A stretch of 64,000 nt of DNA from Amphiscolops sp. MND2022. Its lineage: Eukaryota. Location of the stretch: assembly GCA_964187785.1 (NCBI GenBank), contig OZ076416.1, positions 55,800,001-55,864,000 on the forward strand, given 5' to 3'. Positions 1 to 64,000 of the stretch are shown here, piece by piece. The notes beneath the pieces are model-generated. The model did no database searches and was not told the DNA's origin. It saw nothing but the letters and a program-made list of their open reading frames with translations. Position numbers and translations under genes: made by a program. The stretch's first letter is position 1. Every line of letters starts with the position of its first letter.

Positions 1-1470
1 TCCTGGAGTCGAACTGCTTGCAGGGACTCACACCATACCAGGGTTTTAGAGATAATGTACCAGTTGTAGAACTACGACAGAACTCCGTTGTCATGCCACA
101 GGGTCCCAGATAGAAGCTTTTGAAACAAAACCAAGCAACTGAATCGCGTGATTGTAAATATGCTGCTTGAGAAACGGAAGCAAAAAAGCAACACTTTCTG
201 ATCATATCTCCGGAATTAGTTTCAAATTCCTTGTGGTTGAAGTCAATAGAAAAAAGGTAGGTCTCCGCCACAATAGGAGACAATTTTCAACAAAGTTAGG
301 TCATAGACACCAAGCTATTAAAGGCAAGTCACAGACAGGGATTTATGATTTCATGACCTCCCCGTATGTTTTTTTTGAATTTATTCAAATTTAAATCATT
401 TTATTTATTTAAATATATTGACAATCAAACAATGAAATCTGTTCATGTACGTTGTTTATTTATTGTCAATATATTGTACAAAACTAAAAATTTTATTAGT
501 TGACCTTATAGTCTTATATCTATTAACACTTAAAAGCACTGGCCAAAAAAATAATAATTTGTACTTTATAATATTTTACATGTAAAAAGTGTTCATGTTT
601 ATACTAAATATAAAATTAAAAGGTCAACAATTTTATTATTTTTAATTTTACATTAATAATAACAGTTTTTTATCACCTTTAGTTTGGTACAAATTGGTTT
701 TTTGTACAATACAAGGTTTTTTGATTCCCTCCTATATACACCATGTTTCTTAGTTTTAAAAAACATTGGGTTCTTATTTTCCTACGAAACAAGTTCTGCC
801 TTTTTTCCTAAGAAACAAGGTGTACCGTATGGTCCAAAAAGATTTTTTAAAGTACAAAATTATGTAATCTTTCTTACCAAGTTAGTAGTGATCATATCAC
901 ATAAGTTATATAAATGAAAACTGATGACAAATGTACGTGACTATATGTCATAGCACCCACAGAGCTGTGGAACACAAATTCAGAGAAAAGGCCAGAGGAA
1001 AGAAGTGGGGAAGTTGTCCAGATAGAGACAAATAAAACATCACAAACCTGAAAGAAACAGCCAACAAACAAACATTCAAAACTACTTATTAGCCATGTAA
1101 GTGCATTAATAATATTATTATTTACCCAGTGCAGTTTCTAAAATATATAAATATGTAAATAATTAAATAATGGTGTAAATAATGCAAATAATGTGCAATG
1201 ACTGCGATTTGTTTACTGTAAAGCGGCCGGCATGCTCATTACGATACACATGCCGCAAAACTGGAATTTATCATCAAGTGTAAAGTGTATTTTCCGTAAA
1301 ACGAGAACGAACCGTATTCTAGTTAAACAGTGCAATGTGTTTATCGTAACTTTTGATGCACAGTGTAATCAGAAATTGTGGATTGTGGCCATTGAGCGTA
1401 ATTAGAGAAAAGTGGAAACCAGTCAATAAGTTCAACCTACAATTGGCTCGATTCCGTAACGTGTATAAAG

Positions 1471-1636
1471 CGTAAATTAGTCAATATTTGACTAGAATTC
1501 ACTTTTCGAGTACTTAGAGCTATCCACCACGTAAATTAGTCAATGTTTGACTAGAATTCACTTTTCGAGTACTTAGAGCTATCTACCACGTAAATTGGTA
1601 AATATTTGACTAGAATTCACTTTTCGAGTACTTAGA
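1471..1636. repeat. 59-bp tandem repeat, about 2.8 copies
   Basis: Unit cgtaaattagtcaatatttgactagaattcacttttcgagtacttagagctatccacca starts at 1471, 1530 and 1589 with few substitutions and no spacers. Confidence 0.9.
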
Positions 1637-2990
1637 AGTATCATTCCTTGAAAACGGGGAAAAGTTTGACTACTTTACACCAAAGAAACGATACATCGTA
1701 TTGCTTTCTTTATTGAAAAAACGCTTTACATTGTAATTGCGGTCGGTAATTAGGTTGACTGTTTCACACTATTCACTTTGACTGGTTTACATGTACACTA
1801 ATTTGACTACAGATATAATAACGCGTTTCTATTGGCTGTTAATCGAACTAGCAAGATCTTGTTAGTTCGTTGCTGCATATGTATCGTAATGCTGATTGAA
1901 GTTGTTCCAACCAGCACACCGGCCAGCTTACTGCCTCAATATCAGCAGAGCGAAGCATGCCTGATTTCATTCTTTCTTTCATTAGTCAACCAATCAACGT
2001 TTAGCGCAAATTCACAATACTAACTGAGCCGCCGTGCTAGACAAATCGCCAGTCGATTAGAGCTGGGACGCACGCTCGGCTGCTCGGCTGAAACATCCAA
2101 AGTGCAAATATAATTAGGAGATGCTATGTGCTAACCAAGTACAAATTCGAAGCTGAAAAGAAACCTAAATCACAAGAAGATGGTCAATAGAAACCAAACG
2201 TGTGGTATCAGTAATGTATGAATGCATGATTGTAAATTTGTTGATCTCAGACACTGGGTCGACCGTCCGGACAATCGACCGGAATTCATACTTGGGGACG
2301 ACAACCGGGACAACCGATCAATCAAAAGTGATACAAATAATGAATTAGCCGTCACTGAATGCCAACAAATTCATCCAATAAATGATAAATGAACCACCTC
2401 GGACATATTTACAGTTTTCTTATGTGTACTGACTTAGTGATCTAATAACTGTTTGTAACTTGACCCGAGCTAACCGCCAGGACAACCGTTTGAATGTCGA
2501 AGGATAAGCTATTTTCATGCAAGTTACGAATGATGTAACGAACGTTGATCATTAATTTAGTAGTTTTATTTATTGTTTAAGTAATGTTTTGTCTATTGAA
2601 GTTATCCGATTAAGTGAAACCCCCATTCCTTCAAGCTAATAATTCGTGCTAACACTTTGGCCAATAGTCCGTGTAAATTCGAATCGGCTATACCGCCAAA
2701 CTAGCAAGTATATTTACTGTGCTGATTAATCTTAATACTAATCGTCTGTGCTCAGTGATAACGATTATTGTTTCCTATACTATTACCTTGTTAATAAGTA
2801 CAGTTTATCATTTTGTTTTAAATATCAATTTTCCTATCAAGGAAAAATTCAATTCTTTTCCTCTTCAATTGCTAGGTTCATGAAATTCAGTCCCAACTTC
2901 ATCTTCGGCGTCTTGAAAAGGCGGGGAATGAAGATGAAAGGGACGCGAAATTGGGAAGCGACAGGAAGTTGACTCCCACTTTTCTTTGAA

Positions 2991-3682
2991 TGTGTGATGA
3001 AGCCGAATGCCGATTCCCAAGGAATCCTGCCTTATTTGGATTTCCCCGTTTCAGAGAGGACGTTGAGTTGAACAAGGTGTGATTTCACGCGCGAGGTTTT
3101 CCCCGCGTGTCTAGCATAAAGTATTTAGACCTGGAGTGTATACTTGATTTATTAATCGCTTGTACCCTATCGATGCTTGACTTTTGATTTGAACTCCCAT
3201 TTTGATCAGTTTTTCTTTTATTTGTATCATGGCCGATTTCTTTGGATATCTCGCCAGTTGATAGACTGAGTTATTTCCTGAACTCAGCGATCCAGTAGTT
3301 CAATTTAATTATTACCGAGTATTTATTTTCCTTCAAATCTTTCCAGGGAGGTCCCATAAACGTAAACTAAGAAGTGACCAGACAACTAGTCATTTAGATG
3401 AAAAAGTCGCGAGCTCGACTAACGACGAAAACCTCCAACTGTCAGAAAGAGACTTTGAAGATATATCAAATAAAATTGACAACAAAATCTCTGAAGGGCT
3501 TCGGGATACTGAATTGAGTCAACGCGAAATACTAAGGCTAATTGAAAACCTATCGTCGAAGGTGGACAATCTGTCAAGCGTAACTTCTGAATAACGTTAA
3601 CTTACGACTAGGAATGAGAATAATGAAAACTCCGCGGAAGATTTAGAAGAAGTCGGTTTGAGTAGAAACGAGAGCTCCAACA
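2991..3682 (+). mobile_element. Possible solo-LTR-like fragment carrying a decayed gag N-terminal-like coiled-coil frame (second copy 6455-7146)
   Basis: Starts TGTG and ends CCAACA. It contains the ATG-less frame KRKLRSDQTT...ELSQREILRLIENLSSKVDNLSS, similar in character to the gag N-termini inside the LTRs of elements 1 and 2. No TSD or PBS was found. Confidence 0.3.
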
Positions 3683-5103
3683 CTATAGGAGAAATGAATC
3701 GAAATCCTAGACTTGGTGGACAGGTGGACCAAAAAACGGAACGCACAAAATTTTTCGAGCTCTGAAAGTTTCAAAAAATTGTCAACGAAGGAAAGCGGTA
3801 GATAGAAACCCAAATGAAGCGGTATATTTCTAGTGCTTAAATCAATTTGTCAAACTAAAGCCAATGTCTGATATAATTAAAGTAATGCAATCGATTAATC
3901 GCTGAAGACGCACTAATTAGGCAGTAAATTTTAATGAATAACAGTAGGCATTTGTTTGCACAAAAACTTTGTCGTTATTTGTTGAGTAATTAGACCCTTA
4001 ATAAAGAACTACTTTGTACACTGCTCTTAGAAGGGCAAATGATTGATTTGCTGTTGTGAAGCGACACGCTGTTCTTATTCTGTTACGTCATTCTCAATAT
4101 GACGCAATTGCAACGAATGAACTTACAAAAATTCAAATTTTGCCCGTTGAAACATTCAAAAATTTGCGGGGAATTTGTCCTTAATTTTTTCGATGTTGCT
4201 CTTAAAACCACCCAATTGTATAGTAAACATAATAAATACCTGAAAAAATAGCATTGCATCAGGGAAAAAAATTTCTTGAATGATTCTCCATGAAACTCTA
4301 AAAGTCAACCTATAAGTGTTTGGCCACCTTAAGGAACATGTAAAACTTCCCAGCAAGTTCAACTAGGGCACTGATAGACAGACTTCCCAAATTTCTGTTC
4401 AGAACGATACATGCAGAATATTTTAGAGCTCTTTCACTTGCGCTCAAATAGCTAATGTGAATAGGACTGACAAAAAATTAATTCCACGTTCAAAAGTTTG
4501 AAATAGAACAAGGTTTGGATGATATCGACAAAACACTCGAGAAGAACAAACCACTTGAAAAGTCGGTTTTCAAAAAAAAGCAACGTCTTACCTGATGATG
4601 CAATTATTCCGACTTTGACAACTTTTCAAATGGTCAAAAAATATGAAAATTATCGACTGGAGTGAAATTCCTATTGAATTCACTGGAACGACGAAATGGT
4701 CCAGAAATCAATTAATAACGGAACCAAATCAGGTAACTGTGCCAAACATTCCAAAGCTATTGATGTCCGTCTTCAAGTTGGGCAAAAAATGGTCGAAAAT
4801 GAAATAATGTATAAGATGCTCGATTCAGAAACATCAACCAATTTTCGATTTTTTCTCGGACTTTTTGTTCCTGTAGCAGTTAACTCAGGTAACTTGGATT
4901 GTTTAATATTACAGAAAATACCATCTTGCGACAAGTTTTATTCACGTTTTTCATCATCATAAAAGCGTTCTGATATAGATGTGCATATACCCCATGACGT
5001 TGAGTTGACCAAGTGCACCGAAATATAAGAAAGTAGCTTTGAAATGCAAATGTGAAAGCAAGATTCAATCAAAATTGATGCTGGTTATTTGACTGTATGT
5101 ACT

Positions 5104-5307
5104 TGTCATGCCTGACGCATGAAAATATCAAACAATGATGTGGTCAACCATCCTGCATACCTGAACTAGAAACAAAATGTCGAAACAGTAAAAGAATGAT
5201 GATGAAAGGGAAGAATGTGGTGGAGTCAACCACATCATAAAACTCGAACTCGAATCTGCTAAAAAGCATCATTTCTATTCATTCCCCAAATAACTTTACT
5301 ATTATCT
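5104..5307 (+). mobile_element. Truncated 204-bp copy of the element 1 5' LTR, created by the tandem duplication
   Basis: Matches 8568-8771 including alleles specific to the 5' LTR (ctaaaaagc, tactattatc); cut at the duplication junction. Confidence 0.9.
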
Positions 5308-8300
5308 CAAGATCTTGTTAGTTCGTTGCTGCATATGTATCGTAATGCTGATTGAAGTTGTTCCAACCAGCACACCGGCCAGCTTACTGCCTCAATATCA
5401 GCAGAGCAAAGCATGCCTGATTTCATTCTTTCTTTCATTAGTCAACCAATCAACGTTTAGCGCAAATTCACAATACTAACTGAGCCGCTGTGCTAGACAA
5501 ATCGCCAGTCGATTAGAGCTGGGACGCACGCTCGGCTGCTCGGCTGCTCGGCTGAAACATCCAAAGTGCAAATATAATTAGGGGATGCTATGTGCTAACC
5601 AAGTACAAATTCGAAGCTGAAAAGAAGCCTAAGTCACAAGAAGATGGTCAATAGAAACCAAACGTGTGGTATCAGTAATGTATGATAGCATGATTGTAAA
5701 TTTGTTGATCTCAGACACTGGGTCGACCGTCCGGACAATCGACCGGAATTCATAATTGGGGACGACAACCGGGACAACCGATCAATCAAAAGTGATACAA
5801 ATAATGAATTAGCCGTCACTGAATGCCAACAAATTCATCCAATAAATGATAAATGAACCATCTCGGACATATTTACAGTTTTCTTATGTGTACTGACTTA
5901 GTGAGCTAATAACTGTTTGTAACTTGACCCGAGCTAACCGCCAGGACAACCGTTTGAATGTCGAAGGATAAGCTATTTTCATGCAAGTTACGAATGATGT
6001 AACGAACGTTGATCTTTATTTTAGTAGTTTTATTTAGTGTTTAAGTAATGTTTTGTCTATTGAAGTTATCCGATTAAGTAAAACCCCCATTCCTTCAAGC
6101 TAATAGTTCGTGCTAACACTTTGGCCAATAGTCCGTGTGAATTTGAATCGGCTATCCCGCCAAACTAGCAAGTATAATTACTGTGCTGATTAATCTTAAT
6201 ACTAATCGTCTGTGCTCAGTGATAACGATTATTGTTTCCTATACTATTACCTTGTTAATAAGTGCAGTTTATCATTTTGTTTTAAATATCAATTTTCCTA
6301 TCAAGGAAAAATTCAATTCTTTTCCTCTTCAATTGCTAGGTTCATGAAATTCAGTCTCAACTTCATCTTCGGCGTCTTGAAAAGGCGGGGAATGAAGATG
6401 AAAGGGACGCGAAATTGGGAAGCGACATGAAGTTGATTCCCACTTTTCTTTGAATGTGGGATGAAGCCGAATGCCGAGTCCCAAGGAATCCTGCCTTATT
6501 TGGATTTCCCCGTTTCAGAGAGGACGTTGAGTTGAACAAGATGTGATTTCACGCGCGAGGTTTTCCCCGCGTGTCTAGCATAAAGAATTTAGACCTGGAG
6601 TGTATACTTGATTTATTAATCGCTTGTACCCTATCGATGCTTGACTTTTGATTTGAACTCCTATTTTGATCAGTTTTTCTTTTAGTTGTATCATGGCCGA
6701 TTTCTTTGGATATCTCGCCAGTTGATAGACTGAGTTATTTCCTGAACTCAGCGATCCAGTAGTTCAATTTAATTATTACCGAGTATTTATTTTCCTTCAA
6801 ATCATTCCCGGGAAGTCCCTTAAACGTAAACTAAAAAGTGACCAGACAACTAATCATTTAGATGAAAAAGTCGCGAGTTCGACTAACGACGAAAACCTCC
6901 AACTGTCAGAAAGAGACTTTGAAGATATATCAAATAAAATTGACAACAAAATCTCTGAACGGCTTCGGGATACTGAATTTAGTCAACGCGAAATACTAAG
7001 GCTAATTGAAAACCTATCGTCGAAGGTGGACAATCTGTCAAGCGTAACTTCTGAATAAGGTTAACTTACGACTAGGAATGAGAATAATGAAAACTCCGCG
7101 GAAGATTTAGAAGAAGTCGATTTGAGTAGAAACGAGAGCTCCAACACTATAGGAGAAATGAATCGAAATCCTAGACTTGGTGGACAGGTGGACCAAAAAA
7201 CGGAACGCACAAACGTTTTCGAGCTCTGAAAGTTTCAAATAATTGTCAACGAAGGAAAGCGGTAGATAGAAACCCAAATGAAGCTGTATATTTCTAGTGC
7301 TTAAATCAATTTGTCAAACTAAAGCCAATGTCTGATATAATTAAAGTAATGCAATCGATTAATCGCTGAAGACGCACTAATTAGGCAGTAAAATTTAATG
7401 AATAACAGTAGGCATTTGTTTGCACGATAACTTTGTCGTTGTTTGTTGAGTAATTAGACCCTTAATAAAGAACTACTTTGTACACTGCTCTCAGAAGGGC
7501 AAATGATTGATTTGCTGTTGTGAAGCGACACGCTGTTCTTATTCTGTTACGTCATTCTCAATATGACGCAATTGCAACGAATGAACTTACAAAAATTCAA
7601 ATTTTGCCCGTTGAAACATTCAAAAATTTGCGGGGAATTCGTCCTTAATTTTTTCGATGTTGCTCTTAAAACCACCCAATTGTATAGTAAACCTAATAAA
7701 TACCTGAAAAAATAGCATTGCATCAGGGAAAAAAATTTCTTGAATGATTCTCCATGAAACTCTAAAAGTCATTCTAAAAGTGTTTGGCCACCTTAAGGAA
7801 CATGTAATACTTCCCAGCAAGTTCAACTAGGGCACTGATAGACAGACTTCCCAAATTTCTGTTCAGAACGATACATGCAGAATATTTTAGAGCTCTTTCA
7901 CTTGCGCTCAAATAGCTAATCTGAATAAGACTGACAAAAAATTAATTCCACGTTCAAAAGTTTGAAATAGAACAAGGTTTGGATGATATCGACAAAACAC
8001 TCGAGAAGAACAAACCACTTGAAAAGTCGGTTTTCAAAAAAAAGCAACGTCTTACCTGATGATGCAATTATTCCGACTTTGACAACTTTTCAAATGGTCA
8101 AAAAATATGAAAATTATCGACTGGAGTGAAATTCCTATTGAATTCACTGGAACGACGAAATGGTCCAGAAATCAATTAATAACGGAACCAAATCAGGTAA
8201 CTGTGCCAAACATTCCAAAGCTATTGATGTCCGTCTTCAAGTTGGGCGAAAAATGGTCGAAAATGAAATAATGTATAAGATGCTCGATTCAGGAACATCA

Positions 8301-8567
8301 ACCAATTTTCGATTTTTTCTCGGACTTTTTGTTCCTGTAGCAGTTAACTCAGGTAACTTGGATTGTTTAATATTACAGAAAATACCATCTTGCGACAAGT
8401 TTTATTCACGTTTTTCATCATCATAAAAGCGTTCTGATATAGATGTGCATATACCCCATGACGTTGAGTTGACCAAGTGCACCGAAATATAAGAAAGTAG
8501 CTTTGAAATGCAAATGTGAAAGCAAGATTCAATCAAAATTGATGCTGGTTATTTGACTGTATGTACT

Positions 8568-9599
8568 TGTCATGCCTGACGCATGAAAATATCAAACAAT
8601 GATGTGGTCAACCATCCTGCATACCTGAACTAGAAACAAAATGTCGAAACAGTAAAAGAATGATGATGAAAGGGAAGAATGTGGTGGAGTCAACCACATC
8701 ATAAAACTCGAACTCGAATCTGCTAAAAAGCATCATTTCTATTCATTCCCCAAATAACTTTACTATTATCTCCCATATTTCATACATTTGTTATGCATGT
8801 TATTTAAATCAATCTCGTGAACTTTTAGTTAAAAGTGAAAGTAATGTGGCTGATACACCATCATCAGATTTCGTTCTGGTGCAGTTAGTCATGTAAACAA
8901 TTATCTACATTAACCATTCACATATATGATGCTAGTAGTGCAACCACATCATTATACCAAATTTGAGTCATGTAACCATAGCAACGTAACTACATTCATT
9001 TTGGTGCTGCGACCATATTGCGCAATTACTAACAAAGGTGCGAACGAAAAATAGAAATATGATTGGTTGATGTGGTCACGTGACCAACGTCGCCATAATT
9101 ATTACCAAGTGAAATAGTAACATCAGTAGATTTTGCGATAGATTACGATACAGTTGCTAAATACGTACCTCTCAGTTAAACACGATTTGTTACCAAAATA
9201 CTTAACCTTTCTCATAATCAATCAATACAACCTCAAAAATCCAATATCTCTTCAAAATGGTTAATACGAGATCCCAAGTAACAGACAACCAGCATACCTT
9301 CATGTGCCGAACAGATCGGCATAGCGATACCGAAAGTGAGAGCAGTGTCCCAGAAGTTCTCACGAGAGAACAGATGAGTGAGTTTGACAACGGGAATTTG
9401 TTGGATTACAGTGGCGAGTCAGAACGTCGAGCAGTAGATCAGAGATTTACTGAAATGACTAGACAAATAAGTGAACTGACAAACTTAGTTCTTGCTCTGA
9501 CCGAGAAAATATCGTCTAATGAAAAGCCATCCTCTAGCAATAGAGAAGGGAACGTACCTAACATCACCACATCAAATGAATCTGATACACGTTCCGACA
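8568..9599 (+). repeat. 5' LTR of element 1
   Basis: TGTCATG...CCGACA. Matches 22763-23791 apart from one 3-bp indel and about four substitutions seen by eye. Confidence 0.95.
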
Positions 9600-9612
9600 T
9601 GGTGACAGGAGT
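9600..9612 (+). promoter_or_regulatory. Primer-binding site TGGTGACAGGAGT (tRNA-Leu-like)
   Basis: TGG start directly after the LTR CA. One mismatch to the recalled complement of eukaryotic tRNA-Leu(CAG) 3' ends (TGGTGTCAGGAGT). The same TGGTGACAGGAG follows the element 2 LTR. Confidence 0.75.
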
Positions 9613-10779
9613 TCCAACAACCAGCCAACTACCGAACCCACCACGCCAATCCACCTCACAATACCCTCAGTCATCCGCTCAGCAGTTCGACGACATTGTC
9701 ACTGAAATCCACCACCTGAGGGACACGATGACGGACACGGTGCAACATCCAAAAATTTTGCACACACAAGTCCCACTATTCCGCGGAAACCGAGAAAAGT
9801 ACAACGAGTTTGAGCACCTGCTGCTCAACCACCTCAGGCCACACCAACACAAATTGTCAGAATAACAGAAACTGACATACTTCCAGAGCCTGTTACGCGA
9901 CGATGCCATTGAATTTTGGCAATCGCTGAAAATAACGAACCAGACAATACTGGCCCAAGTACTGCGTTACTTCAAGAAGGAATACGCAAAAGAAGATTTG
10001 AAGGAAGTGGCCAAATACAAATTCGACCAGATGCGCTACGACCCTTCAGCAGAGACCTTCAATGACTTCCTCAACAAGTTCAAAAAAGTCGCAAAGCAGG
10101 CATTTGGGGGACAAGTCCAGCGATATTACAGAGACGTTTCTATTTGCGAAACTCCCCGTTCAAATGCAAAACGATTTGGCCATGGCAGGCAAACATGATG
10201 CATCGATGGAGGAGATCAGGACATTTGTGCAGCGCAGATGTCAATATGCGCAGCTCATTCCTAATACAACCAGTGCGCAACCATTCAATCAGATAAGCGC
10301 ACCCCAGCCGAATGTAGCCACACCTCAGACATCAAACGTCCAAACCCAACAACCCAGGGATGCAAAACGAAAATTTGATGGCCAATGTCGCCACTGCGGA
10401 ATACATGGCCACAAGTGGGTTGAGTGCAGGAAACGCCTCCGGGAGGAAGCACAAACCAAACCCCAGGGCCAAAACCAGCAACAACCAACCCAACCCGCCC
10501 AAACTCAAGAGATCAAGCCCAGATATAACCCCAAACTTGTGTGCCAAATTTGTGGCAAAGTGGGACACTCCGCCCGAGATTGCTACTACAGGAACACGGG
10601 GACGTCCGCCTACCGAAGCGTCCCGTCCCTAAGCAATCGACCGAGGAAAACCGACAATTTAGAAGGGACTTCAAACAGACCAACAGTAGAGTCTACAACG
10701 CCAATGAAATGTCCCACACTGCCAACGATGACATCGAAGATGCTGAGGAAACAGAACGACACGATGACGTAGAAGATCC

Positions 10780-10786
10780 AAAAAAC
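10780..10786 (+). promoter_or_regulatory. -1 ribosomal frameshift heptamer A AAA AAC at the gag/pol overlap
   Basis: gag reads CCA AAA AAC TTC TAA. The -1 frame is open from 10768 through to the pol ORF at 11074 (translated by hand). Confidence 0.75.
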
Positions 10787-13700
10787 TTCTAAAGCCACGT
10801 CATCCTCCTCAAACATACAAAAGTGCGCTACTAAACCAACACCAACAAACTACTCCTCTGACCCGACTACATACTGCAAACCACACGGGGTGGCAGTCCC
10901 GTCCTCCTACTTACACTAAGGAAACTACTAACTTCGTCATCACGAGACACTCAACTGACAACTACACCATTAAACCGAAGGAGACCAAACGAAGACCTGA
11001 AGCCCACAACATCCAACACCCGATTTCAGATCGCACACTGCCTGACCAACCGAATGATGAGAAACGAACCACTATGTCAAAACCAGGAAACCAAAAGAAG
11101 AAACCGAAGTACGAAATACGCCAGTTGAGTGCCACCCTGCAACTCCACAAAAAGGACAAGATGTTATACGTACCACTTCAATTCCGCGAATATGAAAACT
11201 TCGGACTACTTGACACGGGAGCAATCCAAAGTGCTCTCTCAGAAGCGGAACTCCGCCGCATCCTCACAGCACACCCAGCCGCCCTCCTCCAGGAACTCCC
11301 TGCTCCGGAGTTCAAAGTCCAAATCGCCAATGGAAACATCGTTCCAGTGAGGAAACAAGTCCTACTACGATTCTTCATCGGGGGAAAAATCTTCGAAGAG
11401 ACATTCATGGTCCTCTCAACGATGGGGAATATACTCATTGGAATGTCATTCTTCAAAAAATACTCCGTTACCCTGGATTTAGCCAACAACATCGTCAAAT
11501 TCCCGGACATCACCCTCCAATTACGATCAGTCAACGGGAAATTCAAAAACAAACTACTCGAATTGAAGACAACTCAGAAGACTGTGATCAAACCCAATCA
11601 ACAAGTGTTCGTCCCGGTGGTGGTTGAACGCGACCTAGGCGACATCACTGGCACTGTCGAAGGACTACCAGCCTTTGAAAGACGCTCACATCTGTTGGTT
11701 TCTCCGGCTCTCAACGAGACCCAGGAGGGGCGGACTCATGTCCAGATCACAAACCCACTCGACTACCAAATTACCATCAATGTGGGTACACCAGTGGCAT
11801 CATTCAAAATAATGACACCGAAGCAAGCCAACAACCTCCAACCGATGACCAATCACCAACTAAACCTGATTTCCCAGTACCCAGATGATGCCGAAGCTGT
11901 CTTGAACCAAATCTTCCAGGATCCGACTACCAAATCAGATAGAAGATGGTACCCTACCCCTGAGACTTGTGACGACCCGTCAAAACTCAACAAGATTGAA
12001 AAACGAATCTATGACGAAATCGTCAAACTCAGGGCCGAGGAGAAACTAGATCCAACAGCAAGTGAAGAACAACGCCATGAATTTCTAGCAAATTTCCAGT
12101 GGGAACAATCAATACTGAGCCTTCACGAGAAACAGAAAATCGAGGCCCTATTGGTCAAGTACCATGATATATTCGCCAGACATAGACTGGACATAGGGAT
12201 CAACACCGAATTCAAGATAAAGTTGACTCCCAAACACGACGAACCAGTCTATGCTCAAAGCTTACCCACACCGACGAACCTGAAAGACGACTTACCGGTT
12301 GAATTGGCGTTGATGCAGGAGTACGGCATAATCACAACATTGCCGTACAGCAAGTACTCTTCACCTATCTTCGCCCAACGCAAACCAAATGGGAAGCTTA
12401 GAATCCTCGTAGACCTCAGACGGATCAATCACTTGCTGAAGAATGACTACAATCAGCACAACCATCCGGTGACGACGATGGCAGACGCAGCACAACACAT
12501 GGCAGGAAAGCGATATTTCTGCAAACTGGACTGTTCGCAAGCACACCATTGTTTGCAAATGGCAGATGAACAGTCAGACCAGTTACTCGCTTTCAACTTC
12601 GGAAGTAGGACGTTCGCCTACCTCAGACTAGCCCAAGGATTGAATCGATCACTATCAGCCTTCAACAGTACTGTTCGAGAGTACTTGGACCCCTTGGTCA
12701 AGGCCGACAAATGTGCCCAATACGTCGATGACATCGGCATTGCAGCCAACAATGTCGAAGAGCTTGTCGACAACATTGAGGCTGTGTTCATGAAAATCAA
12801 TCAAGCTGGCCTGAAACTGTCGATGGCCAAATGTGCTTTCGGACACCCTGAGATAGAATTCCTGGGACGTAGCATCACCTCCAAGGGAGTTGCCCCCATC
12901 TAAGAAAAAATTGACAAGTTTTTGAAAAACATCAAATTACCGACGTCTGTGAAATCTTTACAACGATACATTGGATTCGTCCAATTCTACCGCCAATACA
13001 TTCCATGCCTAGCAGAAAAACTTGTTCCACTCTACAAACTCCTACAGAAAGACGCCAAATTCGAACTAACGCAAGTCCACAAAGATGCCATGTTCGACAT
13101 CAATGAGAACATAGCAAACGCAGCCAAGATGTCCGTGCGACTACCACTTCCGGACAAACAGCTAGTGATCATGTGCGATGCTAGCGAGCATGCAGCTGGA
13201 TACGTTCTCTTGATCGAGGATTACACTGAGACGAATGACGGACCGACGAAGTCATACGCACCAGTAGCCTTTGGTTCACAAAGGTTTACTGAGGGCCAGA
13301 TGTCGCTCACGATTTTTGCAAAAGAGTTCCTGGCTATGCACTTCGCATTTGATGAGTTCGCTCATATCTTGTGGGGAGTGAAGAAACCGACAATCGTCAT
13401 GACTGACAACAAAGGCCTCACAAGATTCTTCCAGTCTAAACGAATACCTCCTAAACTGTGGAACTACTGCGACCAGGCCCTCCAATTCGGCTTTGTCCTG
13501 GCCCATGTACCTGGAGTCGAGAACCCAGCAGCTGACTACCTGTCCAGAATCGACATCCACCCAAAGGACAGGATCCACCTCAAGCTACACGACGAGATAC
13601 CAGTCTTCAAGGTTGAAATTGACTTGGCATCAAAAACACCCAAACAGGACGATGAGGAAGACGATTACATTCCAGACGCGACGTATGTGCCTGATGCTAC

Positions 13701-15723
13701 AACATCACCAAATCCAACGATGCAGTCACTCTTGGCGATGTTCCCTCAATGGTGTCACGAAGACGACGAACAGTACCGTAGACGCATTGATGACATCAAA
13801 ACCCAGGTGCAACCATTTGTAACGCCCTCTGACCCAGCACTGTTCTTCACCCGATTTTGCCAACGGAACCAGGTTCACGCGGTAAATCAGGTATGCCCTT
13901 CGGGGACTTCAGAAATTGTTAAGGCTCAAGGCGAAAACAGTGACGTTCAACGTGTAATTAGGATCCTTACTGTCCAAGAAACTCCTCCGAACCAAGTGAA
14001 CTTTACAAGTACCTTTTTCCAAAAACTCTTTAAGAACCGTAAAAGACTTGAAGTAGTGAACAACGCGTTGTACAGGCAGTTTTTGGACAACGTAGGAAAC
14101 TTAGCTTACCGACAAATTGTAGTTCCTCCAGAAACTACGGAAGCCATATTCAGGACGATGCATGGCGACCCCATGCAGGGACACCCTGGCGCTTCCAAAA
14201 TGTTAGGTGAACTAAGGAAAAGGTACTACATCCCGAACTTAGCTGAAAAGGTCCAAAACTTTGTAAACAACTGCAAAGACTGTATTAAAGCTAAACCTGT
14301 GAAACCTAACACCGTGAAACCACCGCTTGAACCGATATACGACCCTTGCAATGGTCCTGAAGACGTCCTGGAAATTGATCTCGTAGGTGAGTTACCGCGA
14401 TCTAATGGGTACTCACACATTCTGACGGCCTGCGATTACTTTTCACGATATCTGTTTGCCATTCCAATCCGTAAACCTGACGCAAAATCTGTCGTCGAGG
14501 CTCTGCTAGACATTTTCACAAAACACGCATATGTGCCAAAACACATCATCACTGACAAAAGATCTGCCTTCACCTCACAAGTAATAACTGAACTGATGGA
14601 AAAGGCTGGGATAAAAGTTTCCCACGCGACAATCAAACATGCCCAAACTATTGGGATGATCGAAAGGTCGCATCAACGTTTGAAACAGATTCTGAAAATA
14701 AACGTATCTGCCGACCGCCCTCAGTGGGACCGATACGTCAACCTCTCTGTGATGGCGCACAATACGACCTACCACCAAACTCTGAAATGTTCACCGACTG
14801 AAGTCTTCCACGGCCGCGTGCCATACAACGCACTAGACTTTAAATTTGGCAACCCTCTTAGTCCCCCGAGGAATGCCACTGATACACAGTCGTTAGTGGA
14901 CAACCTGAACACCAAATTCAAAGAAACTCACACCAATATCATCCGAGCCTTTCACAAGTACAAAGCGTACTATGACCGAAAGGCACAAGCATCACCATTA
15001 AAAGTAAACGACTTTGTTTTTTTACTGAATCCTAAAATCAGCACACAATCAGAAAAAATCCCTTTCAACTCTTTCAAATGGGAAGGACCTTACAAGGTAG
15101 TTAAGGTCTTGACACAATCGAATTATGTCATCCGAAAAATCGGTACCTTCAAGACGCAGTGCGTACATAGAATGCGGCTCCGCCCATTTGTACCTCACGA
15201 CAAAATTGAAGACGTGACGGATGACGTAAACCGACATTACAGTGATCCTGACGCAATTGACGATCAGTCAATATTCAACGATAATCTGCCTGCAATCGAA
15301 CGATCACCGCCAGCTGAAAACACATTTAAACTCGACACAAACGAAACTGAAGCAATCGCTTCCGAGCACGGAACAATTTATTACGAACACAAACGGGTTC
15401 ACGAGGTCCCACCTCTGTCTAACTCGCTTCGTGAAGCCATCCGCACCGAAAATACGTACCAAAATAGAACTGAAATTCAATCCGACGAACCACCTACATC
15501 GCTGCCTAATCATGAGTCTAAACAACAAATTCCGACACATAATGATGCGGAGTCAACCACATCATCTGCCGAAACACCTACACCGATAACACGCAACAAC
15601 ATTACTCGATACAGCCTTCGTGAGGCACCTGTGCCTAAAACGTTCGACAACTTCCTCGTTCACGAACTGCAAGCAAAGCCCGCCCTTTTAAACTTCATGC
15701 AACGCAAATCTGAAAGCCAATAG
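10780..15723 (+). pseudogene. pol: pol polyprotein (PR, RT, RNase H, IN) with one in-frame stop at 12901-12903
   Basis: PR LLDTGAIQS; RT FAYLRLAQGL and YVDD; RH CDAS, TDNK, ADYLSR; IN HGDPMQGH...CKDC, IDL, TDK, ERSH and GPY. ORFs 11074-12903 and 12922-15723 share a frame. Confidence 0.95.
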
Positions 15724-17319
15724 AAAATACATGCAATCATTACAATGTAGTCTATATCACCACATGCAGCAATCATACCATTGAATTATCCTATTTATTT
15801 TACACCATTCAGTGACGACTGATACTCACTGTCCTACATACTCAAGTTTACCGGCAGAGTAAAATGTTACTCTCTACCGAGACAGCTGAGCGCTAAAGTA
15901 AATACATGAAATGCAGTCACATACACCACATCACTCCAACCGGAAATTGTTAAGTACATGTAAAGCACGTACAAACGACCTACTAATTTATGCAATTCAC
16001 GAAAAATCCCAACCACACACTTTCAAAGGAAATGCTCGGCAATTTTGCACCCACCAATCCTAAATCAGCTAAACTAAACTGTTTTCAAACACGTCTCAGT
16101 CCATAGTTGAGTACAAAAAAGAAAACGCCGACTCGTTTAAGTTACGTCAATAGAACCTAGTCTCACACTTCCGCTCCAGAAAGCCATGATGTGGTTTGAC
16201 TGTGTGGGTGCGTCGTCAAAAGCGCGTCTGTGTGGTTGTACAAACATTCAGATGAAGCTTGCTCTTTAGCAAGTGGATTCGGTGTTAGTTTTGAAAGGGT
16301 TTTTGCGACGGCAAATAACCTTCCAAATGAACTGAAAGCAAAGCGAAACTTCTTAAGGACAGTAACATGCAGTCGTCACGCCAACTTCACCCGACAATTA
16401 AGTCGTGACACCCTCGTTCTTACTGGTGATTCGTAGGCCTCGCCTCGCGTCAGAAAGAACAAGGTACTTAAAGCACATGTAGTCACTATCACCACAAACC
16501 CGAAAATTCGAAACAAGGGATGGATCAGACCACCCCTTGTAAAAGAGAAAAAAAATCTGTTTAATGGACATGGGGAAACCCATCTTCCATTAAATTGACG
16601 TTAACATTTGACACACGTCACGAGTGATGACGTCTCATGACACACATCAGTGATGACGACGTCAGAACTAACGCTCAATTTTACGAGCATAACAACACAT
16701 ATAAAGCAAAAAAAAATGATTGGCACCTTAGAATGACACTTATGCGTGTAAACACCCGTTAAAACACACGCACTTAGAGTATATATAGCATGCAAAGCAT
16801 CTAATTCGATCATTGGGAAGGAGCGGTGCAGCTCCGTTCATTCACCTTGGTGTAACCACAGGGCGTCAATACCACTTTCCGAGACCTGTGGGTAAACCTC
16901 CGTGAATGAAATTCTGTCTAAATTGGTGGCTACGCAAGTAACCACCATACAATCTCACTGAAACAAAAAACAACTCTACTCAGCTTCCTGACAAATTGAC
17001 ACCAGCTAACGAAGCCCCCATGTAAAAAATTTGTATAACGTAAGCAACATGTAAATTAACCACCTGCTCACGCGTGAAATCAAAGCTGAGCCAAGAAATC
17101 AATCAGCACTACTAAAAGTAAGTAAACAACGCATGTAAAGTCTACATATAAACCATCAAGCATCTAGAGCGAGGAATACACAAACACCAAATAGTAACAG
17201 CAAAAGGCACGTCAACATGCCAAGAACAAATATCCCAACTTCAAACGTTTAATAATAAAAACAAAAAACAAATGCAAAATAATTGACTCAATCACGAAAT
17301 GTTCTCTATCCAGTTTCTT

Positions 17320-20300
17320 CTAATCTTGCTCATCCGATGAGTATAGTGCACAACGGCTTTGCCGTTTCTTTCCACTCACAACCACTTCATTAGCCGAGTC
17401 ATTATCGGAGCCACCAACGGTTGCTAACTGCAAGAACTTCTTGCCCCGAGGTTTTCCACCAGTCCGGCGCCCGCTAGACTGACGACTAGTAGACGGCCCT
17501 TCGCGAACTGCGCTCTTCACACTTTTCCGAATTGACGTCCTGCTTCGCTGCAACGACCGAATAGGGGTAGATCCACTTGCTGGCAACGTAACGTCTTCTT
17601 GTCGCCGAAAAACTTTCTTAACTGAGGTACCACGCTTAAGAACCGGGCTGCTACGCCTTCCGGGACGGGGAGGACTCAGCACTTCCACAAGATCAAGTTG
17701 CGCCAATACGTTCGACCGGTAATCATCTATCCGCACCGTGGTAGGGAGTGACAGTTCATTGGACAAAGTAGCATTACCACGTGCCAAGGCTTCCCCTAAC
17801 CCAGATTTCATCAGCTGATCACATGGTCTACTTCGGGCCTCATCGGATAATCGAGAGACCTGCATATCACTCGTCTCGCACACTCGTAGCAATCCAGTTA
17901 GAGTTTGACGCGTATGTCCCGCATAAGACTTGGCAAGCCAACTCCGAACAAAATGTAAACTGGAACGTAGGGTATCTACCGGCATCGCAACGTCCACATC
18001 ATCAACAAAATCTAGCTCATAAGTCCCAACTGCATTCAGTCCAAACAGAATGTTGACCACGGTCAACAACTCTTGACATCGCGACCAGTAAGGATAAGAG
18101 AACCACATAGTTACCACGTCGTCAACTACCGGTACATTTTCTGTCAACGTCCACTTCTTCTTGAAGACTTGTGTCACTTCCCGATATTGTCGTAGTACAG
18201 CAGTAACATCTTCATCATCAAGGAGTTGATATCTCGACAGAGTAGCAAACGTGCCAACCAGAGCATCGATACACCGATCGTCAGATCCTCTGTGAATCAA
18301 CTCTGGATCAAATGGGGTCATACTAAAGTGACTAATAGCACCCTGCTCCCATGCTCCTGTTACTTCCCGACAAACAACGCCCAACAATTTCTGAACCGAT
18401 CTATAAAAGAACGGCAACTGGGTTCGTACGTCGTATCGGAAATATTGCCCGAAGTGCAGTTTGTAAAGGCCCTCGTCCACTGTCACGTACTCGCAGTCTA
18501 CCGGTGTCAGCAGGGCTCTCACTTCAACTTCCGCAGGGATCACTGAAGGCGGATACACGAAACACATAAGTTTTCGGACGAATTGTGACAGCTCGCGCTC
18601 TGCTAACATGTTACTGTCTCTGCCACTTCTGCACAAACGCGGACAAGTCTCGACTACTGCAAACACAAAACAAAACACATGAATCAGCGTTCATACCCTC
18701 TTTTTTCCGACTTAGGATTACTTCACCAAAAAAGTCATATTGAAAAACGCGCCTATGTCTAGCCACTTACTACATCACACCAAATTCAAAACCCCAACAA
18801 AAAAAACAAAAAAAATCGAAACGTGTGACAACTAACGCAAATCCAGAATGAGTCGTAACACAGCAAACCGGGGGCGCATCATTGCATCGTCGAAAACTTG
18901 CACCTCAAGCGGAGTAACCAGACGCAGCTCAGAAGTCACGTTAGGCCTGTGAGTGCCAAAGTACACAGCTAGATCATTCCAGTGCTCAACGACTTCAGTA
19001 CACAATGAGGCCAACACAACCACATCACTCCCTCCAAAGCGAATGAACTGCAAAACAAAACACAGCTGAAAGTTTGACATCATCTACTTACTGTCATAGC
19101 CTACGCACCTAACGTTTCAATTTACCAAAAACAATAAAATATATCCGCGTATATATTAACAAACCAATGTCCTATACATAACCACATCATAAACGATAAT
19201 GCCAAGTACTTACTCGTCTAAGTTTCGGCAATCGATCCATGAAACCCTCCTGCACTACAGCGGCTAAACGAACACGCAAGTAGTCCAACACGTTGAGTGG
19301 GTCGAGACCGCCAAATTCCGCTAGGAATTGCTTCCTCACGAGATCCAACAACCATATTTGGGTCACTCGACCGACAACCAAGGGATCAGTGATTCCAATT
19401 GCTGCTGCTAGAGCATGTCCAATTCGGGTCTCAGACTCAGTGCTATACATCTTGATATTTGAGGCATGTTGCAAACTGAGTAACACTGGTACTACATTGG
19501 CAATCATACTCGTCTCCCACCCAGCTCCGGCGGCCACTACGCCAAAAACCACAGTCTTGATCGCACAGTCTCCGACCACATGACACTCACAGATCCAATC
19601 AGAGTTCTGTCTTCTCAAGCTCACACCAACGTTCTTACCACGGGATAGCAGACAGTCCAACTGTTCGACGACGAACCGGTACAGTCCGTACAACACCAAA
19701 CTCTGTAAACACAGCCAATCACACAAATGAGGAGCTCACCTTCACATCATAGATTAACACAAAAACAACTGTACCCATATCAACGCGTTAAGAAACCCCC
19801 CCTTTGACAACCAAAGCCCGCAAACACGCATTCAGTACTAAAGCCCAAAAACAGCAAATGTATACACGTACCTGACATCGGGCATAAGTCAAGGAGCGAC
19901 ACTCGACACGTAGCTGAGCACTCATACCATCTCGCCATGACTCCACCATCCTCATCACAGAACCGAACGAAGCAACATTGCAAAAGCTGCTTATGAATTG
20001 GCCTAACCACAGGTAAGCCGCACTCTCTGTAGGCAATGTTGGTCTTTCACCAGCAGACGCTTCGGCCTCTTCAATCGCGACCCTCTCATCCACGGACAAA
20101 CTCAACTCGGACTCCAGATACACTGGAGGCTCTGTCATCCTCTCTTGGCGAATTCGTCTATCCTCCTCTGCGGTTACTGGGCGGCAAGCTTTATCAAGTA
20201 GTGGCATTTGCATTATTATGCGATACTTTTGCTCAAGGCGCGTATGTCCTACGCCTCGCCAATGTTCCCACAACGAAGACAAGCCACGCCCAGCAATGCT

Positions 20301-21781
20301 GAGATCTACTTTACAGAGGAGACATCTAGCGTAGCCATCCACCACTCGTTTGTGTCGGGGGAAGCCCACGAAAGTCCCGACCACGCCTGAGACAAAGTAT
20401 GAAGGCTTCAACGTCTTCACTTTCCTCACTCGCGCTGAAATAATCGACACACTCACACGCAAACCAGCAACCCAAAATAGTGCTAGCAACGACTCCTAAC
20501 CCCCCGTTAACTTCAAAAAAAAATGTGTGTAGTCTCCTATATGCCTTGAGTTTGGGAACTGTTACTAAAACCCCTCCCATGATCTTTTGAGATTCTTTAC
20601 CAGGTTTTGATGAGGTAGCAGCTCCTCCACCCGTCGACACCAACGACCGCACTCCTCCGAACGCAGTTGGCACATCGGACAACTGACTTGGACTGAAGGA
20701 CGCTGCACTACTAACGGCCACAGGACTGATCGACTCTTCCAACTGAACGGGAGGCACAGCTGGTACGACCTGATCCGCCCCGCTCCCAGAAGTCGTTGCA
20801 ACCCCCGCAAATTGGTCCATAGCCGCCTTTAACTTCTGCACACAGTCTTCGATTGCCAGCACACCAGCAGGACCCAACTCTCCGAACTTCGCATCTATTA
20901 CTGCTTTGATTGTCTCTGACAATTCTTTCGTCATTCGTGCCAGCGAAGACTCCATTTCATCCCTTGTCACGGGCACGCCAGCAGAAGTTCCTACAACACA
21001 AATCAGTTTTTCCGCCATATGACGTGTGTCACACGACATGCGGACCACAGCCGACCCAAACACCGAACCAAGACTAGCAGTATACTCGATATGATGTATG
21101 ACAACCGACCACTTACCCAATTCACCAGCAAGGACGGAACTGAAGCGATCTTCCACAGCAGTTATTTTGGGTGAACCACCCGCGGCATCACCTCGTTTCG
21201 AAGCCAGCAGTGAGCGGAGTAACTTTACGACGTCTACAAGCGATAACTCTTCTGAAGCACAATAATGTCTCATTAGCCACCTCATCAGTTACCCAGAGCA
21301 TTAGATCCCGGGAAGTACACACGCCTCAATGCTAGTACCGCTCAAACGACATACTGGCTTACAATAATTCAGAATGCTCTGAAGGAAAGATAACCTTTAT
21401 CGGTTATTATTTCGAAAAAACTACTTGTGACCCACGACTACGGAAGTCACTGTCCTACAAAACTACCTGAGCGCTAATTACACACAGCGAAGGGCAAAAA
21501 GAAAAGAAATAGTGAGACTACTCACGGAATTCACTCGATAGCGCAATCTCCAACAACGTGTTAGCTGCCTCATTGTTGGAAGCAGTCACCTTGCCCGCAA
21601 AGCGACAACACGTTCCAAAACGCTCTCCTGACAGGGCTTCCTCGACAGCAGCCGGCAATTCACTACCTATCGAAGAGAAACTGAACTGCTCCAGCTCAGT
21701 GAGCACTCCTTCTGCTGCCAACACAACTGCAGCTACTTCTGCATCAGCCTGGGACGGCCCTTCCTGCGCCGGTGAACTCAT
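17320..21781 (-). CDS. Six-exon antisense cargo gene, predicted 1168 aa: coiled-coil N-terminus, C2H2/BED-like zinc finger, degenerate hAT-transposase-like body, basic low-complexity tail
   Basis: Exons 21781-21526, 21251-20601, 20434-19872, 19702-19214, 19047-18837 and 18656-17320 total 3507 nt. All five GT-AG introns (274, 166, 169, 166, 180 bp) join ORF-track frames in phase. Zinc finger CLLC-x16-H-x5-H at about 20324-20244. Confidence 0.8.
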
Positions 21782-22473
21782 GACAGTAATAACAAGCAAG
21801 TCTGAAAAGTAATCAACTTGAGGCTAATGAACTGAAAGCACACAGTCGTTTGCGATTTACTAAGGTTCAAAGTAACTTCCAATGATGATGTGGACTGATC
21901 ACCCACATTGTCTATGCAAAGTAACTACCCAAAAAATCCAAAGGGATAACCTAATTCCTGAATATCACCAACCACACTACTCCAAAAAGGGCCAAAGCCT
22001 ACCCGAAAAATCCTCCAAAATCACAATACGACTCCCTGGCTTATCCTAATTATAGCCCACTTGATCATTGATACAATCACTCAGAAGGCCGCGGCCGAAC
22101 TGAATTGCCGAAGAATCGCACAAAAGAATATACTGGAGAAATTTTTGCTTCTCGTATTTGGCATCGACGAAGAATTGTTTACAGATCGCACGATGTTCCA
22201 CTACAACCACTTCCGAACGATTACCGGATGAGCCGAGTAATTATATGACGCTGCCACGTTAGATTAATTTCCGGCAAATTCATTCTTATTTTAACTCTCT
22301 TACTGCAAACAATGCGCACGATTGGATGACGTGGCTACTCTCGCCACATTGACTCTATATTTACTCTTTACCGAAGTGGAACAGCCAATGCGTGACCAAC
22401 ATTTTCTTCGCTCACTCGCCATATCGAGCCGAAGCGACAATCTACTCGAATATTTTCAATCACGAAATCAATT

Positions 22474-22630
22474 CGCCACTACCAATGTGGTTACTATAAC
22501 AACATCGCTGCTTATTTCCAACCGTGATGTCATCCCGCCACTACCAATGTTGTTGCTATAACAACATCACTGCTCATTTCCAACCACGAAGTCAACTCGC
22601 CACTACTAATGTGGTCACCATAACAACATG
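22474..22630. repeat. 62-bp tandem repeat, about 2.5 copies, carrying CCAAT motifs
   Basis: cgccactac(c/t)aatgt starts at 22474, 22536 and 22598, between the antisense gene start and the 3' LTR. Confidence 0.85.
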
Positions 22631-22747
22631 AGCGCTCAATCTAATTAACGAATACAGCATTTTCAACCTTGCTCATTAGCATACCGCGTCCAATCTACCA
22701 ACCAACTGAACGAGACATTTCGCCATTTCAGCCACATGTTCTTTTTC

Positions 22748-22762
22748 AAAAAAGACCCGGAG
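22748..22762 (+). promoter_or_regulatory. Polypurine-tract-like sequence AAAAAAGACCCGGAG
   Basis: Purine-rich run directly before the 3' LTR TG; interrupted by CCC. Confidence 0.5.
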
Positions 22763-23791
22763 TGTCATGCCTGACGCATGAAAATATCAAACAATGATGT
22801 GGTCAACCATCCTGCATACCTGAACTAGAAACAAAATGTCGAAACAGTAAAAGAATGATGATGAAAGGGAAGAATGTGGTGGAGTCAACCACATCATAAA
22901 ACTCGAACTCGAATCTGCTAAGCATCATTTCTATTCATTCCCCAAATAACTTTACTTTTATCTCCCATATTTCATACATTTGTTATGCATGTTATTTAAA
23001 TCAATCTCGTGAACTTTTAGTTAAAAGTGAAAGTAAAATGGCTGATACACCATCATCAGATTTCGTTCTGGTGCAGTTAGTCATGTAAACAATTATATAC
23101 ATTAACCATTCACATATATGATGCTAGTAGTGCAACCACATCATTATACCAAATTTGAGTCATGTAACCATAGCAACGTAACTACATTCATTTTGGTGCT
23201 GCGACCATATTGCGCAATTACTAACAAAGGTGCGAACGAAAAATAGAAATATGATTGGTTGATGTGGTCACGTGACCAACGTCGCCATAATTATTACCAA
23301 GTGAAATAGTAACATCAGTAGATTTTGCGATAGATTACGATACAGTTGCTAAATACGTACCTCTCAGTTAAACACGATTTGTTACCAAAATACTTAACCT
23401 TTCTCATAATCAATCAATACAACCTCAAAAATCCAATATCTCTTCAAAATGGTTAATACGAGATCCCAAGTAACAGACAACCAGCATACCTTCATGTGCC
23501 GAACAGATCGGCATAGCGATACCGAAAGTGAGAGCAGTGTCCCAGAAGTTCTCACGAGAGAACAGATGAGTGAGTTTGACAACGGGAATTTGTTGGATTA
23601 CAGTGGCGAGTCAGAACGTCGAGCAGTAGATCAGAGATTTACTGAAATGACTAGACAAATAAGTGAACTGACAAACTTAGTTCTTGCTCTGACCGAGAAA
23701 ATATCGTCTAATGAAAAGCCATCCTCTAGCAATAGAGAAGGGAACGTACCTAACATCACCACATCAAATGAATCTGATACACGTTCCGACA
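22763..23791 (+). repeat. 3' LTR of element 1; its gag N-terminal frame (23449-23880) reads out into flanking DNA
   Basis: Direct repeat of 8568-9599. Identity stops exactly at CCGACA (23791). Confidence 0.95.
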
Positions 23792-24853
23792 GGACTCAGT
23801 GGAGTTCGTTTGATCATTGCGAGTCGTTTCAGCGACCACGTAGTCCACATATTACGTTCGAGAGATGTGATGTTAAATAGAATGAGAGAACATTAAAAAC
23901 CGAAAGTCGACTAAATTTGCACAATGAGTCAAAAGCAGGTCGCAGAAAGCGAAAAAGTGCCTGGAAATGTTGATTTTTGTTAATTACATCGCTCATTTAG
24001 GTCAAATTATGTCGATGTGATAAAAAATGTCGCGATGGAATACATTTATACACCGATTTTCAGCACTTTGAGGTAAACCTAACCTGTTTTTGCTAAGATC
24101 CTTGTCGCAGGCTGCCGCCTGTGACGGCATGTATTATCAAATTGCTCCGGAGAACGATCAAAGTAACCCCGGACCAGGAGTACTCCCTATATGAAACACT
24201 TTAAACGCTACTTCTTGTATTATCTATTTCACTTCAAATACAATTTCATCTAAAACATAATAAATCAACAATTGGTTAATTGCCTACCCCAATATTGTAA
24301 TATTTTGACCACTGGTCAATTTGACATCAACGTACTACTTTAGTTATTCTGAATATTAAATTAGTTGTCATTTCATTCATTGTAATTTCATTTGCTTAGT
24401 AACTCTAATACTTTGACGATGCGACAAATATTTCAGGTGAGATACATTTGTATTCAATCAATAAGCGATGTTGAAATGAGCTTTAATAGCTTGCATTACA
24501 GGTTAAAAGATTGGAAGCGCGTTCAACTGACTCAACACTGCAGTCAAGTTGACGCGCGGTCTTAATATTTTCTGACCAAACAGAGCTCAGAATGAACCAA
24601 TCATTGCTTGGCCAGAATTTGCATTTCACTAGATATGACACTCACACTTAATGAAATATTGCACTTAACTTAGTTTTAGTTACATGTAAAAAGTAAGTGT
24701 GATGTTTTGATGTTATTTATAGTTCTCCCATCAGGATGACGCAATGTCTGGCGACCTATTTATTTTAGTATCTATAACCTAACAAAAAACTCAAAAACTA
24801 TTTTTAAAATGAACATATTCTAAACTTAGCAACACTACACTCAACACTATGGT

Positions 24854-25659
24854 TGTCATGCAGTTCTGACTATATATACGAGGAATTTGATGCGATTAAA
24901 AGGATTGTTGATGATATATACTCACGAGCGACGTTACTGTTTAGTTTGTTCCGACGTTTTAAACTGACAATTCACTGTTAAAAACAATACAATTTCTTGA
25001 AAATGCCTTCAACTAGAAAGCAGAAAGCAAAAGAGAAACGTTCTAGACAATCTGACGTTATGTCTGATATCGAGAATCTTGATGTAAAGTTAGGGAGTTA
25101 TCAAAGAGATGACAGCGAAACGCAGGATGGGAATAACGAAAAAGATATAGACTTAAGGTCAAAGAGACGAGGAGAAAGTTTGAATCAGAATGAAAATGAC
25201 TACAGGTCTTACTTAAAAACTTATCGCAGTGAGAATAGTTGTTTGACTGTGGAAACTAGTAGGGTTATCAATTCAGAAAATTTCGTTACTAGTGTCTAGG
25301 AAGTTTCAAGAGATGCAGACAAGTTTAAATTCTCAGATATTAGTTGTTATTAATGCTGCAATTAAAACAAGGGTGTTACCAAGCATCAAAAATGCTCTAG
25401 GAATCCAGAATTCAGCTAAAAATACAAATTTGGTCCTTCGGTCAGGTTAACTGCATCCGAGGATTTTCAGTCAGGTACGTTCACAGAAGGACCTTCAGTC
25501 ATATAGACTGCATCCAGAAAGTGACAACCATGTGGCTCTGGGTGCTCAGAATGACTTCGTGACTTCCCCGGATAAGTAACGACGATACGTGACCGAATGA
25601 ATCACTGTGAAGAGAATTAGATGATTCTCATCATAGTGATGATGAATCTTGTTACGACA
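24854..25659 (+). repeat. 5' LTR of element 2, containing the gag start (MPSTRKQKAK, ATG 25003)
   Basis: TGTCATG...TACGACA followed by PBS; homologous to 32340-33063 and 37022-37745 with indels. Confidence 0.85.
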
Positions 25660-28600
25660 TGGTGACAGGAGCCAACCCTAACCCTCAAATAGTCCCTGAA
25701 TTCCTGACCCGAGAGCCCATGCAACCCCGAAATGAAACTCCACATCAGCAATGTATCATTGATGACACCCTTCATACAACCCTTCTCGCACAGCAAATAC
25801 CAGTGCGCACGAACACTCAGAACACAAACTCGGAATCTCCAGTAAATCCCATTAATCGTCTTGCCGACGTAATCATGGGCATGAACAACAAACCATTGGC
25901 ACAAACACTGATGCCACGACCAGTCAGTACGATCACACTGACATTTGATGGCGAATCTGAAAAGTTTGAACTGTTCGAAGATCTTGTTTCACATGATGAT
26001 AAAAATGCAACCTGATATGACAGAATCAATGAAAATCAACCATATTCATTCACTGCTGCGGAAAAATGCGCTACAGACTTTCCGTAACATCAATTCAGCA
26101 TATAGACAAACTCTGGAAGATATATTAGCAGTCTTCCGCAGGAAATATGTTAACCTGAATCCCAGGCAACTGCCAAACATAAATGGCATAAACTAGTATT
26201 TGACCCAAATTCTGTAAAACTGCCTGATTTTCTCGAAGAGCTCAAACAGGGAGCTGAAAAGCCTTTGGAGAGCATGCCCAAGCGATGATTGACAGTCTGT
26301 TTTTTGCTAAACTGCCACACAAACTGAAACACTCAGTCAATATTGCGAGACTTGAAAACGCCACATATGAAGAAATTGTCACACACTTGGAACGAGAATT
26401 AGAACTGAACGGACTTGAGGAAGGTGATGACATTCCCGTTCCCACAATGTCAACAGCCCCGACAGCAACACGACCGGGTACTGGCCTCCTTTCATCGGGC
26501 ATTGACCCAGGGACAACATGCAACTATTGCAAAAAATAACTGGATATGTCAAGGATGACTGTCGAAAACACAAGCGAAAGGAGGAACAAAAACGCAATGA
26601 CGGCCAACATACCAAGAAAGAGTACCCAAAGTGTCCGACTTGTGACTTGTGACAAAACAAACCACCCAGCGGAACGATGTTGGAAAGGCACTGGAGCCCA
26701 CCTCAATCCCAAAAACCTCAAATTGGATAATTCCAAATCTGAGGAAACCACCATGAGTCAAGATGACTCCAACAACAAGCCTACTACATCCATTCTCAAA
26801 AACCCAAAAAAACTAGATTTGCCACGACTTGGCCTTAATGAAAAACCACGTGTCAGACAAAATAGAATTTCTGACCCTTCTACTATTCATTACACTGAAA
26901 AATTCATCAGCTGACTGTCAGCAGCAGGTGAAAAATACTCCTACTAAATTACACGACTTGGACCGTCAGTCCAATAGACAGCTCTGTAATACAACCACTG
27001 TTCGTCCTCTCCCCCGCATAGGTAATTACAACCCCTACTATATTGGCCCAGACTTCGATTTCGACCCGTATTGGGACATACAAATCTACAACCAACATCA
27101 TCAATATTTCTACAACAATTTCACCAAAAATACCACCGACATGGAATCTGATTTACCTGAAATCAATTTCAATGTGAACACAACATTATCCAAGGCTCTG
27201 GTTGACCCTTGGCAACTTACATGGGTTGGCCATTACCCAACAACCCATTAAGAACCAACGAAGAAAATTCCCCATGTTGGACCTTCGATCACACTGACTG
27301 CAACGGTGGATGAACGATTTGTAAACACGCTCATCTCGCGACATGGTGAACCCGACTACAACCCTCTCACAACAAACTTGGAGATCATATACTAGAGACG
27401 CATGCTCTACTTTCCAATGGATTTCGGCGAAATAACTTTAGTCGGCCTTGTAGACACGGGAGCCATATCTAGTGCTATCCCTGAAGCTGATCCACGTAAA
27501 CTTCGTTTGTTAGCCCCTCAGTCAATTATAAAAGAGTGCCCAGCTCCAAACTTCCACATAATGGTTGCTAACGGACAGCAGGAGACTCCAAAGAGCACTG
27601 ACGAATACAATTTCTAGGTCGGAGACATCGACTTTCACGAGATTCTCATTGTCATGGAAAAACTTACCAGTCCGTTGATTGGCCTCTTGTTCCTTCAACG
27701 GAACAACACCAACTGGGCATGCGGCAGGGAGTCCTACACTTCTCATTCTTTTCCATGCAATTGAAAACAGCGGACCACAATTACACTAGCGTAATGGAAC
27801 CGATTACCACACGGGATGATATTGCCATTCCTCCAAATGATAGACAAATAGTCTATGTGCATTCCCAGATGTATGAGGACTCTAATGTCACTGGGATCCT
27901 CCAACTGAGCAACACCCTCACAGAAGATGGCGACATTGCCTTTTGCGCAGCTCTAATCACACACACCCAAGGTCAGGTTACAATTTATGTGATAAATTTT
28001 ACTGACCAACCGTATACCCTCAAACGGGGTTCGCACCTTGCCAATTTCTTTGTTCTGACACCAATCCAGATGAAATACGTCAAATCCATTGAGCCGGTGA
28101 CCACATGGCACCTTTTACAAGACAATCCAGAAAATGATGCCTACTACGCCTGCAGTTTGATCAAATCAACCAAGACTGAGGAAGATAAAAAGACTTACTG
28201 GTTCCCTACTCCAGAAGTCCCTGAAGACCCTCAACTTCACACACCAATTCAACAACGAATATTGAAAGAATTACATAGCCTACTGGAAGTGGAAAAACTC
28301 AACCCTCAGGATAACCCTGAGTCCAGGAATCAATTCCTTGCCAACTCCGATTGGACAGACACGACGTTGAATCCAACTGAAATTGCACAAATCGAAGAAC
28401 TGCTCGTCGAATTTCACGACATGTTTGGAAGACACCGCTTCGATATAGGCATGAAAGAGGACTTCAAGGTCAAAGTGACACCAAAAGATGATTCCCCAGC
28501 CTATAGTCCAAGCTTACCGACGCGTATTAATCTCAACGAGAATATCCTTGTCGAAGAATCTGGCACTTATAACAACGCTCCCGTTTTCCAAGTACGCAAG

Positions 28601-29200
28601 TCCAGTCTTTGCCCAGAAAGAACCAATTGGCAAACTACGACTCTTGGTCGACCTTCGAAAGATCAATAACCTGATATCTGACGACTATGTGAACAATAAT
28701 TGTTCCTGTCACCACATTAACAGACGCTGCTCAGCATATAGCAGACAAATTTAGATAAAGTGTTCAAGGACGAAGCACCCTCAGACAATAGGTAAATTAG
28801 AGCGAACTCATGCCAGTCTCAAATGTAACCTCAAAATGGCATCAGGTGAAAACAGACGTCAATGGCACAAACATCTTCCATTGGCAGTACTCAATTATAA
28901 TACGACTTATCATTCAAGAAGTTCATAATACGACTTATCATACGACTTATCATACTTAAAGTACAAGGAATATTATGACAGGAAGGCCAAAGCGGTCCCA
29001 TTGTAAAAGGGTGGTTTCTGTTCCATTAGCTGATCACCAAGGCTCAAAAATCCCATTTCGAGAATTTCGGGGGATAGGACCTTATGTGATTCAGAAGGTC
29101 CTCCCTAATGAAAATTATATAGTCCGCAAACTTTTTCTAACAAAATACAGGTTTTACATCGAATCTGATTACGTAAATACGAGCCAAATACTACACTACA
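25003..29200 (+). pseudogene. Heavily disrupted gag-pol of element 2
   Basis: FDGESEKFELFEDL, knuckles CNYCKK and CDKTNHPAERC, PR LVDTGAISS, WFPTPE, LRLLVDLRKINNL, IN remnants WHKHLPLAVLNYNTTYH and GPYVIQKVLPNENY. Most of RT, RNase H and the IN core is missing. Confidence 0.9.
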
Positions 29201-29984
29201 GGACAACCACCCCGAAAGTAATTTGCAAGCAGATGTTGAAATTATTATTCCACATGACGATTTATATATTATTTCGTTGGAAACAGATTTTGACGATTTT
29301 CCTACTTTTTCTGATTCCATATCCAAGTCTGACGAGCATTCTGCTGATTCTGACCGACAGGAAGCTATGAATACGTATTTGGACCTTCGGTCCTCTCGAC
29401 AGGACGAAAATACTGATGTTGCTGCTACTGAGCAGCGTGAACACAAAATGAATGAAGCGGACTTTCATTCCGCTCGACTGCAGTCAGGTACTCACTCAGC
29501 CAAAGATGAACAGACGGATGAATAGACGGCTGACGCGGACATTAGGTCAGTTCGACTGCAACACACGAAATCGACGAAATGACCTCACAGAGCCCTTCAA
29601 AGCATGAATTTCTGATTGTTCAAATTTATTGGGGGGATGATACGATCGTGCCCGACATATTAGATAAAGTAAAAGTTGATTCGGTTGTAGAAAATGAAAG
29701 TCCAAGGGGAGGAAAAAATAATCTACGCCCTAACCATAGCCCTAACTTTATGATGAATACAGATACTAGTCAGGAAAAGTAAATTACTAGCCCTGTTGAT
29801 TTTTTTCAACAAAACGTTTTTTTATGGGGTCTGGACTGACTTTCTGACTGAATAAAACCTAGTGTCAAACGTGCCGCAAACAGATGGCCAATAATACAAG
29901 TATACAATCTAACTAAAGTAAAAAGAGCAACAAAAGAGAAAATGAACAAATATGCAGTCTAGAAACAATTGTACATATGTACAA

Positions 29985-32060
29985 TTAAAATTTAGAACTG
30001 CTCGCAGATAATAAATTCTCAGCAGATTGTGTTAACTCGCTCCCAGTTAACAAGTGACTCATCCTCTTTGACACTTCAGACTTCTTAAACCCAAGTGGCT
30101 TACTAGTATCGGAGACTTTGGACGTAGGCTCCAAATCTTGACTGCGACGACACGTCCCATTGGGATCCAACTGCTCAAGAATTCCAGCGCCAGCGCGCCC
30201 AAAGAAATCTACATTGTCCCAAAGGCTATATACATCTGACGTCCCAACCCCAACCAAAGTAGGTTCGAGTCGTAGGAAAGAGGCAAAAGATTGATCGGAA
30301 ATGACAGAAACCATTGGACAGATCGGAAATCTATACCATTGGGCACATTCCGTAACTAGGACTGAACTGGTAATACTACATCCACAAAACCGCTTGTTGG
30401 ATCGTCGGAATCTACTGAGCCAAATTTGACTGGTGGTAGGGCCTGGAAAGGCTCGTCAAGGCGCAAACAAGCCAAACGAAAAGGCTTGTGCAGAAACGGG
30501 CGACTTTGAAGGGAAGATTGTTCCATGAGGAAACCCACAGTATCCGGGACGAAGAGGGTTGGTTGATGCAATTCAAGAAACTTGCGCTGAAGATCGTCGA
30601 CAAATGACATGTATTTTTCGTGACATTCAGTCTCTTGGTCAGAAGAAAAGAATCCTCGGAGTCGGAAGCTAGTAAATAGCTGAGTAAAACAGTAGGCAGC
30701 ATACGGAAGAGTGTCATTTAGCAAAGTATCTGAATCAAAACTTCTGAGTCCTTTCATCAGATCATCAGATCAGTAGTGAGAGTTTTTTGGTTCTGCACAG
30801 AACTAAGTAAATGTGAAATATTATTTCGGGCAGATCTCCCGAATTCATCTCTATTTATGTTTTGTTGGTTAAGGCATCTGTTGGCAGCTCTTGGTCCTTC
30901 TTGTCCCGTAGGTCTTTTTCGGCCATGGCTCTACATGCGAAACTGAGTCTAGGTGCTAATTTGATCAGCGAAATGAATTCGGAGACAGTGAGCGCTGTTA
31001 CAGTCTTGATGTCCAAATTCAACATGACTGACCAATCTTGCTCGTCTGGCAAATCTTTGGGATTGGAACATCTCCAGGCCAAATTGAATTTGAACTTACA
31101 GAAAATCCGATACAGATAAAATTTGCTGTCTTTGCGTCCACTGAGGCTGATGGTAAAACTATGTGCAACTAAACATCACAAATCATCCACTTCTGTAGTC
31201 AGAAAGACGTGAAGTACTCAAAGCGGGACTGCATTAGAGAACCAGTCTAGATACCAAATAACATACGCAGTGTGTTGTCCTAGAAACCTTAACCTCACGT
31301 CAGCAAATTAAATACGCTAACAATCCCGTGCCAATTATTGGAAGAGCTCAAGTTTGATAGTGAACAGGTCGTCATACACAAAAGACCACTCTAAGCTCTG
31401 GGCCTGAAACAAATAAAACCTATTGCTTCATGCCGAAAATGGACCCTAAGTACACTGGACGCGAAGGAGTTACCTGGTTCTTTACTCCTCGCATCTCTTG
31501 GAAGAGTGAAGTCGAACACAAAAAATCCAGAACGGAACTCCAGTTGGATAGCAAATCCTGACACAACACATCTAACTTCTCAAAATCTAATTTGCAGCTT
31601 CGGATTGCCTAGGATCAAAAATAAAAGGTCAGCTAACAAACTAGTTAATAGTTAGACTACGGGTCAAAAGTAACTAACTAGCCTTCCAAGGTTCAGGAGC
31701 TAGAAGAAAGCATTCAAGGTTGAGACTTACTCCTAGTAAAACGATGAGATACTGTAGTACTGGCACAACGTCGATTCTCCCGAAGACACAGTGGCTCCGT
31801 TTGTACATGAGTTTTTATAGTGACAACTCCTCGATTCGCTGAGGGCTCTGGATAGCGAGTTGGAATAAGGGACTATTATCAAACAATTGCACTAGCTCTA
31901 GCGAGCATCCACTACAGCAAACTAGGGAAGGACTTGTCGAAATGACAGGCAGGAGTCCAGTAAGCAGCTGTACCTCCGCCGCGGCTCGTCCTAAGACACG
32001 TCCAATTCGTTTGAGGAGAACCCTACAGAGCTGTCTGTCTATCTTCAAGCATTTGGACAA
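29985..32060 (-). pseudogene. Degenerate antisense cargo of element 2, remotely similar to the C-terminal half of the element 1 cargo
   Basis: ORFs 30356-30757 and 29985-30314 align by eye with element 1 exon 6 (VQS[stop]L vs VRSWL; VPDTVGFLM vs VDDVVTMWF; SLWDNV vs RPCDQL). Upstream pieces are unresolved. Confidence 0.5.
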
Positions 32061-32339
32061 AGGTGATGAAATAGCACCTGAATTACAAAAGAAGATTTTG
32101 AGACAATTCGTCTAAGATGAACATTTTAAGGTTCAGTGAAGTCAGAAAGTCAATAAGTCTAATTACATGCAATCCACTAGAGCGACCTAAAGACCTGATT
32201 TCAACCTTAACACATACACAAAGACAGGAAAACGTCTACTAAAATACATCTAAGGAACTAACAGAGAGTCTCTCTTTGCCCTAATTGAAGTCCGAGAAGA
32301 GGGCTTGGTGATTGACAGCACTACACTCAAGATTATGCT

Positions 32340-33063
32340 TGTCATACAGTTCTGACTATACATACGAGGAATTTGATGCCATTAAAAGGATTGTTGATGA
32401 TATATACTCACAAGCGACGTTACTGTTTAGTTTGTTCCGACGTTTTAAATTGACAATTCACTGTTAAAAACAATACGATTTCTTGAATATGCCTTCAACT
32501 AGAAAGCAGAAAGCAAAAGAGAAACGTTCTAGACAATATGGAGAATCTTGATGTAATGTTAGGAAGTTATCAAAGAGATGACAGCGACACGCAGGATGGG
32601 AATAACGAAAAAGATATAGACTTAAGGTCAAAGAGACGAATAGAAAGTTTGAATCAGAATGAAAATGACTACAGGTCTTACTTAAATACTTATCGCAGTG
32701 AGAATAGTTGTTTGACTGTGGAAACTAGTAGGGTTATCAATTCAGAAAATTTCGTTACTAGTGTCTAGGAAGTTTGAAGAGATGCAAACAAGCTTAAATC
32801 CTCAGATATTAGACGTTATTAATGAAGCAGTTGAAACAAGGGTGTTACCAAGCATCAAAAATGCTGTAGGAAGCTAGAATTCAGCTAAAAAACAAATTTG
32901 GACCTTCGGTCAGATGGACTGCATCCAGAAAATGACAGCCATGTAGCTTTGGATGCTCAGAAGGACTTCCTCAGATTAGTAACGACGAGACGTGAGCAAA
33001 AGAATCACTGTGAAGAGAATTCCGTGGAATCTCATCATAGTGATGATGAATCTGGTTACGACA
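32340..33063 (+). repeat. 3' (or solo) LTR of the element 2 family; duplicate at 37022-37745
   Basis: TGTCATA...TACGACA near-inverted termini; homologous to 24854-25659. Confidence 0.8.
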
Positions 33064-33250
33064 GTCCTCCATTAGCTTTCGAGGCTCAAACAAAGGTACG
33101 TGAAAACGTGTGAAACTAGCTATTGAAGGACAATGGCAATATCGTTACCTTACAATCGATGGTCGACGTTTCGATTTCCACAAAACGGAAATCTTTTACT
33201 TTCCTTTTAAATTCTGTAAAATACTCTCGAAAAGGCTTTGCTTTTCTGAT

Positions 33251-33436
33251 CAAAAAGCGCGTCATATTCTTATATTTTGTTATAAGGTTTTGACTTGACG
33301 GTAAATAAAACTTGACTTTATTCCATTATTATTCTTTTTGATCTTCAATATTCAACAATATTCCATATTTGTTGCAGGTTTAATAAAGATCATTCTGTTG
33401 TTCTTCTGGATAGGACCCTTAGTTATCGGGAACTAA
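33251..33436. repeat. About 186-bp direct repeat flanking the BEL/Pao fragment (partner 35463-35649; both recur in the duplicated copy)
   Basis: caaaaag..gtca..ttcttatattttgt ... gacccttagttatcgggaactaa present at both positions with moderate divergence. Confidence 0.8.
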
Positions 33437-35462
33437 GGAAATCACATGGTGGCCATTGAGAGGGAACGTTTCTTCATGTTGGAGTTATCCCACGTCACAG
33501 GGTTGTTCTGAGTTTGGTCTTCGCTGTTTACGACCCAATTGATCTTGTTGCGCAGTTCACCAATAAAGCGAGCCTGCTTTGGAAAGACATTTGGAGGCTT
33601 AGTTGACAGCAGTGGTACGACAACTTGCCAGACGAAATTTTAACAAAGTTTTTGGAATGGAGCAAAGAGTTGTCAACCTTGAACGAAATTACCATACCAA
33701 GAAGTTACTTCTGTCAAACCGTTGAAACGTTTGGATTGAGCTACACGTGTTTGGTGATAGCTCACAGGATGCTTTCAGCGCAGTCACTTTCTTGCGAGGA
33801 AAACTTATAAACGACCACGGTGTTGTGACTCAACTGGCTTTCGTCTTTGGAAAAGCGAGAGTTGCCCTGTGAAAGCACTTAATGTTCCAAAGTTTGAACT
33901 ACAAGCCGCATTACTTGCAGCACGACTTCGCCACGAGATCCTCCGTGCACTGCTTTGAAGATAGATAAAACTTTCATGTCGAGCGATAGTTAAACTGTGC
34001 TTCAGTGGTTAAATTACTTAGTAAAGCAACCCACATTTGTTGCGAACCAAGTATGCGAGATTCTAGAGTTCCCTACTGCTGACGAGTGGCACTATGTCCC
34101 TACAGCTCACAACACGGCTGATGCGGGCATCCGTGGAATGTCTGCAACTGCTCTTTTGAACAGTTGTTGGCTGATTGAACCGGACTTTCTAAAAAAATCC
34201 GACTTTCCTTTCAAACCTTCGGACAATTTTCGTCACAAAATAAAATTCAACACAGACGCTGATCGCACTGAAGTTATCGAAATCAAAGAATATCAGAGTA
34301 GTACAATTTCTGCAACAGTAACCGAAACTGCAACAACTTTCGAGTGGCAAAAGTGAAGTTCTTACGAAAAACTTCTGCGCATTATGGCTTACAAGTTGCG
34401 ACTCCTTCCCAGAAACGAATCCAAGCGCACTGACAATGGATTTATTACGGATCCAGCTGAATTCGACGATGCTCAACAGAGATTGTTCTATCTGGTACAA
34501 CTCGAGTCCTTTAACACTGAACAAAAAATGCTTGTTGTCATCACCCCTCAGCAAGTCTTCTAGAATCGTTGAATTTTCTCCTTTCATTGGACTTAATGTT
34601 TTACTGTGGGCTTTTGGATGTTTGACATGAAACAACCAATTCTTTTGGTTAGCTGTCATCCACTAGTTCGGTTGGTCCTGGAAAACGTTCAAAGCAATCA
34701 ATGGCACCAAGGTGTTGAATACATGTGGGCGTTGATCCAGCAAGAGTACGCCATTGTCAAACTGAGACCAACCTTGAGATCAATTGTATCCAGGTGCATC
34801 ACCTGCCGTAAGCGCAAGGCTGAGACGTTAGCCCTCATGATGTCCGATCTTCCACAGGAGAAACTCGCATACAGATAACCTCCTTTCAGTAACACAAGAA
34901 CCGACTACTTTGGTCCCTTCTACGTTTCCGTGAAACGTTCTACTGAGGAACGCTGGGGATTCATATTTTAAAGTTGTGTCATCAATGGACACCAGTATTC
35001 GTGTATTTGGATTTGAACGATTTCTTGCCCGACAAGGCACTCCATCAGTTGTCCGATCAGACAACAGCACCAACTTTGGGGCGAGTGACAAAACAATATT
35101 ACATAACGTCAGAAAATGGAACCAACAAGTCCTCGCTGAGTCGCTTGTCAAGAAAGGAATTAAGTTGAAATTTAACGCACCCACTGCTCCGCACCATGGA
35201 GGTCTTTGGGAACGTTTAGTACGTAGTTTCAAGTACGTGTTCTACGCTGTCCTCGGAAATAGACGTCTGACAGACGAAATTCTTGCAACCACGTTCTTCC
35301 TCGTAGAACAAAGTTTGAAAGCGCGACCGTTAGTACCTGCTAGTGCAGATGCGACGGATTTGGACGCCTTAACTCCGACTCATTTCCTATATGGAACTTT
35401 GGAACTTAAGGTTCAATACTGCCTTCGCATCAGCAAGCAGACGTCGTTCATCGCAAGCGTTA
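33437..35462 (+). pseudogene. BEL/Pao pol fragment (Pao RNase H/peptidase region and integrase), degenerate; deleted copy about 38119-38642
   Basis: LPDEILTKFLEW, LHVFGDSSQ, ARVAP, PKFELQAALL, FVANQV...WHYVPT..N.AD...RG, C.TCRK, DYFGP, RQGTPSVVRSDNSTNF, APHHGGLWERLVRS. Confidence 0.9.
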
Positions 35463-38400
35463 CAAAAAGTGAGTCATTTTCTTATATTTTGTGTGATCAA
35501 GTTTTGACTTATCGGTAAATAAAACTTGACTCTATTCGTTTTGTTCTTTTTTGGTATTCAATATTCAACAATATTCCATAATTGTTGCGAGTTAAATAAA
35601 GATCTTCCTATAATTCTTTTGAATACGACCCTTAGTTATCGGGAACTAAAGAATTTACAGCTCATTATTTGAAGGTTGTACTTTCATTAAAACATAGACT
35701 TGACTACAATTTTTTTGTCCAAAAAATCTTACTTTTTTCTCTGAAAGATCTTTTCTCATACGTGGAGAAATCAATGTCTTCACCTCTTTGGTTCTCGAGT
35801 TGCTAAAAAATCAATTGGAAATCTGCAAAACACGAATAAGCTTCCTACCATATTCACTTTGAGAACTTTTCATTGGACACGCGAAGTTGTTGCTGACATT
35901 TTTTGTAGGTGGCTCGAAAAAGTAATCAGTCGACTCTCCTTGCGTTATCGTGGGACACTACTGTCTAATCTACTTAAGGAAGTTTTCACCTCTAAACAAT
36001 CTAAAGCGAAAGGAATATGGGACCAAACGATCCATTCGTAACCTGGAAAGTCTGATTAGAAAAAAAGAAGCTGTTTCAACTAGAGGTCTGCAATGTCTGA
36101 ACAGTTATAGAGTCTCCCAAGATTGACATTAATCAATGCAAAGGAGAACCGGCAAATACACCGAATCTGTATTACATGAGATCTGTCGAAAAGTGTTATA
36201 TTTTCTGAAATCAGTTTAACGTCTGGACCTCCCGTTTCTGAGGCGCTTTGGAAGTCCCCTTGCCAAAAATTGTGCAAATAACCTGTTGGGCCTTTTTCGA
36301 CTGGTTGCTCTCCTTCGCTTTGCCCCGGCAGTTATGGAATTAGCCTCTTCCACCCCCCCCACGCTCAATTGGCTGAAGTGTAAAAGCGTTGGTTTTTCAA
36401 AGTTGAAGCAAACATTGTTCTTATAGCTCCACTTTAGAAGTGAAAGCAAATAGCTTTGGAGATCAATTACGAGGAATTAGTCCCTAATTAGATAGGAAAA
36501 TGAGCTTTGAGTCATCATCGAAAAGAGAAAGGTAACACGTGAAACACTTTGGGAGGTCGTTATTGAATTCAATAAAGAACAAAGGACGGAGCAATGATCT
36601 TTGCCTGTTGGATGCTTTGAGACTGTAAGGACTGAAGCCAGAATCGGTGGACAAAATTGAGCATTTTCAAGGAATGACTAAAAACCTAAAATGGTTGCCA
36701 AAGTTGGATGCGTTCCAGTGCATAGGATTTCAAAATCATCCTAAATAGTGGAAATCATGTAGAAAGTACCCATCTCTTAGTGTTGATTAGGTAAGTAAAG
36801 CATCGATATTGTTGGTAGTGAGAATTTTCCTAGTTTCTGAAAATGATTCATGATTCATCACTGATGACCGGAAAGTGAACCCATCGTCATCTAGTAGATT
36901 GAAATCATCCACAGGAAGCACATTTTGAGCTGACTTTTTCCCACAAAGAGTCTCTCTTTGCCCTAATTGAAGTCCGAGAAGAGGGCTTGGTGATTGACAG
37001 CACTACACCCAAGATTATGCTTGTCATACAGTTCTGACTATACATACGAGGAATTTGATGCCATTGAAAGGATTGTTGATGATATATACTCACAAGCGAC
37101 GTTACTGTTTAGTTTGTTCCGACGTTTTAAATTGACAATTCACTGTTAAAAACAATACGATTTCTTGAATATGCCTTCAACTAGAAAGCAGAAAGCAAAA
37201 GAGAAACGTTCTAGACAATATGGAGAATCTTGATGTAATGTTAGGAAGTTATCAAAGAGATGACAGCGACACGCAGGATGGGAATAACGAAAAAGATATA
37301 GACTTAAGGTCAAAGAGACGAATAGAAAGTTTGAATCAGAATGAAAATGACTACAGGTCTTACTTAAATACTTATCGCAGTGAGAATAGTTGTTTGACTG
37401 TGGAAACTAGTAGGGTTATCAATTCAGAAAATTTCGTTACTAGTGTCTAGGAAGTTTGAAGAGATGCAAACAAGCTTAAATCCTCAGATATTAGACGTTA
37501 TTAATGAAGCAGTTGAAACAAGGGTGTTACCAAGCATCAAAAATGCTGTAGGAAGCTAGAATTCAGCTAAAAAACAAATTTGGACCTTCGGTCAGATGGA
37601 CTGCATCCAGAAAATGACAGCCATGTAGCTTTGGATGCTCAGAAGGACTTCCTCAGATTAGTAACGACGAGACGTGAGCAAAAGAATCACTGTGAAGAGA
37701 ATTCAGTGGAATCTCATCATAGTGATGATGAATCTGGTTACGACAGTCCTCCATTAGCTTTCGAGGCTCAAACAAAGGTACGTGAAAACGTGTGAAACTA
37801 GCTATTGAAGGACAATGGCAATATCGTTACCTTACAATCGATGGTCGTCGTTTCGATTTCCACAAAACGGAAATCTTTTACTTTCCTTTTAAATTCTGTA
37901 AAATACTCTCGAAAAGGCTTTGCTTTTCTGATCAAAAAGCGCGTCATATTCTTATATTTTGTTATAAGGTTTTGACTTGACGGTAAATAAAACTTGACTT
38001 TATTCCATTATTATTCTTTTTGATCTTCAATATTCAACAATATTCCATATTTGTTGCAGGTTTAATAAAGATCATTCTGTTGTTCTTCTGGATAGGACCC
38101 TTAGTTATCGGGAACTAAGGAAATCACATGGTGGCCATTGAGAGGGAACGTTTCTTCATGTTGGAGTTATCCCACGTGACAGGGTTGTTCTGAGTTTGGT
38201 CTTCGCTGTTTACGACCCAATTGATCTTGTTGCGCAGTTCACCAATAAAGCGAGCCTGCTTTGGAAAGACATTTGGAGGCTTAGTTGACAGCAGTGGTAC
38301 GACAACTTGCCAGACGAAATTTTAACAAAGTTTTTGGAATGGAGCAAAGAGTTGTCAACCTTGAACGAAATTACCATACCAAGAAGTTACTTCTGTCAAA

Positions 38401-41400
38401 CCGTTGAAACGTTTGGATTGAGCTACACCTCCTCGGAAATAGACGTCTGACAGACGAAATTCTTGCAACCACGTTCTTCCTCGTAGAACAAAGTTTGAAA
38501 GCGCGACTGTTAGTACCTGCTAGTGCAGATGCGACGGATTTGGACGCCTTAACTCCGACTCATTTCCTATTTGGAACCTTGGAACTTAAGGTTCAATACT
38601 GCCTTCGCATCAGCAAGCAGACGTCGACCATCGCAAGCGTTACAAAAAGTGAGTCATTTTCTTATATTTTGTGTGATCAAGTTTTGACTTATCGGTAAAT
38701 AAAACTTGACTCTATTCGTTTTGTTCTTTTTTGGTCTTCAATATTCAACAATATTCCATAATTGTTGCGAGTTAAATAAAGATCTTCCTATAATTCTTTT
38801 GAATACGACCCTTAGTTATCGGGAACTAAAGAATTTACAGCTCATTATTTGAAGGTTGTACTTTCATTAAAACATAGACTTGACTACAATTTTTTTGTCC
38901 AAAAAATCTTACTTTTTTCTCTGAAAGATCTTTTCTCATACGTGGAGAAATCAATGTCTTCACCTCTTTGGTTCTCGAGTTGCTAAAAAATCAATTGGAA
39001 ATCTGCAAAACACGAACAAGCTTCCTACCATATTCACTTTGAGAACTTTTCATTGGACACGCGAAGTTGTTGCTGACATTTTTTGTAGGTGGCTCGAAAA
39101 AGTAATCAGTCGACTCTCCTTGCGTTATCGTGGGACACTACTGTCTAATCTACTTAAGGAAGTTTTCACCTCTAAACAATCTAAAGCGAAAAGAATATGG
39201 GACCAAACGATCCATTCGTAACCTGGAAAGTCTGATTAGAAAAAAAGAAGCTGTTTCAACTAGAGGTCTGCAATGTCTGAACAGTTATAGAGTCTCCCAA
39301 GATTGACATTAATCAATGCAAAGGAGAACCGGCAAATACACCGAATCTGTATTACATGAGATCTGTCGAAAAGTGTTATATTTTCTGAAATCAGTTTAAC
39401 GTCTGGACCTCCCGTTTCTGAGGCGCTTTGGAAGTCCCCTTGCCAAAAATTGTGCAAATAACCTGTTGGGCCTTTTTCGACTGGTTGCTCTCCTTCGCTT
39501 TGCCCCGGCAGTTATGGAATTAGCCTCTTCCACCCCCCCCCCCCACGCTCAATTGGCTGAAGTGTAAAAGCGTTGGTTTTTCAAAGTTGAAGCAAACATT
39601 GTTCTTATAGCTCCACTTTAGAAGTGAAAGCAAATAGCTTTGGAGATCAATTACGAGGAATTAGTCCCTAATTAGATAGGAAAATGAGCTTTGAGTCATC
39701 ATCGAAAAGAGAAAGGTAACACGTGAAACACTTTGGGAGGTCGTTATTGAATTCAATAAAGAACAAAGGACGGAGCAATGATCTTTGCCTGTTGGATGCT
39801 TTGAGACTGTAAGGACTGAAGCCAGAATCGGTGGACAAAATTGAGCATTTTCAAGGAATGACTAAAAACCTAAAATGGTTGCCAAAGCTGGATGCGTTCC
39901 AGTGCATAGGATTTCAAAATCATCCTAAATAGTGGAAATCATGTAGAAAGTACCCATCTCTTAGTGTTGATTAGGTAAGTAAAGCATCGATATTGTTGGT
40001 AGTGAGAATTTTCCTAGTTTCTGAAAATGATTCATGATTCATCACTGATGACCGGAAAGTGAACCCCATCGTCATCTAGTAGATTGAAATCATCCACAGG
40101 AAGCACATTTTGAGCTGACTTTTTCCCACAAAGAGGATAAGCAGCTAAATATAGAGTCGTCTTAAACACGATATCCACTAGTATTCGTGAGGTTATACAA
40201 TACAAACAAGACGGGAACGTCTCAAGTCGGCGCTATGTCTCAGGCTCAAAAAGCGCAATTTTCGTGAAGAAGTCCTGTTTTCTAACCTCCGCCTCCTCCT
40301 TAATAAAACGCAATATAGTTCCGATATAACGTCAAAAGTTCGGATAGCGCTTTACTCCGGATATTACAAGAGGGCCTTCAATAAAATCGAAGGGGGACCA
40401 TTGGGATATACAAAAACCGGCAAAAAAGTCACAGTGCCAAAAAAAGGAAGGGGGATCGTCCGGTTTTGTGTTACGTTTGAAAAGTAAAAAATGAAAAGGG
40501 CCCTTTGCAAACTGAACAAAAACTATCTCGCACTTGAAGAAAATTAAAAAAGAAAAAAACGAGTGACTGTATTAATCGGGCTCTCTTATTCTAAAAGCGT
40601 CGCCTAAAAACTGTAGCTTTCAAGTGAAGTTATGCAGCCAAGTGTACTTTCGGGTCCTTCTACTTCAGTAACATCTTTTTTTTTCAGGAATGTTTTTATA
40701 AAATGAAAACGCTACTGCTCATGCTGGTTACTTGAACGTTCAGCCCAGCTCTGACTATGAATGAAAATGTCGCTGTAAGAAGCGTATTGTCAAGAACAGT
40801 TTCATCTCATCAAGTTTCCGTTTTTGCACAGAGTTTTTTCTCGTTAGAAGGATACAGGAAAAGTAAAGTCTTTTCATCAAAGAAAAAAACTACACAGTTC
40901 AATATACCGGATTTGTTAGAGACTTTCATAGTGCTCAACTTTTCACAACTACATGACTATCATCTTGTCAGATCTTCAGTCTATTAATTTCAAGACCGCT
41001 GCGATCTTTGTCATTTCTGAATAGTTGGCAGCGCTTTGCTTTCAAGCAATTCCTTCTCTAAAATACTAATTGAGGACAACTCGGTGGAATTCCTATTGTT
41101 TTCACTGATGAATAACTTTTCCAACAGCTTTTGTGGTGACTTTTCGGGCGTACCAGACAGATCCGATTCAAACCTTCGTTAACTTCATGTTTCCAGAAGT
41201 TGTGGATCAATCAAAACCTTCGAGTCCAGTTGAGCTAGTTAGGATATTGTGACTTCGGAACGATAGGTTTGGTCTTCAAGTGCAAACGTCACCGGGGCAA
41301 GGGAACCTTGATTTTTCCATACATTGCTGTCGAGTTGTCGGGAATAATGTCTAAAGTCAAGCTCTTTTGCTATATTAAAATGATAAAATGTTAGACGTTA

Positions 41401-44400
41401 TTCCTGCAGACGTTTTTCCCCGGAATACTTTCAGACAATATTCCTTGGACGTTATTCGCCCAACTAGTTGATTTCTTTTGGCATCTTGCTTGGTGGGTTT
41501 TGTTACAAGACGTTCCCAACTTTTTTTTCGAGTGTAACTTCTTCAGTGACGTTTCCAATAACGATTCGTTCATGTTGTCATTGACTGATGTTTTGTAACG
41601 ACCGGCTAGCGACGCACATCTAGGAAGAGGGACAACGCCTAGGGTGCTTAAACAGGAGACCATTGTCTTACTACATCCCTAGGCACTAGTTTTTGTTCCC
41701 AAAATGGGACTTTTCTCTCGTCTAAGGAGGCTTCTCTAGTTAGAGCTCCGAAGCGACGTGCCGGCACTCTCAAAGTCCGGACACGCCCCATAAGCCTGTA
41801 AAAACGTATCCTAGTTTCTTAACATACATTCCTGCCACCTCCTATATACCTCCGAGGTCCAAAAAGGTGTCTAACTGAAATACATTGTATTTGGAAATTG
41901 GATATTAAAATGAGGACCTAGTAGGTCAAACATCATCCAAATACTCAGTAAACGGTAACAAAACATAACATTACAGTTCAGGGTCAATTACCAGATTCTG
42001 GCCTCTGGCATCATTCCTCATCTTCGGGGCACAATGGTCTCATTTGGCACTTTTTGGCCGAAACCCTGTCTTTTTGCTGTCAGATGGCACAATTCCGGGT
42101 TTTCTCGCCTTCTGTGTGATGACATCTCGGACATTCACGTTCGTGGGTGGGGGTGGGGGTGGGGTCTGCATGTACGTTTTTTTTGGTTCTTCTACGGTTT
42201 TCGTACCTGCCCGGTCGGCCATCTTGAATGTGCCTCTTTGATACCGCACATTTCGAATTTTTGATCGAAATTTCAAAAACTTCTGCAACGTCTTTCACCT
42301 GACGTTACATTTTGATAATACGAGAATCACAAAACCACAAATGTAGGAGAAGCGTTCAATCACGTAGATGAATTATGAATACTTCTTCGGTGCTTTGATA
42401 CACTGTGAATGAAACAAAAGTTTTTCCCATCTCAGATAACATAGATTGTCGTCATTAGTCAAGTGCAGTGTATGTCATCGTGTAAGGGGACATGACACAC
42501 ACCTGTTGTCTGCAAACAAATAGAAACGAATAAAACTATGAAGCACTACTAAAACCAATGGCAGCCACTATCCCAGCAGACCAAAAGAACCCAAATAACA
42601 AGTACAAAATCATAACCCACGGTGATAGTCGGTTTGCAGAGAAGAAAGCCAGTCCCTAGAATTATTACTATACGTAACATACTTCCTCAACCGCACCTCT
42701 GTCGCTCAGTGTGCCTAGAACTCATGCCGCATTAACAAGCTGGAGAGACATTAAGATACGTTGACAGAGCTATTCACAGAGGTGCGTTATGAATATTTTA
42801 CTACTTTCACCTAAAGAATCGTGTACTTCCAGTGCCACCGTTGTCAAACCTGATTATCCATCGGTAGCGGCGGTTCCAGGGTTACCCAAGGAGCCTTGAA
42901 TCAAGTCACTGGACGCAAGGGCATCGACAATCGTGACCCCGCATGCCAACTGATTAGCCGTTTCCCAAGAAATTATGTCAAACCCTCTTGGTAAAACGCT
43001 CAAAGTAACTCTGCCAGTTCGGTACCTCCCACCTGGTTCCAGCATCAAACTGGGAGAAATCTGAAACTGGAAGTTGGCAGAAATCTGAGTGAGTTACGAT
43101 TGGCTTGACGCGAGAAGCGACCCTCCCTTTTGTTGCAAAAAAAGTGTAAAACCTCTCTCTCTACCTTTTTACTACAGTGGCATGATTGCGCTACTCAGAT
43201 GTTTGTTGCAAATCCTTTACTAATATGGAAAGTCTCAGTTGCTGATCATCAAGCATCATGCACCATGTTTTTCACAGACAGCGATTTTAATCATTGCGAC
43301 CCAAATTTACCTTGATGAGCGTTGAAAATTTTCACTTGTTTTCCGTTCTTTTTTGACTCGAAGTTCTGAGAATTACACTGGAAGACGGGTTTGGTCCAAT
43401 TTTTCATGGTTCCATTGATTGGAAACTCCTGTTCGTTTGTAACAACAAACCATTTCTCAACCGCTTTTTTGAAGGTTTCTATGAAAGTGGATGGAAAGTC
43501 ATTCGCACCAAAGTTGAAGCCAAAAAAGTAGAAGCTGCTAACAATGATGCCGATGAAATCCGAAGACTACCAAATTCACTCCACAAAGTCAACCGAACAC
43601 TCGGATTATCGTAAAACGTTACGATGTACACTTTGGAAACGCCGTCTCTTAGAGTTTCTTCATAATCCTGCAAAAGTTTTCAGCATTGAAGTACGTGCAG
43701 ATTCGCAGAAAGTACAGAAGCTTTGGTACCTTGAAACATTTTTCATCACGTAAAATGCGGAATGCGCATCTTATTTTTCAACACTTTTTGTCATTCCGTC
43801 ACTTTTTTCAGGTCATCAATTTTTGTTTCCAGTAAGTCTGCCAGTGGATTTTCCTCTAGTGGTCGTCCGAGGAGAAACTGTTCTTTTCTCGTCGAAGACT
43901 AGATCCCCGTGCTAACTTCTTGGAATGCAGATAATGTTTATCGTAGTTTTTTGGAAACATCAACAAAGAAAAAATACGAAAGCTCAAGTTTTTTCCGCTT
44001 TGCTTTTTTATTAGATCTTTTTATTCGAGTTTGTAATTGTCAATTAAGTTTCCCTCCTCGCGGTTTCGTATGTTTTTTCCGCCTCCATATTGTCCGTTGA
44101 CGCTGGAATGACGTCAGAAAAAAAAACTGGAGATCAAAATTCAACCTTCTGAGTTACTTCACCAGATTTGATAACAGAGTCACCAAATGAAAGGAATCTA
44201 AAATATGATGTTTTTTCTTTGTGTCGGGAACCTTCAACTAAATTACGAAAAATCTGTGATCCCAAATCGTCAACCTTCTTAGAACCAATGCCCTTTTGAC
44301 GACTTTGGTACCGCGCCTGTCGAGACTCTACAACTACCACTAAAAGTATAATTTGGTTATAGTCAATACAGGAGAAATACTTGATGATTTTCACATGTAC

Positions 44401-44559
44401 AGATTTGTAAATCACGGCTAACCTTAGGAACGTTTTACAGCCACTGTCTTCATATTTACGTTTATAGTGGTTCCAGTTTCTTTTTAGATCAAATTCAAGT
44501 ACGGTTTGTGGTTTGGCAGTTTAAAATTGTTTTCATGTTACACAAAATAGCTCAGTTCA

Positions 44560-44900
44560 ATGATTCGATTGAGAAACAAATCCCGAATACACTTCACACG
44601 TGTGTTTTATGACATGTATTTTTGGAGAAACTTCTGGGATTTCAACGTATGTTATGTTGGTGTGAACAGGCGTAATCCCTTATGGGGTAGTCATAAAGGC
44701 CCATTGTTAGCTTGTTAAACAACAGCAGGTCTTGCCATTGGAGATTCAAAGAGATCGGTACATGGTGATATTTATCAAGTACTAGACGAAAAAGGCTCGT
44801 GTTGTCAATACCTTTGAAACAGATCCGTTGTAGCCTTGGTATCTTTTTCATGTCTGTTTTGTTCGGATATCAGACACCTGAAGCATATTCAAGTGCCGGT
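44560..44900 (-). pseudogene. Possible 3' remnant of a LINE reverse transcriptase ORF
   Basis: PISLNLQWQDLLLFNKL..G.YD resembles the C-terminal region of CR1/L2-like ORF2; very degraded. Confidence 0.3.
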
Positions 44901-45649
44901 AAAATGTAAAAGCGGTACATTTTATATTTCGCACTCAAAATAAGAATCAAAATAATATGCAGCACACTTCGCAGACGGCCCATGGACAGTGATGCCAATA
45001 GCCATTTGCTCGACGTTTCCCTGGGGTTTTTTCAGCGCAATGAAATTAGCAAAGGAGAAGTGAGGAGGAAGGTCGTCATATACTTACTTCTGGTTTGACT
45101 TTAACACGTCGAAGCTTTTAGAAATTTCAATCCCGTTTGCCTATCCAACTTGGCAGTAAAGTGTTTCAAATTTTGAGGCGAAATACCATCTAAAAAAGCA
45201 CTAAACCCATTGAGGAAGGACGTCGGAGCCTTTTTGCACAAGAACTTCAGACGTTTGAAAACATTCTATTTTGGTGGGATCCAAAACAGTACAAATGTCT
45301 CCCTGCCGATGTTCCAACATCAATGCCGCGTGTTGGTTAACATTGATTTCAGCAATTTTGTCCTGGACTACAGCCATTCTACTTCCGCCTCGAGCGTTAT
45401 GTTTGTCTGATTTGGTGCAAATTGTGCGCAGTCGTCGATCTGCTTACTTTTTTGCTGCTTACGGTTGCGAATTTTTCTCACATATCGCTTATGGATCCTC
45501 GCTGACTCGACTCCATCCCGGATACGTCTGTTGATAATCGCGTGGAGCGATTTTTTCTGGCTTTTGCTTCTTTGCGTTGGATTCTTGCAAAAAAGTTAGG
45601 AGAAGACAGCAGCAAGCACCAAATGGCAGTTTTAAACGGATTTTGACAG

Positions 45650-46460
45650 AGCTAAATGGTCACTTGGCGTAAAGTCATTGGGCATAAAGCCATTTGACTA
45701 AATGCAATTGGTCACTTGGCTAAATTTGTCTGAGCTGAAAATCTTGGGTAATTAGGTCACTTGGCTTAATACCATTTGGCTGAAGAAAACTAAGTTGAAA
45801 ACGTGCGGCAGATTTTACCGAAATTTTCATTATAACGTAATCAGTATGTAGTCCTAGTTCCCTAAATGCAGGAGCGGAATGAAGCAGAGTGACGTGCCAT
45901 TTGGCTACGCCGTAACGTTGCAACTTGGCGAAGGGGGCGAAGCGACAGAGCGATGCAACAAATCAGCTAAACACTTCGTAATGTTTTTTTAGTTTCTTAA
46001 ACATTTCGTTGAAAAGTCAATTCAATTTTAGTCTTTAAATAATTTTTTTGAGCCATTGCTTGAATTAGAAAAGATTTGTTCATTTGACTTGAGTTAGAAA
46101 GTTGATTGGTGGTCGTTCGGCTTAAATATATCAAGTCGAATGACTCGAAGAAAATCTGAACAAAATGACTTCAATCCAAGTGACTTGTGCGCTAATTGAT
46201 CACTTGGCCTAAGTCTCTCGGCTCAAAGTCATTTGACTCTATGCATTTTATCACTTGGCTTAATTTCTTTTAACCAAATGTGTTGGGTAATGGTCACTTG
46301 GCCTAAAAACACTAAGTTGAAAACGCGTGACAGATTATTTCGGAATTGTTATCATAACGTAGTTATCTATACTCACATACCCCTAGTGCCCTAAATGCAG
46401 GAGTGAAGCGAAGCGGAGCGACGTGCTGTAAGGTCATGCCTCAATTTTGCTGCTTGTCGA
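45650..46460 (+). mobile_element. Two copies of a modular non-autonomous repeat (ggtcacttggc subrepeat array plus a conserved ~130-bp module)
   Basis: Module ataacgta...cctag.gccctaaatgcaggag..gaagc.gag.gacgtg at about 45832 and 46352; inverted copy at 56525-56667. Confidence 0.65.
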
Positions 46461-46967
46461 AGCATTTTAACAATAATGCTGAAAGTTTCGTAACACTTTG
46501 CGTTTCCTTAGAAAACGTTAAAAACTCGATTCAATTTTGTTCTTCAGAAGGATGTTCTTTGAAACCACATACATGATTGGTTTTACAACTGATCGTTTGT
46601 GAAATCGGTCCGCTATATTTTTGTATATCAGGTTTTGAAGGTGTCCCGAAGGACGAACAATTATCCTTGTTTTTGTTATGTGCGCCTCAGCTTCTGTTGA
46701 ACGGCTTTTTAGCTACTTTTCGGAAAACAAAACAACTGGTTGAATAAACGTCTATATCTTGATGTTAAAATTCAATTCAAGGAAATTGGATTTTTTCATT
46801 TTTTCTCAATTGTTTCGTTCTTTTTTGAACAAAAACTGCAATCTACCGCATAATTCAGCGCGTGTTTTGAAGAAGTTTTCCGCATAAAAGGTTACATACT
46901 TTAGATATTTTTGCCGCATATACATATTTCTGTGTCAAAAAATGATGGCTAAACCTGGCTTCACTTT

Positions 46968-49491
46968 CTTGCAGAATAATTTATGCAGCCGGAGTGATCT
47001 TAGTAAAATAACAATATAGCAACATCTACAACAACTGAAGCTGATATCGCTTTTCCTAATGAAACCAAGACACAAATTAGCGCAAATCTATTTGACAATT
47101 TCACAACAATCAGCTGTATGGGTGGAAGTTCTGAGGGTGTCGCAGTATTGTTGGCAAATTACAACCCTCACTCAAGACTTGATCAACTCGAGGATACCTT
47201 TGTTGATAATGTTGTTTTGACTGTTAGGCTGGGCAGAAGTAAGTTAGTTGTAAATACTTCAAATGTTAGAGCCGATGACTTGGAGGGCTTGAGATAAACA
47301 ATGAATGTATACAGAGTTGCAAATTGTATGTTGACAAAAATACCCTGAAAGGAGCTCTTTTCTTTGGTGTCTCATTGCAACGCATACCTATTGGGAGGAC
47401 AAACATTGTAACTTACTAGAAGAGGACCTAGTTAAAATAAGCGACCACTCCAGCATTCTCAATGACAGTGAGCCTACGTTTTTGACAGAAAATGGCTCTA
47501 ATGTTATCGATCTTTGCGTCTGTTATGGGCGTCTCTTCGATAGATGTGAAAACTTTTTGTCTACTGATGAATTTGCAGACAAGTTCACCGGTGCTCCACT
47601 GGGGGGTCATGTTCCTGTTTTTTGAGATTGGAACTTAGCAGCAACAGTAAAGAAATCACGAAGTTATGGATTGCAAATAGTGGTTGTGCAGGTTGGAATT
47701 CTTTCATTGAGCGCCAAATAGATGATTTCATGGTTGTTGAGGACGAGCCTGTTTTTCTTTGGAACGAGTTCAGGAATCTGCTTCTTGAAGCTTCCTTTGG
47801 TCACATGCCCCTCAAATGTGTTTCAAAACATCACAAACCGTTTTTGAATTCAAATTTGACAGACGCAAGCAAAGAGCTTCGATTTTTACGTAAAAAGTTT
47901 AAGTAAAAAACAAATTTTGAAAACGGACAAAAGATTAAGGCAGCGAAGGAACCTTTCAAAATTCTACTCTACAAACGTGTAACTGAATGTATGGAAACTA
48001 TATCTCATCGCTTGCGCAAACAAGAGGAAAAGAGTTTTGGACTTCTTACAAAACAATACTCAACACTAAACATGAAGAAGTTGGAATAATACGCAGTAAA
48101 AAAGGGAGGCTCTTATATACTCCAGAGGAAATTTGCAAAAAAATTGAAACCACGTTCTCCGGAGGATAACATCTGAAAAAAAACAAAATTTCAACGATGC
48201 AACACAACTGCAAATAGAAGCCAAACTAAACCAACTACATGATGATCCTGAACATGATATTGAAGTATTTCAAGACGAAAGCACTATCAAAGAATTGAAG
48301 AAATTGCCATTTTGAATTCAAGCAACACTACTTTTGTTGATTTTGATGGTATCCATATGAAAATGATAAAGCATTTGTGCACTAAAGCACTCTTTTTTCT
48401 GCGGACTATTTTCAGTGCTTGCTGAGAATATCATGTGTGGACATGGACGGAGCTACGAGTCGTCTTAAAACGCAAACCAAACAAAGCGGGATATGATAAC
48501 TGCTCTTCATATCAACCAATCTCAATCTCCATTCATATCGGCAAATCGCTGGACAGAATACTTGCAACTGGAATCAAATCACATATCGATGTGAATGGAC
48601 GACTGCTTGGGGAAAAAAGGAGGGTTTCGGATCGAAAAGAAACACCACTCGAGCGCTTTACAGACTACACTTCATGCTCGAAAAAGCCAAACGTTCACGT
48701 TTGCCGATGGCTCTGCTAAACATTGACCTCGAAAACGCTTTCGATGGCGTGTTGGTGGACGGCCTTCTCATTAAACTGTTGAAACACAATATTTCCTGGA
48801 AAATGTATCTGATAATTAAATCGTTTCCAAAAAGCAGAGTCGCTTCAATCGAATTGAATGGATACATTACTCCAAAGTTCCAGATTGACATTGGCGTTCA
48901 ACAGGGAAGTGTGTTGTCGCCGTTGCTCTTCATCATATTTCTAAACGACATTCCTCAGTAATCACGCACTGAAATTCAAGTTTGCAGTCGATAGTTCTGT
49001 CATTGTCACTCGCAAAGGTCCGTCAGAGTTATCTGCCTTCCTTCGAATTACTTTTTTCGACGTCAAGAAGAGGTGTGCAGATTGGACAATGTTGGCGAAC
49101 GGAAGAAAAACTGAAATAATCTGTTTTAACTGCAAAGGAAATGACTTCGATTTCCTGTCTTTCAATGGAGATATATGTCAAATTTAAAAAAAAAACACTC
49201 GCGGAGTAATTTTCGATAGCAAACTCAACTACCGGGATCATTCCACTAAAATAATCGAGAAAGCAAATTGAAATTGGAATATAATAAAGTCGTTATGCAG
49301 TAGAAAACGAAACCTTGCAGTTTCAACGCTAGTCATGTTGTACAAAACCACCATCTTTTCCTCATTTTTCATGAAGCACCAGAATTGCTTGAAAAAAACA
49401 TCAAATACGTCACAGCAGAACAGGATAGTTTATCAAGGACAGTCTTTACACAGCAGCGGCTGGCCTTTTAATTTGAAGGAATTTTATATCT
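46968..49491 (+). pseudogene. Degenerate non-LTR retrotransposon (LINE) ORF2: APE endonuclease and RT
   Basis: Endonuclease ADIAF..NETK, GVAVLL, SNVIDLC, GHVPV; RT YQPIS, NIDLENAFDGV, QGSVLSPLLF.IFLND, KFA.D; many stops and frameshifts. Confidence 0.9.
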
Positions 49492-51561
49492 CCTAGTTAA
49501 AATAAGCGACCACTCCAGCATTCTCAATGACAGTGCGCCTACGTTTTTGACAGAAAATGGCTCTAATGTTATCGATCTTTGCGTCTGTTATGGGCGTCTC
49601 TTCGATAGATGTGAAAACTTTTTGTCTACTGATGAATTTGCAGACAAGTTCACCGGTGCTCCACTGGGGGGTCATGTTCCTGTTTTTTTGAGATTGGAAC
49701 TTAGCAGCAACAGTAAAGAAATCACGAAGTTATGGATTGCAAAAGGTGGTTGTGCAGGTTGGAATTCTTTCATTGAGCGCCAAATAGATGATTTCATGGT
49801 TGTTGAGGACGAGCCTGTTTTTCTTTGGAACGAGTTCAGGAATTTGCTTCTTGAAGCTTCCTTTGGTCACATGCCCCTCAAATGTGTTTCAAAACATCGC
49901 AAACCGTTTTTGAATTCAAATTTGACAGACGCAAGCAAAGAGCTTCGATTTTTACGTTAAAAGTTTAAGTAAAAAACAAATTTTGAAAACGGACAAAAGA
50001 TTAAGGCAGCGAAGGAACCTTTTAAAATTCTACTCTACAAACGTGTAACTGAATGTATGGAAACTATATCTCATCGCTTGCGCAAACAAGAGGAAAAGAG
50101 TTTTGAACTTCTTACAAAACAATACTCAACACTAAACATGAAGAAGTTGGACTAATACGCAGTAAGAAAGGGAGGCTCTTATATACTCCAGAGGAAATTT
50201 GCAAAAAAATTGAAACCACGTTCTTCGGAGGATAACATCTGGAAAAAAAAAACAAAATTTCAACGATGCAACACAAATGCAAATAGAAGCCAAGCTAAAC
50301 CAACTACATGATGATCCTGAACATGATATTGAAGTATTTCAAGACGAAAGCACTATCAAAGAATTGGAGAAATTGCCATTTTGAATTCAAGCAACACTAC
50401 ATTTTTTGATTTTGATGGTATCCATATGAAAATGATAAAGCATTTGTGCACTAAAGCACTCTTTTTTCTGCGGAATATTTTCAGTGCTTGCTGAGAATAT
50501 CATGTCTGGACATGGACGGAGCTACGAGTCGTCTTAAAACGCAAACCAAACAAAGCGGGATATGATAACTGCTCTTCATATCAACCAATCTCAATCTCCA
50601 TTCATATCGGCAAATCGCTGGACAGAATACTTGCAACTGGAATCAAATCACATATCGATGTGAATGGACGACTGCTTGGGGAAAAAGGAGGGTTTCGGAT
50701 CGAAAAGAAACACCACTCGAGCGCTTTACAGACTACACTTCATGCTCGAAAAAGCCAAACGTTCACGTTTGCCGATGGCTCTGCTAAACATTGACCTCGA
50801 AAACGCTTTTGATGGCGTGTTGGTGGACGGCCTTCTCATTAAACTGTTGAAACACATTATTTCCTGGAAAATGTATTTGATAATTAAATCGTTTCCAAAA
50901 AGCAGAGTCGCTTCAATCGAATTGAATGGATACATTACTCCAAAGTTCCAGATTGACATTGGCGTTCCACAGGGAAGTGTGTTGTCGCCGTTGCTCTTCA
51001 TCATCTTTCTAAACGACATTCCTCAGTAATCACACACTGAAATTCAAGTTTGCAGTCGATAGTTCTGACATTGTCACTCGCAAAGGTCCGTCAGAGTTAT
51101 CTGCCTTCCTTCGAATTACTTGTTTCGACATCAAGAAGAGGTTTGCAGATTGGACAATGTTGGCGAACGGAGGAAAAACTGAAATAATCTGTTTTAACTG
51201 CAAAGGAAATGACTTCGATTTCCTGTCTCTCAATGGAGATATATGTCAAGTTTAAAAAAAACACTCGCGGAGTAATTTTCGATAGCAAACTCAACTACCG
51301 GGATCATTCCACTAAAACAATCGAAAAAGCAAATTGAAATTGGAATATAATAAAGTCGTTATGCAGTAGAAAACGAAACCTTGCAGTTTCAACGCTAGTC
51401 ATGTTGTACAAAACAACCATCTTTTCCTCATTTTTCATGAAGCACCAGAATTGCTTGAAAAAAACCTCAAATACGTCACAGCAGAACAGGATAGTTTGTC
51501 AAGGACAGTCTTTACACAGCAGCGGCTGGCCTTTTAATTTAGTGGAATTTTATATCTCCTA
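47427..51561. repeat. Tandem duplication of about 2.07 kb of the LINE (47427-49491 and 49492-51557)
   Basis: ORF offset 2065 (47428/49493). CCTA is present at 47427, 49492 and 51558, i.e. a 4-bp junction microhomology. Confidence 0.95.
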
Positions 51562-52140
51562 ACCCCCTCATTTTGGTGGCTTGTGGGAGGCTGGAATAAA
51601 GACCGCGAAACATCATTTAAGGCGCACAATGGGAAATCACGTCCTAACTTTTGCAGAACTGACCTCTTTGTTTTGTCAGCTTGAGAGTATTTTGAATTCG
51701 CGACCGATCGGTGTTATATCCGAAGATCCAAAAGATGGTGAAATTTTAACGACTGCGCATTTAATATTCGGAACGACACTCGAAACGATCCCGACAATGG
51801 AAACCCCAAAGAAAAACAATATTGCCAATTGCACTTCGACAGCTAGATGGGCGCACATTTAAAACATGCTCTTACATTTCTGGAAGCGTTGGCACAAAGA
51901 ATACGTGACGTCTCTACAGGAAAGGAAACGTGGTGCAAGGAAGTTACCAATTGGAAAGTTGGTGAAGTTGTCTTCATCACTGACGACAAGGTGGCGCCTT
52001 TACAGTGGCCGTTGGGACACATCTTGTACGTATATAATGGTCCTGACAATTTTGTGTGAGTTGTCAAAGTTCCAACGCAATATGCAATCTACAACAGAGC
52101 TGTACACAAACTCAAGAAACTGCCTTTACCTTCTGACTAA
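51562..52140 (+). pseudogene. BEL/Pao integrase C-terminus and DUF5641-like region, degenerate
   Basis: PHFGGLWEAGIK.AK.HL, ESILNSRP, HFWKRWHKEYV..LQER, KVGEVV, QWPLG.I...G.D, RAVHKL..LP. Confidence 0.9.
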
Positions 52141-52701
52141 AAATGTCTCCCATATATTGATCTATTGTGTTGTGCACGTACTCATTTTGAGTCGAATGAA
52201 TCAAGGCGTGCGGTATATGTTACCAACAGATTTCTTGGAAACGAAATTTTTGAATTTCAACTTTCATTCGTATTTTCGAAAACTATGTTCAAAGATAAAA
52301 TAGCCAATCTTTCGCTAAAAGTGTCTAAATACTCAGTTTATTGCTGTTTTCTGATACATTCTAGCATTTCCTTGTATTTAAAGAGTTGTTTGCCATCTGA
52401 TATGTTGCTGATGATTGCCCTTATTGCAAATTTAAGGAAAACTCTTTATGATTAGTCAATTTATTGCAGTACGTCATATGTGGCCAATTTGGCCGCGTCT
52501 ACAGTTTCTTGATCTTTATGAAAGTTAACCTTGTCGAAAAGGTAACCCAATGCCTCTACTTTGGAAACCCTTGAGAAATTAATTCTTTCTTTTATAAAGA
52601 TGTGTGTCTTCTCCCCCAACATGATGATACACATGGCACTTGATTGATGACGAAGATCCATGATATCTGATAGAGGGGAAAAAATTATAAGATTTCCTTC
52701 C

Positions 52702-52765
52702 TTTAATCTGGAAAGCCAGAGCAATGGACAGTTTGCGGCATTTGGCAGCGAGTTTTTCTCACTTC
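52702..52765. repeat. About 65-bp dispersed repeat (partner 54317-54380)
   Basis: tttaatctggaaagccagagcaatggacagtttgc identical at both sites, then diverging. Confidence 0.7.
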
Positions 52766-53843
52766 ACATACAAAAGCTTGATTCTGTGGTAGTTTGGACA
52801 TTTGCGTCTGCCACATCTTACAGTCAAAGACCTGAAATAGTGATACTTTGGACGTTTGCGTCTGTCACATATTTCGCTTTTAGGATGGTCTATGTCATTG
52901 CAGCAAGCTCCTTGAGAAGAACCATCGACAAAGCCCCAACTTCAATCCGCAAAAGCATTCAAGGTAAAGTCTTTGCTGTGCCCGGGTTGAGTTTTCACCC
53001 TAAAGCCAAAAACCCAAACAGGCAACTTAAAAATTTACTCGAACAAGTTCTCAAAAGTTGCAAAAAAACCGTTCTTTGACACGATCTTGTGAACAATTCT
53101 CTATCCTTGCATAGGAGTAACGGCTATCGGAACTGCTCACCCAACATCTTCCTCAAACTTTTGAAGCCTTTTCGAGAACAAATCAGTGCCATTATTTACA
53201 ATCAAAGAATTGGAACCCCGAATATTCACAAAAAACTCGTTCAAGCCTCGTACATCACAATCAGCACGAAACAGCATTTGTTACCCTATCGAAAGAAAAG
53301 GTCAACGGAATTCAGTCAGGAGTTGTGGAAATTGCATCCATTGGAACGCATTGATCTCCATATCCTGCAAATCATTCTACATCATCAAAAACAACTTTCA
53401 AAGCTGCTGAGAAGAAATCGATCAAAATCCTAGAAGAATCTTTCAAAAAAGCGACGGAAACGGCTCGCAAAGAAAACATAACGTAAGTTTTCTGTCGTTC
53501 AGCCTTTAGAAGCTTGTGAGATTGCACTTGGTGACTTCTTGAGTGTTTTCTCGCCCAAATGTTGTCAAGCGCGATCTCAGTTTGTTCGATAAAACTAACG
53601 TCACGTCCTTTAACTTGCGCTTTTTTTTCTTGGTGACTTCTTGAGTATTTTTTCACTCGTCGTTAAGGTCGTTAAGGTAAAAATGAAAAACCGCGTTTTT
53701 CACTCACCTACTCATCGGTACTTTTTTCTAACGGCAAACCACGATTGTCATAAAGTAATTTTGTATTGAAAAAAAACTTAAATAATAGTTGATAACAATG
53801 GCACAAAACGAAACAAGTAGTTCGAACATCGAACCCAAGGCTG

Positions 53844-54320
53844 ATGTTGAAAAATTATTTTGCATTCGTGGTGGGCATAAAAGATGCCTTCACTAAATCG
53901 GAGCCCAAAATTGATCTTATGTTGTCGCAAGCGATAGTAAACGAGTGTGAGGCAGATTCTCTTTTGACCAATTTAAAAAATCGATGGAACTTAGAACATC
54001 GTTATGATGCTGAAATTGAACTTTTGATAGACGATGGAGACGAGTTGAGTTTTGAAACTGATTCAAGTGCTATTTCTGACAAAAAAGTCCTATTGCAATT
54101 GCTCGTTTAGAGTCACTCATTAATACATACAAACAAAAGGCATTGTCACGTTAAACTTCGACTTCTGAAGTCACTTCAGGAACCACCACCAGTAAAATCA
54201 AACTGCCAAAATTACAACTGCTAAGCTCTACAGGCTCTTACACTGAATGGACTTCATTTATAGACCTTTTTAGACCATCCGTAGATCCAAATATGCAATT
54301 AACCAAGTCAGAAAAGTTTA
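53844..54320 (+). pseudogene. BEL/Pao gag fragment (DUF1759-like)
   Basis: KLPKLQL...GSYTEWTSFIDLF...VDPN.QLTKSEKF at about 54195-54320. Confidence 0.7.
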
Positions 54321-55139
54321 ATCTGGAAAGCCAGAGCAATGGACAGTTTGCAGATTCTGCCAGTGAGTTTTGTTCACTTAGACTTAAATTGATTGTGTTT
54401 CAAAACATTTTCTAATCGGCCTATAATTCATTATCAACTCTGGGTCACAGAACCGAAAACTTCCAATTGCCAGAGGTACTCTCGATTTTGTGAAATTAAT
54501 TTCTGTTCGTACGGAGCTACGAATAAGTGGCGATAGGTCGCTTTCAAGAAGAACTGTTTTTTCATTTTGAATGAGATCTCATAAGTTGGTCTCCGGATGA
54601 ATCTTTGCTGACGCGTGATGACCATTACGAAACAATTGCCTGGTACAGCTCATTGTACTGCACTTGCTACCAGACAAAAGCATTTTACCTGTATAACGTG
54701 ATCATATCTGTCCAGTCATGGCCGGCCTTTCTTCTGTAAAAACTTCCTTTCTTTCTCTGGAATGCCAGAGTGGTCCGCCGCTTCATTTTAGTTAATCGTT
54801 TACCAAAGGGTCAAGGAGTTTTGTCGAGAACAACTAGAAATTATCAAATAACTTTTTGGAAGTCCAGATACGCATAGAATCCCTGTGGTCGCAAACATGT
54901 ACACGTGTAACGGTAGGACAGGTAATTTTGAAATGTGGTCAGTTGATACTTTAAATGCTTAATTGATAAGTGATTTGTTCGGAATTTACAATTGTTGCAA
55001 ATAATTGCCAACTAATTGGAAGGAATTTGCAGTTAAGTTTCATTAAATTTGTTTCGCTTCCGGAAAACTGTAATTGATTGGTGACGCCGAAACACCGAAC
55101 AAACCTACCGGTCCTTGTAAGTTGTTCGCTTGGGCTATA

Positions 55140-56230
55140 ATCGATGAAAAGCAAATTTTGACTTCTCATTTAACATTCGTATTGAATGAGTGCATTAATG
55201 AAAGTGTTTTTCCTACATTGTTAAAGAGAGCGACTATAACCCCCATTTTCGAAAAGATGACATTCTAGATCTCAAACATTATCGTCCCATTTTGATTACA
55301 ACTACGTTCTCCAAAATACTTGAAAAATGTATTCATAGGCAAATTACAGCTTACATTGAAGAAAAAAATCTCGCTCCATTCCAATTCGGTTTCAGGAAAA
55401 AGTATCAGTAGAAGATGCTGCTTTGTTTTTTACCGGATAGGTTCAACAGGAAATTCAGGATGGAAAAATATGTTCATGCAGTCTTGCTGGATTTATCAAA
55501 AGCTTTTGACTCACTTTCACATGGAATCCTTTTGTCTAAACTCAAGTCTCTTAGTTTCTCGTCTTCGGTCATCAGCTTTAAAAAAAGTTTCCTCATTGAT
55601 AGACTACAGCAGGTTTCATTGAATGGTGTCAAACCGGATTGGATCGAACTGAAGCAAAGCGCTTCCCAGGGCACAAATCTAGGACCACTGCTCTTCAACC
55701 TATATGTTAATGACCTGACTGGACAGATAACGGAGGATGCTCGTATCATCCAGTACGCCGATGATTGTTTGCTTTTTTGTAGTCACCAAGACCCTGACAT
55801 TGCTTTGCAATGTTTGCAAACAATTTTTTTGAAACTTGAAAGATACTTTAAGTCCCATCGACTAAATTTGAATGACAGCAAAACAGAATTCTTAACATTT
55901 TCTCGTAAAAGTGACAAGAGGCAAGTAGACTCCGAAACAGTTGTCGTGTGCTCCTCAGTTGTCAAAAAGAAATGTGAATGTAAATATCTTGGAATAACGT
56001 TAGATCAACACTTGACTTTCTAAACCCAGGTAGGAAAGGTGCTAAAAACATGGCAGTTGGAATAAAAACTACTGAATCTATACAACACAACTTTCCGACC
56101 ACAGTCTTGTTCATGCTTTTCCACGCGCTAATAATCAGTCATCTCGAATACTCTGCGATTTTTTTCACTCAAATATCTCCTCCTTCACTACTTCACCTTG
56201 AGAAACAGATGAACTAGGCATTAAAATCTG
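55140..56230 (+). pseudogene. CR1/L2-like LINE reverse transcriptase fragment
   Basis: FP.LLKRA.ITPIFEK, YRPI, QFGFRK, LDLSKAFD, QG.NLGPLLFNLYVND, QYADD, LNLN.SKTE, KYLG.TLD. Confidence 0.9.
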
Positions 56231-56244
56231 TCTACTTCCGTTCA

Positions 56245-56770
56245 GGTGGCTGTAAATAGGTCGAGTTTTTCTGGTTGAAAGGACAGAGGTCGAACCTTTT
56301 GATCGAATTGCAGGGATCGAATGGGGTGCGGTCGAGTTTGATCGAAGCTTTCGGGTCGAAAACGTTCTTTGTTTGGCTCAAGTCGATTGACTATCATAAT
56401 GCTTATGCTGTGTATGCACGCTCGGGTGGCTGTAAATAGGTCGAATTTTTCTGGTCGAAAGGACAGAGGTCGAACCTTTTGATCGAATTGCAGAGATCGA
56501 GTGGAATGCGGTCGAATTTTATCGTATTTGTTGTATGGCTCGGTCGCTTCGCTCCCTTCGCCAAGTAGCAACATTGAGGCATGGCCATAATGGCACGTCG
56601 CTCCGCTTCGCTTCGCTCCTGCATTTAGGGCACTAGGGGTATGTGAACATATCTGACTACGTTATAAAAATTTCGATCCGAGTTGTTTCGATCCCATTCA
56701 AAAATCAGAGGATGTCGACCTGAGGACTAACTCTGATTTTCGATCCCGTTACTTCGACCTATTTCCGCTC
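56245..56770 (-). mobile_element. Inverted copy of the modular repeat, here flanked by TCGA-rich subrepeat arrays (180-bp period at 56245/56425)
   Basis: Reverse complement of 56525-56667 matches 45832-45965; ggtggctgtaaataggtcga starts at 56245 and 56425. Confidence 0.7.
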
Positions 56771-56889
56771 ACCCTGCACGCTCGCCCTCACCGTCGCAAA
56801 GACCAGCTCCCATTACGATCGCTTCGCGATCTCCGTTCCCGCTAGGTCTTTGCTCCTGTTCGACCTCGCTTAGCAAGATGGGAACATAG

Positions 56890-56917
56890 GCGGCCCCAAG
56901 GGGCCGCGGGACACTAG
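56890..56917 (+). other. GC-rich perfect hairpin GCGGCCCC-AA-GGGGCCGC followed by CTAG (Helitron-like 3' end signature)
   Basis: 8-bp stem at 56890-56907 and CTAG at 56914-56917. The next base is A, not the canonical T. Confidence 0.35.
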
Positions 56918-57069
56918 AGGAAATGGGGACATATCCGATGCACGCTTTATACTTTTCTAGAAATATGACCCGAGGAATTCTATCTGCGGCAATTCGACTT
57001 GTTTCCAGTCATAACTCTTATTTTCAGAGTCCTATTTTGTCACTTCTCTCAAGACGATTCCTCAGAAGA

Positions 57070-57352
57070 TGTCGAGCGGTAGTCTAAGATGCTTGGGACG
57101 CAATCCACTTTTGGTTAAGAAAACTAAACTGTTCTTTATCTGTATTATTCGTTCTTATGATTATAAAATTACTTTTCTCAGTTGGTGAAGTATTCAATAA
57201 ATGTCAAATAGTTTCAAATGTCAAAGTCAAATTGTTTCAACTTGTATGTTTATATTTATATAAAAGGTCATTGGTAGGCATTCAAGATATTCCTTCTCAA
57301 TTTTGATGTTTTCTGTTTTCGGTCAAAGAAGATCATCATGGAACACATGACA
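57070..57352 (-). repeat. Putative 3' LTR of element 3 (283 bp)
   Basis: Minus strand TGTCATG...CTCGACA with a TATA-like TATATAAATATAAA, directly after a purine tract. The partner LTR is outside the window. Confidence 0.65.
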
Positions 57353-57364
57353 CTTCCTCCCATC
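57353..57364 (-). promoter_or_regulatory. Polypurine tract GATGGGAGGAAG
   Basis: Plus strand cttcctcccatc abuts catgaca, so on the minus strand the purine run directly precedes TGTCATG. Confidence 0.7.
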
Positions 57365-57683
57365 AAGCTTTTCCGGCCCCCAAAAGAAACCATCATTCGG
57401 CTGGAGAAAGAGTCAGGTCGTATGAAATACAGAATCCAAAGTTGAGTATGCCAATGTTTTGCATTGAATCCAAAATAAAATAAGAGGAAAAGAGGGGCAG
57501 CACAAGATCCAAAGTTGTCCAGAGTGAAGAATCCAGTTGTTGTTTGTCTTCGGTGATATTGTTTTGAATCCTTTGGTGTTTATTAGCCAGATTACTGCTT
57601 TATAAATTTACATATACTGCAAGAGAAATATAAAAGCAAAGTGTTTTATGAGATGATAGATTTCATAAATTCAGTTCGTGAAG

Positions 57684-60041
57684 TCAATCAATAATTGGAT
57701 GAAAGCTCACGTTCGGGGGGATTTGATTAGGAGCGACAAGAGGTTTGCCGCCAGTAAGCTGGCTGCGCACATTATCAATCATGCTACTGCTGAGTTGTGT
57801 ATTTCCATCAGTGAAATTACCTATGACGGAATCAGCCATGAAAGAGGTGGATGGTTGTTGCAAATGAATCATTTTATTTTTGGAAGGGACTCGAAAATTG
57901 AAGCGGTGTCCCAGTTTTTTCTCAAGGTCAGGCAAGGCCGCTTTATGTTCGTCTGGAACATCGAGACGTGGTTTTACATTGAATTTGTTTTTGATCAGTT
58001 TTTTGGGAAACAGTCTGTCAGCTAGATGATACTTGTGATAGATGTACATGAATAGTAAATGCAGTATTGTCGAAACAATAAAAACGACGATAGTTAGAGT
58101 GAAAGAAACTTTAAAGGGGACATATTGATTAAATTCGCGGGTGAGCGAGGGTTTCAAAAGTTTCATATCACTCGCTAGAGGACGGGCTATGTCCACTAAT
58201 CGGTTGACTTCACGAACTCTTGGACTATGTACGAGTTCTTTACGTACTTGTTTCAAAAGCTTCACTCCTGCTTCTGCTTTCGAGTCATATAAGGGTAAAT
58301 CCTCTAAAGGGGGAACTTCCATGATTAAGGATGCTAGAGGGTTTGGCAATGAAACTTGCAGTTTTATTGCGGGTATATGAGAACAACTTGATAAGTCGGA
58401 CCTGATTTTTATGTGTTTTGTCATGATTTGCATGCCACATTCAAGAGTGATAATACAGATACGACAGCCTGCAAATGATTGTGTTTTCGATGAAGCGGCT
58501 GTTGCATGAGATTCGCGGAATATGAAATCATCATTGGCAGATGTTTTTAGCCAGATACCAAAACCTAAGTTAGTGGCTTGTTCAGTAGATGGTAAAGAAA
58601 CTAAGGAAGTATCACAAACGGAAAGTGCATCAACAGAGGAATCAAAGAAGAGCGTCGCTATGCATGAAGAGTGACCCATTTCGGTCGGAAAAGTTTCTGC
58701 GCATATGCGATATTTTGAAGAGCCGAGGCATTGTTCGAATTGTGCTTCGGATAGGACTGACGATTCCATTTGGTCTTCTGAAATGGCTAAATACGGTGCC
58801 TCAATATCCCACTTGAGAGCCAATTGAGGGTCATCAGGGTAAGGCATCGGAATTAGTTTAGCCTCAAATAGTGTGAAAACGGTTTGTCGAGAAGCCAACG
58901 GTATACTAAGGGTCATCAAGATTCCTTCTGGCACTGTAACGGCATCCGCGAGCAAACGAGAATCATAGTATGAAAGGAGGTCGGTCATCGGAATAGCTAA
59001 CGATAGGCGATCGGTTGCCTTGCTTTGGTCAATCGCTACTCGTTCCAAGATCACGAGGAGTGATTCCATCGGAATAAGCGACATTGGTAGATGACCTCGC
59101 AAAATAACAGGAATAGAGTTAAGAAAGTTCATGCGAAAAGCATATAAAGCTGAGCGAAAGGCTTTGATGCTAGCATGAACCATACTAAGGAGCGAAGATA
59201 AAGTATCAAAATTGAAATTCAACTGTTGGTTAGAGAATAACATTTGATTACAGTCGCGTAAAATATGAAAGTTATTTTCGAACACGTCAAATTGTTCTTG
59301 TATGATGGCCCAATTGCGGTTTTGAGTTTCGGACATTTCAGCTTGTATCGCATGAAGAGCTGCGAGCTCGTTTTTCACTAGGAAGAATTTTTCGTCAGTG
59401 TTCAGTTGAAACTCTGTGACAAATTGTGTCAGAACATCTTGATAATCTGAAAGGCTCCGTATGTTGGCAGCATTGGCTTGGGCTTGATCGTGACAGCCCC
59501 CAAAAATTCCTTGAAGACCACAAGAGTCGGAACTTCTCATAGCGATACCACCTCCAAAAAGTCCAACAGCTGCCAGAGCAGCGAGGCCTACACCAGCGCC
59601 TCGTCGTTTACGTGGTTGTTGTTCAGAAGGTGGACGTAAAAACATTGAGGTTTCATTTCGGATAGTATTTAGGTCGTTTTCCGATTCGTGAAGCTCATGA
59701 TTGATTTGAAAGAGCATCCAATTGACGTTGAATCCGGAAGAATTTGATGAAAAGTGACTAGAGAAATTCAGGGGACAAAAAATAGAGGGCAAGTCCCACA
59801 TTTGTGAAAGGCGGTGAATCAGTTGTTCGATATCTGGTTTCAATGAAAATTCATACGTGGGAAAAGGAACAAGGAATTCCACACTGATAAATTTTTCTGT
59901 AAGCAAGATTTTATTGCGCTCGTTAAATAGTATCCCTTTTTCTAGAAGATCATTAGGGTTATTAGAGGCTTCAATGTTAGATGACCATTGGCTAGAAACG
60001 GAAGCAGGAGTGAAAGCAAGGTAGGCAAGAAAGAACAGCAT
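57684..60041 (-). CDS. env: Envelope glycoprotein, class I fusion protein of the F type (baculovirus F / errantivirus env-like), 785 aa, intact
   Basis: Signal peptide MLFFLAYLAFTPASVSS; furin site RKRR then hydrophobic fusion peptide GAGVGLAALAAVGLFGGGIA; heptad-rich region; Cys-rich segment LSIPL...PYLAIS...C..C..SC; TM FTLTIVVFIVSTILHLLFMYIY; sequons NFS, NSS, NET. Confidence 0.9.
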   Translation of the reverse strand: MLFFLAYLAFTPASVSSQWSSNIEASNNPNDLLEKGILFNERNKILLTEKFISVEFLVPFPTYEFSLKPDIEQLIHRLSQMWDLPSIFCPLNFSSHFSSNSSGFNVNWMLFQINHELHESENDLNTIRNETSMFLRPPSEQQPRKRRGAGVGLAALAAVGLFGGGIAMRSSDSCGLQGIFGGCHDQAQANAANIRSLSDYQDVLTQFVTEFQLNTDEKFFLVKNELAALHAIQAEMSETQNRNWAIIQEQFDVFENNFHILRDCNQMLFSNQQLNFNFDTLSSLLSMVHASIKAFRSALYAFRMNFLNSIPVILRGHLPMSLIPMESLLVILERVAIDQSKATDRLSLAIPMTDLLSYYDSRLLADAVTVPEGILMTLSIPLASRQTVFTLFEAKLIPMPYPDDPQLALKWDIEAPYLAISEDQMESSVLSEAQFEQCLGSSKYRICAETFPTEMGHSSCIATLFFDSSVDALSVCDTSLVSLPSTEQATNLGFGIWLKTSANDDFIFRESHATAASSKTQSFAGCRICIITLECGMQIMTKHIKIRSDLSSCSHIPAIKLQVSLPNPLASLIMEVPPLEDLPLYDSKAEAGVKLLKQVRKELVHSPRVREVNRLVDIARPLASDMKLLKPSLTREFNQYVPFKVSFTLTIVVFIVSTILHLLFMYIYHKYHLADRLFPKKLIKNKFNVKPRLDVPDEHKAALPDLEKKLGHRFNFRVPSKNKMIHLQQPSTSFMADSVIGNFTDGNTQLSSSMIDNVRSQLTGGKPLVAPNQIPPNVSFHPIID

Positions 60042-60076
60042 GATTGCTCAGTTATGGTTCAAACCAGAAAATGAGC

Positions 60077-60090
60077 CTGAAGATAGAGAT
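60077..60090 (-). promoter_or_regulatory. Putative env splice acceptor
   Basis: Minus strand atctctatcttcAG ends 36 nt upstream of the env ATG, as expected for a spliced subgenomic env mRNA. Confidence 0.5.
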
Positions 60091-60434
60091 GGCAAAATTG
60101 TTTTAGAACGTCAAATGTTTGTCGGTTTTTGTTTGGGTACGCCTGTTGGCATTTATCAATCGACCCACGGAAGAATTTGACAGAGTTCAGGCACCAAAGA
60201 AAATTATTGACTTTTCGCGATCTATTGAGAAAAATGATTGTTTGTCGGTCATGTGAAAGAATGTCACCAGAGTGTTATGCGAACAGTGACCGATGGAGGT
60301 CTTATTAGGGGCGTTGTAGAGAAAATGTCAACGAAAAATCATGTGTTAACAGAAAAAATTTGTCTGTCAGTTTTTTTTTGTTGTTTTTTTTTGAGAAAAA
60401 ATGCGAGGGAAACCTAGTATTTTCAGCTCAAAAA

Positions 60435-60737
60435 ATGTTGAAAATGTTCATTGTTGCTGCCGTGTGTGTTATGGCCTGTCTTCCATGCGAAGAAAAGCTG
60501 TGGCGAGGAAAAAGTATATGGTGCTGCCAAAACGGAACCAAATTAGAAGTTCAAGGAAAAGTTGTATGGAGCGCACGCATACCACCAATGTGTATAAAAA
60601 AGCAACTGATGGAAAAAAAAGAAGAAAGAGATACAGCAAAAATGGTTATCAAAACAGCATTATTCCTGTTGGGAAGTGTGATCGGATGTGTCTGCTGCGG
60701 TTGTTTGTGGCGAAAACGACGAAATCGACAAAATTGA
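60435..60737 (+). CDS. Small (100 aa) type I membrane protein, antisense accessory ORF of element 3
   Basis: aaaaATG start just after a ttttcag acceptor; hydrophobic N-terminus MLKMFIVAAVCVMACLP; TM TALFLLGSVIG; Cys cluster CVCCGC; polybasic tail RKRRNR. Confidence 0.55.
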   Translation: MLKMFIVAAVCVMACLPCEEKLWRGKSIWCCQNGTKLEVQGKVVWSARIPPMCIKKQLMEKKEERDTAKMVIKTALFLLGSVIGCVCCGCLWRKRRNRQN

Positions 60738-61023
60738 AAAAAAACTCCAGAGTGAAAAAAAAACAAGATTGCAGCTTAGCTAGCAGTGATGAAAGAACTG
60801 AAGTTAGATGATTTTTGTTAAAGTCCACAGTTAAATGTAGTTACCGAAGCAGCAATTTCAGTGTTGAACACTTGTTTTTTTTTTTTTTTGTAGAAAAGCT
60901 CAAAACTAGGAGAATGAAACTAACAGTAATAGCAAAAAGTTGCAGAAAGAAACGTATTGAATTGAGAGTACCATGGAGAAAATGAAAACGTAATCGAATA
61001 GGTAGTATTTGGATAAAAGTGAG

Positions 61024-61311
61024 TTATAGTTGTTCATACTGGTACTTGAGGGCTCTGCGGAGTCTGATTATTTTAATAATGCCTCGGAGACCATGCGAGC
61101 GAGGCATAGTAAAGTTTTCTGAATGAAGTAGCAGCGTGAATTCGATCCATCTGGGCGAACCATAAAGGAGGACAACTTCAGCTCCAGAGGCAAGTGTGAG
61201 GGTTACAGTAGAATCTTCTGCATAATGAACTCCTGTGACATTGTAGTCAAGGCCTGTCTTAAAACAGGTCCATTGGAACTGGATAGGGAATTGAAGTGTT
61301 AGGAGACCCAT
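61024..61311 (-). CDS. Unknown 95-aa ORF (MGLLTLQFP...; track ORF from 61398), same strand as env
   Basis: Open, compositionally diverse frame inside an otherwise AT-rich stretch; no recognised motif. Confidence 0.3.
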   Translation of the reverse strand: MGLLTLQFPIQFQWTCFKTGLDYNVTGVHYAEDSTVTLTLASGAEVVLLYGSPRWIEFTLLLHSENFTMPRSHGLRGIIKIIRLRRALKYQYEQL

Positions 61312-61516
61312 TTGCAGGAAGGAGAATTTGAAAGAACAAAAAGACGAAAATGATAAAACAAAGAAGCGATAAGTATTTGAAGCAAATGGCTGACTCAAAA
61401 TGAGTTAATTAAACAAAATGATGTGACAAAAGTTCAAACGCAAATAAACAGTGGAGTTAGTAAGTAAATATCAGAAAGGAAGCGAACGTTCGATAAAACT
61501 GAAAGAAAACATCAAA

Positions 61517-62885
61517 ATGCTTGGTATTGCGAGACTCAAACATGAACAAAACAAATATGTTTCAGAGCCAATGGAGCCTTTAATGTATGCAGCAATCATT
61601 AAGATGGTAAAAAGTGGAGAAGTAGATGAAATATTAACGGAAAAGGAGAAATTGACATGGAAAGCCCGTATTCTGGAATACAGTGTGCGTGCCGATGGGG
61701 GCCTTTTATGGAACGGGCTGAAAGTACCAACCCTGGAACAAATCGAACAGGTGTTACAGCCTGTACACTTCTCCGGTAAGAGGCATCTGAAGGACAAGAG
61801 AGTGCTACGAAAGAAATTAAGCGATCTTGGCTTTGTGCTACCCAAATATTTAGGTGGCTTAGAACGAGCCTGCACGCTGTAAGTACATTGTTATGAAGAA
61901 ATGTGCAAGAAATTATGGTGAATATCTCGAAAGCCGAAAACAATCGAAATATGGTGTTTGCTAATTTCAGCTTTCTACATAATTGTCCTGACTGTTTCTG
62001 GTCATTTCATCAGGGACATGCATGGCAACAAGTGGCATGTGTAAAGAAGGCTACGCGGCTGCGGCTATGCGAAAAATTGGGCTTTACCCACATAGGCATT
62101 CCAGATGATTACTGCGGGAGTAAAGTCGTGGGGCTGGGAGAACCAGCCGAAAAAAATTGTAAAGCTATCTTAGCTACTGGAGGAGGGGAATGTTGGTTCT
62201 CCACCATATTTTATCTACTTGTGGGGAAAAAGAGTGGTAAGAATGAGTGATGTATGTAATATCAGCAGACATAAAAATGAAACACGAGAAAACTCTGTGT
62301 GTTTAGATAAAAAACGGAACGCCAGTGACTTAAAGAGGTTACGGAGTGCTATTGGGGAAACAATGAGAACCGAAGAATTTAATAAATTATGTGAACGAAA
62401 ACTGGGATATACAACTTCTGCATGGGAAATTGAGGCCATTAAGACTTCAAAACTGTCGGTTGGAGAACCGTGGGTAAGGAGACCATAAGTCCAGCGAAAA
62501 AATGACCAGAAAAATATTTCATGATGTTGTGTTTCAGATGTTGGGTACCGCTATGTACCTAAAAGTGGATTTGCTAGTGTTCTGGCAATACGAAAGTGGG
62601 CGTGGATGGATACGGTATTCTGCGGAAGAGACAGAGAGTTTCGGTCGCGAGACATATTTGATTCAATGTATGCATTCCGCTGTCTACAAGGCGTTCCATT
62701 GCGAGCCGTTATGTGAATGGCCAATTGAAGAGTTAGTATTGTTAAACTCGGAAGGTTGTAAACGTGCGAGAAGTGATATCGATGGTGTATTGCTAGGAAG
62801 GATAAGTGCTATAAGCGGCCATATGAACGTGGCGGTTGTGTGGCAAAAAATGCCCGTCCACGCTGGACGTAAGAAAAAACTCTGA
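61517..62885 (+). CDS. Four-exon antisense gene, predicted 380 aa: integrase-type H2C2 zinc-binding module plus OTU-like cysteine protease domain
   Basis: Exons 61517-61878, 61971-62236, 62307-62473 and 62538-62885 total 1143 nt. Introns of 92, 70 and 64 bp (GTAAGT/GTAAGA/GTAAGG ... AG) all preserve frame. Splicing completes H..H...CPDC. Candidate catalytic Cys in GGGECWFSTI (62191) and His in AFHCEPL (62697). Confidence 0.7.
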
Positions 62886-63354
62886 TGAGTAAAACTCATG
62901 TATCATAAAAAAAACGTCATCAATATCATCATTCATTGAAGACAATTGTCATGAAGAAATGAAGAATTCACTCAAAAGGTTTTGATTATCCTTGCAGGAA
63001 ACACAGAAAAGAGTAGGTGTAGTGCGAACCCAAAGGAATTAGAAAAAATAGTAAAAACATACTGTGAAACATGAAAATTACGCAGTTTCCCAAAATTTCA
63101 AAATGGCGGACTAAGACGCGGAAAAAAAATTTTTTGTTTCCGATTTGCAATGTGGCATCAAAATTCTAATCTACATAAAATTCTAAGGCTTCCACCCGTA
63201 CGGTTTGACGATCTGACAATTTGACCTTGAGAAATTGCGATTTAAAGGTCGCAGTTAGGTAGTCAATTTTGTTATTGCAAATGGAGAAGAAAAATTTGTT
63301 GTTTTTGCGGCAGAGCGGCGGCCAAACGATAGGGATAGGCAAGAGAAATGGTAA

Positions 63355-64000
63355 TTACGATCGAATAGGCTGAAAAATGACGATTTTAATGTTTGAGTTG
63401 AAAAAAATTTGATATAAGAGGGAGAAAACAGTTGGCCAATGGAGTTTATCATAGCCGTTACCAAGTCGTGGAAGGCCTATTTCTGTAATATTATGGCGCT
63501 CCATATGGCGCTTCATGGCGAGAAGGCTCATTTGAAGAGTATCATAGGAAGAGCGATGAAAAAATTTTCGTTTCGTGACTAAATTGTAGATGAATTTGTT
63601 TGTAGAATGATCATAACACGCAATCAAGGATCCCGGTGGGGGTCTCGTAAGAGTCACTTTGTGAAGATTTTGTACCGCTGGATAGCGTGGCGATACAGCA
63701 GCCGCCAAGCCTGTATAATTTGCCAAATCGGAGGAACCGCAATACGCAAAGGATGTATTTGTAGATAGAATATTTGATTGAGAAAAACAGAATTTTGGAT
63801 AGTTTGTGGACGCCACAATTGCATTTACATCATTATTTGACAATCGCTTTTTCAAATTCGTTAGCGAGTAGCGTGCTTTTACTTCCTTTTGTCGCCGAAG
63901 GTACTCAGGTGGCGTTTCAGATTGCCCTGAGTGCGTAGATGGTCTTGAACTATGGACCGGAGATGGCCCCGATGATTGCATCATAGTAGAGTGACTGGTT
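63355..64000 (-). CDS. TARG1/OARD1 (Poa1p-like) macrodomain at the end of a frame that stays open to the window edge (probably the pol C-terminus)
   Basis: AYCGSSDL..TGLA, FIYNLVTKRK, YDTLQMSL.AMK, I.LPRLGNGYDKLHW match the recalled TARG1 pattern, including the Lys (VTK) and Asp (GYD) dyad. No upstream stop between 63984 and 64000. Confidence 0.9.
   Translation of the reverse strand, partial: TSHSTMMQSSGPSPVHSSRPSTHSGQSETPPEYLRRQKEVKARYSLTNLKKRLSNNDVNAIVASTNYPKFCFSQSNILSTNTSFAYCGSSDLANYTGLAAAVSPRYPAVQNLHKVTLTRPPPGSLIACYDHSTNKFIYNLVTKRKFFHRSSYDTLQMSLLAMKRHMERHNITEIGLPRLGNGYDKLHWPTVFSLLYQIFFNSNIKIVIFQPIRS

Follow-up and report, generated by a model that had tools for sequence, protein, structure and literature searches.

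Accessory genes are thought to be rare in invertebrate LTR elements, and the mechanisms by which animal retrotransposons resist host silencing are mostly unknown. The 64,000-nucleotide stretch of DNA analyzed here (the window) includes part of a retroelement with several such genes. An initial annotation proposed that an F-type fusion protein, a macrodomain, an OTU-like protein and a small membrane protein, accompanied by a polypurine tract and LTR, belong to an infectious-type endogenous retrovirus with a virus-like accessory kit against host ADP-ribose and ubiquitin signaling. All four products, the tract and the LTR are present, far beyond chance expectation.

Element Anatomy and Class

The window contains the 3′ half of a 14.5-kb element. 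The pol, gag, second LTR and target-site duplication expected beyond position 64000 were all found there, and together with the genes in the window they make up one coherent Env-bearing element. The 3′ LTR (minus strand, 57007–57352) is 346 bp long and has TG...CT ends, with CT rather than CA at its 3′ end. Its presence had been recognized correctly, but it begins at 57007 and not at 57070. The 5′ LTR (G000:C8:55871156-55871501), likewise 346 bp, differs from it at 1 base. A 5-bp target-site duplication lies on the 3′ side (57002–57006), with the identical 5-mer ahead of the 5′ LTR, and 5-bp duplications are present in 9/9 copies checked. The polypurine tract, a purine run abutting the LTR (minus strand, 57353–57364), has the same position in nine of nine copies, and the primer-binding site begins TGG. 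At locus L014, a Pfam search recovers gag followed by PR-RT-RNase H-IN, the Metaviridae-type order, with matches to RVT_1, RT_RNaseH, Integrase_H2C2 and rve; zf-CCHC and dUTPase-like matches fall below the cut-off, and the protease match is weak. Judged from the sequence of its LTRs, target-site duplication, primer-binding site and polypurine tract and from its gag-pol domain order, the element is a Ty3/Gypsy LTR retrotransposon (Metaviridae). The family is recently active and mobile. Its pol is broken across three frames in the window copy and forms a single frame of >1,800 aa in others.

Pol is separated from env by a cassette of 3.3 kb with antisense genes, the OTU and small membrane protein genes lying on the plus strand, antisense to gag, pol and env. 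Also between pol and env is a sense ORF of 95 aa (minus strand, 61024–61311), overlooked in the initial annotation; it is kept in 12 loci with a median dN/dS of 0.28 (8 of 66 pairs). Alignment of diverged families reveals a conserved non-coding block (63099–63260) between the 3′ end of the antisense OTU gene and the end of pol. Pfam searches of the window ORFs gave nothing over the cut-off for env, the macrodomain, the OTU exons, the membrane protein or the 95-aa ORF, and no confirmed relative was found in the metagenome and viral contigs searched. The dN/dS values below 1 for which the initial annotation proposed to test other copies are observed for env, the macrodomain, the membrane protein and, in one pair, the OTU gene (values below). 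The extra ORFs, as read from these substitution patterns and from their conserved arrangement, are inherited parts of the element under purifying selection.

Env Resembles Paramyxovirus F Proteins

The env gene (minus strand, 57684–60041; ATG at 60041, stop at 57684) is intact, as first described, and encodes 785 aa comprising a signal peptide, an RKRR site (residue 144) with a hydrophobic Gly/Ala fusion peptide after it, and a C-terminal transmembrane helix. Its AF2 model has 173 Foldseek matches at E≤0.001, and every match listed is a paramyxovirus or pneumovirus F protein, the best being Hendra F (E = 2×10−6). A PDB sequence search with the env profile yielded nothing beyond weak matches to HA2/spike heptads (E≥0.027), and Pfam Baculo_F is matched in 4 of 33 homologues but not in the window Env. 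The median dN/dS is 0.091 (34 unsaturated of 171 pairs). The features that define an F-type errantivirus env, namely a position after pol, an F fold, a furin site, a fusion peptide and a transmembrane helix, are all present, with the fold as predicted by the model.

The element resembles those that Chary and Hayashi (eLife 2026, PMC13524379) call F-type “ancient errantiviruses”, which are described as having Ty3/Gypsy gag-pol-env, a paramyxovirus-F-like Env, a furin site, a fusion peptide and young multi-copy insertions. The words “macro”, “OTU”, “antisense” and “accessory” have 0 occurrences in the main text of that paper, whereas the element studied here has a Pol that ends in a macrodomain and the 3.3-kb cassette of antisense genes.

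The Macrodomain Is Part of Pol

The 3′ end of pol (minus strand, 63355–64000) is in frame with the integrase, and the frame runs on past 64000. Positions 63358–63798 within it encode a TARG1-like macrodomain, joined to the tail of the integrase; the domain assignment made initially is thus upheld, but its treatment as a separate ORF was rejected because it shares the integrase frame. The best solved relative is human TARG1/C6orf130 (E = 6×10−18; E = 3×10−23 for the macrodomain of L055). Lys and Asp form the catalytic dyad of TARG1, and both are aligned in the window macrodomain. The AHC...MGAG sequence of TARG1 reads AYC...NYTG in the window subfamily, which has lost the His and Gly-Ala of the ADP-ribose-binding loop, and AHC...M[R/K][K/R]G in other families. 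Median dN/dS for the region is 0.215 (55 of 153 pairs).

A Predicted Spliced Antisense Gene Encodes an H2C2 Finger and an OTU Fold

The cleanly spliced OTU-like gene with a Cys/His pair that had been proposed is also borne out. It has five predicted exons, all on the plus strand, separated by GT-AG introns of 92, 70, 64 and 65 nt, and a predicted product of 336 aa with no internal stop. Exon 1 (61571–61878) encodes His66 and His72 of an integrase-type H2C2 finger, which are invariant (14/14). Exon 2 (61971–62236) supplies the finger residues Cys108 and Cys111 and the putative catalytic Cys177 in GGGECW, a Cys that is invariant (17/17) and changed in one further copy. Exon 3 (62307–62473), a helical part of the OTU region, has 95 genome matches and retains its splice sites, and exon 4 (62538–62731) carries the OTU His301 in FHCEP (15/16) and Glu303 (16/16). 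A basic C-terminal tail and the stop are encoded by exon 5 (62797–62872), whose boundary can be placed with less certainty for the distant group; the tail resembles a nuclear localization signal and might act as one.

Among the Atlas matches of homologue P0002, 29/30 are to Integrase_H2C2 (best 0.95), and the exon 2 profile retrieved a Pfam-OTU protein, P0161, with an E value of 1.6×10−5 among 1.84 billion. The structure model was made not from the window protein but from a diverged copy in which two introns are read as coding sequence, and has an OTU fold in VIA (best Z 8.7, rmsd 3.3, 127 aligned, OTUD1). Rows 1–27 are all OTU-type proteases, and unrelated rows have Z≤2.5. For the same model, all rows listed by Foldseek are OTU proteins, none at E≤0.001. 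We conclude that the predicted spliced product combines an integrase-type H2C2 finger with a modeled OTU fold. The family has a Cys box of GGG[E/K]C versus the canonical GDGNC, and Glu versus the canonical Asp/Asn at the third triad position. It matches neither Pfam OTU nor Pfam H2C2. PDB sequence searches gave no match for the exon 2 profile and only a chance coiled-coil match for that of exon 1, and homologue searches found no annotated full-length spliced OTU protein.

Intron positions and their GT/AG ends are kept over 21 loci, down to ∼36% protein identity, and identity is 0.53–0.75 in exons versus 0.33–0.48 in introns. The L001-L020 pair has a dN of 0.125 versus a dS of 2.6; 77 of 78 pairs are saturated, and the one usable pair gives a dN/dS of 0.113. 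The finger passes directly into the OTU region within the 336 aa, and there is no rve match. Identification of the gene as a transposase was rejected, since it has no DDE core.

A Small Antisense Membrane Protein

The small membrane protein annotated initially (plus strand, 60435–60737) is likewise real. Its 100 aa comprise a signal peptide, a Cys-rich ectodomain, a transmembrane segment, a Cys cluster and a basic tail. The gene is kept in 16 loci with a dN/dS of 0.27–0.41 (3 unsaturated of 120 pairs), and an acceptor-like motif precedes its ATG in 13/13 cases scored. No Pfam match exceeds the cut-off.

A JmjC-like Gene Replaces the OTU Gene in Sister Elements

In sister elements outside the window, the antisense slot of the OTU gene is occupied by a JmjC-like gene. 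The 93 env loci of this genome include 68 with the OTU gene, 16 with the JmjC-like gene and 0 with both; among the 50 loci fetched, the counts are 36, 14 and 0, and the cargo is antisense in 50/50. Copies lacking these ORFs, which the initial annotation named as grounds for its refutation, thus exist in part, but through replacement and not through unrelated insertion. The accessory kit is not supported in the form first stated, because it is not fixed, given this substitution and the lack of a macrodomain in distant OTU-bearing relatives.

Residues His162, Glu164, Lys179 and His238 of the JmjC-like cargo, corresponding to the Hx[D/E]...H iron triad plus the 2-oxoglutarate Lys, are invariant (17/17). 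In the PDB it matches C. elegans KDM7 alone (E = 0.065), with the iron/2-oxoglutarate residues aligned; PDB searches with single sequences of the family returned nothing relevant. Pfam JmjC is matched weakly, by 2 of 17 members, and the Atlas recognition score is under threshold. The slot also holds a further family (L137), which passes Pfam JmjC (E = 6×10−7) and can be aligned with the first one (prob. 87.6%). Basic tails terminate both cargo types.

The OTU tree conflicts with env clades supported at 100/99+, which it rejects with p-AU of 0.008 and 0.002, and the env tree, a quick tree from which L102 was excluded, contains at least two cargo changes. As judged from these phylogenies, the OTU gene moves between element backbones. 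Cassette versions diverge far faster than the integrase, and highly divergent cassette alleles are found on near-identical backbones.

Both cargo types also occur in BEL/Pao elements, where an intronless H2C2-OTU gene is antisense in 11/11 loci and an antisense JmjC-like gene is found in 5. The H2C2-OTU of BEL/Pao, a family related to the spliced one, carries the GDGNC box and is recognized by Pfam OTU. The BEL/Pao loci carrying either cargo are Env-less, so the benefit of the cargo would be independent of Env. The integrase-type finger, the resemblance to transposon OTUs, with a Ginger1-like layout, and the carriers without Env point away from an RNA-virus-type role in entry or innate immunity.

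Relation to Known Mobile Elements

Bao et al. (2010, PMC2836005) describe Ginger1 DNA transposases as combining YPYY, H2C2, DDE and OTU, with the YPYY/H2C2 motifs at the N-terminus, OTU at the C-terminus and 1-4 GT-AG introns. The cargo described here shares the layout of an N-terminal finger, a C-terminal OTU and introns, the H2C2 being recognized by its invariant residues and by Atlas. It differs in having no DDE core or GPY/F and in lying antisense within LTR elements, and is not classed as Ginger. By eye, a YPYY-like pattern stands out in the BEL/Pao version alone, and the nine Pfam-OTU loci in this genome include no Ginger donor.

The plant Gypsy elements Grande, RIRE2 and Retand are reported to have conserved antisense ORFs after pol and ahead of the 3′ LTR (PMC7264820); some are nuclear, and a regulatory role has been proposed. 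As described there, these lack clear homology or function, whereas the present genes have enzyme folds and introns, accompany a true F-type env and are exchangeable. Captured enzymatic ORF3s are common to unrelated retroelement classes in bdelloids (PMC5408684), and a functional AlkB demethylase, also 2-oxoglutarate-dependent, is fixed in an orchid Gypsy lineage as counter-defence (PMC9289625). Those enzymes are DEDDy, GDSL and AlkB, and the abstracts describe no alternation of OTU and JmjC in one slot. Macro-domain ORFs captured by fish epsilon-like ERVs (Basta et al. 2009, via PMC4977317) are additional ORFs of Retroviridae as summarized there; here a TARG1-type domain ends a Gypsy integrase. 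In literature covered mostly at title and abstract level, with subscription papers and Repbase outside its scope, no macro-Pol fusion and no OTU or JmjC cargo in an LTR element was described.

Possible Functions of the Cassette

We prefer to view the pol-env spacer as a cassette in which nuclear “eraser” enzymes directed against host silencing can be exchanged, rather than as a set of RNA-virus-style antagonists, and give this reading about an even chance. Since the genomic RNA is sense, antisense genes would retain their introns through reverse transcription, and such placement offers a simple route by which a retroelement can carry a spliced gene. The 3′ splice sites that closely precede the two ATGs would give antisense transcripts access to both the membrane protein gene and the main cargo. 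The main slot would be filled by a single eraser, an OTU deubiquitinase with its H2C2 finger or else an Fe/2-oxoglutarate oxygenase of the JmjC class, and the finger might provide DNA or chromatin contact or self-association, as in integrase. If expressed, nuclear and catalytically active, the cargo would most likely benefit the element by freeing its own chromatin of ubiquitin or methyl marks that repress it; alternative substrates could be SUMO or ubiquitin signals on silencing factors. The Pol-borne macrodomain may read or remove ADP-ribose around the integration complex; L1 silencing is reported to involve ADP-ribosylation (PMC4695847). Recombination among co-packaged relatives would exchange cassette versions.

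Several observations run counter to the eraser model. The OTU Cys box and third residue are non-canonical, the spliced family has no Pfam OTU match and its model no Foldseek match at E≤0.001, Pfam and Atlas recognition of the JmjC-like family is weak or under threshold, JmjC proteins act on RNA and non-histone proteins too, the macrodomain of the window subfamily has lost residues of the ADP-ribose-binding loop and the domain is missing from distant OTU elements, and the membrane protein, being non-nuclear, does not fit.

More tentatively, the Gypsy and BEL/Pao elements of this genome may draw on a common stock of antisense anti-silencing genes, some with introns. These would comprise captured JmjC histone demethylases and an H2C2-OTU histone deubiquitinase that is Ginger-like but DDE-less, which are alternatives for the same slot and are traded between backbones like arms-race alleles. 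If so, animal retrotransposons would possess a system of self-encoded chromatin erasers, each for a different host mark. Across many young families, two unrelated enzyme classes alternate in a single slot; this offers a natural comparison, and their substrates should name the marks that the host uses for silencing its elements. Gene flow between Gypsy and BEL/Pao is evident, and probably extends to DNA transposons.

A rather unlikely alternative is that the OTU and macrodomain reverse innate ubiquitin and ADP-ribose signaling during cell-to-cell spread, while the membrane protein modulates the cell surface. The intact, constrained F-type Env, the existence of a signal-peptide protein, rapid cassette swapping, which fits conflict, and the nairovirus OTUs heading the Foldseek list (E = 1.4×10−3), an observation that also counts against the eraser model, all agree with immune antagonism. 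However, the highest VIA scores belong to cellular OTUD1/OTUD3, with viral OTUs tied within 1 Z. Moreover, the OTU is joined to an integrase-type finger, a JmjC enzyme can replace it, both cargo types occur in Env-less BEL/Pao loci, and the macrodomain belongs to Pol.

It is improbable that the macrodomain and OTU instead act at the integration gap, ridding it of PARP and ubiquitin signals, or shield Pol from degradation. This would account for the integrase-macrodomain fusion and parallels the repair role proposed for Ginger1 OTU/Ulp1 domains (PMC2836005), and the element's integrase is a conceivable binding partner of the H2C2 finger. A role in integration leaves unexplained, however, both the substitution of JmjC for OTU and why an antisense product should act at this step if it is not co-packaged with Pol, and the integrase diverges far more slowly than the cassette versions.

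We consider it more doubtful still that antisense products damp or time expression of their own element, or that the membrane protein and a catalytically weak H2C2-OTU mediate superinfection exclusion or competition between families. HTLV-1 HBZ is a precedent for a self-regulating antisense product, and here too the genes are antisense and led by splice acceptors. The altered OTU Cys box and the divergent alleles on near-identical backbones are compatible with self-regulation, and integrase N-termini without DDE could be dominant-negative; yet the OTU Cys/His and JmjC iron ligands are nearly invariant, as in active enzymes.

The view that the genes are unrelated nested insertions or neutral captured fragments is largely refuted by an order and orientation fixed across diverged families, by frames that stay open and splice sites kept at saturated dS, and by the single target-site duplication enclosing the whole element, and for the OTU gene was rejected on its conserved arrangement and that one duplication, although two env loci keep exon 4 alone of this gene and the L018 subfamily is without the 95-aa ORF.

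An exchangeable antisense cargo slot

In the 14.5-kb Ty3/Gypsy element of the window, the spacer between pol and env holds a gene for an H2C2-OTU protein (61571-62872, plus strand), antisense to the element. Six close relatives with env sequences 70-87% identical lack the OTU exons, and their slot holds an intronless antisense ORF of ∼350 aa that has 120 matches in the genome. His162, Glu164, Lys179 and His238 of this JmjC-like ORF are invariant in 17 of 17 sequences. In Atlas its hits are JmjC (0.95; recognition score below threshold), and the sole PDB match of its profile is C. elegans KDM7 (E 0.065). The slot can also hold a second family, which passes the Pfam JmjC cut-off and can be aligned with the first.

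Cargo was scored by coordinates at 93 env loci (95 rows minus two secondary pieces; 93 of 1,018 candidates scored). Judged by the best 99 of 150 exon-2 matches, 2 exon-3 matches and 37 of 120 JmjC matches, 68 loci carry OTU, 16 carry JmjC, none carries both and 9 carry neither. Of the ORFs whose co-occurrence in other copies the initial annotation proposed to test, env and OTU occur together at the 68 loci, and JmjC stands in place of OTU at the 16. Two of the remaining nine retain OTU exon 4 alone, two have the second JmjC family (one of them, L138, judged by eye), three are truncated ahead of env, and L141 is a tandem array of env pieces. The last has a cupin-like antisense ORF in the cargo slot (L139:4841-5566) that lacks the JmjC iron ligands and has no Pfam match. 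Among fetched loci with env and either integrase or macrodomain, a sample chosen by these same queries and thus not unbiased, 36 carry OTU, 14 JmjC and none both, all antisense. The slot is exchangeable between cargo types.

The putative spliced OTU gene

The gene comprises five exons and four GT-AG introns and encodes 336 aa. Exon 2 has 150 scored genomic matches, from 100% down to 36% identity. Across 21 aligned loci, GT and AG occupy the same columns in all for introns 1 and 3 and in 19 for intron 2; for intron 4, all 21 keep the donor and 16 the acceptor. Reading of the gene as mapped is stop-free in 13 of the 21, and identity is 0.53-0.75 in exons versus 0.33-0.48 in introns (six pairs). 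The clean predicted exon structure and the OTU-like Cys/His pair initially proposed are borne out.

The four H2C2 finger residues (His66, His72, Cys108 and Cys111) do not vary; for the N-terminus of a homologue, Integrase_H2C2 accounts for 29 of 30 Atlas hits. The OTU assignment rests on three results. An exon-2 profile finds a Pfam-OTU protein (E 1.6e-5, among 1.84 billion). A structural model, built on a diverged copy with two in-frame introns read through, has OTU-type proteases in the first 27 rows of its structural matches (best Z 8.7). Finally, a whole-gene profile matches an intronless family passing Pfam OTU, with E 9e-9 within a small local set. Against the assignment stand the Foldseek search, in which the model has no match at E≤0.001, and the Cys box of the spliced family, GGGEC. 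In the available text of PMC2836005, a Ginger1 transposase has this layout plus a DDE core, which the OTU gene lacks. We infer descent from Ginger; no Ginger donor was found among the 9 Pfam-OTU loci of the genome.

Movement between backbones and element classes

Between two fetched loci, L001 and L018, dS is 0.010 in the macrodomain and 0.125 in env, but has reached saturation in the OTU genes, where dN is 0.143. Two env clades (100/99+ support) are rejected in a 13-row OTU tree (p-AU 0.008 and 0.002), and a quick env tree requires at least two cargo changes. Cassette versions move from backbone to backbone.

BEL/Pao elements carry an intronless H2C2-OTU gene antisense to integrase in 11 of 11 fetched loci (L117-L120, L127-L133), with a canonical GDGNC box and 124 genomic matches (for example, G000:C3:92749102-92750082). 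Five BEL/Pao loci (L096, L097, L107-L109) have a JmjC-like antisense gene. No env was detected at the cargo-bearing BEL/Pao loci. At three further JmjC loci (L105, L110, L111), no element was matched in the sequence fetched; two of these loci lie near zinc-knuckle ORFs.

A second Gypsy-type element in the window (9218-22000, plus strand) has RT, RNase H and integrase by Pfam, and apparently spliced antisense ORFs at 17320-21288. These lack Pfam matches; by eye we take them to be BED-finger-like and hAT-like. Its 456-aa antisense frame has 93 scored genomic matches (45-100% identity), and these ORFs are a third kind of antisense cargo.

Element structure, Pol and Env

In the 1.07-Gb genome searched, where the window is G000:C8:55800001-55864000, the element lies on the minus strand with its 3′ half inside the window. 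Its 3′ LTR (57007-57352, minus strand, 346 bp) has a 5′ partner 7.2 kb past the window end that differs at 1 of 346 bases. Gag and pol lie between them, and the complete element is bracketed by a 5-bp target duplication, a feature of 9 of 9 copies checked, so that all the parts sought beyond position 64000 were found. Pol is broken into three frames in this copy; several others have single frames of >1,800 aa. Four other copies match the whole of a 7-kb query at 99%, and the family has therefore moved recently. The LTR ends are TG...CT, not TG...CA, in 9 of 9 copies. A dUTPase-like segment lies between protease and RT (L014:4625-9997; Pfam 21.4 bits, cut-off 22), and a decayed non-LTR reverse transcriptase fragment adjoins the insertion (55412-56023; RVT_1 E 2e-25).

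The initial annotation described a TARG1-like macrodomain with its dyad. Human TARG1 is indeed closest (E 6e-18), with aligned Lys and Asp that we take to be the TARG1 catalytic dyad, but the domain is the final 147 residues of the Pol frame. In one relative, Pfam H2C2, rve and Macro share a single frame. The ADP-ribose-binding loop of the window subfamily has drifted from that of TARG1, and dN/dS is 0.215 in the macrodomain versus 0.053 in integrase. In a distant group (L059-L062), Pol ends without a macrodomain.

The F-type fusion protein was recognized correctly. Within its 785 aa, Env combines a signal peptide with RKRR at residue 144, a Gly/Ala-rich peptide and a TM helix. The Env model (pLDDT 70) has 173 structural matches at E≤0.001, those listed all being paramyxo- or pneumovirus F (best E 2e-6). 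Pfam Baculo_F matches 4 of 33 Env homologues and not the window sequence itself. Env fits the F-type errantiviruses in the accessible portion of PMC13524379, and is thus not itself new.

Possible roles of the cargo

Because of how LTR elements replicate, antisense placement would keep cargo introns from being spliced out of genomic RNA. The OTU and JmjC cargoes have no predicted fold in common; each bears a basic tail, and one a nucleic-acid-binding finger. Each is predicted to remove a post-translational mark. With the predicted mark removal, the tails, the finger and the presence in BEL/Pao loci without detected env, relief of host silencing is the best reading, to which we give about an even chance. 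A virus-like kit against host ADP-ribose and ubiquitin signalling had been proposed. The OTU and macrodomain assignments stand, and an intact Env, the TM protein and nairovirus OTU matches favor such immune antagonists; with OTU replaced by JmjC and the macrodomain part of Pol, this seems unlikely. That the cargoes help integration, the reading that the Pol-fused macrodomain fits best, is rather more doubtful. Self-regulation or exclusion, which the antisense design would suit, is improbable.

Precedents

Every single ingredient has precedent, to the extent that the available portions of the sources cover them: F-type Env in errantiviruses (PMC13524379), antisense ORFs borne by Gypsy elements of plants (PMC7264820), enzymes common to different retroelement classes (PMC5408684), a demethylase encoded by Gypsy elements of orchids (PMC9289625), macro domains carried by fish ERVs (PMC4977317) and OTU in Ginger1 (PMC2836005). 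The terms macro, OTU and antisense are absent from the main text of PMC13524379; in its supplements, the term belongs to a species name at each of the 4 matching places, out of 10, that were examined. Searches of the freely accessible papers listed no LTR element with an antisense OTU gene that is spliced, none with a JmjC gene, and no alternation of the two.

Small genes and non-coding features

The antisense TM gene (60435-60737, plus strand) encodes a conserved 100-aa membrane protein (dN/dS ∼0.3 in the 3 of 120 pairs that are unsaturated), and a sense 95-aa ORF is likewise conserved (∼0.3 in 8 of 66). An acceptor-like motif lies ≤22 nt from the ATG in 17 of 21 OTU genes and 13 of 13 TM genes scored, one TM locus in which no ATG was found falling outside the scoring, versus 9% of 4,021 background ATGs. 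Transcripts therefore probably reach both antisense genes through splicing, either from a leader upstream or in trans. Env/TM and 95-aa ORF/OTU form head-to-head pairs, and the stretches between the partners (60041-60435 and 61311-61571) could hold bidirectional internal promoters; JmjC-bearing relatives have the same gene order. A conserved non-coding block (63099-63260) contains a AAAATGGCGG motif, presumably YY1-like, an A/T tract and a short inverted repeat. The cassette is tandemly duplicated in L025, and ∼180-bp tandem repeats lie 3′ of pol in JmjC-bearing copies (L036:2300-3170).

Follow-up and report, generated by a model that had tools for sequence, protein, structure and literature searches.

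An accessory gene family with predicted integrase-type zinc and OTU protease domains is carried by gypsy-like, BEL/Pao and Polinton elements in one animal genome

Antisense extra ORFs of LTR retrotransposons are a puzzle, resembling no known protein. In a 64,000-nucleotide stretch of contig OZ076416.1 from Amphiscolops sp. MND2022 (hereafter the window), an initial annotation had joined four short ORFs at 61517-62885 (+) into one 380-aa antisense frame through three canonical introns, and had proposed that the product fuses an integrase-like zinc module to an OTU-like protease. This locus raises the question of whether these frames form a real gene, what that gene encodes and how it could serve the element that carries it.

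An intron-bearing frame antisense to a gypsy-like element

Self-blast of the window and adjoining stretches placed the frame in a 14.5-kb element on the minus strand, bounded by 351-bp LTRs that are 99.4% identical; the 3' LTR lies at 57007..57357 (-) and its partner 14.15 kb away, past the window. The element has PBS-like and PPT-like ends and the Pfam domain order zf-CCHC (gag), protease, dUTPase, RVT_1, RNase H, H2C2 and rve. By its LTRs, gag and PR-RT-RH-IN order, a classification made without an RT tree, the carrier is a Ty3/gypsy-like LTR retrotransposon. The 3' end of pol occupies 63355..64000 (-) and continues past the window; in this copy it is interrupted by frameshifts as well as by a short inversion (L029, ~2749-3197), whose foldback repeats measure 265 and 175 bp. 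The dUTPase sits between protease and RT (L029:3651-5237, -; Pfam E 3.9e-5). An extra C-terminal domain of pol at 63358-63800 (-), present in the window's clade and without a match in the divergent clade L086-L097, is presumably macro-like, with no Pfam match. The env-like ORF (57684..60047, -; 787 aa) has homologues in related copies and, by eye, a signal peptide, a basic cleavage site, a hydrophobic peptide and a TM segment; it matched nothing in Pfam or the PDB.

The 3.3-kb gap between pol and the env-like ORF holds the OTU-like gene, in antisense. A second antisense accessory ORF of ~100 aa (60435..60737, +), with tblastn matches in 23 of 47 loci, encodes a signal peptide, a C.....WRG....CC.NGT motif, a TM segment and a basic tail; it gave nothing above the Pfam cut-off and belongs to no known family. 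Head-to-head with the OTU-like gene and 260 nt from it lies a conserved sense ORF of 95 aa (61024..61311, -), with matches in 12 of 47 loci and nothing above the Pfam cut-off, and the spacer between the two may be a bidirectional promoter. Elsewhere in the window, at 9218-24000, a second gypsy-like element with gag and pol on the + strand is followed by several ORFs on the minus strand (17320-21288; 182-456 aa), which may form a further antisense accessory region.

The sums behind the four-exon frame are correct. Counted from 61517, the exons (61517-61878, 61971-62236, 62307-62473 and 62538-62885) total 1143 nt, or 380 codons plus TGA. All three introns, at 61879..61970 (92 nt, phase 2), 62237..62306 (70 nt, phase 1) and 62474..62537 (64 nt, phase 0), read GTAAG...YAG, and none has a length divisible by 3. 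Coding exon 1 (61571..61878, +) would encode an integrase-type N-terminal domain with zinc His residues at 61766 and 61784; exon 2 (61971..62236, +) contributes a CxxC at 61984/61993, a linker with a conserved LC.K/RLG motif and the predicted catalytic Cys (62191); exon 3 (62307..62473, +) corresponds to the helical lobe of an OTU domain; and exon 4 (62538..62885, +) corresponds to the beta lobe, with the predicted catalytic His (62697) and Glu (62703).

A DNA search of the genome gave 28 matches, four others at 99%, and protein searches of the same genome with exon 2 and with exon 4 of divergent copies gave at least 150 matches each. We picked 35 divergent loci to cover the range of matches, dropped nine in which an exon was split or missing, and scored the remaining 26. 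All six GT/AG sites were present in 22 of these 26 copies. Across the 22 copies, 124 of 132 splice sites fell on the exact predicted base, where the chance of GT or AG is ~6-9% by composition and the copies are partly interdependent; the other eight sites are the intron-2 acceptors of one clade, moved by 3-6 nt. Among 23 copies, intron lengths range from 61 to 137 nt, identity of the inner intron to the window is 42-51% (raw values, with no shuffled baseline), and identity to the window is 50-90% at second codon positions and 28-54% at third positions. dN/dS was 0.07 and 0.06 for the window against L007 and L012, respectively, and 0.10-0.18 in six of ten other pairs; two further pairs were saturated, and two near-identical pairs with few changes gave 0.30 and 0.79. 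The exons are under purifying selection. An overlapping minus-strand gene was considered as the source of the conservation and ruled out, as divergence falls at third positions of the + strand.

The place of the gene is equally stable. At all 35 loci it runs antisense to whichever pol or env match lies closest, and at 31 of them pol and env both flank it, in order, with identity down to ~48% for pol and ~38% for env. A relative, P0066, reads across junction 2 without intron 2; P0066 itself was not found in the window's genome with one query. The four exons recur, with frameshifts, on a metagenome contig (L161), and word-index searches returned only unnamed ENA proteins. One copy (L167:4385-7881) has exons 1-2 tandemly present three times. 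The conservation pattern supports splicing, and we are very confident that the predicted exons make up a real spliced gene.

The initially proposed extent of the gene holds at its exon-intron junctions but needs correcting at both ends. The conserved start is the second Met, at 61571; the upstream start at 61517 shows no conservation. A YAG ends no more than 12 nt before the equivalent of Met 61571 in 21 of 25 copies, against a background of 36%, and the first 18 codons of the 380-codon frame therefore probably sit inside a 5'-UTR intron. In the window, the likely 3' splice site of this intron is the TTTCAG at 61563..61565 (+), 5 nt ahead of the conserved ATG, with donor candidates near 61456-61460. 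At the other end, conservation reaches 62732 in exon 4. The final ~50 codons are a family-specific tail without conservation, exon 4 encoding 65-68 aa in 16 of 22 copies versus 115 in the window. The conserved core protein would thus be about 312 aa.

Predicted zinc and OTU domains in the protein and its BEL/Pao relative

Removal of intron 1 had been predicted to complete a zinc motif, and this prediction stood: the motif, H-x5-H-x35-C-x2-C, spans the intron, and HHCC is kept in 23 of 23 copies. A linker of ~65 aa separates the CxxC from the OTU Cys, leaving no DDE core between them. The OTU-like motifs quoted in the initial annotation are all present in the order given there. The predicted catalytic Cys, in G-x-C, is found in 23 of 23 copies and aligns with the GDGNC/ANGNC of the BEL family described below. 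The predicted catalytic His is found in 22 of 23 copies, with Gln in one (L100), and the residue two positions after it is Glu in all 23 (H-C-E in 22, Q-C-E in one). The Asp that usually stands three residues before the Cys of an OTU domain is indeed missing, as had been cautioned, with Gly in 20 of 22 copies and Ala and Glu in one each. This caveat carries less weight than first supposed, since a solved viral OTU (vOTU) uses only the backbone amide of the Asp and has its third catalytic residue at His+2 (PMC3744425). The aromatic residue of the W/Y-G/A motif is apparently absent as well, by counting from a conserved helix against P0104, L050 and L051. TYMV PRO, an OTU without the Trp, is a poor deubiquitinase (PMC3744425).

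Direct searches with the window family gave little. None of the window exons, taken one by one, rose above any Pfam cut-off; a read-through of a relative had no Pfam OTU match; and the window-family profile found no OTU in the PDB, where sequence searches yielded nothing or weak matches. A profile search of 1.84 billion proteins returned 115 hits, almost all of them short fragments of family members. Among them was a triple-OTU protein, P0104, at E 4.8e-5, which itself matches Pfam OTU at E 2.5e-15.

A Pfam OTU search of the window's genome hit 23 places, several of them uninterrupted ORFs of 325-347 aa convergent with a BEL/Pao pol. This BEL accessory family has 116 matches in the same genome, and in all 21 fetched loci holding the gene it lies antisense beside the BEL integrase. 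Its carrier has Pao peptidase A17 (E 1e-46), DUF5641 (E 2e-30), a single gag-pol and 312-bp LTRs that are 99.4% identical, and is a BEL/Pao element. The ORFs L046 and L047 pass Pfam OTU (27 bits versus a cut-off of 23.3) and L141 falls below it (15 bits); against the integrase HHCC domain PF17921, L046 scored E 0.1, below the cut-off. In three BEL-type genes, L141 (4416-4566), L143 and L144, a YAG likewise precedes the conserved Met by 6-19 nt, adjacent to the 3' LTR, a layout that suggests an antisense promoter in the LTR and an intron in the 5' UTR. Searches of IMG/VR gave no BEL-type relative. OTU domains occur in animal Helitrons, and three very long ORFs of 2244-2747 aa with canonical OTU domains in the same genome (L044, L050 and L051) are, we presume, Helitron-like.

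The window and BEL families are related along most of their length. In a search of 324 ORFs, the window-family profile picked out a BEL antisense ORF, one with a Pfam OTU score of 27.5 bits, at E 1.7e-9 and over 271 of 315 positions. Comparison by hhalign gave 89.7% for the OTU half and 87.6% for the zinc half. The two families line up in their Cys, His and HHCC columns. The BEL subfamily keeps the canonical GDGNC and has H-V-D at the His site. Structure prediction, suggested at the outset as a check, worked for the BEL homologue, which folds as an OTU (pLDDT 78, from an input alignment that contained window-family rows), but not for a window-family read-through that retained two introns (pLDDT 41), whose best fold-search Z of 5.7 is meaningless. 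The C-terminal part of the BEL model matched OTUD1 (Z 10.1, rmsd 4.0, 120 aa) as well as OTUD3 and nairovirus OTUs, and every row shown by Foldseek was an OTU. Residues 1-106 matched the integrase NTDs of foamy virus PFV (Z 7.2, rmsd 2.8, 82 aa), Ty3 (Z 6.8, rmsd 4.0, 96 aa) and MLV (Z 4.8). The BEL profile found only OTUD1/3/5 in the PDB, at E 0.2-0.5, and the BEL protein had no usable match in the ESM Atlas.

The proposed union of an integrase-like zinc module with an OTU-like protease is thus supported by profile searches, by hhalign and by the modelled fold of the BEL homologue, and it is through this homologue that both the OTU and the integrase-NTD folds of the gene family are supported. 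We consider an OTU fold highly probable. That the protein is an active protease with a predicted Cys-His-Glu triad seems likely, and a ubiquitin or ubiquitin-like substrate is predicted with less assurance, as somewhat better than an even bet.

A Polinton carrier and exchange of alleles

Six copies of one gene subfamily have no pol or env match inside the element that carries them. This element measures 17-25 kb, with TIRs of 141 bp that start AGTAGT and, in five of the six copies, exact 6-bp TSDs; the gene begins ~400 nt in from one of its ends. The element encodes an rve integrase and a Pox_A32 ATPase above the Pfam cut-off, along with motifs that we take, by their pattern, to be those of PolB, with no Pfam or PDB match; a 474-aa ORF, considered as a capsid protein, has no Pfam or PHROG match. 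With TIRs, a 6-bp TSD, PolB, rve and a packaging ATPase, features that define the group (PMC6431247), the third carrier is a Polinton/Maverick. All three introns of its gene are at the same positions as in the gypsy copies. A tree of Polinton and gypsy genes, with three near-duplicate rows excluded, was a polytomy that favoured no direction of transfer (AU p 0.26). Neither of the two small ORFs that neighbour the gene in the window had a tblastn match inside the Polinton copies. Between the OTU gene and PolB, five of the six copies have a 700-bp tandem array with 2.4-7.4 units (e.g. L169:6082-10000).

Comparison of carriers with one another revealed that the gene and its backbone have separate histories. 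Among 136 interdependent pairs of gypsy-type elements, 28 combine 90-100% identity in the integrase core with just 45-73% in the accessory protein. At the nucleotide level, flanks of 88-98% identity surround ~2.5 kb that is 65-70% identical or unalignable, as in the window and L117, where a divergent gene region sits in a near-identical backbone. The same holds for a BEL pair, L141 and L149, with 98% identity in pol and 55% in the accessory protein. The gene is swapped as a cassette between near-identical backbones. Synonymous sites between swapped alleles are saturated, indicating that old alleles moved onto young backbones.

What the gene may do, and how it compares with known systems

The reading that we favour, at a probability of roughly 0.55, is that this is a conserved, spliced antisense accessory gene whose product joins an integrase-type NTD to a predicted OTU deubiquitinase-like domain, acts on host-side targets and protects its carrier. 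The mRNA would arise from a + strand promoter ahead of 61571. The introns would survive retrotransposition by the logic of splicing, as the RNA packaged as the genome has minus-strand sense and would not be spliced there; retrotransposition reporters use the same orientation logic (PMC12786077). The spliced product would be a protein of ~312-362 aa, in which the zinc domain, without a DDE core, could tether the enzyme to DNA, to chromatin or to a partner in the nucleus. A nuclear enzyme of this kind might then reverse ubiquitin-driven silencing or degradation in trans. Action in trans on the host side would account both for the retention of the gene in three unrelated element types and for the exchange of divergent alleles. 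A role in host counter-defence is tentative, at slightly less than even odds in our estimate. More speculative still is the full picture of a portable anti-silencing deubiquitinase that circulates as an allelic cassette among gypsy, BEL/Pao and Polinton elements of one genome, its introns kept by LTR elements through their antisense hold, in the manner of phage anti-defence cassettes.

The initial annotation had offered the element's own integrase as one target, and a helper of that kind is the first rival to consider: the zinc domain would dock on the integrase or intasome and the OTU domain would strip ubiquitin and so stabilise the integrase. An N-terminal domain with an integrase NTD fold, as in the model of the BEL homologue, would suit such a partner, and Ginger1 transposases fuse an OTU domain to the integrase itself (PMC2836005). 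However, the gene rides with three unrelated integrases, those of gypsy, BEL and Polinton elements, and its divergent alleles swap beside near-constant integrase cores, which favours a host-side target and makes own-integrase targeting unlikely. Moreover, a profile of exon 1 gave no score for the zinc domain of the carrier's integrase, so the zinc module is not a recent duplicate of it. Old, saturated alleles on near-identical backbones, in gypsy and BEL elements alike, could instead mark self-restraint or competition among elements, with a DDE-less NTD that poisons or controls integration complexes and alleles that define exclusion or incompatibility types, perhaps in concert with the two conserved small ORFs of the same variable interval. 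A host arms race accounts for allele exchange equally well, though, and the Polinton copies have the gene but no match to either small ORF; we hold this reading to be distinctly unlikely.

The remaining rivals concern the enzyme itself. An OTU-fold protease could act on a substrate other than ubiquitin, for example in processing an element or host protein, as does the OTU-fold processing proteinase TYMV PRO (PMC3744425), or could be a catalytically weak scaffold. The replacement of the -3 Asp by Gly, Ala or Glu and the apparent lack of the W/Y-G/A motif point this way, but the Cys, the His and the acidic His+2 are nearly invariant in both families and the BEL subfamily retains the canonical GDGNC, leaving such a protein improbable. 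The domain set also resembles a Ginger1 transposase minus its DDE core, as would be expected of a dead Ginger-like fragment, or of chance frames, carried neutrally. Yet dN/dS is low, the splice sites are kept while the intron interiors have diverged, and the gene holds a fixed position across families whose pol has diverged to ~48% identity. Provided that the alignments are right, this selection pattern rules out a dead fragment or chance frames, a reading to which we give hardly any credence.

If the enzyme is a deubiquitinase directed against host defences, the protein that it acts on would mark a step of transposon silencing in animals that depends on ubiquitin, and the swapping of alleles would be a natural record of that conflict. 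The locus also bears on the elements themselves: a retroelement can hold a multi-intron gene over long evolutionary time, and one gene can pass between retrotransposons and a DNA virus-like element.

Several known systems share parts of this arrangement; in the literature searched, which did not extend to Repbase Reports, subscription journals or supplements, we found no accessory gene combining an integrase NTD with an OTU domain in LTR elements or Polintons (PMC9289625 and PMC8220671 serve as background only). Nairovirus vOTU, OTUD1/OTUD3, yeast Otu1 and TYMV PRO resemble the protein in the fold of its homologue, the Cys at a helix start and the acidic His+2. They differ in that here Gly replaces the -3 Asp, the W/Y-G/A motif is apparently absent, an integrase NTD is fused to the domain, and activity is a prediction. 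Closest in domain content are the Ginger1 DNA transposases (Bao, Kapitonov and Jurka, 2010), which have an integrase-type N-terminal extension, an H2C2 finger, a C-terminal OTU domain and one to four mostly GT-AG introns (PMC2836005). As in Ginger1, an integrase-type NTD with a zinc finger and a C-terminal OTU domain are joined in one intron-bearing gene. Unlike Ginger1, the gene described here has no DDE core, encodes ~312 aa rather than 500-800, and is a passenger in LTR elements and a Polinton (the latter with 6-bp TSDs), without TIRs or a 4-bp TSD of its own. No full Ginger donor was seen among 81 NTD matches, weak long-ORF matches aside.

The ORF3 enzymes of bdelloid rotifers, a GDSL esterase and a DEDDy exonuclease, are common to LTR and Penelope-like elements (PMC5408684) and, like the gene described here, are enzymatic accessory genes common to unrelated mobile elements. 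The enzymes are different, however, and those ORFs lie downstream of pol; the available part of that report describes no antisense orientation, introns or DNA-virus-like carrier. In plants, Grande gene23, RIRE2, Retand and PvRetro13 have antisense ORFs between pol and the 3' LTR that are conserved across copies, and Grande has a separate antisense promoter (PMC7264820). According to the available part of the same source, these ORFs have no clear similarity to known proteins, and spliced antisense transcripts are still to be sought. Position, orientation and conservation are thus the same in the plant elements and here, whereas the gene described here has three or four introns, resides in animal gypsy and BEL elements, and specifies a recognisable enzyme whose catalytic residues can be tested.
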